This document shows positions 1 to 64,000 of a stretch of 64,000 nt of DNA, piece after piece. The position numbers and the translations under genes are program-made. Each line of letters starts with the position of its first letter. The stretch's first letter is position 1. Location of the stretch: the NCBI GenBank assembly GCA_004431415.1, contig QPMI01000244.1, positions 17,496 to 81,495 on the forward strand, in the 5' to 3' direction. Below the pieces are notes generated by a model. It saw only the letters and a list, made by a program, of their open reading frames with translations. It was not told the origin of the DNA and searched no databases. The stretch comes from Cyanophora paradoxa CCMP329. Its lineage: Eukaryota; Plantae; Glaucophyta.

Positions 1-2368
1 GGCGCCCTGCGCGCAGCTGCTCAGAGCGGCGGCCGCAGGTGAACGCGTACACGAAGAGCCAGGAGGAGATCGCGCGCCTCAAGAACCCCGACCCCAGCGA
101 CCCCGGTCCGCGCCCGCCCCCGCCCCGCCCCCGCCCGTGGTACCCGCTGGCGGGGCGAGGGCGAACGGGGACGGGCGGCAGACGGGATGGGCGCCGTCAT
201 CGTTTTCACCACGCAGCAGCTCATCTACTGTGCGCCCGCCCGCCCTCCGAGACTCGCCCTCGCTCGCTCGCCGCGCGACCGGCCCCGCCGACCGCCGCCT
301 CCCTCCCCCGCGCGGCGGCGCGCAGCGTGGCGTGTGAACACGATCATGTGTTTCGCGAACCGGCGGCTGCGCGACGGCTCCTGCCTTGCCATCAAAGTCG
401 CCGTCGACCGCCGCGCCGACGGCGTCTGGTGCCCCCGCGCCCGCCCCCCCGCCAGACTTGCCGGCCTAGGCCTCCGCCCCGCGGCATGCTGAGCGGCGGC
501 GGGGCCGGCCCGCAGGTCGACGCGGCGGTACCTGGAGAAGTCGTTCGCGCTCTCGTACTGGCACGTGCGGGCGACGCCGGCCGGCTGCCACCTCAGCTAC
601 AGCTGGCAGGAGAAGGTGCCCGGGGCGCTCGCGCTCGTCGGGCGCCTCCACGCCCCAGCCCCGGGCCCGGCCTGACCGCCCGCTCCCCCGCGCTGCCCGG
701 CAGGCGACGCTGCCGATCGTCCGCTTCTTCGCGCCCTCCCTCGTTCGCCAGCTCTGCGCCCGCTCCGCCGCCCTCAACATCGTGCGCCCCGCCCCGCCCC
801 GCCCTGGGCCGCGAGCCGGGCTCCCGCGCCCGGGCCCGACGCGCGTCCGCGCGCAGGTCGGCTTCCAGCGGGTCATCCTCTCGGACGTGGCGGCGGCCGG
901 CGGGGGCGCGGGCGCGGCCCGGGGGGCCCCGGCTTCCGGCCGCGCTCGTTCGCCTCGGGGAGCGCGGCGGCGCCGGCGGGCCTCGGCTCCGGCCTGGGCG
1001 CCTCGCTCGAGCGCCCGGACGCCTCGCCCTTCGTGGTCCTCTCGTGCCGCCCGGCGGCCGCGGCCGGCGGGGACAGGACCAACCGGGCCCGCCCCAACGA
1101 TCTCTTCTGGGGCCTCATGGGCGTCGAGGCGCGCCGCCGCCCCCCCGCCTCCCCGCCGCGCGCCGCCGCCTGACGCCGGGGCGCAGGGCGAGGAGGGGCA
1201 CTGGGAGCACTCGCCGGCCGCCCGCCTCGCCCGCATCCCCGCTGCGCCCGCCCCGGGAGACTGGCCCCCTGCCGCCCCCCCCGGCGACCCCTCGCCGTCT
1301 CCGCCCAGGTCCCCGCCGCGCCCGCCCGCCCCTCTGCCGGCGGTTGAGGCCCGGGGGGGTAGGTGATCGAGGAGGACTGCCGCACGGCCCCGGACCCCGT
1401 CGGGGCCACCCAGGTCCGTCCGCGCTGTCGCCCCGCCCCTCCCCCCTCCCCGCCCCCCGCCACCTGACGCGCGTACCCCCCCCTAGTTCGGGGAGGCGGT
1501 GCGGGCCTCGATGGACCTCTCCGTGCACCTCGAGCGCCTCTACGTCTCCGGCGCCGCGGTACCCCCCTCCAGCCCCGCCCCCTCCTCGGCGGCCTCCACC
1601 TCCGCCTCGGCCCCGTCTCCCTCGGGCTCCTCCCTGTGGTCCCCAGCCGGCCTCGCCATCCCCAGCGGCCCCTCCACGCCCCTCTCCGACCCCGCCCCCG
1701 GCCCCGGCCCTGGCCCCAGCCCCGGCCCCGGCCCCGGCCCCGGCCCCGGCCCCGTGGCGGGGCCGGGGTCGCGGCCGCGGGGCGCGCTGCCTCGGGAGGC
1801 GCCGGGGGTCGGGGAGCCCAAGGCGCGGGCGCGGCGCTGCTCGGAGCTCGACGACCCGCCGCCCTCCTCGCAGCCGCCCCCGCGCGCCCGCCCGACCCGC
1901 CCGCCCCCCACGCCCCCGAGGCCAGGGCGGGGCCGGACGCCGGGGCCCGCCCCCGGCCGCAGGCCAAGGAGGACAGCCCCGACGAGGCGCCCCCGAGGAG
2001 CCGGCCGGCAGGGCCCCCGCCCCGCCCCCGCCGCCGCCCCGCCCCTTTCCCCTCAACTTCCCCGTCTTCGCCACCGGCGCCCCGGCCCCCGCCCATCGCC
2101 CCCGGAGCCCGCCCCCACGTGCGCCGCCCCTCCCCGCCCCCCACGTGCGCCGCCCCTCCCCGCCCCGCCCGCCTCGCGGGCGCAGGCTGACGGTGGGCGC
2201 CGCCCGCCCGATCAGATCTTCGAAGGCCCCGAGGTCTTCAAGGCGGACTGCTCGGTGCTGCCCGCCCCCGCCAGCCAGCAGCCCCCGCCCGCCCGCCGCG
2301 GCTCAGGCGCCGCCCCCGCCCCCGAGCGGGGCCCCTGGCACGGCCTGCTCGCCCCCGGGGGGACTTGA
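1..2368 (+). CDS. 3' part of a multi-exon hypothetical protein (5' end outside window)
   Basis: Coding-like exons (VNAYTKSQEEIARLKNPDP; GMGAVIVFTTQQLIY; WRVNTIMCFANRRLRDGSCLAIKVAVD; RRYLEKSFALSYWHVRATPAGCHLSYSWQEK; IFEGPEVFKADCSVLP...GGT*) are separated by short C-rich/G-rich introns ending in CAG; TGA at 2366-2368. Confidence 0.55.
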
Positions 2369-2534
2369 CCATGGGCCGGCGCCCTCCTCACCTCCGCGAA
2401 TGCTTCGAATGTGTGCGTTTGCGAGAATTCGCGGTCGCGCTTGGAACAGCCCCGGACCCGCCTCTAGGCCTGCCTCAGTTAGCGCAGTCGATAACTCGAG
2501 ATCTGCATGTCTGCATCGCCAGCGGTACCAGTAC

Positions 2535-3213
2535 CAGTGATGGTATTATTAATTCTTGGCAAATCGCGACCGCTATTGATAATCTTTAGCGCAGTGGTAT
2601 AAGGTCGTGCTACGACCTCCCGGATTCCCGGGTTCGGTTCCTGCTGTTTCCGCTACGTTGTACTTCGAATCCCTGTGATTCCCGATACCGTGACTTGTAT
2701 CCTCGTTGTGTACTACGAGTGGGCACGCCCACCGTAGATCTTTAAAAAAATAATTGATAATCTTTAGCACCATTATTTTATATTATTATTATGGCACTGT
2801 ATGTTATCGATAACCACACCCACAAGCGCCATAGAAACCCCGCTCGGGCAGAGCAGAAACGTCGCCAAACTGTTCAGAACGCTCTCTTATCCACTATCCA
2901 AAGCAATTAAACGCTGCTGACCAGCTCATAGAAGTCTACAGGCAGAAAGACGAGGGGTAGTCATCCGGCATCCGTCGCATCAGAGCCTGCTGGCTTTTCC
3001 CTGGTGTCTGACATCATTCTTAAACGTTCTGCTGTCATTCTTGATCGTTTCTGCGCGTTGTTGCGCGAGGAAAATGGGACTTTTGCACCGTACCCCCATT
3101 AATTAGCGGTACTATCGATAACCCCTGGAATTTGGCACCACTATCAATAATCAAAATACCTGGGTTAAAATAATGGTTGCTAAAATATGTTATCAATAAC
3201 CCAGCCATCACTG
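2535..3213. mobile_element. Non-autonomous hAT-type DNA transposon (MITE-like, 679 bp)
   Basis: TIR CAGTGATGG (2535-2543) / CCATCACTG (3205-3213); perfect 8-bp TSD ACCAGTAC (2527-2534, 3214-3221); AT-rich interior with repeated TATYGATAA-type motifs in both orientations; no transposase ORF. Confidence 0.88.
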
Positions 3214-3711
3214 ACCAGTACTACCGAGGTAGTAACTCGGGCAGTCGACGTCGGGATGATGGGACCATCCGAACATTTTCCGATTCATTGGTGAAAGCGA
3301 ACACATGAATGGACTCGGCTCATGCTGCGAGGAGGCATCTGAGCTGCCGTCAGGCTGGCGTCAGCCTGCCGATTCGCGCTCGGTACGTATACCGGTACCG
3401 GCGCGGCGGCGCCGGGCCGCCGCCGGCCCCGACGGGCCGGCGACGGCCCGCCGCCGGGGCCGCCGGCCGAAACTTCAAGGGCAAAAAGATCTTGTGCATG
3501 GCATGCACCGTGGCACGTGAGGAATCACGTACTGACTCCTGAGGATCGCGATCGCAAATGGCGTCCCCCCGCCGGGATCCCGGCCGGTCCCTGGCCCATC
3601 CCATATGCATCTTCGCGCACTAGTACTGCAGCAGAAACTAGCTGCGCATGCGGCCTGCAGCCTGCAGCAGAACTGCCTGCCCGCCTTCAACTTGCAATTG
3701 GCAATTCGTCC

Positions 3712-10969
<7,258 letters not shown>

Positions 10970-11359
10970 GCCCCGCCCGGCCCCGCGCGGGCGCCGCGGC
11001 GCGTCGACGTCGTGTGCACTCAAGATCTGGTTGGCATTGATGACTTCTGATTCGTGAATCTTGGTTTCTTCGGTTCTCGATCATTTTCCTTTTAGTTCGT
11101 GAATATTAGTTTCTTTAGTTCTCGACCACTTGCCCTCATGATCATGTGCGCGCACCCCCGCGCGAATGCATATTCACGTTTTGTTGTTCTAGATGGTTTT
11201 GCGGACTGTGTCGGACCATATGCATTGCACTTTGTCTCATAATCAGATCTATAGTCCGAGTCACATTTCGATATATTCCAATCGTCATACGCATTGAAAT
11301 GCAACCAGGCGTACATGCAAGGCCATTCACATTATATTGTTGGCTGTGAAAGATCTAGC

Positions 11360-12089
11360 TATAGACCGGCGAGTGCGGATGAACTCGAAGGGCCATACTC
11401 TGGGGGCACTGCGGAATTGGACTTCCGGGAAGGGCCTACGGGGCAAATTAAATTGAAGATCCTATATATGTTTATAAATAGCTAAATATGCCGGCCGCGC
11501 GGGGATCAGTCCGATTTGAGTCCACGCTTAGTCCTGGGATGGGGCGCCTACAGGCTCCCGAATCCACCGCCCGAACCGAATCCGCCGCCGGCCCCTCCCG
11601 GGCCGCCCCCTACGCCCCGGAACTCCGGCAGCTGCAGGTCCGCCTGCCGTGTCGGGACGGGGCGCACCCCGGCGGCCTCTCCTCGCGCCCCTTCGGGCAC
11701 CGTCGGCTCCGCCGTGCCGCCGTCGAGACCCGCGCCCGCGCCGCCCGCGCCCGCGCCGCCCAGCCCGCGGCCGCCACCGATCCCCAGTTCACGCGCGGCG
11801 GATCCTGAGCGCGAAAACCATTTCGCGAGACGAAGAAATTTAAAGAATCGTGAATTATCGATTTCGCGCACCGATACCGCGGCTCAGGTCGAGCCCGGCG
11901 GGCTCGCCGCGCGCAATCTCCTGGATGGGCGGCGGGCCCCTGTCGCCTGCGAAATTAAAATGGTTAATGTTCGAGGATTCGGGGCGCGCGCGGCGGAAAT
12001 GCACCGCCCTGTGCGCCCTCGTCGTGGGCGGGGATGTGGTCCAGCTCCGGTATGTCAACGTTGTGTTCTTCTTCGGGCCGCTGCGCCAT
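11360..12089 (-). CDS. Possible small multi-exon hypothetical protein
   Basis: ATG 12089 (MAQRPEEEHNVDIPELDHIPP) is followed by plausible GT..CAG introns and a GDRGPPPIQEIARGEP exon; no recognisable domain and the end is uncertain. Confidence 0.25.
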
Positions 12090-12626
12090 TGCTTGCGTCT
12101 GATCTGTTGTTTGCGGTGCGCGACCGCCGACAGATCCAGCTAGGGAATTCGAAAGGGGGAAGATTACATAGACGATCTCGAGCTCTCATGCTATATATAG
12201 CGTCGACGTCGACGCCTCGAGCTCGTCGACGTCGATCCTACTCGAGCGCGCGAGACCTAATCCGGATCTCAAATGAGTAATATTAATGTCATCGATATCG
12301 ATATATATCCTTGGTTCCCTCATGCAGCTAGCCCCGGCAAAATCAGGCCAATACTCAGGTTGTATTTACAGAACTTAGAGCACCCCTACAGTGCGCAAGG
12401 GGATCGGATCCGGAGCCTCAGCATCGCGCGCCGCCGGGCCTACGCGAGAAGGCGCAGATTCTGCTCCTGTTCAGCAATTGGCGATCGGGCCCGCTGGGCA
12501 GGGACGGTTTAGCGGGGAGGGGCAGGTGCGAAATCGAAAGAGGGAAAGTCTTCATGGCAGGCGGTAGGAGGGGCGCGGCGGGCCCGCGGGGCGGGGCGGA
12601 GCCGGAGGGCCGCTCGCGCGGGCCGC

Positions 12627-14529
12627 TCAGACGCTCTCGCAGAGGAAGGCGGTGGTGGGCACCAGCCGCCCCTCGGGGCACAGCGCCTCCGCCGTCGCCG
12701 GCTGCAGACGCCAGCGGATCAGCGAAGCATTATTTATGAGATTCGAAGAAAATTGGCGCGGGGCGCACGGTCGGGGAGGGCAGTTCCAGCTCCAGCGTCG
12801 CTGCGGGCCAGGGGGGCCGCGATCAGGCGGGAGGGGCGGCACGGAGGGAGGGCGCAGGGGCGCGGGGGCGCACAGGTCGGGGTGGGGCTCGGCGTGGGGG
12901 TCGGGGATGCGGAGGGGGTGGGGGACCCTGCGGCCGCCGGCAGCTCGAGCTCGCAGAGGAAGACGGTGGCGGGGACCAGCTCGCCCCCCGGGCACACCGC
13001 CTCCGCCGTCCCCGGCTGCGCGTGAGGAAGACGGGCCGGACCTCGAGTGAGGCCGAAGCCGTTCGAGGGGGCGGGCGGGCGGGGCGGACGGTCGGGGTGG
13101 GTAGCTCGAGTGCGATGGCGAGCGGCAGCGTCGCTGCGGCGCGCCGGCGGGCGCGGTCGGCCGCGGACGAGGAGGGCGGTGGGGGGGCGGGGGACGAGGG
13201 AGAGCGCGTGCGCAGGGCGCGCACGGCTCGGGGTCGGGCTCAGCGTGGACTCGAAGCTGGCCGACGCTGCGGGCGGGGCGGCGTTGGAGGGCGCCGGGAC
13301 GAAGACGCTCAGAGCGGGCCAGGGCGCACGGGTCGGCGAGCGGGTCGGCGACGCCGTCGGCGAGGCTGCGGGCGCGGGGCGTCAGGGGCGGCCGCGACGT
13401 CAGCGGGGAGATTCAAGAGGCGGCTCGCCGGTCTCGGAGGCGGCGGGCGTGGCCGTCGGGATCGCCTCGGGCGTCACCTCGAACGTCTCCGTCGGGCCTG
13501 CCGCGCGGCGCGGCGGCTTCAGGCGCTGCAAACGTGCGCAGAGTGCGTCCTCGGGGCGCACTGGCGGTCGCAGTCGGCGACACTGACACTGCACGCGCGG
13601 GGGTGAGGGCGAGCCTCGAAACTCACGCAAGCTCGCGAGCACGGGGGCGGGCACGGGGCCGCACCGGAGGGCGAGGGGGCCGGCGTCGCGGTCGTCGGGG
13701 CCGGCGTCTCGGTCGCCGGAGCGGGTGTCTCGGTCACGGCCGGGGTGGCCGTCGCCGTCGCTGCCGTTTCGGCTCAACCGGCGCGGCGCCGGGGCCTGCG
13801 CTGGCGCGGGGCGCACCGTTCGGGGCGGAGGTCGGCTGCTCGGCGCCGGCGCCGGCGGCCACGCAGGTGGTGCCGCCCAGGCAGCGCGGCGTGGCGGAGC
13901 CGCAGCAGAACTGCGCCGTGCCCGCCCCGCAGCAGTCCTGCGCCGAGCCCGCGGCCGTGAGCGCAGGCTCGAGGCGCGCGGGCGCCGACCGCGGCCGGCC
14001 CGGCGGCCGGCTTCATATGAGGGGCGCATGCGCACCTGTCCGGTGGGGCAGCAGCTCGGGCCGCAGCAGTTCTCTTGTCCGGAGCGGCAGCTGCGGCGGG
14101 GCCCGGGCGTCAGGAGCTCGAACAGAGAGCGGGGCGGCGCTGCGATCCGCCGCACGCGAAAGAGAAGAGGCCCGTGCTGCAGCTGCGAGGCGGTTGGGAC
14201 CGGGGAGCGGCGCGAGGGCGCTTGTCGCGCACCAGAAGTGAGTGGAGCGGGATCCTTCGACGCACGATTCGCCGCAGCAGAGCGTGTCTGAGCGCGCGCG
14301 CGCAGGTACCCGGTCGTTGCCAACAGAGGGCGAAAAGGAGGAGGCCCCGCGCGGTCGGCCATTTTCAAAGCAAAGCTATCAATATGCTAAAGAGCGAAAT
14401 TTAATGGGCTCAGTCGGGAAGCGCACTCGAATCGCAGACGGGGCACGTCGCCGTCTGCGCGCGGGCGCCCGGCGCGAGCGCCAGAGCCAGCAGCAGCAAC
14501 AAGGATCCAAGAATCGTCGAGCGCATCAT
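12627..14529 (-). CDS. Secreted Cys-rich, Pro/Thr-rich protein; multi-exon
   Basis: MMRSTILGSLLLLLALALAPG signal peptide; CC clusters (ENCCGPSCCP); TETPAPATETPAP linker; duplicated C-terminal motif AEAxCPxGxLVPxTxFLCE; stop at 12627-12629. Confidence 0.6.
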
Positions 14530-14749
14530 TTCGAGGGCTCGATCACCGCCAGGTGCGCAGCTGGTGTTGTTCGGGTGGTCTGTTCGGACGAAGGGGAGAG
14601 GCGTTATTTGGCCGTGGGCGCGATCGGGGTGCGAGCGTGCGCGGGAAGGCGCCGCGCACGTGTTCGTTCGTGCGATCGGGACGCAGGAGCGCGGTTTTCA
14701 CAATCCGCCGACAATGAGGGGTACAGTGCGAAGTGACCCCTAGCAAAAA
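14530..14749. promoter_or_regulatory. Short divergent intergenic region, candidate bidirectional promoter
   Basis: 220 bp between opposite-facing ATGs at 14529 (-) and 14750 (+); inferred from geometry only. Confidence 0.35.
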
Positions 14750-17700
14750 ATGTCGGGCGATGCGGCGGATGAGTTTCTGGACGCGCTCCTGCGCCTCCCG
14801 TCTGTCCGAGGGACCTTCCTGCGCTCGCCGGACGGGAAGAAGGTGCGGCGAGGGTTGCATGGGCCAGCGCCGCGCGCGGCGAGAGCGGGGCCGGGAGCGC
14901 GCTAGGACGGTCATTGGAGCGATTTGCAACGCGCCAGCGCGGTCGAGAGACCACCCGTCGAATCCCTCCCCGCCGGATGAAGCGCGCACGAGCGCGGAAT
15001 GCCAGGCGGGCGATCCGAGCAAGCCGTATGCGGGAGCGCGCTGGCGTCGATAGCTAACAGCGCGCCTAGCGGTGCCGCCGAGACCGTGCGCGCGCACGAC
15101 AAGCGTGGTCACATTTGGATAGTTATCGATATCATAGCCGGTCGTGTGGGCGGCGGCGCCGGTGCTCGCTGAGCGAGGGCGGCGCAGGTGGCGTTCACGG
15201 CGGACGGGCTGCAGCTGCGGCGGAACGTGTACGTGATCGACGTGGCGGAGCCGGAGCGGCCGCGGGTGCAGGCCGTGACGCGGGAGCCTGAGCACACGTA
15301 CCTCGTCGAATGGCTCCCCGACTCCTCCGGCGTCCGCCCCGCCCCCTCCGCGCCCCGCCCGGCCCCGCCCGAGCGGCGGGGCGGCAGGTGCTCGTCGAGC
15401 ACGACACCGCCGGCGACGAGCGCGACGTCCTCTACCGCGTACCCCTCCCCAAGGCAGCCGCCCCGTACCCCTCGCCGCGGGGCGTGGCCCGGGGCCCTGA
15501 CCGGCGTCGGGCGGGGCAGGCGGCGCAGGAGGGGTCGGAGGGCCCCAGCGCCGTCCAGCCCCCGGAGCCCCTCACGCCCATATCCTCCCCGCCGCCCCGC
15601 GCCCCGTTTCGGGCCTCCCCGCCCCGTGCCCTGCGCCCCGGCCCTTGACCCCGCGTCCCCACGAGAACCCGCAGTTCTACCTGCGCAGGCGCGCGATGCC
15701 CCTTCCCTCATCCTTCCCCCCCATTCTGATCTGAATCTGATCCGAGCGGCGGGGATGCGCAGCGCGCAGATGACGCCGGACGGGCACCAGCTCTACTACT
15801 TCGCCAACTACGAGTTCCAGAGGTGCTTGTACCCCCCCCCTGCTCGCGTGCGGCGCCGACGTACCCCCCCCGCAGCGAGAACGAGCTGGAGTGCAACATC
15901 ATGTACCAGCAGGACCTCCGCGAGGGCGCGCCCCGCGCCCGAGCCCGCCCCGCCCCCCTCCCCCCGCCGGCGCGGGGGCGCTGAGGAGGGGGGCGGGGGC
16001 AGGGACGATCACGGCGCTGAACGTGATGGAGAAGCCGGCGATGAACGAGCTGCTCCTCAACGAGCAGGCCGACCGCATCCTCTACTCCCGCTCCGACCGT
16101 GCCCCCGGCCCCCTCCTCCCCCCGGCCCCGCCCCGCCCGACGCGGCGGCCGCGGCAGAGCACCCGGCGGGGCGGCAGTGGTACATCATGACCCCCATGGC
16201 CGAGGAGGACACGCGCGCCCCGCCCCGCCCCGCCCCGCCCCGCCCCGCCCCACCCCGCCCCACCCCGGCGACTGCTCTGATTTCGGGGGCAGGTGCGTGC
16301 TGGACTTCGGCCCCGAGGCGCAGGTGGAGGCGGGGTGGCACCCCGACGGGCGCCGCCTCGCCTTCCTCACCGACTCCATCGACGCCACCCGCCTCCCCGT
16401 CCGCCCCGCCCCGCCCCGCCCCGCCCCGAGGTCCCCGGCTGCGCGCTAAGAACGGGCGCGGGGCAGGTGTCGCGGGCGGGGATCTGGACGCCCAGCGAGG
16501 GCTCCCCCGTCGGCGCCCCCGGCACCATCACCTGGGTCGGCGTTGAGACGTCCGCCCCGCCCCGCCCCGCCCGCCCGCCGACCCCCGCGCTGCCGGCGCG
16601 AGGGGCGCGGCACTGCGGCAGGGGCCTGGACTTCACTTCGGCGCGCTTCTCGAAGTACGACCCGCACACCCTCCTCCTCGAGTCCTGCACCAAGGTGCCC
16701 CCCAGCGCCCGCCCCGCCCCGCCCCGCCCCGCCCCGGCCTCCTCCTCAACGCGGCTGCAGGCGAGGACGGCGGCGCACATGTACGACCTGCGGACGGGGA
16801 CGCTCCGCGCCGTCGTCCACGAGGGCGGGGGCAGCCTCCTCCCCACAGACCCCCTCCCCGTCCGCACCCCCCGCCCGCCCCGCCCGCCCACCCCTCCGCC
16901 CCGCTCGACGCTCGAGCGCGGGGGCGCCTTGGGGGGCCAGGACGGGACGTGGCTGGCGCGGCAGTACGGCTCCACCTCCCCCGCCACCATCGTCCGCCCT
17001 CGCCCCTGCTTGAGCCGGCGGGGCGCTGAGGCCGTCGGGGCGGCAGGCGCGCGTGAAGCTCTCCGTCGAGGGCGCCACCGTCCGCGTCACCGAGGCGCCC
17101 CCTCCGCCCCGCCTCCCCCGCCCACGCCCTTGCCGGCCCTCACGCCGGGGCAGGCGGTGCCGCTCTTCTCGCCCTTCGCGGGGGCGCGGGTGAAGCAGTC
17201 GGAGCTCGTCCCCTGCGAGCCCCTCGAGTGGACCTCCCCCGACGGTCCGCCCCGCCGCCCGCGAGCCGGCCCGGCCCCGAGGCGGGGGCGAGCGGCCGGC
17301 AGGCACGGCGGTGCACGGGTGGCTCTACCGCAGCCCCGCACCGGACTGCAAGCGCGCCATCTTGTCCGCTCGCCCCGCCCGCCCCGCCCCGCGCCGCCGC
17401 AAAAGAGGCGAGGCGGGCTCGGGGGCAGGTACGTGCACGGGGGCCCGACGGCGCACTCGGAGGACGCCCTCAACGTCGAGATCCAGGTGCCCCGCCCGCC
17501 CTCTTCCCCCCTCCTCCTCCAGGGCCCCTCGGACCGGGGCGGGGGCGGGGGCGGGGGCCGGGTCGGGCAGTGGTACGTGCGGCGGGGCTTCCACGTGCTG
17601 GACCCCAACTACCGCGGCTCCACCGGCTACGGCGTCGGTGCGAGCCGCCCCCGCCCCCGCTCCCGCCTGCTCCCTGCCGCCGCCCCGTGCGACCCCGCTG

Positions 17701-18690
17701 CTGCGCGCCGCAGCGTTCCGGGAGGCGATCCGGGCGTGCGGCTGGGGCGCCCGCGAGCAGGAGGACATCGCCGCCGGCGCCGAGAAGCTGGCGAGCCGCC
17801 GCCCCCGTGCCCTCCTCGCGCAAGGGCCGAGCGGGGGCCGGGGGCCGGGGGCGGGCAGGTGGCGATGGGGCTGGTGGACGGGGAGGGCCCCGGCGGCGTG
17901 CCCCGCATCGGCATCACCGGTGCCCCCCGCCCCGCTCGCGCTTTCCGCCGGCGAGACGTGAGGCGGGCGCAGGGACCTCGTACGGCGGCTTCTCGAGCTG
18001 GTGCGCCATCTCCAAGCACCCGCGCACCTTCCGCGCCGCTGCCCCCGTCTGCGGCATGACCGGTCCGCTCCCCCCTCGCCATCAATCGCGAGCCCGGCCC
18101 CCACGCGCGCGCTCTGGAACAGACCTGATCGTGGACTACGAGACGACGCGGCCCGACCTCCGCCCCTACTCCGAGCAGATGATGGGCGGTGCGCCGCGGC
18201 CGGCCCCCGCCCTCCCTCCAGCGCCGGCGCCGGGGGCGAGAGGGTGGGGGGCAGGGACGCCGGCGACGGTGCCGGAGCGGTACCGCGACGGCTCGCCCAT
18301 CAACTTCCTCCACCAGGCCCGCCCCGCCCGCCCCGCCCGCCCCGCCCCCGTGGCCCCCGTGCCGGGGGCCTGAGGCGGGGGGGCGGGCCCCGGGGCGTGG
18401 GGGCAGGTGATGGGGAGGGTGCTGATCGTGCAGGGGATGCGGGACCCGAACGTGCACCCGAGCAACGTCAAGGCCGTCAACGAGGACCTCAAGCGGCCCG
18501 CCCCGCCCCGCCCCGCCCCCCGAGCCTCGGAGCCAGGCGCGGGCGGGGAGCTCACGGGCGGGCGCGCAGGTACAAGGTGGACGCGGCGCAGCTGCTGTTC
18601 CCGGACGAGGGGCACGGGATCCTGCGCAAGGAGAACCAGCGCATCAAGCTCGACAAGCTCGCCGCCTTCTTCGCCGCCGCCCTCGGCTAG
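14750..18690 (+). CDS. S9 family peptidase (acylaminoacyl/dipeptidyl aminopeptidase-like: beta-propeller plus alpha/beta hydrolase); multi-exon
   Basis: MSGDAADEFLDALLRLPSVRGTFLRSPDGKKVAF; WHPDGRRLAF; YVHGGPT; PNYRGSTGYG; nucleophile GITGTSYGG; QGMRDPNV (Asp); FPDEGHG (His); TAG at 18688-18690. Confidence 0.9.
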
Positions 18691-19376
18691 GCCCCCGACA
18701 CAGAGCCGGCACTTGGCTCGAGGGCCCGGCGATCCGTGTGTGCACGTGCGCGTCGATGTGCATCCATGATCACGTGCAGCTGCAGCTGCAGCTGCAGGGA
18801 CTTGAAGCTGCCGGCGCGCTGGCGCCGGCGCCGCGGCCGGCACTGCGGCCGCGCGCGGCACCCCGCGGCCGGCGCCGGCTAGCGCTGGCGCGCGCGCGCT
18901 TGAGCTCGAGGGACCTCGCACGCAGTATGATGATATGATCATGATCAGTCTGCACACTATAGCTATAGCTAGCCGGCGCCATGGCAGATCTAGATCCCAC
19001 GCGCATGCGCATGCATATGGTCATGCATATGGTCGACGTCATCATCCCACGCGCGCAGACGCGCCGCCACCTCCGCCTGGCCGATCGGGGCAGGAACGAG
19101 CATCCATTTGAAGTCGACGTTCTCGCTTGTGCTGCAAGTTGTGCGGCCGCTGCAAGTTTGCAATTGCAGTTGGGTACAGGAAACCGGCCGCGGAGCTCAC
19201 AGCGAGCTGCCATGCAGTACTAGTGCCATCGTCCGCAAGCTCCGAACGAATCGTGAGCCATCGAAAGAGTCGAAAGATCCATCGATTCGTCTTTAGGCCA
19301 GGCGCCTCGCAGCCGCTCGTCGGCCTCGCGGTCAGCCTCCCTTCTGCGCTTGCACCAAGGCACAGCGCGAAGTGCG

Positions 19377-21921
19377 ATGAGCGCGCTTAAAGGCCTCGCG
19401 GCGGCCCTGGAGGCGGACGGCTGGCCGCCGATCAGCGTAGATCGCTTGCAGGAGCATCTCGGCGCTGTGACCGCTGCAGAGGGGCGTTCTGCCGTCCTGA
19501 ATGTCGATCTGCGCAAGCTGCAACCCGCGGAGCAGCTCCCGAAGGTGCGCGGCTGCTCCGTCGCTGAGTGCAGCCTAGTCGCTGAGTGGCTGCTGACCCG
19601 TTCCGGCGCAGGACATCAACTCGGCAAAGAATACGGAGCTGAAGGCCCCCGTTGTCCTCCAGGTGCTGCAGCCTTCTTTCGGGCCTTCTTTCGGGCCTTC
19701 TTTCAGTGCTCACGCGTGCACTCGCAGGTCCTGAGCGTGAAGAACATATGCCAGCCTTCAATACGGCAAGAGGCGAACGAGAACGCGAGAATGCTGCGGC
19801 TCGAGCTCACTGAGTGCGCCCCCCCCCTCTTCCCGCTACCCCCCCCCCTCCTCCCCCTCCCCTCCACCCCCCTCTACCCCTTACCCCCTGCCCCCTTCCC
19901 ACCCCGCCTCTCAGTGGAAACACGAAATGCGTGGCGATCGGTGAGCTTCATTATGATTCGAAGTCGCTCGGATTCTCACTCCTCAACAGAATTCAAACGA
20001 GTGAACTTCCTGTCGATGAACACGGCCCCCGGAACGAAACTTCGGATCTCGAAAGCTCAGGCAAGCATCCGAAACAGTGCCTCGAGTACCAGCACACAAT
20101 GACCAAGCCTCAGGTCCGAAACGGGATCATCTGCCTGGAAGAGAGCAACACGAAGCTGCTCGGCGGGCGCGTCGAAGGTCGGCCTGGCCGGCGCGCGGCC
20201 CCTGGAAGCGGGCGGGTGCTGACGGGCGCCGCAGAGCTCGCTAAGAAATACGAGGAGGAGAAGCGCATGCAGATCATCCAGCGGGCGCGCGGGACGGGGG
20301 CGGCCGCGGGCAACGCCGTCGCCGACGGGCCGCCGCCCTTCCGGCCCTTCGCGGGTCGGCAGGCGTCGGCGGCCAAGGCCGGCAAGGCGGCGCCCCCGGC
20401 GACCCCGACCCCGCGGCAGCCGGCGGAGCCCCGGGCGCAAGCGGCCTCGGGAGGGCCCGGCGCGTCCGGCAGGCCTAGGCCCTCTGAGCCGCCTCTCCAG
20501 CCTCGGCCGGCGCCGTCGGAGGCGTCGCCGGCGGCGAGCCGAGCCGGTGGCGGAGGAGCTCCCCCTGGCTTCGAGAGGCCGTCCAGCTCGCGGGGGCAGC
20601 CGCCCGGGGCGGCGCAAGCTCCGCCAACCTCGGGACGACCGGCGAGCGCGGGGGCGGCGCGTCCGGCGGCGCAGCCGCAGCCGGCGGCGACTCCCGCGAA
20701 AGCAGCGCCTCCTGCAGCCGCCGCGCAGCCTTCTGCGCCGCCCGCGGCCGGAGACGCGCGAGGCCCGCGGCCCGAGGGACTTACAGCCGAAGGTGCGGCC
20801 TCGTCGAACGGGCCCGTGCCGGCTCCCCTGAACTCCTTCCGGCAGCCCCGAGGCGCGAGAAGGGCTCCGGGCCGGGGCCTCAGACGGCGGCGCCTGCCGC
20901 GGAGCCGAGACCCGCCCAGCAGCCGGCGGCGCAGGCGCAGGCGTTCCAGCAGGCGGCGGGGCAGGACGGAGCGCGGGCCTCGAGGAAGAAGCCGGAGATG
21001 GAGCGGTACACGCCGCGCGGCAGGCCGAGCTCCGGCCTCAACCCCGCCGCCCCCGCCTTCCTGCTCCCCCAGCCCGCCCCGCCGCCAGCAGCGCCCTCGC
21101 AGGGCCAGCACCAGCAGCCGCCCGCACATACCCCGGCACCCCAGCAGCCGGCCCCGGAGCGGCAGCCGAGGCAGCGCGGGCAGCGGGGAGGCCATGCGGC
21201 GCAGAGCGGGAGGGAGCGCCCGGCGTCAGGCGCGCCCAGCCGGCTCCCGGACACTGGCGACATGCGGCAGTTCCCCTCGCAGTTCACGGCGAGCGTCGTC
21301 TGCTGCGGGGTCGGGCTGATTCACGTCCAGTCAGCCTATTGCCTTCAACTCGTCATCAGCGATGCGGAAAAGGTCCTTCCGTTGTTCCGGCACTCCAGCT
21401 CTTCAATCTGATCTCCGCTCGCAATCGCGCAGACGCTCTCTGTGTCGACGGCGCCTGCCCTCTCTCAGTCTCTCCTGGGGATGGACGCGAGCGGCGTCGC
21501 CCGAGAGATGTCGACGGCGGACGGTCAGGCGAACCTCCAGATTCTGCTCGCCGGCCTGCACGACCGCCTCAGCGGTCCGCCCCGCACCCTCGCCCGGCCC
21601 CCATCCGCCCACCATCTCCGCTGACTCGCTGCTCGACGCTTGACAGGCGCCCGGCTGACGGCCACCCTCCTGGCGACCGCACCGATACCGCCGGCCGCTG
21701 GCGCGCCCGACGCCCCGCTCGCTTCCGGCGCTATCCGGCAGGTGCGCCGGCGCGCTCCAGCTGGGATCCTCCTTGCGGTCGCGGCTAACGAGGCGCAGGC
21801 GATTGGGGCGCTCTCGGTCCTCTCCTTGTCCCCTGCGTCTGGCTGAAGGCTCACGAATTGCATTCTCTTTTCTCTTCCGGGCGATGCGAGGATTCCGCTC
21901 CGGAACGCTACTTTAAGATAG
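19377..21921 (+). CDS. TDRD3/RMI1-like OB-fold protein (topoisomerase III partner family); multi-exon, 3' end approximate
   Basis: Spliced reading LNVDLRKL...PVVLQVLSVKNICQP...RMLRLELTDGNTKCVAIEFKRV..LSMNTAPGTKLRI..AQVRNGIICLEESNTKLLGGRVEEL fits the RMI1_N/TDRD3 OB fold; GPPPFRPF follows; long low-complexity linker; RMI1_C-like tail. Confidence 0.8.
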
Positions 21922-22343
21922 GCCGGCTGTGCAGAAGAGGAGGGGAGCAAGAGGGGAGGGGAGGGGGGTCGTGGGGTGGAAGGGGTGGGGGGGAGGGGGG
22001 GGGGGGGGGGAGGCCGGGGAGATGAGGCCCACCCGATCCTGATCATGATCATGATCATGAAATCAAATATTTAATAGCACTCGAATTCGAATAGATAAAC
22101 ATGATCATAAGCGCTTGCCAAAATAATGCATGCCGCTAATGCAAATATTTACAAGCCGCCGGGCTGCAGCCTCCGAACGCGGCACGACTGCGAGGCCTAG
22201 CTATAGGGGCGTCCGCGGGCTGGCCCTTGCCGCCCCCCCTCAGCGCGGCTCGCCCTTGCCGCAGTGCCTCCGAACGAGGCCGCCTCTCGCGACCGCCAGC
22301 CGGCGACGGACGCGGCGCGGGGCGGGGCGCGCGAGAGGCCCCC

Positions 22344-23138
22344 TCACAGGAGGTGCTCTGTGGCGAAGGCGTCGGCGGCAAAGAGGCCCTCCGCCCCGAA
22401 CGCCGCCTCCGCCCCGTACCCCTCCGCCCCCGCCAGCGCCCCTCCATCGAACGCCGCCTCCCCGTCCCCGTCGGCCGTCTGCAGGGGAGACGGCTTCGGA
22501 CAGGGGCGCGCACAGGCGATAGCTATAGGCGAGTCAAGGCGCACCAGGGCGGGGGCGGAGTCGTCGGCGAGGTCGACGTCGTCGGCGGCGGGGTCGACGC
22601 GGTACGGGTCTACGTCGAGCTCGCGGAAGGGGCGCGTGACCGTGCTCGCTGCTTTGGAGGCGGCCCCCTTGACGCACCTGCCCAGCCGCTCGCACGCCGA
22701 GCGGAGGCGCCCGTGCCCCCCCTGCTGGCCCTCGCCCCCGCCCCCGCCCCCGCGGCCGCCGTACATGCCGTAGGCGTTCGGGGCGGCGTTGATCCGTGCG
22801 AACTGGCGCTGGGCCGGCGGCGCCGGCACGCTCGCCTGCGGGATGATCGTCTGCACATACTGCGTCGTGTCCTCAGGGATGATCGTCTGCACTGGGTACC
22901 CCTGGGGCGGGGGACCGGCGCGGCCGGCCGCGAGCTGGCTGGGATAGTGGATAACGACACTCTGCGTCGTGTCCTCAGGAATGATCGTCCTCACATACTG
23001 AGGCTCATGATGAGGCCGGGCCTGGGGCGGGGGGCCGCGGCCGGCCCCGCCGGCCGCGGGGCTGGCATAGCGGTAAACGACTTGCTCGGTCGTGTCCTCC
23101 GGAATGATGATCCGCGGCACGAAGCCCTGGTAGCTCAT
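22344..23138 (-). CDS. Single-exon hypothetical protein (264 aa) with IIPEDTT repeats
   Basis: ATG-initiated ORF with coding-like composition; three IIPEDTT copies plus a partial fourth (TIIPQ). Confidence 0.6.
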   Translation of the reverse strand: MSYQGFVPRIIIPEDTTEQVVYRYASPAAGGAGRGPPPQARPHHEPQYVRTIIPEDTTQSVVIHYPSQLAAGRAGPPPQGYPVQTIIPEDTTQYVQTIIPQASVPAPPAQRQFARINAAPNAYGMYGGRGGGGGGEGQQGGHGRLRSACERLGRCVKGAASKAASTVTRPFRELDVDPYRVDPAADDVDLADDSAPALVRLDSPIAIACARPCPKPSPLQTADGDGEAAFDGGALAGAEGYGAEAAFGAEGLFAADAFATEHLL

Positions 23139-24106
23139 GACGGCGTCGGCGTCGGCGTCTGCGGCCGCGGTCGACGTACATGCGCGCGGGTCCGGCGTAC
23201 ATGTACATGTCAGACCGTCGGACGCAATTGCAAGGTTTAAGCCGCTGAGCCGCGGTTGTAGAGTGCGCGCGCGTCGACCGCGGGGCGCTATATATTTGGC
23301 GGGCTATATATGCACGCCCATGGCCATGCCCAGCTGGTACGTATATATATACATGGTGACCAATGTGCAATTAAAAGGACTAGTCACTGAGTACTAGTAC
23401 TTTGAATTTATGATCATGATCAGTTTGGAAGGGCACTAGGGCGCATGCGCAGTACGAGTAACACCGCGCGCAGCGCCGGCACGCCCCGCGGCCGGCCGCG
23501 GCCGTCACGCTCTCGGATCCTATGTAGCTAAGCCAGCTGCAGCGCTAGCAGAGGACGCTCGCACCTGAACAGAGAGGACGCAGTCGTCTCTGGCCTCGCA
23601 GTCGTCGGCGACCTCCCCGAGCTCCCTGCAATCACAGGATTCACAGCGCTGATAAACGCTGCCCGGTGACGCAGCAGACGTACGCGTCCACGTCACGACC
23701 TGTACCCGGAATCATTTCCCTCCGGCTCCGCCGGACCGCCGGCGCCGCCCAAACTCGGCGGCGGGCCAGGGTCCAGGGCCTCCGGAATTCGGATCCGCCG
23801 GCCCTCCGGATCCGGAGGCCCTCCAGCCCCCTATATAGTACTATAGTTTGTTAGTTAGTAGTTTGTTAGTACTATACTAGTGCTGGCCATGGTACGTCGT
23901 GCAAGTGCAATTCCCATGGCCGGCGACGCCCCTGCTCGCGCCAAATCTCCGCGCAGAGGCTCGCGGCTCCCTCGGCGAGGAGCCCGAGTCAGCTCCACAT
24001 CTACAGCGACTTGGGTGCGCATACGTGGATCATCGGATCGAATTGCGAGGCTATCTAGCTATAGCTTGGGGGCGAGGGGGCGGGGCGGGGGCGGGGCGGG
24101 GGCGGG

Positions 24107-26114
24107 CTAGCTATCGGGCTTGGCGGCGAGGAGGAAGAGGGCGTCGTACTCGAAGCGGAGCATCGAGTCGGCCGCCGCGCAGTACCGCGCCCGCCGGTGG
24201 CCCCGCTCCACCACCTGCCCCGCCCCGCCCCGCCCCGCCCCCTCAGCCGGGGAGCACGGGGCGCGAGGGGCGCGCGGGGCGGCGGGCGCGCCGTGAGACC
24301 GGCGCAGGCGGCGGCGGCGGCGACCTCCTCCGCCGTCAGCTCCACCGTGAAGGGCCGCCCCGCCGCCGGCCCGCCGCCGGCCCCGCGCCGCCCGAGCCAG
24401 AAGCGCCGCCGCCGGCGGCGCGGACGAGGCGGGCGCTGCGGGGGCGGCTCGAGGGGGCGGGCGGGGCGCGGGGGCGGGGGGGCGGACAGGATGTCGGCCT
24501 CGGGGACGGGGCTCGTCTCGGAGTAGTGGTTGTAGAGGAGCGCCCCTACCCCCGCGACCGCGCCCCCGCCCGCCCGCCTCAGAGCGAGCTGGCGGGGCGG
24601 GGCGGGGCGGGGCGGGGGGCGTGGCGGGGACCGAGGTTGATCCAGAGGCCGCCGGGGCGGAGGGCGCGGGCGATGGTGGCGAGGTACTTCACCAGGTTCG
24701 TCCCTGCCCGCGGGGCCCGTCAGGCGGGGCGGCGGGGGCCCCGGGGCGGGGGCGGGCGCCGGTGTCGATGAAGAAGGCGGTGACGACGACGTCCCAGGCC
24801 CCCGCCGCCCCCGCCCCGCCGTACGTCTGCCCCCGCCTCAGCGCCCAGGCGGCGGGGCGGCGGGGGGAGGCCGGGGCACCTCGACGAAGTCCCCCGCGGC
24901 GAACGTCAGGCGCGGCTCGCCCTCCCCCTGGAAGACCTGAGGGGGGAGGCGGCGGGGCTCGGAGGGGGCGGGGCAGAGGGGGCGGGGCAGGGAGAGCGGG
25001 GCCGGCGCACGCTGGAGACGTCGACGTCGGGGAAGGACAGGCGCCGGCATGGGCCCGCGAAGCTGCCCGGGCCTCAGGGGGCGGAGAGGGAGGGCAGGAG
25101 GCGGAGGGGCGGGGGCGGGGGCGCCTGCGGGTGTTGAGCGCCGCGTGGGCGTCCGGGCAGATCTCGAAGGCCCCCGCCCCGCGCCCCGCCAGCGCGTTCA
25201 TCAGCGCGAACGACGCCACCAGCATGTACTGCTCTCCGTGAGGGCGGTTCCGGCAGGAGGCGGGGTGGAGGGGCACCGTGTTGTCCTCGTTCGCCTGGGC
25301 GCGGAAGCCGCGGGATGCGATCTCCCACGCGAGGCGCCCGAGGCCCGCCCCGGGTACCAGCACTCGCACCGCGTCCCGCTGCCCGGGGCTCACGGGCGGC
25401 CGGGGGGTACAGGGGCGGGGAGGGGTACAGGGGCGCGGCGGGCGCACGGGGGTGCCCTGCGTGGCGTGCCAGTGCTCGAGGGCCTCCAGCAGCGGCCCGT
25501 ACCCCTCGGCGCGCTCCTCCGCCCCCGCGGCCGTCCACTCGCGCTTCAGTTGGGCGAGCACCTGCCCCCGGCGGCGCCGGCGGCGGTGAGGGGCGGCGAG
25601 GGCGGCGCGGCGCGGGGGCCGGGGCGCGCCTGGAGGACGAAGGGCTGGGCCTCAAGGAGGGCCCGCCAGAGGGCCCGCGGGGCGTCGCCGGGGGCCGGCG
25701 GCAGCGCGCGGCCGGCGACGCGCACGCCGAGGTTCCACTGGACGCGCTTGCGGGGCCCCGACGTGTCGAGCAGCGAGGCCGCCCGCGACGCGCCGGTGAT
25801 CGCCCGGAACAGCGCCGCGTTCGCGTTGACGGCCTCCCGCACCTGCCCGCCCCACCCCGCGCGCTCGCTCGGCCCTGAACTCGAAGACGGCGAGCTCGGG
25901 CTCGCGGCGGGCGCGTGCGGACCTCGTGCGCGCGCTTCGCGACGAGATCGCGGAACGGGGCCCACTGGGCGGAGGCCGGATCGCCGCCGGCGTCGCGTAC
26001 AGCGCTCTCGGCGGTAGCCTCGATGCGGTCCACGTAGGCGGGTCCGAAGTAGTCGCAATAGAAGCGGAACGTGTCCAGCGCGAACGCGAACGGCTCCACG
26101 TCCTGAACCGCCAT
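24107..26114 (-). CDS. CARNMT1: Carnosine N-methyltransferase-like (N2227 family) SAM-dependent methyltransferase; multi-exon
   Basis: QLKREWTAAGAEER; VLVPGAGLGRLAWEIASRGF; AGDFVE; WDVVVTAFFIDT; LRPGGLWINLG; VELTAEEV; ends FEYDALFLLAAKPDS*. Confidence 0.85.
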
Positions 26115-26649
26115 CGCCGCAGCGCCCGCGGCCTAGACCTCGCGCTCGCCCGACCTGCAGCTGCAGGCGCGCGCACAGGCGCTAGGCCGATCTAAAAGGT
26201 TGCTCTGATCTGTAAGATCGACACACACAGAGCAAGAATTCAAGACTTGCACGGGCCGGGTACGGGCCGGGTACGCGCAAATCCGACCAATGTTCGCTAC
26301 AGGCCTCCTCGTCCCAGCGGAACCCCGCAGCTCGCCGCTCGCGTCGTTCGGCGCCAGCGCCCGTTCTTTCGTCTCTGCAGGCGCGCTGGCGCGGCGACCC
26401 CGCTCACGGAAGCGCTTCGAGGCCGTCGTACGCAGCGCCCGGGCGCAGGAGGCCGGCCCGGAAGGCGAGTGCCTGCCTTTCGAAGCTTCGAGGGTTGATT
26501 GAACTAATTCCGCACGTTTCTGTTCAGAACGAGGGAATTTTACGCCCGGCGATGAAGGCAAGCTCGAATGCTAGCTTGCCGCACGTCCCACGCCTCGATT
26601 CGGGTTCAAAATTCCTTCCTCGCGAGCGCAGCTGCTCAGCGCTTCACGC

Positions 26650-27556
26650 ATGGCGTCCGCGAGCGTGTCTGGGTGGTCGCGGCGGACCGGGCCCGGGCGC
26701 GCGTCTTCGCCGTGCACCGCCCGGACGCCGAGGAGCGCCTGACGACGGCGGAGCACCCGGAGGATCGGTTCCACGCGCGGGACCGCGGCCTCCGCTCGCA
26801 CCCGACGGAGGAGCTGCACGAGTTCGAGGACCTCGTCGCCCCGCAGAGTGCGCCCCGCCCGCGCCTCCCGCCCCGGCCTTCCTCATTGGATCCGACGCCT
26901 CATTCGGCGCCAGGCAGGCTCCCGGAGCGGGAGTCGCGCTCGGACGACAGCGGGCGCTTCGCGAGCCGCCCCGCCCCGCGCACGAGCGCCTCGCGCCGCG
27001 TCGGCTCCCCGGGGCAGGAGGACGACGTGGAGGTGTATCCCCCGCTCCCCCTCGCGCCCGAGCTCGTCCCCCTCGCCGGCCGACCATGAGCTTCCGGGGC
27101 GGGCAGACGGAGCGGTTCGCGCGGCAGCTGGCGGACACCCTCGAGGAGGCGCGCGCCGCCGGCCGTATGGACGTCCGCCCCTCACGGCCTCCCTCCCCGC
27201 CGCCCCGCGGCCCCGCGCCTCCGCGCCTCACGCCGCCCGCAGAAGTTCTACTTCGCGGCGGGCCCGCAGTTCATCGGCGCCTTCCGGTCCGCGGCCCGCC
27301 GGCCCCGCCTCGCCCCCGCCCCGGCCCACGGGCGCCGAGCCGCGCAGGAAGGAGCTGGGCGGCCGCCCCGCCCTCCGCGGCGCGCTCGTCGACGAGGCGC
27401 GAGAGCCCCGCCCCGCCCCCGCCCCCCGCCGCCACCGGGGCCCGCCGGCGGCCGACAGCGAAGGTGCCGGGGCGGGCGCAGGTGAAGAAGAGCGTGGTGG
27501 ACATGTCGACGCACGCCATCCGCGAGGCCCTCGGCGACGACCTCCGCCGCCGCTGA
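26650..27556 (+). CDS. Host attachment protein family (Host_attach/AtsE, baeRF12-like release-factor fold); intron-containing
   Basis: Spliced reading MASASVWVVAADRARARVF...RESRSDDSGRF...ERFARQLADTLEEARAAGRMEKFYFAAGPQFIGAFRKEL...LVDEVKKSVVDMSTHAIREAL matches the family pattern W(I/V)xxADxxRARxF / SDxxGR / FAxxLAxxL / APxFLGxLR. Confidence 0.75.
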
Positions 27557-27648
27557 CCGCCCCGCCCCGCCCCCCCGGCCCGCCCCCGCAGGCCCTCGCT
27601 GGCCGAGCCCCGCGCCCGCCCTGTAAATACCGCGCGCACAGAGGCGCC

Positions 27649-28712
27649 TCACTTGCTGAAGGTGAATGCCTCCGGGGCGGGGTGCGGAGGGTGCCGGAGG
27701 CGGCGGGCTCCCGAAGTTGGCCCAGCTCGCGCTCACGCCGCTGGCCGCCCCGGGGCTCCGCGGCCCGGGCCCTGGCGGCGCGACCGGCCCCGCGCGCTCT
27801 CGTCCGAGTCGCTCTCGAGCTCCACCGGCGCCGGCTGCGGCCCCGTCACACCTGCGGCGCGGCCCCGCGCCGGCGGCGGCCGGCCCACGCACCCTCCGCT
27901 GGCCCCCGACTGCGCCGCTCCCGCCCCCTCCACGACCCCGAGGGCCCCCCGCCCCGCCAAAGCCCCCGGACTCCTTTGGGAGCCTGCGGCACGCTCAGGG
28001 GCCACGGAGCAGGGCCGGAGGGGCGGCCGCGCACCGGTGCTCCGCTCCGCGGCGCCGAGGGAGGCCGCGGAGGCGCTCCGGAGGCCGGCGCCCTGCGACG
28101 GCTGCGGCGCCGCGTGGGGCGTCCGCCCCGCCAGCGCGCCCCGCTGCAGCTCCGCCAGTATCGTGTACAGCAGCGGCCTGGGCGGCCCGTGAGCGGAGCC
28201 GCCGCCGCGATTGGGGCCCGCCCGCCGCACGCGCGTCCGCCACGCACAGCTGCATTGTGCTCGAGTCCTCGGGGATGCGCAAGTCGTGCGCAAGGAGGCG
28301 CCTGTCCAGCTGCTCCTCCGGCTGCCCCGACTCTGCGCCCGGTTCAAGCGCGAAGCGGACGGCAGCGGCCTGCACGGACCCGGAAGAAAGACGCAGAGCG
28401 TGTTCTTGTACTTGTTCCACTCCAAATACTCCCTTATTAGCTCGTTGATCAGCAGGTTCTCGTTCGATAGCTGTGGGCGCGGCTCGTCCTGCTAGCTTTG
28501 TCAGCAGCCCGCAGTGGCGCAGGCGGGGGCGGAGCCGCACATGATCATCGAGCGCGCCGAATATCTCGGCCCGGATGCGAGCGCGTATCTGCCGCAGCAC
28601 GCCCTTGCCTTCCAGCGTGTCCTTCAACGCTGCCTGCCGCGTCGGCGCAAGATCTGGGCGCGAGCGCTCGCGGCCACAACGCACCCGACTTCAGCTCCTC
28701 TACCGTCGCCAT
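27649..28712 (-). CDS. CEP20: Centrosomal/basal-body protein CEP20 (FOR20/FOPNL), LisH-like; multi-exon
   Basis: MATVEELKSALKDTLEGKGVLRQIRARIRAEIFGALDD...PRPQLSNENLLINELIREYLEWNKYKNT...ESGQP..LDR...PLLYTIL closely resembles FOR20. Confidence 0.9.
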
Positions 28713-28828
28713 CGCTGCAGCTGCGCCGCCGCTGGATTGGCTTTCGTGGTTGCAATTCGCGCCTTTTTTTCGCCTTGGGTACAGTGTCCCAGCCGCAGGC
28801 GGCGAAACTCGCAAGCCGCAATACCGGA

Positions 28829-29620
28829 ATGGAGACCAGGATAGTTCTTACATGCGCTGTGCTGGCGGCATCAGTCATGTCGGTCGCTGGTGCGTGGGTC
28901 CTGGCGCCTGGGAGCCGAACCGGGCCTCCTTGCGGGCCGCCGACCGCCGGCTGCCTGCTGCACATTTGTGTGCACCATATAAGACCGCCGGCCACGTCGC
29001 TGGATTTCGTGGGGCTTTTGAACGGGGTCGCTAGGCGGAGCCGCGTTCTAACGTCGGTTGCGTGGCCCCCGTGCGCTTAGCTCCCCGAGCGCTATTATTC
29101 CCTGCGATACGAACAGTATGGAGCGCCCATGCTCACCATTCGCCTCGCACGCACAGCGCAAGGCAGTCAGGCTCCTGTGGTCAGCCCCGCCGCCCTGGCG
29201 TCCTGTCACCGCCACTTGACGCTTGCCCGCAGGACCCTCATCGTGCTGCAGATCTCAAAATGGTCTGACGCCCTCGTGGGTCGCGCGGGCGTTGCATTGA
29301 CGCGGCCGCTCAGGGCCACACCATGCTCGTCATGTTCGCGGGCTCCTTCGGCGTGCTCATCGCCCTCGGCCTTCTTAGCTGGATCGGCTGCCTTGTCTAC
29401 CGCTACACGAACAAGAACAAGCCCAGCGCACAGATGCAGGCCCGCAGGCAGATCGTTGACAACGATGACCTGAAGGAGAATTTCCTGGGCGGGTGCGCAG
29501 GCCCCCCGCAGCGTCACTTAGATGAGCTTCCGCATATAGGTCGAAGCGAGCGCTGTGGGGCCCGCGCTACCTCCGCGCCCCGCTGACTGCGGTCGCCCGC
29601 AGCTGGATCAACAGCACTGA
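28829..29620 (+). CDS. Probable small single-pass membrane protein; multi-exon, boundaries uncertain
   Basis: Signal-like METRIVLTCAVLAASVMSVA then a GT donor; later exon MLVMFAGSFGVLIALGLLSWIGCLVYRYTNKNK (TM helix plus basic stop-transfer). Confidence 0.45.
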
Positions 29621-30514
29621 AGACGCGAAGCCTGGCAAGCAGGCCTTCGCGATGGCGGATAGCGCCGGCGCGTGCGGCGGCGGCGGTTGCTGCTAGGCTC
29701 CGGTTCGAGCTGCTAGGTTCGAGCTGTGTGTTTTATCTGTAAACCAGATTAGTCACTAGTGTAGGTGTGTACCGCTGAACGGACTCATATAGAGGGATGA
29801 TAGAGCCACCCCCACCCGGCACCCGCCCTCCAGAGCCCTGCGGCCCCTGGCCATGGCAACATGCAGCTGAGGCCCAGCCTGAGGGCACCGTGGCACATGT
29901 ACAGCCAGCTGCAGCTGCAGGCGCCAGCTGCATGCCAGCTGCGCATGCCGGGGCGCCGGCGCTTGACTAAGCATGATCATGATGTGTCGCAGTGCTGATA
30001 TCGATGTACATGTCGAAGACCGGCCTGGCCGGGCGCATTCTTGAGCTGCAGCCGACGCGAGCTCAGAAACGTGAACTGCACTGCCGCAGTGCGGCACGCA
30101 TTCAATGATTCGAGTGCCCAGCACGAACCAATGTGACGCCGGCATGTATTTGATGTTCTCAAGTTCTCCGCAGCTGCAGATGTGTGGTATACGCTTTTTG
30201 TGTTTTTGCAGCGTGTTAACCGGGGGGTGCGAGCCTCCTTGCTTCAGATCAAATAGCTTTGCATTAGACTTTCAGCTGCCGACACAGCTAAATCCTGCTT
30301 TCATCATTATGCTTAGGCAAAAGTTGAAATGCGCAAACAAAATGCGACGCGCGAGTCTGAGCACGCCGCAAGAAAGAGAAGGGGAGGGAGGGGGAGGCTA
30401 CTCTGCTGTTGAGCTCATCTGGTGGTACAGACGGCGCGCGCATACGGGCGAGCTCACTACTGGGATGCGCGCCGGCAGGCGGGCGAGAGAGCCCGCGCAG
30501 CGACGGGAAGCCGC

Positions 30515-32286
30515 TTAGTGCTCCGCGGCGTGCTTCTCGTGCTCGAGCTCGTGGCCGACCTCGACGGCCTCGCCGATGTACACCGACGCGAGGGTCGCGA
30601 AGATGAGCGCCTGCGCGCCGCGTCGGCGCCGGCCCCGAGAGAAAAGGAAGGGAGATGCGGGCGACGGACCTGGATGGCCGAGGCGAAGAGGCCGAGGAGC
30701 ATGGCGGGGAGGGGCACGACCACGGGGATGAGGAGGATGAGCACGGACACGACCAGCTGCGGGGACGCTCAGCCGCCGCGTAGAGCGCAGGCGGGCGGGG
30801 CGCGGACCTCGTCGGCAAGGATGTTACCGAAGAGACGGAAGGAGAGCGAGAGCGGCTTGGTGAAGTCCTCAATGATGTTGATGGGGAGGAGGATCGGGGT
30901 CGGCTTCACGTAGCGGGTGAAGTAGCCGAGGCCCGCGCCCTGCGCCGCCCCGCCTCAGCGCGCGCGACGCGGATTTGATCTGCGCGCGCGGACCTTGAAG
31001 CCAGCGTAGAAGTACGCCAGCGAGACGAGGAGCGCCATCGACGCGGTGGTGTTGATGTCGTTGGTGGGCGCCGCGAGCTCACCCTGCGCAAGGCGGACCG
31101 AACCGGTCAGAACAACCTGCGAGCGTCGGCCCGGCGCGCGGGCTCGAGACGCACCTCCGGGATGTGGACGAGCTTCCAGGGGACCAGAGCGCCGGCCCAG
31201 TTGGACGCGAAGATGAAGAGGAAGAGGGTGCCGACGAAGGGGACCCACTCGCGGTAGTCGTGCTCGCCGATGTTCTGGCGGGCGATGTCCTCGATGAACT
31301 CGATGGCGTACTCGCCGACGTTCTGCACGCCGGTGGGCTCGCGCTCCTTCTTGCCGGACGCCGACACGCCGAAGGCGAGCAGGGCCGCGAAGATGATCCA
31401 GGTCACGAAGATGACCTGGCCGTGAACGTGCATGCCGTTCGGGAGGTCCCAGTACCAGTGCTTGCCGACCTCGACGGCAGCCAGGGGCATGGCCGACAGG
31501 GCGTCGATCGCCGCAGCCGGGTTGGCCAGGAGCTGGGCAGCCGAGGCCGACTCCGGGAACATCTGCGAGAACATAGCCGACGCGCCGAGGAACGCCGGGA
31601 CGGTCATCTTCTGGCCGTGCTCCGCAGCGAACTTCTGGACGGTCTTGGTGTCGCGCTGGGCGCGCTCCGCGCAGAACTCGAACGCGCGCTCAACAGGGCT
31701 CTGCTCAGCGCTGCGCATACAAAAAGAGGAGGAAGGAATGGTCAGATCGGACCGATTCGCGGGGCGAAACACTAGTCAAGCGCCCCACGGCGCCCGAGCG
31801 GTCGAGCCCGGCGGCAAACGGTGGAGAACCCATCTTTAGATGTCAAAAGAGAGGTCTAAACTGAATGCTAGGCCCCCGCGCGGCTGCCAGCGGTATAAGC
31901 GACGCTGCGCGCGCAAACCCCATCCCGCGGCGGAGGGATGATTTGGAGCCAGCGCGCTGCTCCCCGACGCTCTAGGACGGACAAGAGACATCTATTGCAT
32001 CCTCCTGCGCGCTCTGATGCGCCGCGCTGCCGCAGGACAGCCGGGGTCCCACGTGCGCGCAAGTCCAAGGTTGAAAAATCTGGCCGACGAACCTGGCGCT
32101 GACGAACTCCACAGCCTTCGACGCAGCCAGGCGGGCCGCGCGGCGGGTGGCGCCGACATTGACGCGGCCGAAAGCCTGGCTCTCGAAGAACCGGCTAATC
32201 TGGCGAGCCGCCTGCTTGGCCGCCGCCTGGGTGCTGACGGGCGCGGTGCGGCCGGAGGCCACGGGGGTGGAGACGATGAACGCCAT
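30515..32286 (-). CDS. atpI: Nuclear-encoded plastid ATP synthase CF0 subunit a (IV) precursor
   Basis: Mature part [99 protein letters not shown]; N-terminal transit peptide [16 protein letters not shown]...; several spliceosomal introns. Confidence 0.95.
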
Positions 32287-33171
32287 GGCGCTGCTTTGCC
32301 GACGCGAAATCGGCCCGAACGGAGTGTACCCCTCGAACAGTGTGTACCCCTTACCGAGTGAACCCCCCCAACTGCTTCGCACTAACTCGCGATCGGGGCT
32401 GTACCCTGGGCCGGCCGACAGCTCAGTGTGGCTCAGCCCTCGTACGTGGTGCGCGTTACCGCCCCTCCCTGGCGCCCTCAGCCCGCCGCTCACGCTCCCC
32501 CCGCGCCGCGGCGCACCGGCAGTTATTTCCTGTGGCAGTGTCCTGGTGAGCTCGGGCCGGCTCGCTCCCTGCGTTCAGTGCAGATGTATAGGGGAAGTAC
32601 GCCTTGGTCGAGCCGCCGACCACCGATCGCATCGCCGAGTCGCGCTCGCGCACTGCGGCAGCTGCAGCGCCGGCGCCCGACCCCGAGCTCATCCTGCCGC
32701 CCTCGAGCGGCCGGCGCTCGCTCGCTGCGCTCCTCAACGCAACGCGCTCGGCTCCACGCCCGCGGCGCAGTGCAGATCGTAGGTATCGAGCGCCTAGACG
32801 CGCACGGGCGCCGGTGCGGCCGCGGGCCCGTCAAGGACGTCCCCGGGCCCGCGACCCGGTGCGCTGCACGTGCGTCCCGGCTCTCTGTTATCACTCGTGT
32901 GCCCAGCCGCTCGGGCTAGGCGCGCACGGCCCCGGCCTCCTGCAGCTGATCATGAGCGGCTGCATCCTCTCCTCGCCCCCTCTCCTCCTTCGCCCCTCCC
33001 TCTCCCCCGTCCCTCTCCTCACAAGGGCGCAGTGGCCACGGGAGGTCAAGCACCAGTCGGCGAGCGGGTTAAACAGGTTAGCTGTACTGTCCCGCTCCCA
33101 GCATCCGTTTTCCTTTCGAAGCCCACTGCAGCCTGTGCTGTACCCCGCGCCTTGACGAGCCACCCTCCGCA

Positions 33172-34140
33172 GGTCTATCGGGGGTGCAACTTCCCCCTGC
33201 AACCCTTTCACCCGTACCACGCACCCCCCTCACCCCGTACCCCGTACCCCCCTCACCCGTACCCCGTACCCCCGTTCCTCAGGCTCCTGTACCCCGCGCC
33301 ACAACGAGCTCCCTGCCTGTTGTCTGCTCTTCACTGGAGCTCTGGTGGAGCTCTGCACTAACTGAGTGTGTACCAGTACCCCGTCGAGCAGGCCGATTGC
33401 ATCGCGCCCATCAACTACATCAAGCTCGGGCGCGCGGGGTCCCGCCAGAGGAGGGAAGCGCTCGCGCTCATCCCCCCGGGGGATCGCCTCTTGCCTGCGC
33501 CTGGCCTCCCCGCTCGCACGCCCCGAGTCCACGCGTCGGACGAGCTCATTGTTCGCCATGAGCTCTACGAGTGGGCGCATCTTTGGGCGCTCGCGCACGG
33601 CGCCGGCCATGTCCTGCAGGTCCTGCGGATCTTGCACGATAGCCCTGTGGACGGCAACCGCAAGGTCTACGGCAAGGATCGAGTGCGACCGGGTGCATGT
33701 TCCTTTTGCGTTTATCGTGAGCTTGTGTTGAATTCAGGCTCGCAGACTTCCTGATTGAGTTCGAGCACTTCGTCGTTGTGGTGGAGGTGGACGAGCGGGG
33801 CCACGGGCGCACCAACGTCTTCGCTAGAATGTCCCTGAGCACCGCGATTCGCTACAGGCGCTCCGCGGAGGACGCCCGGATGCGGGAGGCGAAGCGCGAG
33901 CGGGAGGCCGCGCGGGCGGAGCGGGAGGCGAAGGAGCGCGAGCGGGAGGCGAAGGAGCGCGAGCGGGAGGCGAAGGAGCGCGAGCGGGAGGCCGCGTGGA
34001 CGCGCGAGGACCGGAAGTGCATGCTCAAGCAGCTGTGTCGTGGGAGACCTGTGGATCCTGCACTGTGGGAATTTCGCACTGCGGGGCCTCACCTCCAACC
34101 TCCGCCCCGGCCTCCACCCGGCCGTGGGCCGCCTGCTTAG
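33172..34140 (+). CDS. Hypothetical gene or pseudogene with PD-(D/E)xK-like motif and EREAK repeats; 5' end unresolved
   Basis: Exon-like segments YQYPVEQADCIAPINYIKLG...HELYEWAHLW and DFLIEFEHFVVVVEVDERGH; 21-bp tandem repeat encoding EREAKER; TAG at 34138-34140. Confidence 0.4.
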
Positions 34141-34271
34141 CCGCCGCCTGGCCATCATGTTGAAGTGATATGCACAAATTGAATGAATGGCGATGGATGC
34201 ATCGATACCCTACCTCGAGCTCGCGATCGAGCTCAGCTGCAGCTATCATAGTATAGCGCTAGCTATATATA

Positions 34272-35800
34272 TTGGGCCCCCCCCATAATTTTTTCCCAGG
34301 TCGCCCTCCGAATTTATCCTGAGGGCACCCACCCGACAAACCTCCCCTCAACGCTGCCCCCAACGTGCCCGCACCGTGCCCTATCGGTGCCCGCTCGGTG
34401 ATTGGTCGGTGTCGCCCCCTTCCCCTCTCATATATCATATGCATATATCTTCTACCCGGCTCGACCTCTAGCGCACGCTCGGTCCAGTTACCCGCTATCG
34501 GTGACCAATCGGTGCCCTGTCCGTGTCGCGTGCGTGCCCTCAGGAAGGAATCCTCCCCCCCAGACCCGAACCCGGGTCTTCGCCCCCGGAACCGAGAATC
34601 CTAACCGCTAGGCTAAAACCGCAACCGAAATCGGCAGTTTTCAGGCGGGTATTTGAACCGCCTCCACCCACGACTGGCAACAATGGTGGGACCCTGGAAA
34701 ATTTTCCAGCCGCCCCGCGACGCAATGCGGCGCCGCAGCGAGCACTGCGAGCGACGCAGCGCATGGTAAATATCGCTAACATACCGCTGGAAAGGTCGAA
34801 TTCAAGCTCGCAGTCATGCCCGGCGGCCGAAATTTTTGAAACGATCCGACTCACTCGAAAATTTGATCCACATGCATGGGCCAGCCGATTCCTGTCCGAC
34901 AATTCACGAGAGCAATGCGCATAGATGCGCATAGACTTAACAAAGCCTGCGCCGCCCCGAAATCCGCCTTCGACCACCGGCGCAGCGCGAAAAGACGAAC
35001 TGCAGAAAAATGCGATTCTGCACTCTCCTATCGAACTTTCCGCGCGCCCACGCCACGGCGCGCGCGCACAGCAATACAGTATGCATATTGAATGTATTTT
35101 AAGCGATTCACATGCTTCTGGCATGCGCCAGGCCCCGGGAACCCGGGCTGCAATCAAGTTCGTTCAGGGACACCCCCATCAACCTTTCCGCGTGTCCATG
35201 CCTCCACACGCGCGGGCATCGCCGGGCTATGTTCGTGTGATGTTTATCTGAAGTTGAGCGTGCTATGCGCGCGCAAAAAGCCTCCGAAATCCCGGGAGTC
35301 CACTCGGAACCGAAAAATCGATCCTGCACGTGCCTCTCCAATTTTCGAAGCACATGCATCAACCTTTCTGCGTGCTCGCGCCTCCACGCGCACGGGCATC
35401 AACATGCTATGTTCCTACCGTAGTACGCATGCTTTACGCGCGCGAGAAGCCTCGAAATCCAGTCTGAACCGGTAAATCGATCCTACACATGCCTCTCTCA
35501 TTTTCGATGAGCCTGCACTGTTCCAGGTCTCAAGAATATTTATGCATGCTTTTCTGATGTTCGAAGACGCCCGGCCGCGCCTCAGCAGCTCTCACTAGCA
35601 CTAGCTATAGGCTCACGAAATTTGCGAACCAGATCTAGATCTAGATCTACTTAGATCTACCTTGATCTTTTATTGAGCTCGTGTACTGATTTAAATCAAT
35701 GTTCTTCCCCTTAGATCTGGATAACTCGAAGGAATCTGGATGGGTGGGAAGGGGTGGGGGGAAGGGGGGGGGGGCCTTCCCCGCGTGAGCGGGTGTCTTG
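34272..35800 (+). mobile_element. Non-autonomous Helentron/Helitron2-like element A
   Basis: Starts TTGGGCCCCCCCC after a short (TA)n; subterminal GGGGGGGGCC, then hairpin CCCGC-GTGA-GCGGG (35780-35793) and CTTG end before (TA)5; internal degenerate repeats; first ~800 bp nearly identical to element B. Confidence 0.7.
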
Positions 35801-38205
35801 TATATATATATTGGGCCCCCCCCATAAATTTTTCCCAGGTCGCCCTCCGAATTTATCCTGAGGGCACCTACCCGACAAACCTCCCCTCAACGCTGCCCCA
35901 ACCGTCCCAGCACCGTGCCCTATCGGTGCCCGCTCGGTGATTGGTCGGTGTCGCCCCCTTCCCCTCTCATATATCATATGCATATATCTTCTACCCGGCT
36001 CGACCACAAGCGCACGCTCGGTCCAGTTACCCGCTATCGGTGACCAATCGGTGCCCTGTCCGTGTCGCGTTCGTGCCCTCAGGAAGGAATCCTCCCCCCC
36101 AGATCCGAACCCGGGTCTTCGGTTCCGGAACCGAGAATCCTAACCGCTAGGCTAAAACCGCAACCGAAAATGAAAGTTTTCAGGCGGGTATTTGAACCGC
36201 CTCCCACCCACGAGTCGGAAGGATGGTGGGACCCTGGAAAATATTCCAACCGCCCCACGACGCAACCCGGCGCCGCAGCGAGCACTGCGAGCGACGCAGC
36301 GCATGGTAAATATCGCTAACATACCGCTGGAAAGGTCGTCTTCAACCTCGCAGTCACGCCAAAATTTTTGAAACGATCCCAGTCAATCGAAAATTTGATC
36401 CACATGCATGGGCCAGCCGATTCCTGTCCGACAATTCACGAGAGCAATGCGCATAGATGCGCATAGACTTAACAAAGCCTGCGTCGCCCCGAAATTCGCC
36501 TTCGAGCGCCAGCGAAGCACGAGAAGGCAAACTGCAGCAAAAATGCGATTCTGCACTCTCCCATCGAACTTTCCGCGCGCCCACGCCGCGGCGCATGCGC
36601 GGAACAATAGTATAAGCATTTGAGATATAGAGACAGCATTCCGTTTGCTCTCTAGATGCGCCGGGCCGCGAGAACCCAGCCGTCCCCGAAAATTCGATCC
36701 CGCATGGACCTGAACATCTGTCCTCACGCCCTCGCATCCTGACGCATGCGCGTCGCTAAAATATTTATTTGACAGCTTTACAAAGTTTTGCGCAAGCTCT
36801 GCGGCCGGGACAGAGCACGAAAACTCAGCAGACGCCAAAAATTCGATCCTGCAGAGACCTGCAGCTGCACATGTACATCGATATCTTTCCGCCCGCCCTC
36901 GCCTCCGCAGCCCTAGGCCAGCACTGCGGGAGATCAATACTTTATGCATTCGAGATTCTGTTTAAGCGATTCGCAGGCTCCGAGCTCGAGGCTCTGTACA
37001 TGCGCCTGACCACGAGAACCCCACCCCGGCCCGGCCCTCTCAGTGCACGTGCACATCCGATCGCGATGATCTCTCCTCGAAACTCTCGCCTAGGCCTTAA
37101 CAAGCTCGTGTACTGATTTAAATCAATTTGCAATGTGTTTTCCCGTCCATTTAAACTAATCGAACGAATGTTGACGGGTGTTGCAGTAGGCATATACCTT
37201 CCCAAGTCCCTGTAGCCCTGTACCCATATAGCTCAGTCCTCCTGTACCCCAATATACCACCTTGCCAGCTATCTAGCCTGGCAATACCCTCGCCGTGGAC
37301 TCTACGCGCACTCCGTGCTGGCCAGCTGTCCACAGCAGCTGCGCCGGCCGAGTCCGTAGGAGCTCGGCGCGTCTACGCGGTGATGCAACCGTGCGCGGCT
37401 CATCCAACCAGCTAGAGACTTCGAGGGGACCACAAGCATCAGCTCGCGACTCCGGAAGCGGCCCCGCCCGCGGCCGTTTCGGTGGACGAAGGGCAACTTG
37501 GCTTTCGGGACCATCATCAGCCCGGCAAAAATTGTTTTTCGAGGCCAGCGAGCGAGCAATCAGCTCTCTAGGGGACACTGCCCGGGCAGTGGGAGTTCGC
37601 GGATCGCGCACCGCATCGCGGCCGCGATCTTCGTAAGCTCCAGGCAGCTACGTTCGGAAGAGGCTTGCGGGGGCGTTTCGGCAACCCCGTAGGTCCGCCT
37701 TTCGTCGTAGTAAAGAGACGTCGTCAGGGGTCGTTTCGGCTGCCCCGTGCGCACGCTCTCGAGCCTTCCGGCGGCCCAGCTTCCAGCCGGCGGTCGCCAG
37801 CCCGGCTCAACACCAGGCGTGCGCGCGCGTGTGGGGACGACGCCCACGTGCACGGGTCGTACGCAGTGCTCGGAGGACTGGGGCGAGTGCGGAGCTCGAC
37901 AGGCGGAGTGACGGCGGCGACTCTCGGAGGCGCGCTCACGACCTCGGCCAAGACCGCCACGACGCCCGCCTCAGCGCCGCGCATTCCACGGCCTTTCGAA
38001 GGGGGAGACTCTGCCAAAATTTTCGGCTCAGCTCGTCGCCAGCTCGCCAGCGATCAGCCAGCAGCCGCCCCGTACCAGCCCGCGGACAGCTGGAAGCGCC
38101 GCGAGCCCCGGCCTCATCCCCTCTCATCCCTTCTTTCTTTCCTTCATCTACTACCTCTCTACGATGTCGCGACACGGGCGGCCACCCCCGGTGACGACGG
38201 CGGGC

Positions 38206-39879
38206 ATGTCCCACATCGCGGCCATCACCCATCGACAGGCAGCCGAGCAGCAGACCTACAACCAGCGGCTCCAGTACACGGAGGCACCCGTGCAGATGTC
38301 AGTCGGCAAGGGAACTATCGTCTGGTCGTGCGGCACGCCTCTGACGACGTCAAATGTCAAGCGGACGGTCAAGGAGTTCACGCGCGCCGCCCACACCAAG
38401 CCTTTCTTCCCCGGCGCCCCCTCGACTGCGGAGGAGCGGCGCCAGGCCAACTACACCCTCATGGAGTTCTCTCGGCTGCTCGCGGAGAGAGATCGGGCGG
38501 ACTTCGCGCAACACCTGTACCGGCAGGAGCAGCATGACGCGGCGACGGCGCCACTCGTGGAAGCCGTCAACGTGCAGGACCTGGTGCTGGCTGGCATCCC
38601 GCAGGCGGACATGCTACGGCGGACGCAGGAGCAGAACCGACTCGACGAACTGCGGCGGACGTTGGCGGCGGCGCAGCAGCGAGCACCCCAGCCTCCGCTA
38701 CGTCACGTCGGAGACCTCACTCGTTGGCTCCACGCTCGCATCGACCCCGTCGACAAGGTCCGCATCACCAACTACACGCGCGAGATGCACATGGGCCTGC
38801 GCCCCGATCAACACTTCGAGCTGACGGTGGAGGCCATCGAGCTCAGCGGCAAGACCCCGACCCCGGCCGTCGTCATGGCGTCGCTGGAGGAGCAGATCCT
38901 CCTCCGCCAGCAGCAGCACGCCGACGCCTGGGAGATGTTCGGCGCCGAGGCCCACCACCGGCGGAAGAACTTTGCGACGCTGGTCGACAAGGCCATGCCG
39001 CAGCTTCGGGATCTCTGCCGGCAGCTCGAAGCTGACATACCGGGCAACCTCGAGCTTCAAACCTCCTCTTTCCTCGCAAGCGCCCCGATGATCTTCCAGC
39101 AGCCCCAGATCCTCGGCAACAGCTGGGACGTCAACCTGGGGGAGGAGGACACGAAGTCACCCGCAGCTCACGCGATTCGGATGGCAGCAGCGGCGTCGGC
39201 GGAAGGGGGAGCGTTGTCCAACTCCGAGGAGATGTCGGCACTCTTCGGGGCGGGCGGCGGCCGGGGCGACTCGTCCCACGCGACACCGACCAAGCGGCCC
39301 CGCCAGGAGCTGGCAGCAGCGCTCGGCGCAGCAGATATTAACACCCAGCCTACAGCCGCCCCGACGCTCAACTTCATCGCACAGATTGTGCAGGCCACAG
39401 TCACATGCCTCCACAACAGGCTCGTGCAGGACGCAGCAGCGTACGCCACCTCCATGCAGCCGCGGGGCGCCCCCGTCAACACCTCTGGGCCAACGAACGC
39501 CGCCGTTGACCCGTACTCCGACACTGAGAGCGACCTCTACCAGCCCAACAGTACCACCGCCCAGCAGAGCTCAAGCTCAAGTCTCCCGCTGGCCCTCTAC
39601 CCTCCGCCCCCTCAGCTCCCGCAAGCGCTGCCGTCGCCCTACACCTCGATGCCGGCCGGCCTCCCCCAGCCCCTGGCGCCACCAGCTGCAGCTGCAGCAT
39701 GGCCGGCCCCGCCCCTCTGCTGGCGCTGTCAGGCCCTCTTCCAGATGCAGTGGCCTTTCATGCATCGCGAGGATGACTACACTCAGTGTGCGGCGGCCTG
39801 CGCCCTGGCGGGCCTCCCGTTGCCTCTCGGCGCGCCGGCGCTCCCGCCCAACTGGCGGGCGCGGCTCGGCCTCTTCTGA
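38206..39879 (+). CDS. Intronless Gag-like protein with divergent C-terminal zinc knuckle
   Basis: Long uninterrupted ORF (upstream in-frame start 38164) inside the terminal repeats; helical-looking N-half; Pro-rich linker; CWRC-x11-H-x7-C near the end. The Gag call is inference. Confidence 0.6.
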   Translation: MSHIAAITHRQAAEQQTYNQRLQYTEAPVQMSVGKGTIVWSCGTPLTTSNVKRTVKEFTRAAHTKPFFPGAPSTAEERRQANYTLMEFSRLLAERDRADFAQHLYRQEQHDAATAPLVEAVNVQDLVLAGIPQADMLRRTQEQNRLDELRRTLAAAQQRAPQPPLRHVGDLTRWLHARIDPVDKVRITNYTREMHMGLRPDQHFELTVEAIELSGKTPTPAVVMASLEEQILLRQQQHADAWEMFGAEAHHRRKNFATLVDKAMPQLRDLCRQLEADIPGNLELQTSSFLASAPMIFQQPQILGNSWDVNLGEEDTKSPAAHAIRMAAAASAEGGALSNSEEMSALFGAGGGRGDSSHATPTKRPRQELAAALGAADINTQPTAAPTLNFIAQIVQATVTCLHNRLVQDAAAYATSMQPRGAPVNTSGPTNAAVDPYSDTESDLYQPNSTTAQQSSSSSLPLALYPPPPQLPQALPSPYTSMPAGLPQPLAPPAAAAAWPAPPLCWRCQALFQMQWPFMHREDDYTQCAAACALAGLPLPLGAPALPPNWRARLGLF

Positions 39880-41611
39880 GCATGTCCTTCGGCCCAGTGG
39901 CCTCCGGGGCGCCGGGCGGGAGGCGGCGCCCATGCCCCATGGGGGCTACCTTTCCCTACTCCTCCCCAATTTCTCTCCCCTCACCTGCCTCCTACCCCCT
40001 ACCCTTCCTCACTCTCCCTACCCGTACTCTGGCGCGGGGCTCACCCGAGCGCCCCAATCCGGCTGCCCTGATCACGTACCCCCCTCCGCTTGACTGCCTG
40101 CTACCCCTTTTTCTCGCCCCTACCCCGGCTCCCACCCCCTTCCCCGCGTACCCCCTCTGGATCCCCCCCCTCCCGCTGCCAGCGGCCGCGGCCCACCCCC
40201 GTACCCCAACGACGGGCTCATCTGAGCACCCTGATCCCCTTCTCCGCGTACCCCCCTCGGGATCCTCTGCCCCCCCGGGGGCCACCCCTCGCAACTCCTC
40301 TACCCCCCCCTGCCCCCTCGGCGGCGGCGGCGGCAGCGGCAGACTGCCGCGGCCGACTGCGGAGCTGCGCATGCGGATGGGAGAGGGAGAGGACATGTCA
40401 ACAAGATCCCAATCGCTGGGAAGCATATTTACTGGCTCCCCACGTTGCCCTATTCTTGGCTGACCGGTTTTTGTCGGCGAGATGTCGACGTCGATGATCA
40501 CCCCTGTCGATGCTGGCGGCACGACGCCCGGGCGGTGGCCCCCGATCGCAAGCCCGACGAGCCTCTGGGGGGCCGGCGGCAGACGCGCCCGAGGCTGGCT
40601 CCGGATCCGCCCCCCGAGGAATGCGGCAGCACTCCGTCGAGATGATTTCGAATGAGGTGAGCCACGGCAGGCCCACCCGGCTCGTGCGCTTAAGAACGGC
40701 CACCGTGGCCATGCAAGCCATAGCGGCCCCAAAAGCCATCGCGGCACGCAAGCCATGGCGGCAAAGTCACAGCGACTTGAGAGCCATAGCGGCTGAAAGC
40801 CATCGCGGCTTAAAATTTTCCTGGCGAGGCCACCCGCCCCAGACGACCTTTCCGGCGAGGCATAGCGCCCCGGTGGATCCCAAGGTTGTTTTTCGCAACG
40901 CAACGCTCGCGGGGGCAGTTTTCGCGCGCGACGCCTTGCCGTGCCGTCCCGCCACGCTAGCGCTGCGCCGCCACGCTGCGCCGCCGCGCTGCGCCGTCCC
41001 GCTGCACCGCCCCGCACGCTGGCCCGCTCCGCTCTGCGCTGGTTCTATCCTCATCGAGTTTCTTCCCCCCTTTTCGAGTTTCTTAAAAACGCTAATTATG
41101 ATCCCCTAGGGCCCAGCCCGCCTCTCTTTCACATGCCGTCCCGTGACAGCTTTTCTCAGCTGCTGTTCCACGGTTTGCCTCGTCACGGGCGGCATGTGAG
41201 AGGGGTGCTGGCTGGCCTCGGGGCCTGGCCGGTCGCCCTCCATCTGGGCTTGCTGCCCCCCCCCACCTCACCTTCTCCACGGCCCCAGCTCCCCCGGCGG
41301 CGATGCCGGCCCTCCCGCGGACCTCCTCCCCCTCGGCAGCGGCTCAGGCGGCTCGGCGACATGCACACCGCCGACGATCGACGTTCCATTATATACATTG
41401 TCTCGCTTGCGACGGCACGGCGGGGTTTTTGCCCGGTTTTTCCCCTGACCGTTACCGACCCTCGAGGGCATTCATCTGGCCCCGGGCGGCTTCTTCTTGC
41501 TCGCCCTCGATGGCAGTCTGTACGCTTCTTCTCGGACCTTTTTTTCGGTTTCCTGCTTTACTTTCGATCTATAGCTAGCGCTAGCCTAGTAGCAGTGCGC
41601 GAGGACGCGCT

Positions 41612-42257
41612 CTCGTGAAATAGTAACATGTTGCAGCTCGCAGCTAAGATATATATGGGCACGCGTCCTTTGTATTCTCCAGCTCCTATACTTATAGTCA
41701 GACCCCTTATCGCAGGCCCTCCCGATCCATAGCATCTCGGATCCGGAGGCTCTGAGGCTCGTACCCCCACATTTATATATGTACTCCCGCATCCATGTTG
41801 TACTCCCGCATATGCATACACGCTGGACCCATAGCTATGTATATATAGCTATATAGGATTGATATCTTACACGATCTTGCTTGTAGTAGTCTAGTTGGTA
41901 TCATATCTTTCGAGTTTCGTTTTCGAGGCCGCCCGGTCGGTGAGCGCGTAGGCTAAATAGGCGCTCTGGCTTGAGGTTGGGACCTCAGTTCTTCTTCATC
42001 GTACACCGCTCTTATAAATAATCAGCTTAGCACACCACGAGCCTCTCGTCTCGTGAAATAGTAACATCCCCTCGGCCAGCCACGAGCCTCTAGTCTCGTG
42101 AAATAGTAACATCCCCTGTACGCCGTTCGACTTCTCTCAGAGTTTCTCAGTATACGTATCTTTCGAAATTCCTCAGCTTTTTGATTCCTTTATAATTAAT
42201 TTCGTATATTTATCCTAGTTCAGTGCGCGAGGACGCGCACTCGTGAAATAGTAACAT
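41612..42257 (+). repeat. Four copies of CTCGTGAAATAGTAACAT
   Basis: Copies start at 41612, 42050, 42095 and 42240; each is preceded by C(A/G)CGAG able to pair with CTCGTG. Confidence 0.9.
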
Positions 42258-42440
42258 GTTGCAGTAGGCATATACCTTCCCAAGTCCCTGTAGCCCTGTA
42301 CCCATATAGCTCAGTCCTCCTGTACCCCAATATACCACCTTGCCAGCTATCTAGCCTGGCAATACGGGTGGGAAGGGGTGGGGGGAGGGGGGGGGGCCTT
42401 CCCCGCGTGAGCGGGTGTCTTGTATATATATATATATATA

Positions 42441-45400
42441 TTAGCCCTGCCAATTTCGGGCGAAGCCTCTTCCGTAGGTCGATGGTGAACGTTTCCATCT
42501 ATTTTTTTTCCACTCGAGTCCGATTGGTCCGAGCGTCCAGATTCGCGACCTCCGCAATAAAGGCGAACGGTCTCCGACCGAGTCCGACGTGACACAGTAG
42601 AACTGACAGTCGACCAACCTCCACTGATTTATTTTCGCACTCATAGCTCCCCTAGAGTTCGGCCCGTGGGCGTCGCGCGAGAATCGAATTTCCCTCCAGG
42701 ATCAATTCCGGTATTTATACCCCGGGGCTCGATCGCGAAACTCCAAAAAGTGGGACCCGGTCCCGCGACGAAAGCGCGCCAGGGACGCGCCAGAGCGGTC
42801 ACAATGACAGCCAAGAGCGCGCGCATCGCGGCAAGCTCGGTTTCGGCCGCCGTGGACGCTCCAGTCACTTAGTGCACAGAGTCGGCCGAAATTTTGATCC
42901 TGCCGGTTCCGGCCGGTCTCCCGTCGCGCACATTCGATGCGTACTGGCGCGCATAGACATTCCAGGGCCTGCGCACTCCAGATATCCGCTTTTCGGAGCC
43001 GGAACAGTGCAGGAAGGTGCCCGATGTCAAAAATTCGATCCTGCACAGCCCCGGGCAACTTTCCGCGCGCCGACGCCGCGGCGCATGCGCGGATCAATAG
43101 TATATGCATTTCAGATGTAGAAGAAGCCTTCCGCACGGTCTCTAAATGCGCCGGGCCGCGAGGACCCAACCGACCCCGAAAATTCGATCCTGGATGGACC
43201 TGTGCATCTTTCCGCGCGCCATCGCGTCCGCATCCATGCCCATTGCTACAGTATTCATTTGAGATCTAAACGAAGCCTTTCGCAAGCTCTGTGGGCGCGA
43301 AAGAGCTCGAGAACCCAGCCGACGCCAAAATTTCGATCCTGGACAGGCCGGCACATATTTCCGCGCGCCCTCTCCTCTGCAACCATGTGCATCGATCCTG
43401 CATGCATTCGAGACTCTGTTTAAGCGATTTATAAGCTCTGCGCGTGCGCCTGGCCACGAGAATCTCGCCCGTCCCCTCACCAGTCTCCTCTCAATTTCCT
43501 CAGGGCCTCGAACTCAACTACAGCTAGCTGATTGGCAGCACGACTCCTCCCCTCATTTTATTCTCTCTCAGCTGCACCAATTCCCCTTATCACATAATAA
43601 TATTCTCTCGGCACAACTCCTCTCAAGACAACTCCCCCCATAATTATATTCCCTCTCACCAGCCCTCCCCTCCCCTCTCCCTGCCCCGCCGACCCAGCAA
43701 CAACCACGACGGGCCGCGATGATTAAGGGCGACGCGAGGAGGGCTGCTGAGGCTTCGCCCGATGTTTGGGACCCGCAGGGGCCCAGGGCTTGTCGGGCGA
43801 AGCCTCTTCCGTAGGTCGATGGTGAACGTTTCCATTTATTTTTTTTCCAATCGAGTCCGATTGGTCCGACCGTCCAGATTCGCAACCTCCGCAATGAAGG
43901 CGAACGATCTCCGACGTAACACAGCTGGACACGGACGTCACACTTATTTTTGGACTCGAGGCTCCCCTCAAATTCGGTCTGCACTCTTGGGTACCCGCGC
44001 GAAAATCGAATTTCCCTCCAGGATCAATTCCGGTATTTATACCCCGGGGCTTGATCGCGAAACTCCAAAAAGTGGGACCCGGTCCCGCCCGGTCCCGCGA
44101 CGAAAGCCCGCCACAGACGCCCCAGAGCAATGCAGAATGACAGCCAAGAGCGCGCGCATCGCGGCAAGCTCGATTTCGGGCGCCCTCGATGCTCCAGTCC
44201 GAAGAGTCGGCCGAAAGTTTGATCCTGCCGGTTCTTCCCGGTCCCCCGACGCGCGCAATCGATGCGTACTGGCGCGCATAAACATAGCAAGGCCTGCGCG
44301 CTCCAGCGATCCGCTTTTCGGACCCGGAGCAGCGCAGGAAGGTGTCCGACAGCAAACATTCGATCCTGCACAGTCCTGGGCATCTTTCCGCGCGCCCACG
44401 CTGCGGCGCATGCGCGCATCAATAGTATAAGCATTTCAGATGTAGAAGCAGACTTCCGCACGCTCTCTAAATGCGCCGGGCCGCGAGGACCCAGCCGTCC
44501 CCGAAAATTAAATCCTGGACGGACCTGCGCATCTTTCCGCGCGCCCTCGCGTCCTCACCCATGCCCATCGCTACAGTATTCATTTGAGATCTAAGCGAAG
44601 CCTTCCGCAAGCTCCGTGGCCGCGAAAGAGCACGAGAACCCAGCCGATGCCAAACTTTCGATCCTGGACAGGCCTGTACATATTTCCGCGCGCCCTCGCC
44701 TCCGCGGCCCTGCACATCGATCCTGCATCCATTCGAGACTCTGTTTAAGCGATTAATAAGCTCTGCGCATGCGCCTGGCCACGAGAATCTCGCCCGTCCC
44801 CTCACCGATCTCCTCTCAATTTCCTCAGCGCCTCGAGCTCAACTACAGCTAGCTGATTGGCGGCACCACTCCTCCCCTCATTATATTCTCACCAATTCCC
44901 CTAATTCCATAATTATATTCCGTCACGACGTCACTCAGGACAACTCCTTCCATAATTATATTCGCTCTCAGCAGCCCTCCCCTCTCGAGCTCCCTGCCCC
45001 ACCGACCCATGGCCAGCTCCTCTTCATTCTCCCGTTATTATATAGCTAGCTGCCCTGCAGGAAATCAGCCCACCTAATTATATTTCCTCTCACTAAACCT
45101 CCCCTCCCCTCTCCCTGCCCCACCGACCCAAAGACAGCCACGACGGGCCGCGATGATTAAGGGGGGCGCGAGGAGGGCAGCAGAGGCTTCGCCCGATGTT
45201 TGGGACCCGCAGGGGCCCAGGGCTTGTCGGAAATCCAGATCGGCGAACGAAATTCCTGTGACGTCCAGGTTACGTCCGTCCCGCGTGTTCGCCCCGTAGT
45301 CGTCCTGAATCAATTCACGCACTTACCTCGACGATGACGTCACGCAATTTTCCATCACCTCCGTCTCATGGATCTAATCTCGAACTTGTACGCTGCAATC

Positions 45401-46938
45401 TCGACAGCTGTCATGAATCAATTTCGGTCCTGACTTCCCTAAGACGACCGCTCTCCCGTGGGCGTCGAGCGAAAATCGAATTTCTCTCGCGGATCGATTC
45501 CGGTATTTATACCCCGGTTCGATCGCGAAACCCCAAAAAGTGGGACCTGGTCCCGCCCGGTCCCGCGACGAAACGCGCCAGGAATGCCCCAGAGCGGTAC
45601 AGAATGAGAGCCGAGGGCGCGCGCACTGCTGCAAGATCGATTTCGGCCGCCGTCGACACTCCAGTGCGAAGAGTCGGCCAAAACTTTGACCCAGCCGGTC
45701 CCGTCCGGTCCCGCCACGTGCACGCGCGCAATCGATGCGTTCTCGCGCGCATAGACATAGCACGGCCTGCACACTCCAGGGATCCGCTTTTCAGAGCCGG
45801 AACAGTGCAGGAAGGTGCCCGGCGGCGAAAATTCGATCCTGCACAGCCCCGGGCATCTTTCCGCGCGCCCACGCCGCGGCGCACGCGCGGAACAAAAGTA
45901 TAAGCATTTGAGATGTAGACGAAGCATTCCGCGCGCTTTGCAGATGCGCCGGGCCGCGAGGATCCAGCCGACCCCGAAAATTCGATCCTTGGCGAACCTG
46001 CCCATCTTTCCGCGCCCCCTCGCATCCTCACTGAGTCACGCATGCCCATCCCTACAGTATTCATTTGAAAGCTTTTCGTTGCTTTGCGCAAGCACTCTGG
46101 GGGCGAAAGAGCACAAGAACCCAGCCGACGCCAAATTTTCGATCCTGCACAGGCCTGCACATATTTCCGTGCGCCCTCGCCTCCGCAGCCCTCCACATTG
46201 ATAGTATATGCATTCGAGGTACTTTGCAAGAGATTCGCAAGCTCTACGCATGCGCCTGCCCGCAGGAACCTCGCTCCTCCCCTTAATGCTGAGGAGCTGG
46301 AGCTCCAGGTGAGATCTAGGGGGAAATATATATTCCCCCCTAGATCTAACCTCGAGCTCGAGCTCGAGCGACCAATATATTATATATATTTCCCCCCTAG
46401 ATCTCACCTCGAGCTCGAGCTCCGGCGACCAATACATATATATTCCCCCCTAGATCTCACCTCGAGCTCGAGCTCCACTGACGAATATATGGCGGCGATC
46501 GCAATGAATAAGGTGACGGCGGGCCGGGGGATCCGGAGGCTTCGAAAAAGCCCAACCTTTGCACACGCAAGCTTAACAACCCATGGCCAGGGCTTATTGA
46601 GTTAGGCACGGCGGCGGCGCGGCTCGCCGGGTGGAGCGGAGGCGCGCGGGGCAGCCGCCGGGCGCCGTGGCTCGCCGGGTGGGGCGCAGCCTCGGAGCGT
46701 GGCGGCCTGGCGGCGTGGCTCAGCGGCTTGGCAGACGGAGCGGAGACCCCAAGGGCGGCGGCGAGGCTCTCAGGGCAGGGCAGAGGCATGCAGGGTGGCA
46801 GCTCGCGGGCCAATGCTTGGCGGGCAGGCCATGGCGGAGCAGAGGATTGGAACGCTCGGGCGGGGTAGAGACAGGGTCCCAGCGAGGCTGAGGAAGCAGG
46901 CATGCATTGGCAGGGCTTACCACACGTGAGTGTGGGCT

Positions 46939-46940
<2 letters not shown>
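42441..46940 (+). mobile_element. Non-autonomous Helentron/Helitron2-like element C with internal ~1.3-1.4 kb tandem repeats
   Basis: 5' AGCCCTGCCAAT (42443-42454) is the exact inverse of subterminal ATTGGCAGGGCT (46906-46917); then hairpin CCACAC-GTGA-GTGTGG (46920-46935) and CTTG; about three diverged internal units (e.g. 42457 vs 43794) built from AATTCGATCCTG...TTTCCGCGCGCC subrepeats shared with A and B. Confidence 0.75.
46312..46478. repeat. 36-bp near-perfect palindrome plus three ~55-bp direct repeats
   Basis: AGATCTAGGGGGAAATATATATTCCCCCCTAGATCT (46312-46347); CCCCCCTAGATCT(A/C)ACCTCGAGCTCGAGCTC three times. Confidence 0.85.

Positions 46941-47012
<72 letters not shown>
46941..47012. 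repeat. (TA)36 microsatellite at the junction of element C and the viral island
   Basis: Read directly. Confidence 0.95.
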
Positions 47013-47014
<2 letters not shown>

Positions 47015-47374
47015 AGGGCCATCAATGGGCCAAACGCGAAAAGGCAACTCCGAGAGCTCGAGACTCGGAAGTGACGCTTGGATTGCGGAGGTTCTTATAA
47101 CCGCCGCAACAGCTGTGGGGGTACCCCCTCCGAGGCTGGCGATCGCGGCGATCGCGACCCGATCGCGACCCTGGTGATCGCGACTTTCTCCCGATCGCGA
47201 CCCTTTTCGATCGCGATTTCGAGATCGGGGCATTTCTGCGATCGCGAGAAAGGAAAAATCGGAAAAGGCCGAAAAGTGCGTTTTTCACGCGTGAAATCGA
47301 CCGAAAACGAGGGTTCGAATCCCGGGCCCGGATTTGGACTTGGGCAAAATCTCGGACTGAAATGGGAGAAAAAT

Positions 47375-47433
47375 GGGACCTGGGACTTGGGACTTGGGAC
47401 TTGGGACTTGGGACTTGGGACTTGGGAAGAGTT
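47375..47433 (+). repeat. (GGGACTT)6 module 1
   Basis: CCT(GGGACTT)6GGGAAGAGTT, about 50 bp upstream of ATG 47484. Confidence 0.95.
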
Positions 47434-47483
47434 GGAATCAGAGTCTGGACTCAAAACGGGGAAATTTTCGGAGGGGGAGAAAA

Positions 47484-48269
47484 ATGTCAGGCAATCTCTA
47501 TTACGATTTCCCCTTTGAGTTGCATATGGCATTCGAGAGGCTGCGCGAGTTCTGGCGTTGGCACCTCACAGGACATGACATTCCCGACATAACACCAGAG
47601 CCCAACACACAGGGCGTGCTTGAAGTCATCCGTCAATATCCGCGTCGATTCAATGAATGGATCGAGTTCCACGCAACGAACCGTTTCCAGAGTCTCCCCG
47701 AGGCCATACGCGAAAATTTCGTGAGGCTGGTGGGACCAGGCTACGACAACCCTAACAATCATAGACCACGCCCAGCTGGCGTGACGCGCGAAGCTCGAGA
47801 AGACCGTAGACTTTTCCGCAGGGAATTGAGAGAGGATAGACGGAGGCTTTCAATGGGGCTCCCGCAGATTGTGAGGGGTACAGCCCGGATTACGAGACTT
47901 ACCAAGAATTGTACGGCTTCGAAAATCCCTTTGAGAGGGTACTACCAGGGTGAGGGGCCAGGGGGGCCCCTGAGGGTGTACCCCCATCCGAGACTCGACC
48001 TTCGGCGGACGCACTCGGGCAATTTCCGTCAGGCCGGCTCCTTTTTCTGTCTTCGGTCCAACGCTAAATTTGGCTTTTTCAGGCCAGTTGGCAACGTTTT
48101 CCGTTGCGAACTAGCCCAGGAAAAAATTCGCCCACAAAACCGCGGTCCGCCGCCATTTTGCCTCACTCTTGAAACGGGTTCGCCGCCTTCTCTCAGCCCA
48201 AGGAAACCCTGCCTCTCCGAATTTTCACAAGTCCGCCCTCACAGTCACCTCACGTTTTGCCTTTGCTGA
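47484..48269 (+). CDS. Hypothetical viral protein (true stop may be earlier)
   Basis: AAAATG start; MSGNLYYDFPFELHMAFERLREFWRWHLTG... has protein-like composition for about the first 140 aa. Confidence 0.5.
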   Translation: MSGNLYYDFPFELHMAFERLREFWRWHLTGHDIPDITPEPNTQGVLEVIRQYPRRFNEWIEFHATNRFQSLPEAIRENFVRLVGPGYDNPNNHRPRPAGVTREAREDRRLFRRELREDRRRLSMGLPQIVRGTARITRLTKNCTASKIPLRGYYQGEGPGGPLRVYPHPRLDLRRTHSGNFRQAGSFFCLRSNAKFGFFRPVGNVFRCELAQEKIRPQNRGPPPFCLTLETGSPPSLSPRKPCLSEFSQVRPHSHLTFCLC

Positions 48270-48289
48270 TTTCTTTTCCCTTTGCGCAG

Positions 48290-49354
48290 ATGTCGATTCC
48301 CGCTGAGCTTGCCGAGGACTTCGCCTTTGTCCAAGCAACGTGGGCTAACTCCGGTGGCACTCAAGGGCTACCCCTGAGATGGAGCAGCGCGCCGACGCTC
48401 TGGGTACATCTACAATTATGCCATCTTACGCGCCACTGGCCCCGAAGTGCAACTTCTCCCCAAGTCCGCCTTCACGTCCAAGGCCAAGAAATCCAAGTCC
48501 AAGCAACCCAAGCCCGAGCCCCCCGTCGACGTGCCCCCGTCCCCGGCTGGGTCAAGACCGCCAACGGCTGGGGCGACCCCAAGCTTTTCGCCGAGTCTGC
48601 TGCCGAGACGCTCGCCTGGGCCTACCCCCTCAAGTCTTCACGAATTACCCCCTCCGTCATCGTCGTCATCTGCCCCTCAGCCCGTCGCCGAGCCCGCCCC
48701 GAGCCCGCCGATGACGCCAAGTCCGAGGCCTCTGACGTCGAGTCTGACATCAACGACTTCATCGACTTTGACGTGCCGATTCCATACGACTCTGAGTCGT
48801 CTTCTGACTCTGAAGGCGACAACGAAAACCCGACTCGCAAGCGCCGCATTATCAAGACCAAGTCAATCGTCAAGAAGAAGTTCATGGAGACTACGTCATT
48901 CACCGACAACTCCGAGCGCGTCAAGGACCCCGCCAAGGCACACGAGAAGGACTTGAAGCTCGGCGCCGGCATTGCCCGTTCTCGCGTGACGTCACACTAC
49001 AGCGAGCGCCTGACTCAGCACGTCAAGACCATTGAGAAGCGCGTCCTCTGCAACGAGCTCCGCAAGGAGTTGGAGCGCAAGCGGCGCCACGAGCGCCTTG
49101 TCCAGTACCAGATCAACAAGGCGCGGATCGCCGAGCGCAAGCAGAAGGAGGCGGCCGAGCTCAAGGCGCGCATCGAGGCTCAGCAGCAGCGCGAGGCAGA
49201 GGCGGCAGCGGCCTTGGCGGCGCAGCGCGAGCGCGAGCGGCAGGACTTGGTGCAGGCAGCGCAGTCCCTTCCCCGCATTCCCCTTAAGTCGGCGCCCGAG
49301 GGCCTCATTGAGTTGGTTTCCGATGACGATGACTCTGACTTTGAGATGCTGTAA
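48290..49354 (+). CDS. Hypothetical viral protein with acidic tract and C-terminal coiled coil; probable internal frameshifts
   Basis: MSIPAELAEDFAF...; strong C/G-ending codon bias; SDVESDINDFIDF acidic tract; ELRKELERKRR...EAAELKARIE coiled coil; TAA at 49352-49354. Confidence 0.65.
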   Translation: MSIPAELAEDFAFVQATWANSGGTQGLPLRWSSAPTLWVHLQLCHLTRHWPRSATSPQVRLHVQGQEIQVQATQARAPRRRAPVPGWVKTANGWGDPKLFAESAAETLAWAYPLKSSRITPSVIVVICPSARRRARPEPADDAKSEASDVESDINDFIDFDVPIPYDSESSSDSEGDNENPTRKRRIIKTKSIVKKKFMETTSFTDNSERVKDPAKAHEKDLKLGAGIARSRVTSHYSERLTQHVKTIEKRVLCNELRKELERKRRHERLVQYQINKARIAERKQKEAAELKARIEAQQQREAEAAAALAAQRERERQDLVQAAQSLPRIPLKSAPEGLIELVSDDDDSDFEML

Positions 49355-49425
49355 ATAGTATTGCGTCATTCCATTGTACATACTTGTAAAAATTGGCCGA
49401 CTATTCAGTTACGACTTGGCGCGAT

Positions 49426-49545
49426 CCTGGGACTTGGGACTTGGGACTTGGGACTTGGGACTTGGGACTTGGGACTTGGGAAGAGTTAGACTCAGGGTCT
49501 GGGCCCAGAATCTCTCTGGATCTGAGAGTTTGCCGCGCCAAGTCC
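49426..49545 (+). repeat. (GGGACTT)7 module 2, left arm of an inverted repeat
   Basis: CCT(GGGACTT)7GGGAAGAGTT plus ~55 bp similar to the reverse complement of 49861-49916. Confidence 0.92.
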
Positions 49546-49590
49546 CTAACCACCGGGCAGACATGTAGAGGGGTACGGAAATCTGCATAT

Positions 49591-49846
49591 GACGTTTCTG
49601 GTGACATTCCAGGTGAGATTTCAAGCGAGGTAGAGTCTGAACTGGTGTACGACTTGTAGCATGATACTGGACATGAAAGCTCACGAGAGTATGCAACCGA
49701 AAACGGATGTGAAGAGGGGTAGGAGTTTTCGTGTGAGATGTCGAGAGAAGGAGGGTACGAGATGGGATACGAGTAAAAAAGACTACGAGTAAAAAAGACT
49801 ACGAGTAAAAAAGAGTATGAGGAGTGGTAGGAGTAAAAAAGTCGGT
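49591..49846. repeat. 12-nt periodic array with invariant GA, followed by GAGTAAAAAAG 16-mers
   Basis: GA at 49591 and every 12 nt to 49771 (16 consecutive positions); then GAGTAAAAAAGACTAC twice and variants at 49803 and 49831. Confidence 0.9.
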
Positions 49847-49860
49847 AGAAAAACTCACCT

Positions 49861-50041
49861 GACTTGTCTGACAAATTTCTGATCCTGGAGAAAGTCTGGG
49901 CCGGGACCTGGGTTTCAACTCTTCCCAAGTCCCAAGTCCCAAGTCCCAAGTCCCAAGTCCCAAGTCCCAAGTCCCAAGTCCCAAGTCCCAAGTCCCAAGT
50001 CCCAAGTCCCAAGTCCCAAGTCCCAAGTCCCAAGTCCCAGG
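49861..50041 (-). repeat. (GGGACTT)16 module 3, inverted (right arm)
   Basis: AACTCTTCCC(AAGTCCC)16AGG at 49917-50041. Confidence 0.95.
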
Positions 50042-50062
50042 TTTTTCTGAACCTAGGGCAAA

Positions 50063-50428
50063 ATGGCCCTGCTCCGGTGCACCGACTCGCAAGACGTCGC
50101 CTACAACGTCCTGGTCAACTCGGACGTACCCCCGAGTGCCTTGGAGTTTCCCTGGAGAGTGGACAGGGACAGGGTGAGCAAGACGTTTGGAGGGCGCAAG
50201 CACTACCTCTCCCAGCTGATCCTCGGGAAGTCGCCACGTGGACGCTACGTGGAACACATCAACGGCAACCCGCTGGACTACAGGAGGGAGAACCTGCGCT
50301 GGGCATCAATGTCGGAGATTCGCAAGAAGAGGAGGGGGTACGCCAATTTACAGGAGAAGAGCGAGGAGATTCGGGAGATGATGGAGGCGACACAGGTGCT
50401 AATGCAGCTTAGCCAGTCTAGACGCTAG
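50063..50428 (+). CDS. HNH-family (phage HNH_3-like) protein, probably catalytically degenerate
   Basis: YLSQLILG...VEHINGNPLDYRRENLRWAS versus the typical VDHINGNxLDNRRxNLRxxT; intact 121-aa ORF with AAAATG start. Confidence 0.8.
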   Translation: MALLRCTDSQDVAYNVLVNSDVPPSALEFPWRVDRDRVSKTFGGRKHYLSQLILGKSPRGRYVEHINGNPLDYRRENLRWASMSEIRKKRRGYANLQEKSEEIREMMEATQVLMQLSQSRR

Positions 50429-51227
50429 TGGTGTGAATCTTGGTGTCGTACTCGCGACCGACCGTTTCCCAGGCCACGTAAACTTCGGCTCCGGCGCCTG
50501 GCGCTGTCGAGTTGGTAGTCGCAGTCGTGTAGTCCGCCTCTGCCTCAATTAGTTCGGCCATGAGGGTAGAGCCCACGACCATTCCAGAGGTAGGCATTCC
50601 GGCGATGTTGTTGTACAATTTGAAAGTGAATTTCGTGAAGAGGAGCCGGGGCCAGACCTGGGTACGGGATTCGAGGCGCCGTATGAATAATCGGTACCCG
50701 AGGCGCCGCCCGTGGTGGCATTCGTCATCATCTCCTTTGCGGTCATCTTCCAGAGGTTGTACATCTCAAAGGGAACGGCCTGCGTGGTCTTGTGTGTGGC
50801 ATCGATGAGGGCGCCATCTAAATGCGTTTTGATGTTCGGATTCGCACCATTCCCGAATTTGCGAGTGAGGGCGGTGTTAGCGGTGAACTTGAGTTCGAGC
50901 ACGCGAATGGCGGGCCGATCAGGCACAGAGGGCTCTATCTTTTTCAGGAGGCCCGAGAGCCAGAGCGCCTCCGCCTCATCCGCGCTCACGCCCGAGTCGA
51001 TGTCAAAGTACACGTACACGGAGCAGGAGGCGGGATTCTCGAAATCGTTGGAGGTGACGCGCAACATGACGGGATTCTGGACCCTCACGGTGAGCGGGGT
51101 GGCGTAGTTTCCGTCCCACTCCACCTTGTCCGTCCCTGCGTTGGCCACGTTCCAGCGTTGCCGTAGAAATCGGGACGATCGAGCCGGCAGACACGGTCTT
51201 CACGATGGTGGCCGAGGTGGTCGGCAT
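50418..51227 (-). CDS. Hypothetical viral protein, paralog 1 (frameshifted)
   Basis: AAAATG start; core VRVQNPVMLRV..N....P...VYFD...VSADEAEALWLSGLLKKIEP....IRVLELKF. Confidence 0.6.
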
Positions 51228-51236
51228 TTTGCGACC

Positions 51237-51927
51237 TCAAATGAGAAAGATTATCCGTGAAAGAGGGTGATGTCGCCACGATGTTCATGACGCGGGCCCC
51301 AGGCACAGAGTCAGCGTCGGTGCCGTACGCGTAGGAAATCGAGCACTCACGCAGCTCCGCGCAGAGGCTGGCGCCCGTGCTGAAGTGGGGCTGGTCGGCG
51401 GCGTAGGAGAGGGGGAAGACCTGGAACCTGAAAAAGGTGAAGGGAAGCGGGTAGAGTCGAGCCGCGTGGGTTGCCGCCCGTGTAGAGGGCCCCCAGGGTC
51501 GCGGGACTTGGATTGAATTTCGTGAAGAGCACGTCGCCCTTGAGCGTACCCCTCATCTGGTAAGTTCCCGTACCCGGAAGATTCGAAGAACTGGGGTACC
51601 GGTTCACGGTGGGGCCGTACCCCGTCTCCTGAACTTGACCTCGAGACAGCGCAAGACGTTGGCAGTGGCCGTGGCAGGTGCCACCTTTTTCACGAGTCCT
51701 GATTCGTGCAGCAGCTCGATAACCTCTGCGCTGAGGCTCAGAGGGTCGAAGAAGAGCTGGTAGGAATAAATCTTGGGCGTGGCGTAGGCGTTCTGAACGA
51801 CCTGAATCACGACGGGATTCTGCAGAAAGACGTCGACGTAACTGCCGGAGGGTATGCGTGCGAAATCCTTGGTGTTGTTGCCAACGTCAAGTGAGCCGCT
51901 GAGGGTCTGGTACCAGTTGGAAGTCAT
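51237..51927 (-). CDS. Hypothetical viral protein, paralog 2 (frameshifted)
   Basis: TAAATG start; core VFLQNPVVIQV..N....P...LFFD..LSAEVIELLHESGLVKKVAP....LRCLEVKF. Confidence 0.6.
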
Positions 51928-51965
51928 TTACCCCGGGCAGATATTTTTTCGGATCGTAGAGGAAA

Positions 51966-54096
51966 ATGCCCCGCTTCGTATTCGTGAAAAAGCAGGTGGT
52001 GCAGGCTCCGCAGTATGGCGTGGAGCCGATCTCGCTGACTGTGGGCAGGCCCCAGGTGCGATCGGGCTCCGTGCTCAACAACGGGAACAGTACGTACGGC
52101 TTTCAGCTGAACTGGGTCGCGGTCACCAACGCCGTCAAGTACAAGGTGTACAGGGCGACCAGCATCAACGGCCCCTGGGATCTCGTGGCCACGGTGAATG
52201 CGCCAACCGTCACCTACACGGACTCTCCCTTTAGTTTGGGGCCCAGCGACTCTACCGCGTGGCGGCGGTTCGCGAACAGGGCAGCAGCAGCACGGGCTCT
52301 GATGGCAAAGCCCCGCCCACAACCTACGCACAGTCGCTTCTCTACACCCACGAGGGTGCCATGAGCAATTACATTCTCTTCCAAGGCATAGGCGGCTTCA
52401 GCCCGCAGATCGAAGCCTACACCACGCTCACGACCGCCACGGCCCAGACCTACGGCGATTTTATTGCCGGGGCGGCCCCGCGTCTTCGGGCTTCCCGAAA
52501 CCCGCCATAGTCGTCACAATCAACTGGGTGGCCATGGAGGCGCGGACTCGATTCGAATTTACAGGAACGGTACGCCAATCGGATTTGCGAGCAGTGCCCT
52601 GTCTACCTCGTACATTGACGATAGCACTGCTCTTACGTGGGGCACGGAATACTCTTACCAGGTGGCCGGCATCGTGGGCGGTGTCGAATACGACAAGTCC
52701 GATCCGCTCCTGGTCTGGACTATGCCAAACGCCCCACGAACGTGACGGCATCAGCACCCAACGACCAGCAGCAGCCTGTCAGCCTCAGCTGGACTGCGTC
52801 CACGGGAGCGACGGGATACAAGATTTACAGAGACGGGGCCTACCTCACAGACTCCGCGACCAACTCCTACAGCGACACGACCACCGTCTGGGGTACAGGG
52901 TACGAGTACCAGATCTCCGCGACGAACACGGGAGGGAGGGGCCGAAGAGTATTGCGGCGTACGTCACCACGGACCCGGGGGCGCCCACTGGGCTCACTGC
53001 AACCCCCGCGGCGGGGGCAGCACAGCCTGTTGTGCTCGAGTGGTCGGTGCCGGTGACGGGCGTCACCGTCTCCTACAACATCTACAGGGGTGGCGTGTTC
53101 CTTGCCAGCGACACGAGCAGCCCCTTTTCGGACACAACGACCGTTTACGGAACCACTTACACTTACACCATCAAGGGCGTCAACCAGATCGGCGAGGAAG
53201 GCCCTCAGTCCTCGTCTGCCAGTGCAACAACTGCAAACGCTCCTGTTTTGGGTACATTCTCCTACACCGGGGCCGACCAGACTTTCGTAGTACCAACGGG
53301 GACTGTGGCTGTGCGTGTCATCGTATGGGCGGCCGGGGTGGAGGCGGAGAACGCGCAGGTACGGGGTCCGTGGAGGCGCGGGTGCTTGCGTAGTTGGTAC
53401 ATTGGCTGTGTCCTCGGGGAGACGCTCATCCTTGTTGTTGGATGCGGCGGCCCAAAGGGTGTATCGGGACTGCCACTGCTACCGTCTACGGAGGTGGTGG
53501 AAGGGGCTGGAGCCATAGCGTCGATCCGGAGTACAAAAACGGCGCCGGTGGTGGTCGTTCTGCAATTCAGCGCGTTGCAGGGACCGACTTGGTTGTTGCA
53601 GGGCCGGAGGTGGGGGTACATGTGATTCGAATGGCGGCGGGGGAGTAGGCGGGGGTTGACCGGTGGTGCGGCTGGGTTGGTTGGAGTAACCGGAGAGATA
53701 CCGGCTCAAGGAGGCACCCAAACCGCTGGCGGAGCCGGTGTTGTGGCCTCAGGGGCCAGGCCCAGCAACCCGGGAACTTTGCGCCAAGGTGGAGAGACTG
53801 GGCCTGATTCAAGCGGCTACAGGTTCGGTGGTGGTGGTGGTGGTGGTTACTTCGGTGGAGGCTCTGGGTCCAGCAGGAGCGGAGTGTCAGAGAACCCAAT
53901 AGCAAGAATGTTTGGAGGTGGCGGTGGCTCGAGCTACATAGGAAACTTGACGGATGCTACGGTGTATCCTGGGTCCGGCCAGGTGGCAGGAAATAGCGGA
54001 GACGCTCACTACGCAGCAGGCATTGGTAGGGGCGGCAACGGTGGCTCGTCTTTCAGCGACGGTGGCAACGGTCGAATTGTGATACTCGCGGTGTAG
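51966..54096 (+). CDS. About 4 fibronectin type III repeats plus C-terminal glycine-rich domain (virion fibre/adhesin-like); several frameshifts
   Basis: LNWVAVTNAVKYKVYRATS; IRIYRNG..YIDD..TWGTEYSYQV; LSWTASTGATGYKIYRDG..YSD..YEYQISA; LEWSVP..SYNIYRGG..YTYTIKGVN; then FSYTGADQTFVVP...GGGGGGYFGGG...GGGGGSSYI...GGNGRIVI*. Confidence 0.85.
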
Positions 54097-54116
54097 TTAT
54101 TCCTAGTTGTTCCAGA

Positions 54117-55170
54117 TCAGCTCGCCAGTGCCGCTACCTGGTCTTTGAGAGTTTGAACTTCTTGTGAAAGTTCCTGAATTGCCTTCAACGACAGGGAAAT
54201 GAGCCTGTCGTAGTTTACCCCGAGAAATCCATCCGCGTTCTCGAAAACGAGACTCGGGAAGACGCCTTGGACTTCCTGTGCGATGAGACCGTAATCCGTT
54301 TTCGAACCCCCGAGGATGTGTTCTTCCAGGTGAACGACACGGGATTCAGCTGCAGCAGAAGAGGGAGAATGCCCGACATGCTCGCGACATTTTCTTTCAG
54401 GCGGCTATCGCTCGACGAGTTTGTCAGGTATCCTTGAGCATCCGAATAAACGGCTCGGTTTCCATCGCCCGTGAGCGTCGAGACGATGAGCCGACCCGTG
54501 ATGCCAACGCCGACGGTTCCGCACAGCAGTCGTTCGGTGCCGTTGTTTCTCAAGGATAGACCAGAGCTGACGCTTCCGCTATCAACGATTGAAGTGTTTG
54601 CTATGCTTAGGCCATTAGTAGGGCCTTCGATTGCCGAGGTAAATAGAGTACCTGTAACACCAACGCCAAGAGTCCCACAGAGGAGTCTATCGTTTCGTTG
54701 TACTTTATAGCTACGCCTGAACCACCGCCATTTATGTACGGTGACGTTCCGGTAATTTGCAGCTTATCGTCCAATGTAACGATGCCGCCAAGTTTGAAGC
54801 CCCGCTCACCCTAAGCCCCCCACCACGTTTGCTCCGCCTCCTTGCACATACAGAGCCGCATTCCCCTCCCGTTCACAGTCCCATTAAAGGTCACCTGATT
54901 CGTGGTGTACCCGCTCCCGTCCCAGGCCCCGTTCGTGACGGTGAGCCTCTGCGTCCTCACGCGCCCCGGCACGGCCGACCCGCCTCCCGCGTGCGCATCT
55001 TGTCGCAGCGCAGCTCGCCGACGCGGACGAGGTCGGCCTCGGAAAAGGGACGGCCGTGGCGTTGTAGGGGCCTCGGTGGCCTGGTTTCCGAGGGTGGTCT
55101 CCTTAATCGTGTGATCGCCCTTGTGATTCACGCTGGCAGCATAGGTAAATAGAGGGACAGCGACCGACAT
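54117..55170 (-). CDS. Fibre protein with C-terminal peptidase S74 intramolecular chaperone; frameshifted
   Basis: SSDSRLKENV...LLQLNPVSFTWK...YGLIAQEVQGVFPSLV...LGVNYDRLISLSLKAIQELSQEVQTLK; duplicated RLLCGTxGVGxTG segments upstream; AAAAATG start. Confidence 0.88.
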
Positions 55171-55194
55171 TTTTGGATTGCATCAGAAAATCGA

Positions 55195-56170
55195 TTACAT
55201 AAGCAGCTTGCCGATCGCGGTCCAATGAATAAAAAGCTGGACAATTTGGGTGGGCGTGACCGTCATTCTGGGTTGGAATCTCACTTTAACTGTAAAGCCA
55301 GTGTGACTCACCGCCGTGACGTTGGCCCCGTAGAAATCGACATCCGTGCTGCCGCCGGATTGATGTCGAACGAGGGGTTACGTTAATAACCGGCGTTGGG
55401 TTTGCTGGGGTCCCCAGTCCGCCTCCAGTGTCGTACGCCTGTCCGAATGTAATGTTGAACGTCACCGTGTATGTTGAATTGATGTTAAACTCCGTGTACG
55501 CAGCGTAGGAGTGGAAGGACGTGCCGTGCGTTATGTACGCATCCATGTTCACGTTTCTGTGCCCGTGGCTGGTGAGCGAGTACTCTGTGTGACTGTGCGT
55601 AGAGGGTGGGAAGGAAGTGGGTCGGTCGATGACATTATCCCAGTACACATTGTGACTGTGTGTAGAGGGGGGAAGGTAAGTGGCTTGCCCGTTACGTTGT
55701 CCCAATCCACGGAGATGTTCGTCAAGTCCGGGGCCGTCCAGTCGCTGATCTGAGAGATGGTGTGCTGGTGGTCTGCGTGGGATACGTACTCGGCTTCCCC
55801 GTGATGCTATCCCACGCCCACGTTGTTGGTATCACGGGTATCGTCGGCCTCCCGCTGAGATCTGCATACGCCCCGTGTGTGCCACCGTCGCCAGCTGCGG
55901 CACGGCAACGCCCACGGTGCTCACGGCCTGGCTCGCCCCCGGCGCCATGTGCCACTCGTAGTTCTGCGATGCAAACACGGGCTGGCCTGGCTCGGGCGCC
56001 CAGTACTCGATGCCTTTGGCGATCTTCTTGGTGTATGGTGCTGCAGGCCTGTCAACCAATTTATCGACGTAGGCCTTGGGTACCAGCCAGTTTGCCTTGG
56101 GGCTCTGCGAATTGATCCCGTTGTCTATGAAGGCCCGTAATTCCTGAAGGCCTCGGCCTCCCACCAATCC
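55195..56170 (-). CDS. Tail-fibre-like region with phage fibre repeats and gp53/H-lectin-like C-terminus; may be the 3' end of the upstream giant gene
   Basis: LATVAHTG.YADLSGRPTIP; WDSITGKPSTYP; WDNV..RPTSFPPSTHSH-type repeat twice; VTFNITF..AY..PVINVTP..NVTAVSHTGFTVKV..HWTAIG; TAA at 55195-55197. Confidence 0.75.
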
Positions 56171-59100
56171 TGCATGCGGAAGGTCCCGGAATCTCGAGGC
56201 GCGAGTTGGCGTCCGCCAGGCGGGCCACCTGCGCCCCTCCGTTCGACGAGACGCCCGAGTGACGGATGGCCGAGCCGAATTCGCGCCTTAGGGCTTCGAT
56301 GTGATTGATCCTGTTGAGGCCCTCCTGGTAGACGGCAATTAAGACGCGCTTCCGCCCTTGGTCTCCTCCTTTATCATCTGCTTCAGGTCGCGCATAAGTC
56401 GACTCAGGGCGAGCGAAGTCGACCCGAAGCCTCCTGCATTTTAACGGTGAGCTGGAGAGGAAGAGCACGGTCGCGCGATCGATTTCGAGCAGGGTCTTCT
56501 GGTCCTTGGGGGTACGGTAATCGTTGATGCTGTTGTCGAGCGCGCGAATGAAGGCCTGCAGCTCCTTCGGCTCCTTGATTTCGTTTAACCGCAGCTCCTG
56601 GGCCAAGAGCGAGGCCATTTCGCGCGCCTCCGAGGGTCGTACACACCCAAAATCCGGAGCCCAGCTCGCCCTCCAGCCGATTAATTCGGTTGCGCAGCTG
56701 GCTCGCCTCGTCGCCCCACGTCTCGACGCCCCAGTCGTAGATCTGTTGCGAGAGCTCCGCGATGAACTGTATGGTGTCGGTCGCCCAGTCGACGGGGTAC
56801 TTGAAAAAGTTCTTCACGATTTCTTCCGCGCTGCGCCCGTTGATGATATCCACGATCACCTGCGCGATGGCGCCCGCGAGGATGGACAGGCCAAGTCCGC
56901 CCACCGTGCCGATCCTCATTTTCGTGAGGGCGCTCAGGGCGGACGACATGCCCGTCTGAAGGCCAAAAGAGCCGACCGTCATGATCATCTGATCGCGGAA
57001 CGTATCGAAGAACTCGCCTCCCTATCTTGCCCTGCGAGAGCGCCTGGTAGGCCGAGAGCAGCCGCCGGCCGTCGCCAGCCAAGGCCCGCCGCCGCCGCGC
57101 CCGCCCGCCGCATGGCCCGCGAGCCCGTACCCCCGAGCCCGGCGCCCACCAAGTCGATGCCCGCCCCCTGAAATAAATCGGCTGCCCGAAAGACATGCCG
57201 TCGTTGTTCGCCGTACCCGCCGCCGAGAAGAGCGTCTCGGCGCTGAGGGCCTCCTTGGCCACCCGGGCCGCCTTGCCCTCGGGCGCCCCAGGTACGCGTC
57301 GCGCTGCTCTTGGTGGTGAATCGCTCGAGGTCGAAATCGGCGAGGGCGTCGGCGGTGGCGCGGTTCCAGTCGCCGTAGGCATGAGGCGTTGCGCAAAATA
57401 ACGTCCGAGTCGCCCATCACGCGCCTGTCGAGCGTCTGAAACACGCCCTCGGAGGGCAGGCGGGCGGTGCCGGGCGCATCTCCTCCACGGAAACGTCGTC
57501 CCTCTCCGCGAGTGTGATGTCGTCTGGGCTGGCCAAGCCGACGCCGCGCCCTCATCGGCGTACGCCCTTCCCTTCGTTTTAATATTTGATTGGCCTCCCG
57601 TTTCAATGCTTGGTACTCTGTCTCTACCTTGGTCTTTCTTGCCTCTTCCTCTGCCGCCTTGCGCTCTGCGATCTTCCGCCTCTGCTCTTCTATCTCGGCG
57701 TTGCGTCTCGCCGCGTTCTCCTTCGCCTGCTGCTTCCGCTCTTCAATCACCCTGTTTGCGTACTCCTTGTCCGCTTGGGCCTTTCTGTAGCGCTCCTCGA
57801 TCTGACTCTTGCCTCGTCTCCTCTCTTCCTTAGATCGCCCATGAATGCCGTCGTATCTATGTGAATCTTGTATTTGGCGGTGGGTGCTCACGTTTGAAGG
57901 CCTCCAGATCGCGCACCATGGCATCGTACTGCGCGAGCCCCTCCGCTGGAATGATGGCTCTTCGCATTTCCCAAAATTTGCTCAGCTTGCCCACGTAATC
58001 GACCATGGAGAGGTACGCGCTCTGTGCGCCCGCGCTCACCGTTTTCGGATTGGCTCGCAGCTCTGCCACAAACTTTCCCTTTTGCATCCGGTACAGTGAC
58101 CATTCGAGGGCTCCCCGCCATAGGCTCACTTCCGTCCGCAGTTCGCGGTGCATCTCCTCCACGTCGCCGTATGCTATCCAGATGGCATCGCTGATGGGCT
58201 CTGAACAGCCTGACGCTCAAAGTTTTTCCACTTCTCATCGGCCATCTTTCTCCTCAGTTCTTCGGCGTCTTTCTGACCCCTTCCCGTCAGCTGATCCATA
58301 ACGTAGCTAAAGTCGCGCATGTTCTCTTCCATGGCGCGGACCCTGTCCCCGATGCATTTCTTCTTTCAGTTTTTTGAGCTCCGAGCGGTAAAAATCCATC
58401 TGCGCCCCCTGAACGTCTCCAGTCGTCGCTTACGCTCCGCTACCTTCGGCTCCTCCAGCCGTGCAAATTCCTCGTCTGATGCAGTTTGCATTGCCTTCAG
58501 TCGTTCTCTTCTGTCTTGGCAGCTGCCTCCTCGTCCGCCCTGCGCCGCTGCTCTAACGCGTCGAAGAGGGCCCTCTGATCCTCGAGCGTGAGGCCAATGA
58601 GCTCTTCCACCTGGTCGCTCCTACCCAGCCGCGCGAAGGCAGCCTCTCGGCGGCCGGCCTCGGATCGGGCCTCGGCGTCGTCTGCGTCTCGGCCGTCCCA
58701 TGGGCGAGCGAGCCTCTGCCGTGGCCGCGTACTTGAGCAGCCTCTGTGCCAGCTCGTCCGCGTTGGCCTTGAATTTTTTCGACTGCTCGTCCGCGCGCTC
58801 GGCGGCCTCCTTTAAATTTTTGATTTCTCCCGGAGCCTGTTCGCCTCCTGCACCGCCCCGTTTGCAGCTCTCCTGCCTTTCTCCTCGTTTCCTCTTCTCT
58901 TCCAGCAGCTGCCTTCTCGTCTCTGCCTCCTTTTCCAATTTCTTCTTCCTATCCTCGATCTCTTCCTCTGCGCCTCAAGCAGCTCGGTGCCTGCGGTCAG
59001 CGCTTCAATTTCCTGCAGCTTTTTCGCCTTGGCGGCTTCCTTTGCTCGTTTATCCTCTTCAGCTCCTCCTCGGCGTCGAGTATCTTTTCGTGCGCTCTTC

Positions 59101-60334
59101 CGCGACCTGGCGCTCTGCCGACCTTAGCGCGGTGAGGGCGCTCTCTTCCTGCCTTTGCGCGTCTGTCATCAGCTTGTTCGCTTCCGCCTTCTTCTCCGCG
59201 ACCTCTGTCATTTCCTTGTCTTTCAGCTCGCTCCATTGCTTCTTTTCGTTCTCGAGTTTGTAGTACTCGCGCTGCGCGTCCTCGGTATCGAATTTAATGG
59301 GGGTCTCGCGTTCAGCTCGTCGATTTGCCTCACGAACCCCTTCCGATCCTTGTAGTATTGATGCGCCTACGATGAGGGCGCCCCGAAGATGGCCGTTGAA
59401 GTGGCGAGCCTGCTACCTTATCATGCCTCCCGCCTGAGCCGCCGCACCCGAGCCGCTGCTGCCCCGCCCCGCCCACTGGCGTGCCGCTGGAGCCCCTCCG
59501 CCCCCCGTGCCTGTACCCCCACCCCGGTGCCTGTACCCCCACCCCCGGTGCCTGTACCCCACCTCCCGTGCTTCCACCACCCGTACCCCACCGGAATCGC
59601 ACCCGGCACCTTGGGCCGCCGATGATGTCGTCGTACAGGTGCGGTGCGCCCAGTCCGTGATGTCGGCCTTCACGTGCGGGTGCTTGACGAGGGCGTACCT
59701 CTCGTCGTGGAAGTGGTCCTTCAGCGCCCAGTTCTGCGTCTTCGCCCAGTCCGAGCGATCGGGGAGCACGTCGGGCGCCGTTGGGATGCGGCCCCGCCCG
59801 TCGTCTCCGGCGTCTCGCCCGTCCTGTCGGCGCTCAGGGCGCGGATGTTGACCTTGAAGTGGTCGAACCACGCGAAAAACTCCTCCCTGTCGCGCCTGTA
59901 CTGCTCGGGCTCCATGCTCGGCAGCGCCTGGCGGCTCCAGTAGATGTGGCGCAGGGGCCCGCGATGCGCTCGAGTGCGTTGTACCCGGCCTCACGTCTCC
60001 CTCTGCCCCTTTAGAGTCAGTTTCACGAGGTTCAGGGTGGCATCCTTTGCGGTGACCGAGTTTGCGATTTTCACGTCGGCCGCCCTCTTGATAATGTTCC
60101 AGTCCACGCCCGTCTCGGTCGTCACGCCCCAGAGCCCCTGATAATTGCGGTGAGGTCACGTAATCGTCCAAGGTACCGACGGACGTCAGGAATCGCTGTA
60201 GGTCGCGCCTTGCGCAGCCTTATCTCATCCGCGTAAATTCCCCTCACGCTCAGGCTCCCGTCTATCGCGAAGGCACCGTTCAGCACCTCGTCCGGATTCG
60301 GATGGCCATGCGCAGGGTCGTCGAGCATCGACAT
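56171..60334 (-). CDS. Very large coiled-coil protein (tape-measure/core-like); heavily frameshifted
   Basis: TAAATG start MSMLDDPAHGHP; HPHVKADITDWAH fibre-type repeat; GTGTGGG linker (~59510-59590); >1.5 kb of E/K/R/A heptad-like sequence; hydrophobic IGTVGGLGLSILAGAIAQVIVDII segment. The single-gene model is inference. Confidence 0.55.
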
Positions 60335-60353
60335 TTATCCGCGAGAGAGAAAA

Positions 60354-60818
60354 TTAACTAATGCTCGCGTCCCACGTCCACTTCAGCTTGCGCTCACCTC
60401 GCCCGTTGTCCAGCGGCCCACGGGCACTGCCAGAAAACGTCGGCGTAGGGGTAATCGGCCTGATAGTGATCTGCTCGTCACGCAGCCAGCGGTAGGCCTC
60501 GAGGCGTCGCGAATCTTTGGCTCCAGTATTCCCCACCGTGCCGTTCGCAGCGAGTACCCCTCCTTGCTACCGTACCTGTAAAAGTGATCGCCCATTAGCG
60601 TGTCTACCCCCTGTACTCGAATTCTACGATTAAGGCCAAGTCCTGCCATGCGCTCTCACCGAGACGGATGTGACTGAGGCTGTGCAGCAGCCCGTATTTA
60701 ATTGGACCAGAGGCGGTTACAAGATCGACTCTGTAAGTAAGGGGAGGGGTAGCCAGGCACGCCCGTAAAGGTACGCGTCTTGACGCCGAGCCTTTCGCGG
60801 GAATATGATCAGGCGCAT
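60354..60818 (-). CDS. Hypothetical viral protein (frameshifted)
   Basis: TAAATG start; overlapping ORF fragments join to ...KLKWTWDASIS*. Confidence 0.45.
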
Positions 60819-60847
60819 TTAAGGGGGCCTGCGAAAATCTAGTCGGC

Positions 60848-61291
60848 CTACTTAGCGTAGGCCCAGAGGCCGAAGTTCTTGACGATGAAGGCGTTGTTCT
60901 TCTTGGTGGCGCCCGTGATGTCGGTGAAGCGCACGCGCAGCTCCTGGAATTTGTCGTACGCGACGTAATTCGGGCGCACGGCCATGGGCACCTCGAACCA
61001 GTAAAGGATGTGTTTTCCAGGCCGTCGTGGCCCACGTCGGAATCACGACCTGTTGATGCACGCGTTCACGTTCGAGATGGTCGTGACGTTCAATCGGGCA
61101 CGTCCATCAGCAGCACGTTTACGGTTTTCGCGGCGGTGGGGTCCGGAATCGCGGTCGTGTCCAGCTCCAGGTAGACTCCCTTGATCTGCAGCGTGTCGAT
61201 GTCGGAGGGGATCTGGTTCAGCCTGAGGCGCCAGAAGCCTCGGATCCTGCGTCTCTCCGTTCGACTGGACGTAGAGGTTAACGCAGGACAT
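60848..61291 (-). CDS. Putative minor capsid (penton, single jelly-roll)-like protein, ~145 aa; frameshifted
   Basis: Joined fragments MSCVNLYVQS..FWRLRLNQIPSDIDTLQIKGVYL..VLLMDVP.LN...VVIP...KFQELRVRFTDITG...FIV show alternating beta-strand pattern and a late strand ending in DxxG, as in PLV/NCLDV pentons. Confidence 0.5.
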
Positions 61292-61878
61292 TATTTAGGG
61301 CCTTAGGAGGGCTGAGAATTAAGCCGCTTCGGTCCATGTTCAGGAGGGTGGGCCCACGAAGTAGTAGCCCGCGAATTGTGCGAGGAGGATCCGCAGCAGG
61401 TAGTACGCGCGGGCGACATGTACGCAACGGCGCGAGGGTCAGGAGGCTGCCAGGTAGCGCGAATCGCTGAGGATGTTGTCGAGCTCGGCAGGACATCATT
61501 CTCGGTTTAAGGCCCTTCAGAAATTTACTTGGGCATGAAGAATTCCTGACGCGCTCTCCCTCCTCGTGCAGCGCCCACTGCAGCGGTCGATGACGGCGGC
61601 CATCACGGGCGGGCTCGCGGCGGGGTTTTTCGCGTACGCCTGGCGTCCTCTGCATCTGGGGGTGGTACTGCTCGACCCGCTTGGCGTAGCTCGCGATGGC
61701 GCGGCGGGTGCACGATCCAGGTCAGCCGCCATTTCCGCCGGTGCCTTCGGCTGCTGCTGCTTCTTTCGCGCGTAGTCTAGAAGCCAAGGTAGGCCGTGGT
61801 GCTGCTGCTGGTGCTGGTGTTGGTGGACGATTGATCCTCGGCGCTGGGGGCTGGTGTCGCGGGAGTCTCCATTTCCAT
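61292..61878 (-). CDS. Hypothetical viral protein (frameshifted)
   Basis: MEMETPATPAPSAEDQ...; fragments AIASYAKRVEQYHPQM, KFLKGL, VAYMSPA, YYLLRILLAQFAGYYF (hydrophobic C-terminal helix). Confidence 0.4.
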
Positions 61879-62153
61879 GTTCTCTAGAAAAACGCGTACC
61901 GGTCTGCGTCATCTGAATGTCCACGTGGTGCGGGCCTATGTTCTGACGCTCTCGGCCTCTGCTCGGGGGGGCTCGGCTGGGCTGCCCGCGGCGCACGACC
62001 CTAAGGGCCGCCGCTCAGGGCGCCAGCACGGTGTTGGGGCGCACTCGCTCCGTGCGCCAGCAGTCGGAAATCAGGAGAGCGCGCCGCATACGACGGTGAT
62101 GACGTCCGAGTGGGTGCATCCCCCTGGAACATCTTGCGGGCGCGTCAGATTAA

Positions 62154-63262
62154 TTAACGCGGCCCTGCCCCTTCCGCGCCCCTGCCCTTTCCGCGCCGCG
62201 GCCCAGCCTCGATCTCGGCGGCTGCGGCGCGAAGCGCGGATCGTCGAGGGGCGGACTCCGTCTGGAAGATGGAGAAGAGGTAGCCGTCCGTGTTGTTGTC
62301 GGTGTTATTCTGGTTGCGCGCGTGCGACCACTGCTTCAGCAGGTCGCGCCGCTGCGTTCGGGCAGCGTCTTCGTGAGGTATCCTGCAGCCGCCCGCCGTA
62401 ATTTCTCCGGAATCAGCTCGGCGAGGATGGTGGGCGGTCTTTCCCATGCGTTCTCCCCCGTTCAGGTCGTCGATGAGCTCGCGTTCTGCAGGATTCTCTC
62501 CGCGTCTGCCCCGCCTCTTGCTGCAGCTGCTCACCAGCCTCCTTCCGGCTCCGCGAATTTGCGCCAGAATTTCGCCACCTCTCGTAGACGGTTGTCGTAC
62601 CCGGCTCCTTTTCCTTGAGTACACGACCCAATGTACTTTGCCCAGAGCACCTGCAGGTTCGATATGTGGTCGATCGTGACGAGCACGTGGGCGTGCAAGC
62701 AGCGTCGGTCGGCCCCACTTCCACGCCCCCTGCACGCGAATTCCGATGATGGCGTTTGAAAGGTATCGTCCTTGTACTTGCCGTCCTCTTCCTTTAAATT
62801 AATCGAATGAACTTGTAGAATTCGGCGTCGAGAGCACTGGGCCAGGCTGCCGCGGAAGGCCTCCACCTCGAATTCTCTCGCGGGCCAGCCTCTTGTGTGT
62901 GTTGAAGAGCACCAGTACGCGACTGGCGCGCCTGTCGAATATCGTAGCGCGTGCTGCCGTCGGCGTTCTTTTTGTTGAGGATGAAACCGAGCGGCCGTCT
63001 CGTTGATTTCGGTGATGACCTTTTCGAGCGCTCAGCCCGTTGGCCCTCGCGGCTGCAGCCCGTTTTCGTCTTTTCTATGTTCTCCCTCACTCGTCGATTT
63101 CCTTAGGATCTCGTCGATCTGCTCATGTCGGGCGCGGCGATATCCTGCTTCCTAATTTTCCTGGCCGAACCCGGCGCGATGGTCGATGGCCGAAGGCGGC
63201 GGCCATATCCTTGGCGGATTTCGAGGCCTTCGTCTTCGGGCCGCCCAGCACCGTCTGCGCCA
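62154..63262 (-). CDS. HUH-superfamily rolling-circle endonuclease (Rep-like); frameshifted
   Basis: Motif I-like VLFNTHK (~62892-62912); GVEVGP then LHAHVLVTIDH (HUH at ~62681-62698); catalytic-type YLTK (62369-62380), all in canonical order. Start uncertain. Confidence 0.78.
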
Positions 63263-64000
63263 TCTGATTCTGCGCCTGCGCCGACACGGCGTGGTGTCGC
63301 CCTCTTGCGCCGCTGCAGCCAAATTCGCGAGGAGGCCGCGATCGTCCAGGAATCGGTAGCACTGCATGCAGAGCCACGAGTTCTTCGGGTACACCGGGGG
63401 CAGCTGCGCGGGCTTCTTGTCTTTGATCGGGGGGTACTTGTTTTTTGGCCTTTGCGCCTTCGCCCACTCGTTTGCCTTGTCGACCTTTTTCGCGTAATCG
63501 GCGTACGCGGCCTCCTTCTTCGCGGTCGCCTCCGCGACGGCCTCCGCGGTGCCCTTTTTGCGGGGTATGCTCGGGATTTCGTACATGAGGCGCAGGCAGC
63601 GGTAGCAGACGGGCGGCGATTTTTGGGCGCTCTGGAAGGCGCGCGGGATGGCCCGCAGGCGCTCCTCGGGCAGCGCGTCGTAGAACTGCTTGCTGTGGAT
63701 GCTCCAGAACGTGGCATCTTTGTAGTAGGCGTCGAGCGCAGTGGTTTCCGGTACCTGCACGCGCGTGATCGGATCCTCGAGAATTTTAACTACATCCGGG
63801 ATGCCCTTCTGCATTTCGATGATCTGCCCGTTTTCGCCTCGACCAGCACGGCCCGCTTTGGAATTTCGACTATGGGCATATCGAGCTCGTTGTATTTCTT
63901 TTCCTTCATCTTCTTCCCCCGCTTCCCCTTTGGCTTCGGCTCATCCTCGGCCTCTTCCTCTTCTACCTCTTCCTCTGATTCCGATTCTGGCTTCTCCTCT
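63152..64000 (-). CDS. Hypothetical viral protein with acidic/basic tract and two CxxC motifs; 5' end outside window; possibly fused to the HUH gene
   Basis: EEKPESESEEEVEEEEAEDEPKPKGKRGKK; PVCYRC and WLCMQC separated by ~75 aa. Confidence 0.55.

Follow-up and report, generated by a model that had tools for sequence, protein, structure and literature searches.

Yaravirus is, to our knowledge, the only isolate among the mriyaviruses and their relatives, for which rolling-circle replication is a prediction. Members of the Mriyaviricetes have genomes of 35–45 kb and all encode an HUH endonuclease, and an earlier note on the DNA described here took this enzyme as the mark of the class. The HUH gene of our locus does belong to the mriyavirus family, but the enzyme is not exclusive to Mriyaviricetes: HUH is carried by about half of the Zora/VC102 and 28% of the VC218 polinton-like viruses (PLVs), groups linked to mriyaviruses (10.64898/2026.06.19.733378). 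In that preprint, Zora/VC102 and VC218 are defined by MCP and ATPase phylogeny, Mriya48, RVE, a length of 20–30 kb and terminal repeats, and the main text makes no mention of glaucophytes. Compared by description only, these groups and VC134 resemble our locus in their PLV-style block and in the presence of HUH in part of the members; they differ in being metagenomic and in mostly encoding RVE or YR plus Mriya48, none of which was seen here.

Closer to hand are the endogenous PLVs of Cyanophora paradoxa, in whose genome 366 MCP genes of clusters 21 and 29 have been catalogued (PMC10120064 supplement). Among 156 glaucophyte PLVs, 139 encode an A32 ATPase, 85 rve, 40 HNH_3 and 37 S74 (PMC12220804 Table S6), and one C. 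paradoxa PLV has the same PTR-PTR-H_lectin fibre layout as found here (PMC12220804). Our locus has in common with them the host as well as HNH_3, S74 and fibre genes of the PTR-PTR-H_lectin type, and its element family is probably among these published insertions. However, the term HUH is absent from the main texts of both papers, and the accessible portions of their text hold no description of the two genes that we call A and B. Mriyavirus-related DNA has also been placed within a glaucophyte genome, in embedded regions of one Glaucocystophyceae assembly (10.1101/2025.04.19.649669). The portion of that preprint available to us mentions neither HUH nor a gene list, copy number or locus and treats the insertions as mainly accidental, whereas the block described below has expanded in conserved order. 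What is new here is a compact branch of HUH_long and its patchy presence.

The locus and its copies in the Cyanophora paradoxa genome

The window, by which we mean the whole 64,000-nt stretch analysed (contig QPMI01000244.1, positions 17,496–81,495), derives from C. paradoxa, a glaucophyte (EukProt accessions), as the earlier note had guessed in calling the host an alga and probably a glaucophyte. All 20 runs that contain the stretch, from 16 studies, bear one organism label. Long-read indels break its genes (224 indel rows).

A (TA)36 microsatellite, also seen in the earlier note, occupies 46941–47012 at 100% purity and is both a candidate insertion target and the candidate left border of the element. 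The claimed sharp switch at 47013 was not confirmed: GC content is 0.60 over 34001–46940, 0.56 over 47013–50044 and 0.60 over 50045–64000, and the step down from 0.70 is located near 34 kb. Nor does the left flank consist of intron-rich genes; 34–47 kb is instead a nest of dispersed repeats, at whose borders shorter TA runs occur (34264, 35801, 42423).

Directly right of the microsatellite, 47013–47370 (plus strand) may be the left terminus; it contains repeated GATCGCGA palindromes and could fold into a long hairpin. Its predicted DNA fold of -79.8 kcal/mol (z -3.4) was equalled by none of 100 shuffles, and the hairpin may act as an origin or terminus. Two plus-strand ORFs follow, neither with a Pfam or PHROG match: one at 47484–48269, assigned to the element by position only, and one at 48290–49354 with a C-terminal coiled coil, preceded by a splice-acceptor-like pyrimidine tract and CAG. 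A 7-nt unit forms two arrays in inverted orientation at 49428–50039; they comprise 7.7 and 16.7 copies and have similar flanks, and one more array is found in the left 0.5 kb. At 49404–49493, 30 of 30 encoded residues match the end of P0037, a gene model from a different contig. The element is shown leftward as far as about 49.4 kb, and its demonstrated length is at least 14.6 kb.

Gene models of three markers (HUH, the penton-like gene and gene A) occur in conserved order on at least 54 C. paradoxa contigs, all contig counts being minima taken from gene-model names. The penton-like gene is named on 29 contigs and HUH on 9, with HUH models on tig00000217, tig00021441, tig00000552, tig00020852, tig00000367 and tig00000270 among others, while gene A is the most widespread marker with 38. 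Penton-like and A models lie at most 10 gene numbers apart on 14 of the 15 contigs that they share, HUH and penton-like models at most three apart on six of six, and HUH and A at most nine apart on four of four. The structural genes are found on three to four times as many contigs as HUH, although the low count of the latter (9 of 54 marker-bearing contigs) could also reflect poor calling of a badly frameshifted gene. Short-read contigs over 50045–64000 occupy every identity band (140, 120, 89 and 19 in run X1). The high copy number of the block is absent from the earlier note. Read depth was rejected as a measure of copy number, as runs X1 and X4 were compared without a single-copy baseline; in X1, most structural genes reach about 3,000–8,700 and HUH about 1,370, and in X4 the depth is 207–776 over 58.4–61.7 kb and 235 over HUH.

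Genes of the block

The leftmost gene of the block with a domain match, at 50063–50428 (plus strand), encodes the HNH protein anticipated by the earlier note, an HNH_3 endonuclease above cut-off in Pfam (PF13392, E 1.9e-7; PHROG HNH E 9e-8). It is followed on the minus strand by gene A (50418–51227; 270 aa, beta-rich, gene model P0032) and its paralogue gene B (51251–51927), the two aligning in hhalign at 97.0% (E 9e-11, 37% identity across 71 columns). Both are highly conserved. These tandem paralogues at 50.4–51.9 kb went unremarked in the earlier note. There is weak evidence that gene A is capsid-like: its Atlas features give a score of 0.78 with picorna-like capsids, no more than a lead, as shuffled proteins reach similar scores, and all eight Atlas matches listed are picorna-like single jelly-roll capsids, at low recognition. 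A PDB profile search with gene A returned nothing significant. Its AlphaFold2 model, built from a shallow alignment, is of low confidence (pLDDT 34.8) and uninformative on fold, with no viral Foldseek match at E<=0.001 and no VIA-align match at Z>=5.

Three fibre or adhesin genes come next, in agreement with the earlier note. The first, at 51966–54096 (plus strand), is adhesin-like, with repeats of the fibronectin-III type and a C-terminal domain rich in glycine; its Pfam fn3 matches (E 4e-4 and 6e-3) both fall below cut-off, and PHROG matches reach E 2e-9. On the minus strand, 54117–55170 encodes a fibre with a C-terminal Peptidase_S74 chaperone (PF13884, E 3.8e-6; PHROG tail fibres down to E 2e-17), and 55195–56618 one with phage-tail-like repeats and a C-terminal H-type lectin (H_lectin E 0.009, below cut-off; PHROG matches weak), for which a start context was recorded at 56618. 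A fibre with an S74 chaperone or tail repeats is a PLV trait, present in the window by Pfam and PHROG. The giant coiled-coil protein of the earlier note corresponds to a large minus-strand gene at 56630–60334, about 1,200 codons if it is one ORF across frameshifts. Its layout is a glycine linker, an E/K/Q-rich coil (57.4–59.5 kb, these residues making up a fraction of 0.20–0.31 in the best frame) and a hydrophobic C-terminal part, and its product is likely a virion protein.

Beyond a small minus-strand ORF (60383–60649) lies the penton-like, or minor capsid-like, gene (60848–61291, minus strand). It corresponds to a 149-aa gene model (P0053) that recurs across contigs; its likeness to a penton was judged by eye, with no significant match in a PDB profile search, none in Pfam and an hhalign value of 0.2% against a gamadvirus minor capsid candidate. 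The minus-strand interval 61290–62130 contains three small ORFs, of which two are hydrophobic; parts of two gene models, P0054 and P0061, map to it, and a start context was recorded at 61872. No RNA run is listed among those that contain the stretch. We discarded an expression ranking from two guessed-RNA runs (contig depth 240–540 over the penton-like gene versus at most 30 over most other covered parts), which cannot rank genes.

As the earlier note had stated, no MCP, packaging ATPase or integrase is recognizable in the window. None of four short motifs taken from the C. paradoxa MCPs in the literature occurs in 47013–64000, and neither does a credible Walker A; a Walker-A-like word at 62459 was dismissed, as it falls within the HUH gene but in a shifted frame. 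No helicase was seen in these 17 kb. Among 23 ORF families common to eight gamadvirus contigs, HUH was the sole match, at just 4.7 bits on frameshifted frames, and the other 22 (ATPase and VLTF3 included) gave none in what is a blunt test on such frames. MCP, ATPase, VLTF2/3 and Mriya_48, which together with RuvC, PDDEXK, Mriya_50/51 and a helicase typify Mriyaviricetes, were not recognized in the window, the right part of the element lying outside it. One contig, tig00020936, carries both a Bellas MCP and a penton-like copy, a weak link given the 366 MCP genes in the assembly.

The HUH gene and its relatives

The HUH endonuclease gene (62155–64000, minus strand) comprises about 640 codons and starts about 24 codons past the window edge. 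Motifs I–III are intact, with VLFNTH at 62912, LHAH at 62698 and YLTK at 62380, which bears out the earlier assignment. The protein has an acidic start and two CxxC knuckles, at 63607 and 63370; this zinc-knuckle front half is an addition to the earlier note. The family profile aligns with gamadvirus HUH_long at 97.6% (E 4e-12) and with the short HUH at 97.1%, and gene model P0002 scores 67 bits with a profile built from the HUH ORFs of gamadviruses (16 sequences). With gamadvirus HUH_long (PMC11253617) it shares the HUH domain family, the R-x-x-RQS lead-in to motif I, E-x-G...H-x-H and Y-x-x-K, and the two upstream knuckles. The E, H-x-H and Y-x-x-K columns are kept in gamadvirus and Logan rows alike, and both knuckles are present in six of six gamadvirus long proteins and five of five family proteins examined.

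The differences are nevertheless considerable. The protein is about 640 aa (Logan relatives 611–724), compared to 1,590–1,890 for gamadvirus HUH_long; unlike the latter, it has a helical insertion between motifs II and III, and it is found in a high-copy endogenous state. Rather than joining the long clade of Gamadviridae, whose proteins measure about 1,600–1,900 aa, the C. paradoxa HUH forms a branch of its own next to both the short and the long gamadvirus proteins in an unrooted tree (support 99/97). A short HUH gene lies directly upstream of HUH_long in Gamadviridae; here the upstream position falls past the window edge. Gamadvirus contigs were reached only by HUH-core alignments, and when the front half was compared with two long proteins of gamadviruses, the best of 200 shuffles scored higher. 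Neither IMG/VR scans with P0002, A3, A5 and A7 nor JGI scans with A3 and A5 found a relative. A PDB profile search returned nothing significant, the AlphaFold2 model of P0002 from a shallow alignment is of low confidence (pLDDT 30.6), and the best Atlas score of a Logan HUH domain (0.89) is to clusters without names.

Replitrons and Helitrons also place an HUH enzyme inside a repeated eukaryotic element (PMC10288648, in its accessible part). A Replitron was rejected: HAH, EYLTK and VLFNT stand here against HUQ, GYxxK and SUTU there, and many virion-like genes against a transposase only; the same part of that paper reports no Replitron-like proteins in glaucophytes. A Helitron or CRESS-DNA virus was likewise rejected, with no fused SF1/SF3 helicase, the family proteins ending 55–95 residues past motif III and no helicase Pfam match in P0001–P0007, P0009, P0010 or P0012.

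A probable integrated virus and its alternatives

We consider it probable that the block, one of many copies, is an integrated small mriyavirus-related dsDNA virus. The earlier note had proposed an integrated mriyavirus-like or new small Bamfordvirae lineage; glaucophyte host, eukaryotic-virus character and mriyavirus-type HUH stand, whereas novelty was overstated. In our proposal, the HUH protein would nick an origin and start rolling-circle replication. Genes for a double jelly-roll capsid, packaging ATPase and helicase would sit right of the window, because the genome has 366 capsid genes and described PLVs carry similar HNH, S74 and lectin-fibre genes. The fibres, penton-like protein, genes A and B and coiled-coil protein could be virion parts for attachment and entry. 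As contigs with HUH are much less numerous than those with structural genes, it may be one of several swappable replication modules on a common structural block. Copies would have multiplied by integrating again and again, in this case into a TA run, through an enzyme not recognized in the window.

Full membership of the Mriyaviricetes, with a 35–45 kb genome, VLTF2/3, RuvC, Mriya_48/50/51 and MCP in its right half and a place among the preprint-mapped glaucophyte regions, is unlikely: the HUH family and knuckle architecture do fit, and the accessible part of 10.1101/2025.04.19.649669 includes glaucophyte sequences in its Mriyaviricetes MCP tree. Yet none of the other gamadvirus families tested was found in the 17 kb, HUH falls outside both gamadvirus clades, and an enzyme present in all mriyaviruses is here outnumbered three- to fourfold, by count of contigs, by the structural genes. 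It is rather unlikely that the HUH protein doubles as the integration enzyme, joining single-stranded viral DNA into TA runs with no need of RVE or a tyrosine recombinase. The candidate border at a TA run, the hairpin-forming end and a window lacking an integrase would suit this idea, as would the mobilization of Helitrons, IS91 and Replitrons by HUH enzymes (PMC10288648, same part) and the absence of integration genes from mriyaviruses (10.64898/2026.06.19.733378); but HUH seems to be missing from the majority of structural-block copies, rve is encoded by 85 of 156 glaucophyte PLVs, unrelated neighbouring repeats also sit at TA runs, and the right end of the element is beyond the window.

That the virion has no double jelly-roll capsid and is instead a non-PLV type built from A and B as two single jelly-roll major capsid proteins is improbable. 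The conserved tandem paralogy and the uniformly picorna-like Atlas matches listed for A speak for it; the Atlas score is within reach of shuffled proteins at low recognition, the fold search yielded nothing usable, and the penton-like and fibre genes together with the 366 double jelly-roll genes favour an ordinary build. Least credible is a bacterial phage or other contaminant joined through misassembly. The fibre and HNH domains are indeed phage-like, but such fibres are common in PLVs, HUH, A and the penton-like gene have no match in 50,697 phage records, HUH has none in GTDB genomes, and the block recurs on 54 contigs, with a single organism label on all 20 runs. The check suggested earlier, on best hits and Shine-Dalgarno signals, gave no phage or prokaryote relatives; 2 of 11 starts have a Shine-Dalgarno-like word, compared with a 10% background. 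Starts of the window genes are A-rich, and neither terminase, portal, HK97 capsid nor phage homologues of the core genes were found (Pfam, PHROG, phage records).

A bolder composite is distinctly unlikely: a glaucophyte mriyavirus-related lineage, in dozens of copies without RVE or tyrosine recombinase, whose compact zinc-knuckle HUH would both replicate it by rolling circle and insert it into TA microsatellites, with HUH-less copies mobilized in trans, two tandem capsid-like proteins known from no other virus, and an HUH that is a third, deep branch of the mriyavirus family, possibly near the form that preceded the gamadvirus duplication. If true, such a lineage could be induced and tested in a model alga that grows in culture. 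Returning to the integrated mriyavirus-related virus that we favour, surprise is limited by the papers and preprints that have already reported such elements in C. paradoxa. An alga that is in culture and has dozens of ordered copies, of which some carry HUH and many apparently do not, would nonetheless be a testbed for nicking, circle formation, induction and the way in which integration proceeds, and a freshwater glaucophyte virus would gain a place on the continuum from PLVs to giant viruses.

Copies, sequence quality and left flank

The gene block at about 47013–64000 is one copy of a real endogenous viral family in Cyanophora paradoxa; it is ordered and repeated, and carries fibre genes together with an HUH gene of the mriyavirus family with intact motifs. 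Its markers occur on at least 9 (HUH), 29 (penton-like gene, 60848..61291, minus strand), 38 (gene A, 50418..51227, minus strand) and 54 (any of the three) contigs, minimum counts taken from listed names, one per sequence. On shared contigs, markers lie within 10 gene numbers of each other for HUH and the penton-like gene (6/6), HUH and gene A (4/4), and the penton-like gene and gene A (14/15). Of the 15 clusters obtained with gene A, 13 come from C. paradoxa and two from ENA or Logan at 61–67% identity; the penton-like search gave 16, including one Logan/ENA cluster at about 85%. Logan/ENA relatives of HUH, gene A and the penton-like gene are P0009, P0010, P0012, P0026, P0027, P0059 and P0082. 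The gene models and the window probably share one assembly, and the models thus attest to many loci but do not independently confirm the one in the window. The stretch is contained, in whole or part, in 20 of the 24 sequencing runs listed (16 studies, a single organism label).

Comparison with short-read contigs of four runs gave 224 indel rows on 50045–64000, and every one of the 12 listed inserts a letter, mostly at full depth in both DNA runs. Assembly errors therefore account for most of the frameshifts in the element genes, and the gene models probably span them by means of their ‘introns’. Contigs of run X4 omit 754 nt (58690–59445) of the coiled-coil gene (56630..60334, minus strand), and other contig joints omit 320–530 nt in the fibre genes (51966–56618); these skipped segments are length variants among copies.

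We recovered the (TA)36 tract, HNH gene, three fibre/adhesin genes and coiled-coil gene described in the earlier note, along with the HUH motifs. Its ‘sharp switch’ at the element start was not borne out, GC being 0.70 at 1–34 kb, 0.60 at 34–46.9 kb, 0.56 at 47–50 kb and 0.60 beyond. Host-type genes left of 34 kb encode a carnosine N-methyltransferase, a LisH protein and ATP synthase subunit a (3 of 66 ORFs scanned). The last (31110–31775, minus strand; PF00119, E 2e-17), in nuclear, GC-rich surroundings, is probably an organelle gene relocated to the nucleus, as with cyanelle atpI. The flank at 34200–46940 is a nest of dispersed repeats (units of 1.3–1.5 kb with 149-nt subrepeats, 64–97% identity), several edged by short TA runs, and the units are probably non-autonomous transposons targeting TA. 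A long intronless ORF within it (38164–39879, plus strand), with no Pfam match, gives the impression of possibly being a gag-like retroelement gene.

The (TA)36 tract (46941–47012) is the candidate left border; a second long AT run (8575–8678, 52 units) has no adjoining viral genes. The candidate left end (47013–47370) folds as a predicted hairpin (z -3.4), a candidate origin or terminus. Since 49404–49493 is identical in a gene model on tig00021441, the element extends left at least to there. A splice-acceptor-like pyrimidine tract and CAG (48265–48292) lie immediately 5' of the ATG at 48290; the left ORFs may undergo splicing or come from a separate element.

The HUH gene and gamadviruses

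The HUH gene (minus strand) runs from about 24 codons past the window edge, according to model P0003, to 62155. Queried in a single frame, it matched seven proteins among 7,994 candidates. Of five examined individually, all EukProt records, four have C. paradoxa accessions and one is the window's own model. Its profile retrieved 10 matches from 1.84 billion representatives, namely seven C. paradoxa models and three Logan proteins (611–724 aa). These relatives share an acidic start, two CxxC knuckles and an HUH domain, without a helicase, and those from Logan/ENA assemblies, which are not part of the C. paradoxa gene set, are about 25–34% identical over the window's frames.

Alignment of the HUH core on IMG/VR retrieved one contig from 71 pattern matches. 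It bears tandem HUH genes (270 and 1,819 aa) with A32 ATPase, VLTF3 and YqaJ genes, the gamadvirus layout in the available text of PMC11253617. Matches of the family profile reached 97.6% (E 4e-12) for the long protein and 97.1% for the short one. In an unrooted tree of eight short and six long gamadvirus proteins, three Logan proteins and two C. paradoxa models (near-duplicate locus L008 omitted; no Yaraviridae or Zora rows; one long branch), the short, long, and Logan plus C. paradoxa groups each split off on their own branch (99/98, 99/96 and 99/97).

Both knuckles occur in 6/6 full gamadvirus HUH_long proteins, taken from IMG/VR loci L005–L007 and L009–L013, and in 5/5 family proteins examined; the first pattern has three occurrences in 826 other ORFs. 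Because a front-half profile scored no better than shuffles, front-half kinship rests on knuckle patterns and order. The HUH_long region bearing these knuckles, called uncharacterised in the text available of PMC11253617, is likely a zinc-binding domain. Among 23 ORF families common to at least three of eight gamadvirus contigs (some antisense artefacts, the MCP family not identified among them), HUH was the sole family matching window material. It scored 67 bits on the gene model versus 4.7 bits on raw frames, so absence from raw frames is weak evidence. By the tested features, the element is not a gamadvirus.

Mode of working and alternatives

We predict that the element works like a mriyavirus-related polinton-like virus (PLV). 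Its virion would have a double jelly-roll capsid encoded right of the window, the HUH tyrosine would initiate rolling-circle replication with a viral or host helicase, and replication modules would be swapped among copies. Full Mriyaviricetes membership is unlikely. Integration would be performed by an enzyme outside what the window shows; that the HUH protein doubles as integrase is quite doubtful.

Gene A and gene B (51251..51927, minus strand) are paralogues, and the top Atlas ranks of gene A are picorna-like single jelly-roll capsids (0.78, low recognition). Capsid likeness is a lead only, structure prediction and fold searches of gene A gave no usable fold, and we consider it very improbable that these genes are the major capsid proteins (MCPs). 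The likeness of the 149-aa penton-like gene (P0053) to a penton is a visual one; profile comparisons gave no significant match. As to contamination, which we find hardly credible, the core genes had no relative among the phages or prokaryotes searched, and a Shine-Dalgarno-like word precedes 2/11 starts against a 10% background.

Relation to the published record

In the portions of the literature available, PMC10120064 gives 366 C. paradoxa MCP genes in two new clusters (272 in cluster 21, 94 in cluster 29), six examples leading by HHpred to ascovirus, iridovirus or prasinophyte-virus capsids. One example is on tig00020936, a contig that also has a copy of the penton-like gene with full identity across the query. 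The available text of PMC12220804 gives 156 glaucophyte PLVs (A32 139, rve 85, pPolB 49, HNH_3 40, S74 37, D5_N 40), one C. paradoxa PLV having H_lectin fused to two tail repeats. HNH_3, S74 and D5_N each occur in 24–26% of these, near cluster 29's 26% of MCPs; on these coinciding percentages, equating our family with cluster 29 and giving it a D5-type helicase is a lead and nothing more.

Within the same limits, preprint 10.64898/2026.06.19.733378 has HUH carried by roughly half of Zora and by 28% of VC218, in most cases together with RVE, and PMC12480563 reports yaravirus-like endogenous viruses in Phaeocystis. Replitrons, in the text seen of PMC10288648, differ from the element in their HUH motifs. 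In the literature text searched, no passage ascribes an HUH gene to C. paradoxa elements, though figures and preprint supplements, outside its scope, may name one. Preprint 10.1101/2025.04.19.649669, in the part available, describes a Glaucocystophyceae assembly with embedded Mriyaviricetes-related regions. Mriyavirus-related DNA in a glaucophyte is thus already reported at family level; the new details are a compact zinc-knuckle HUH branch, the patchy presence of HUH, and genes A and B.
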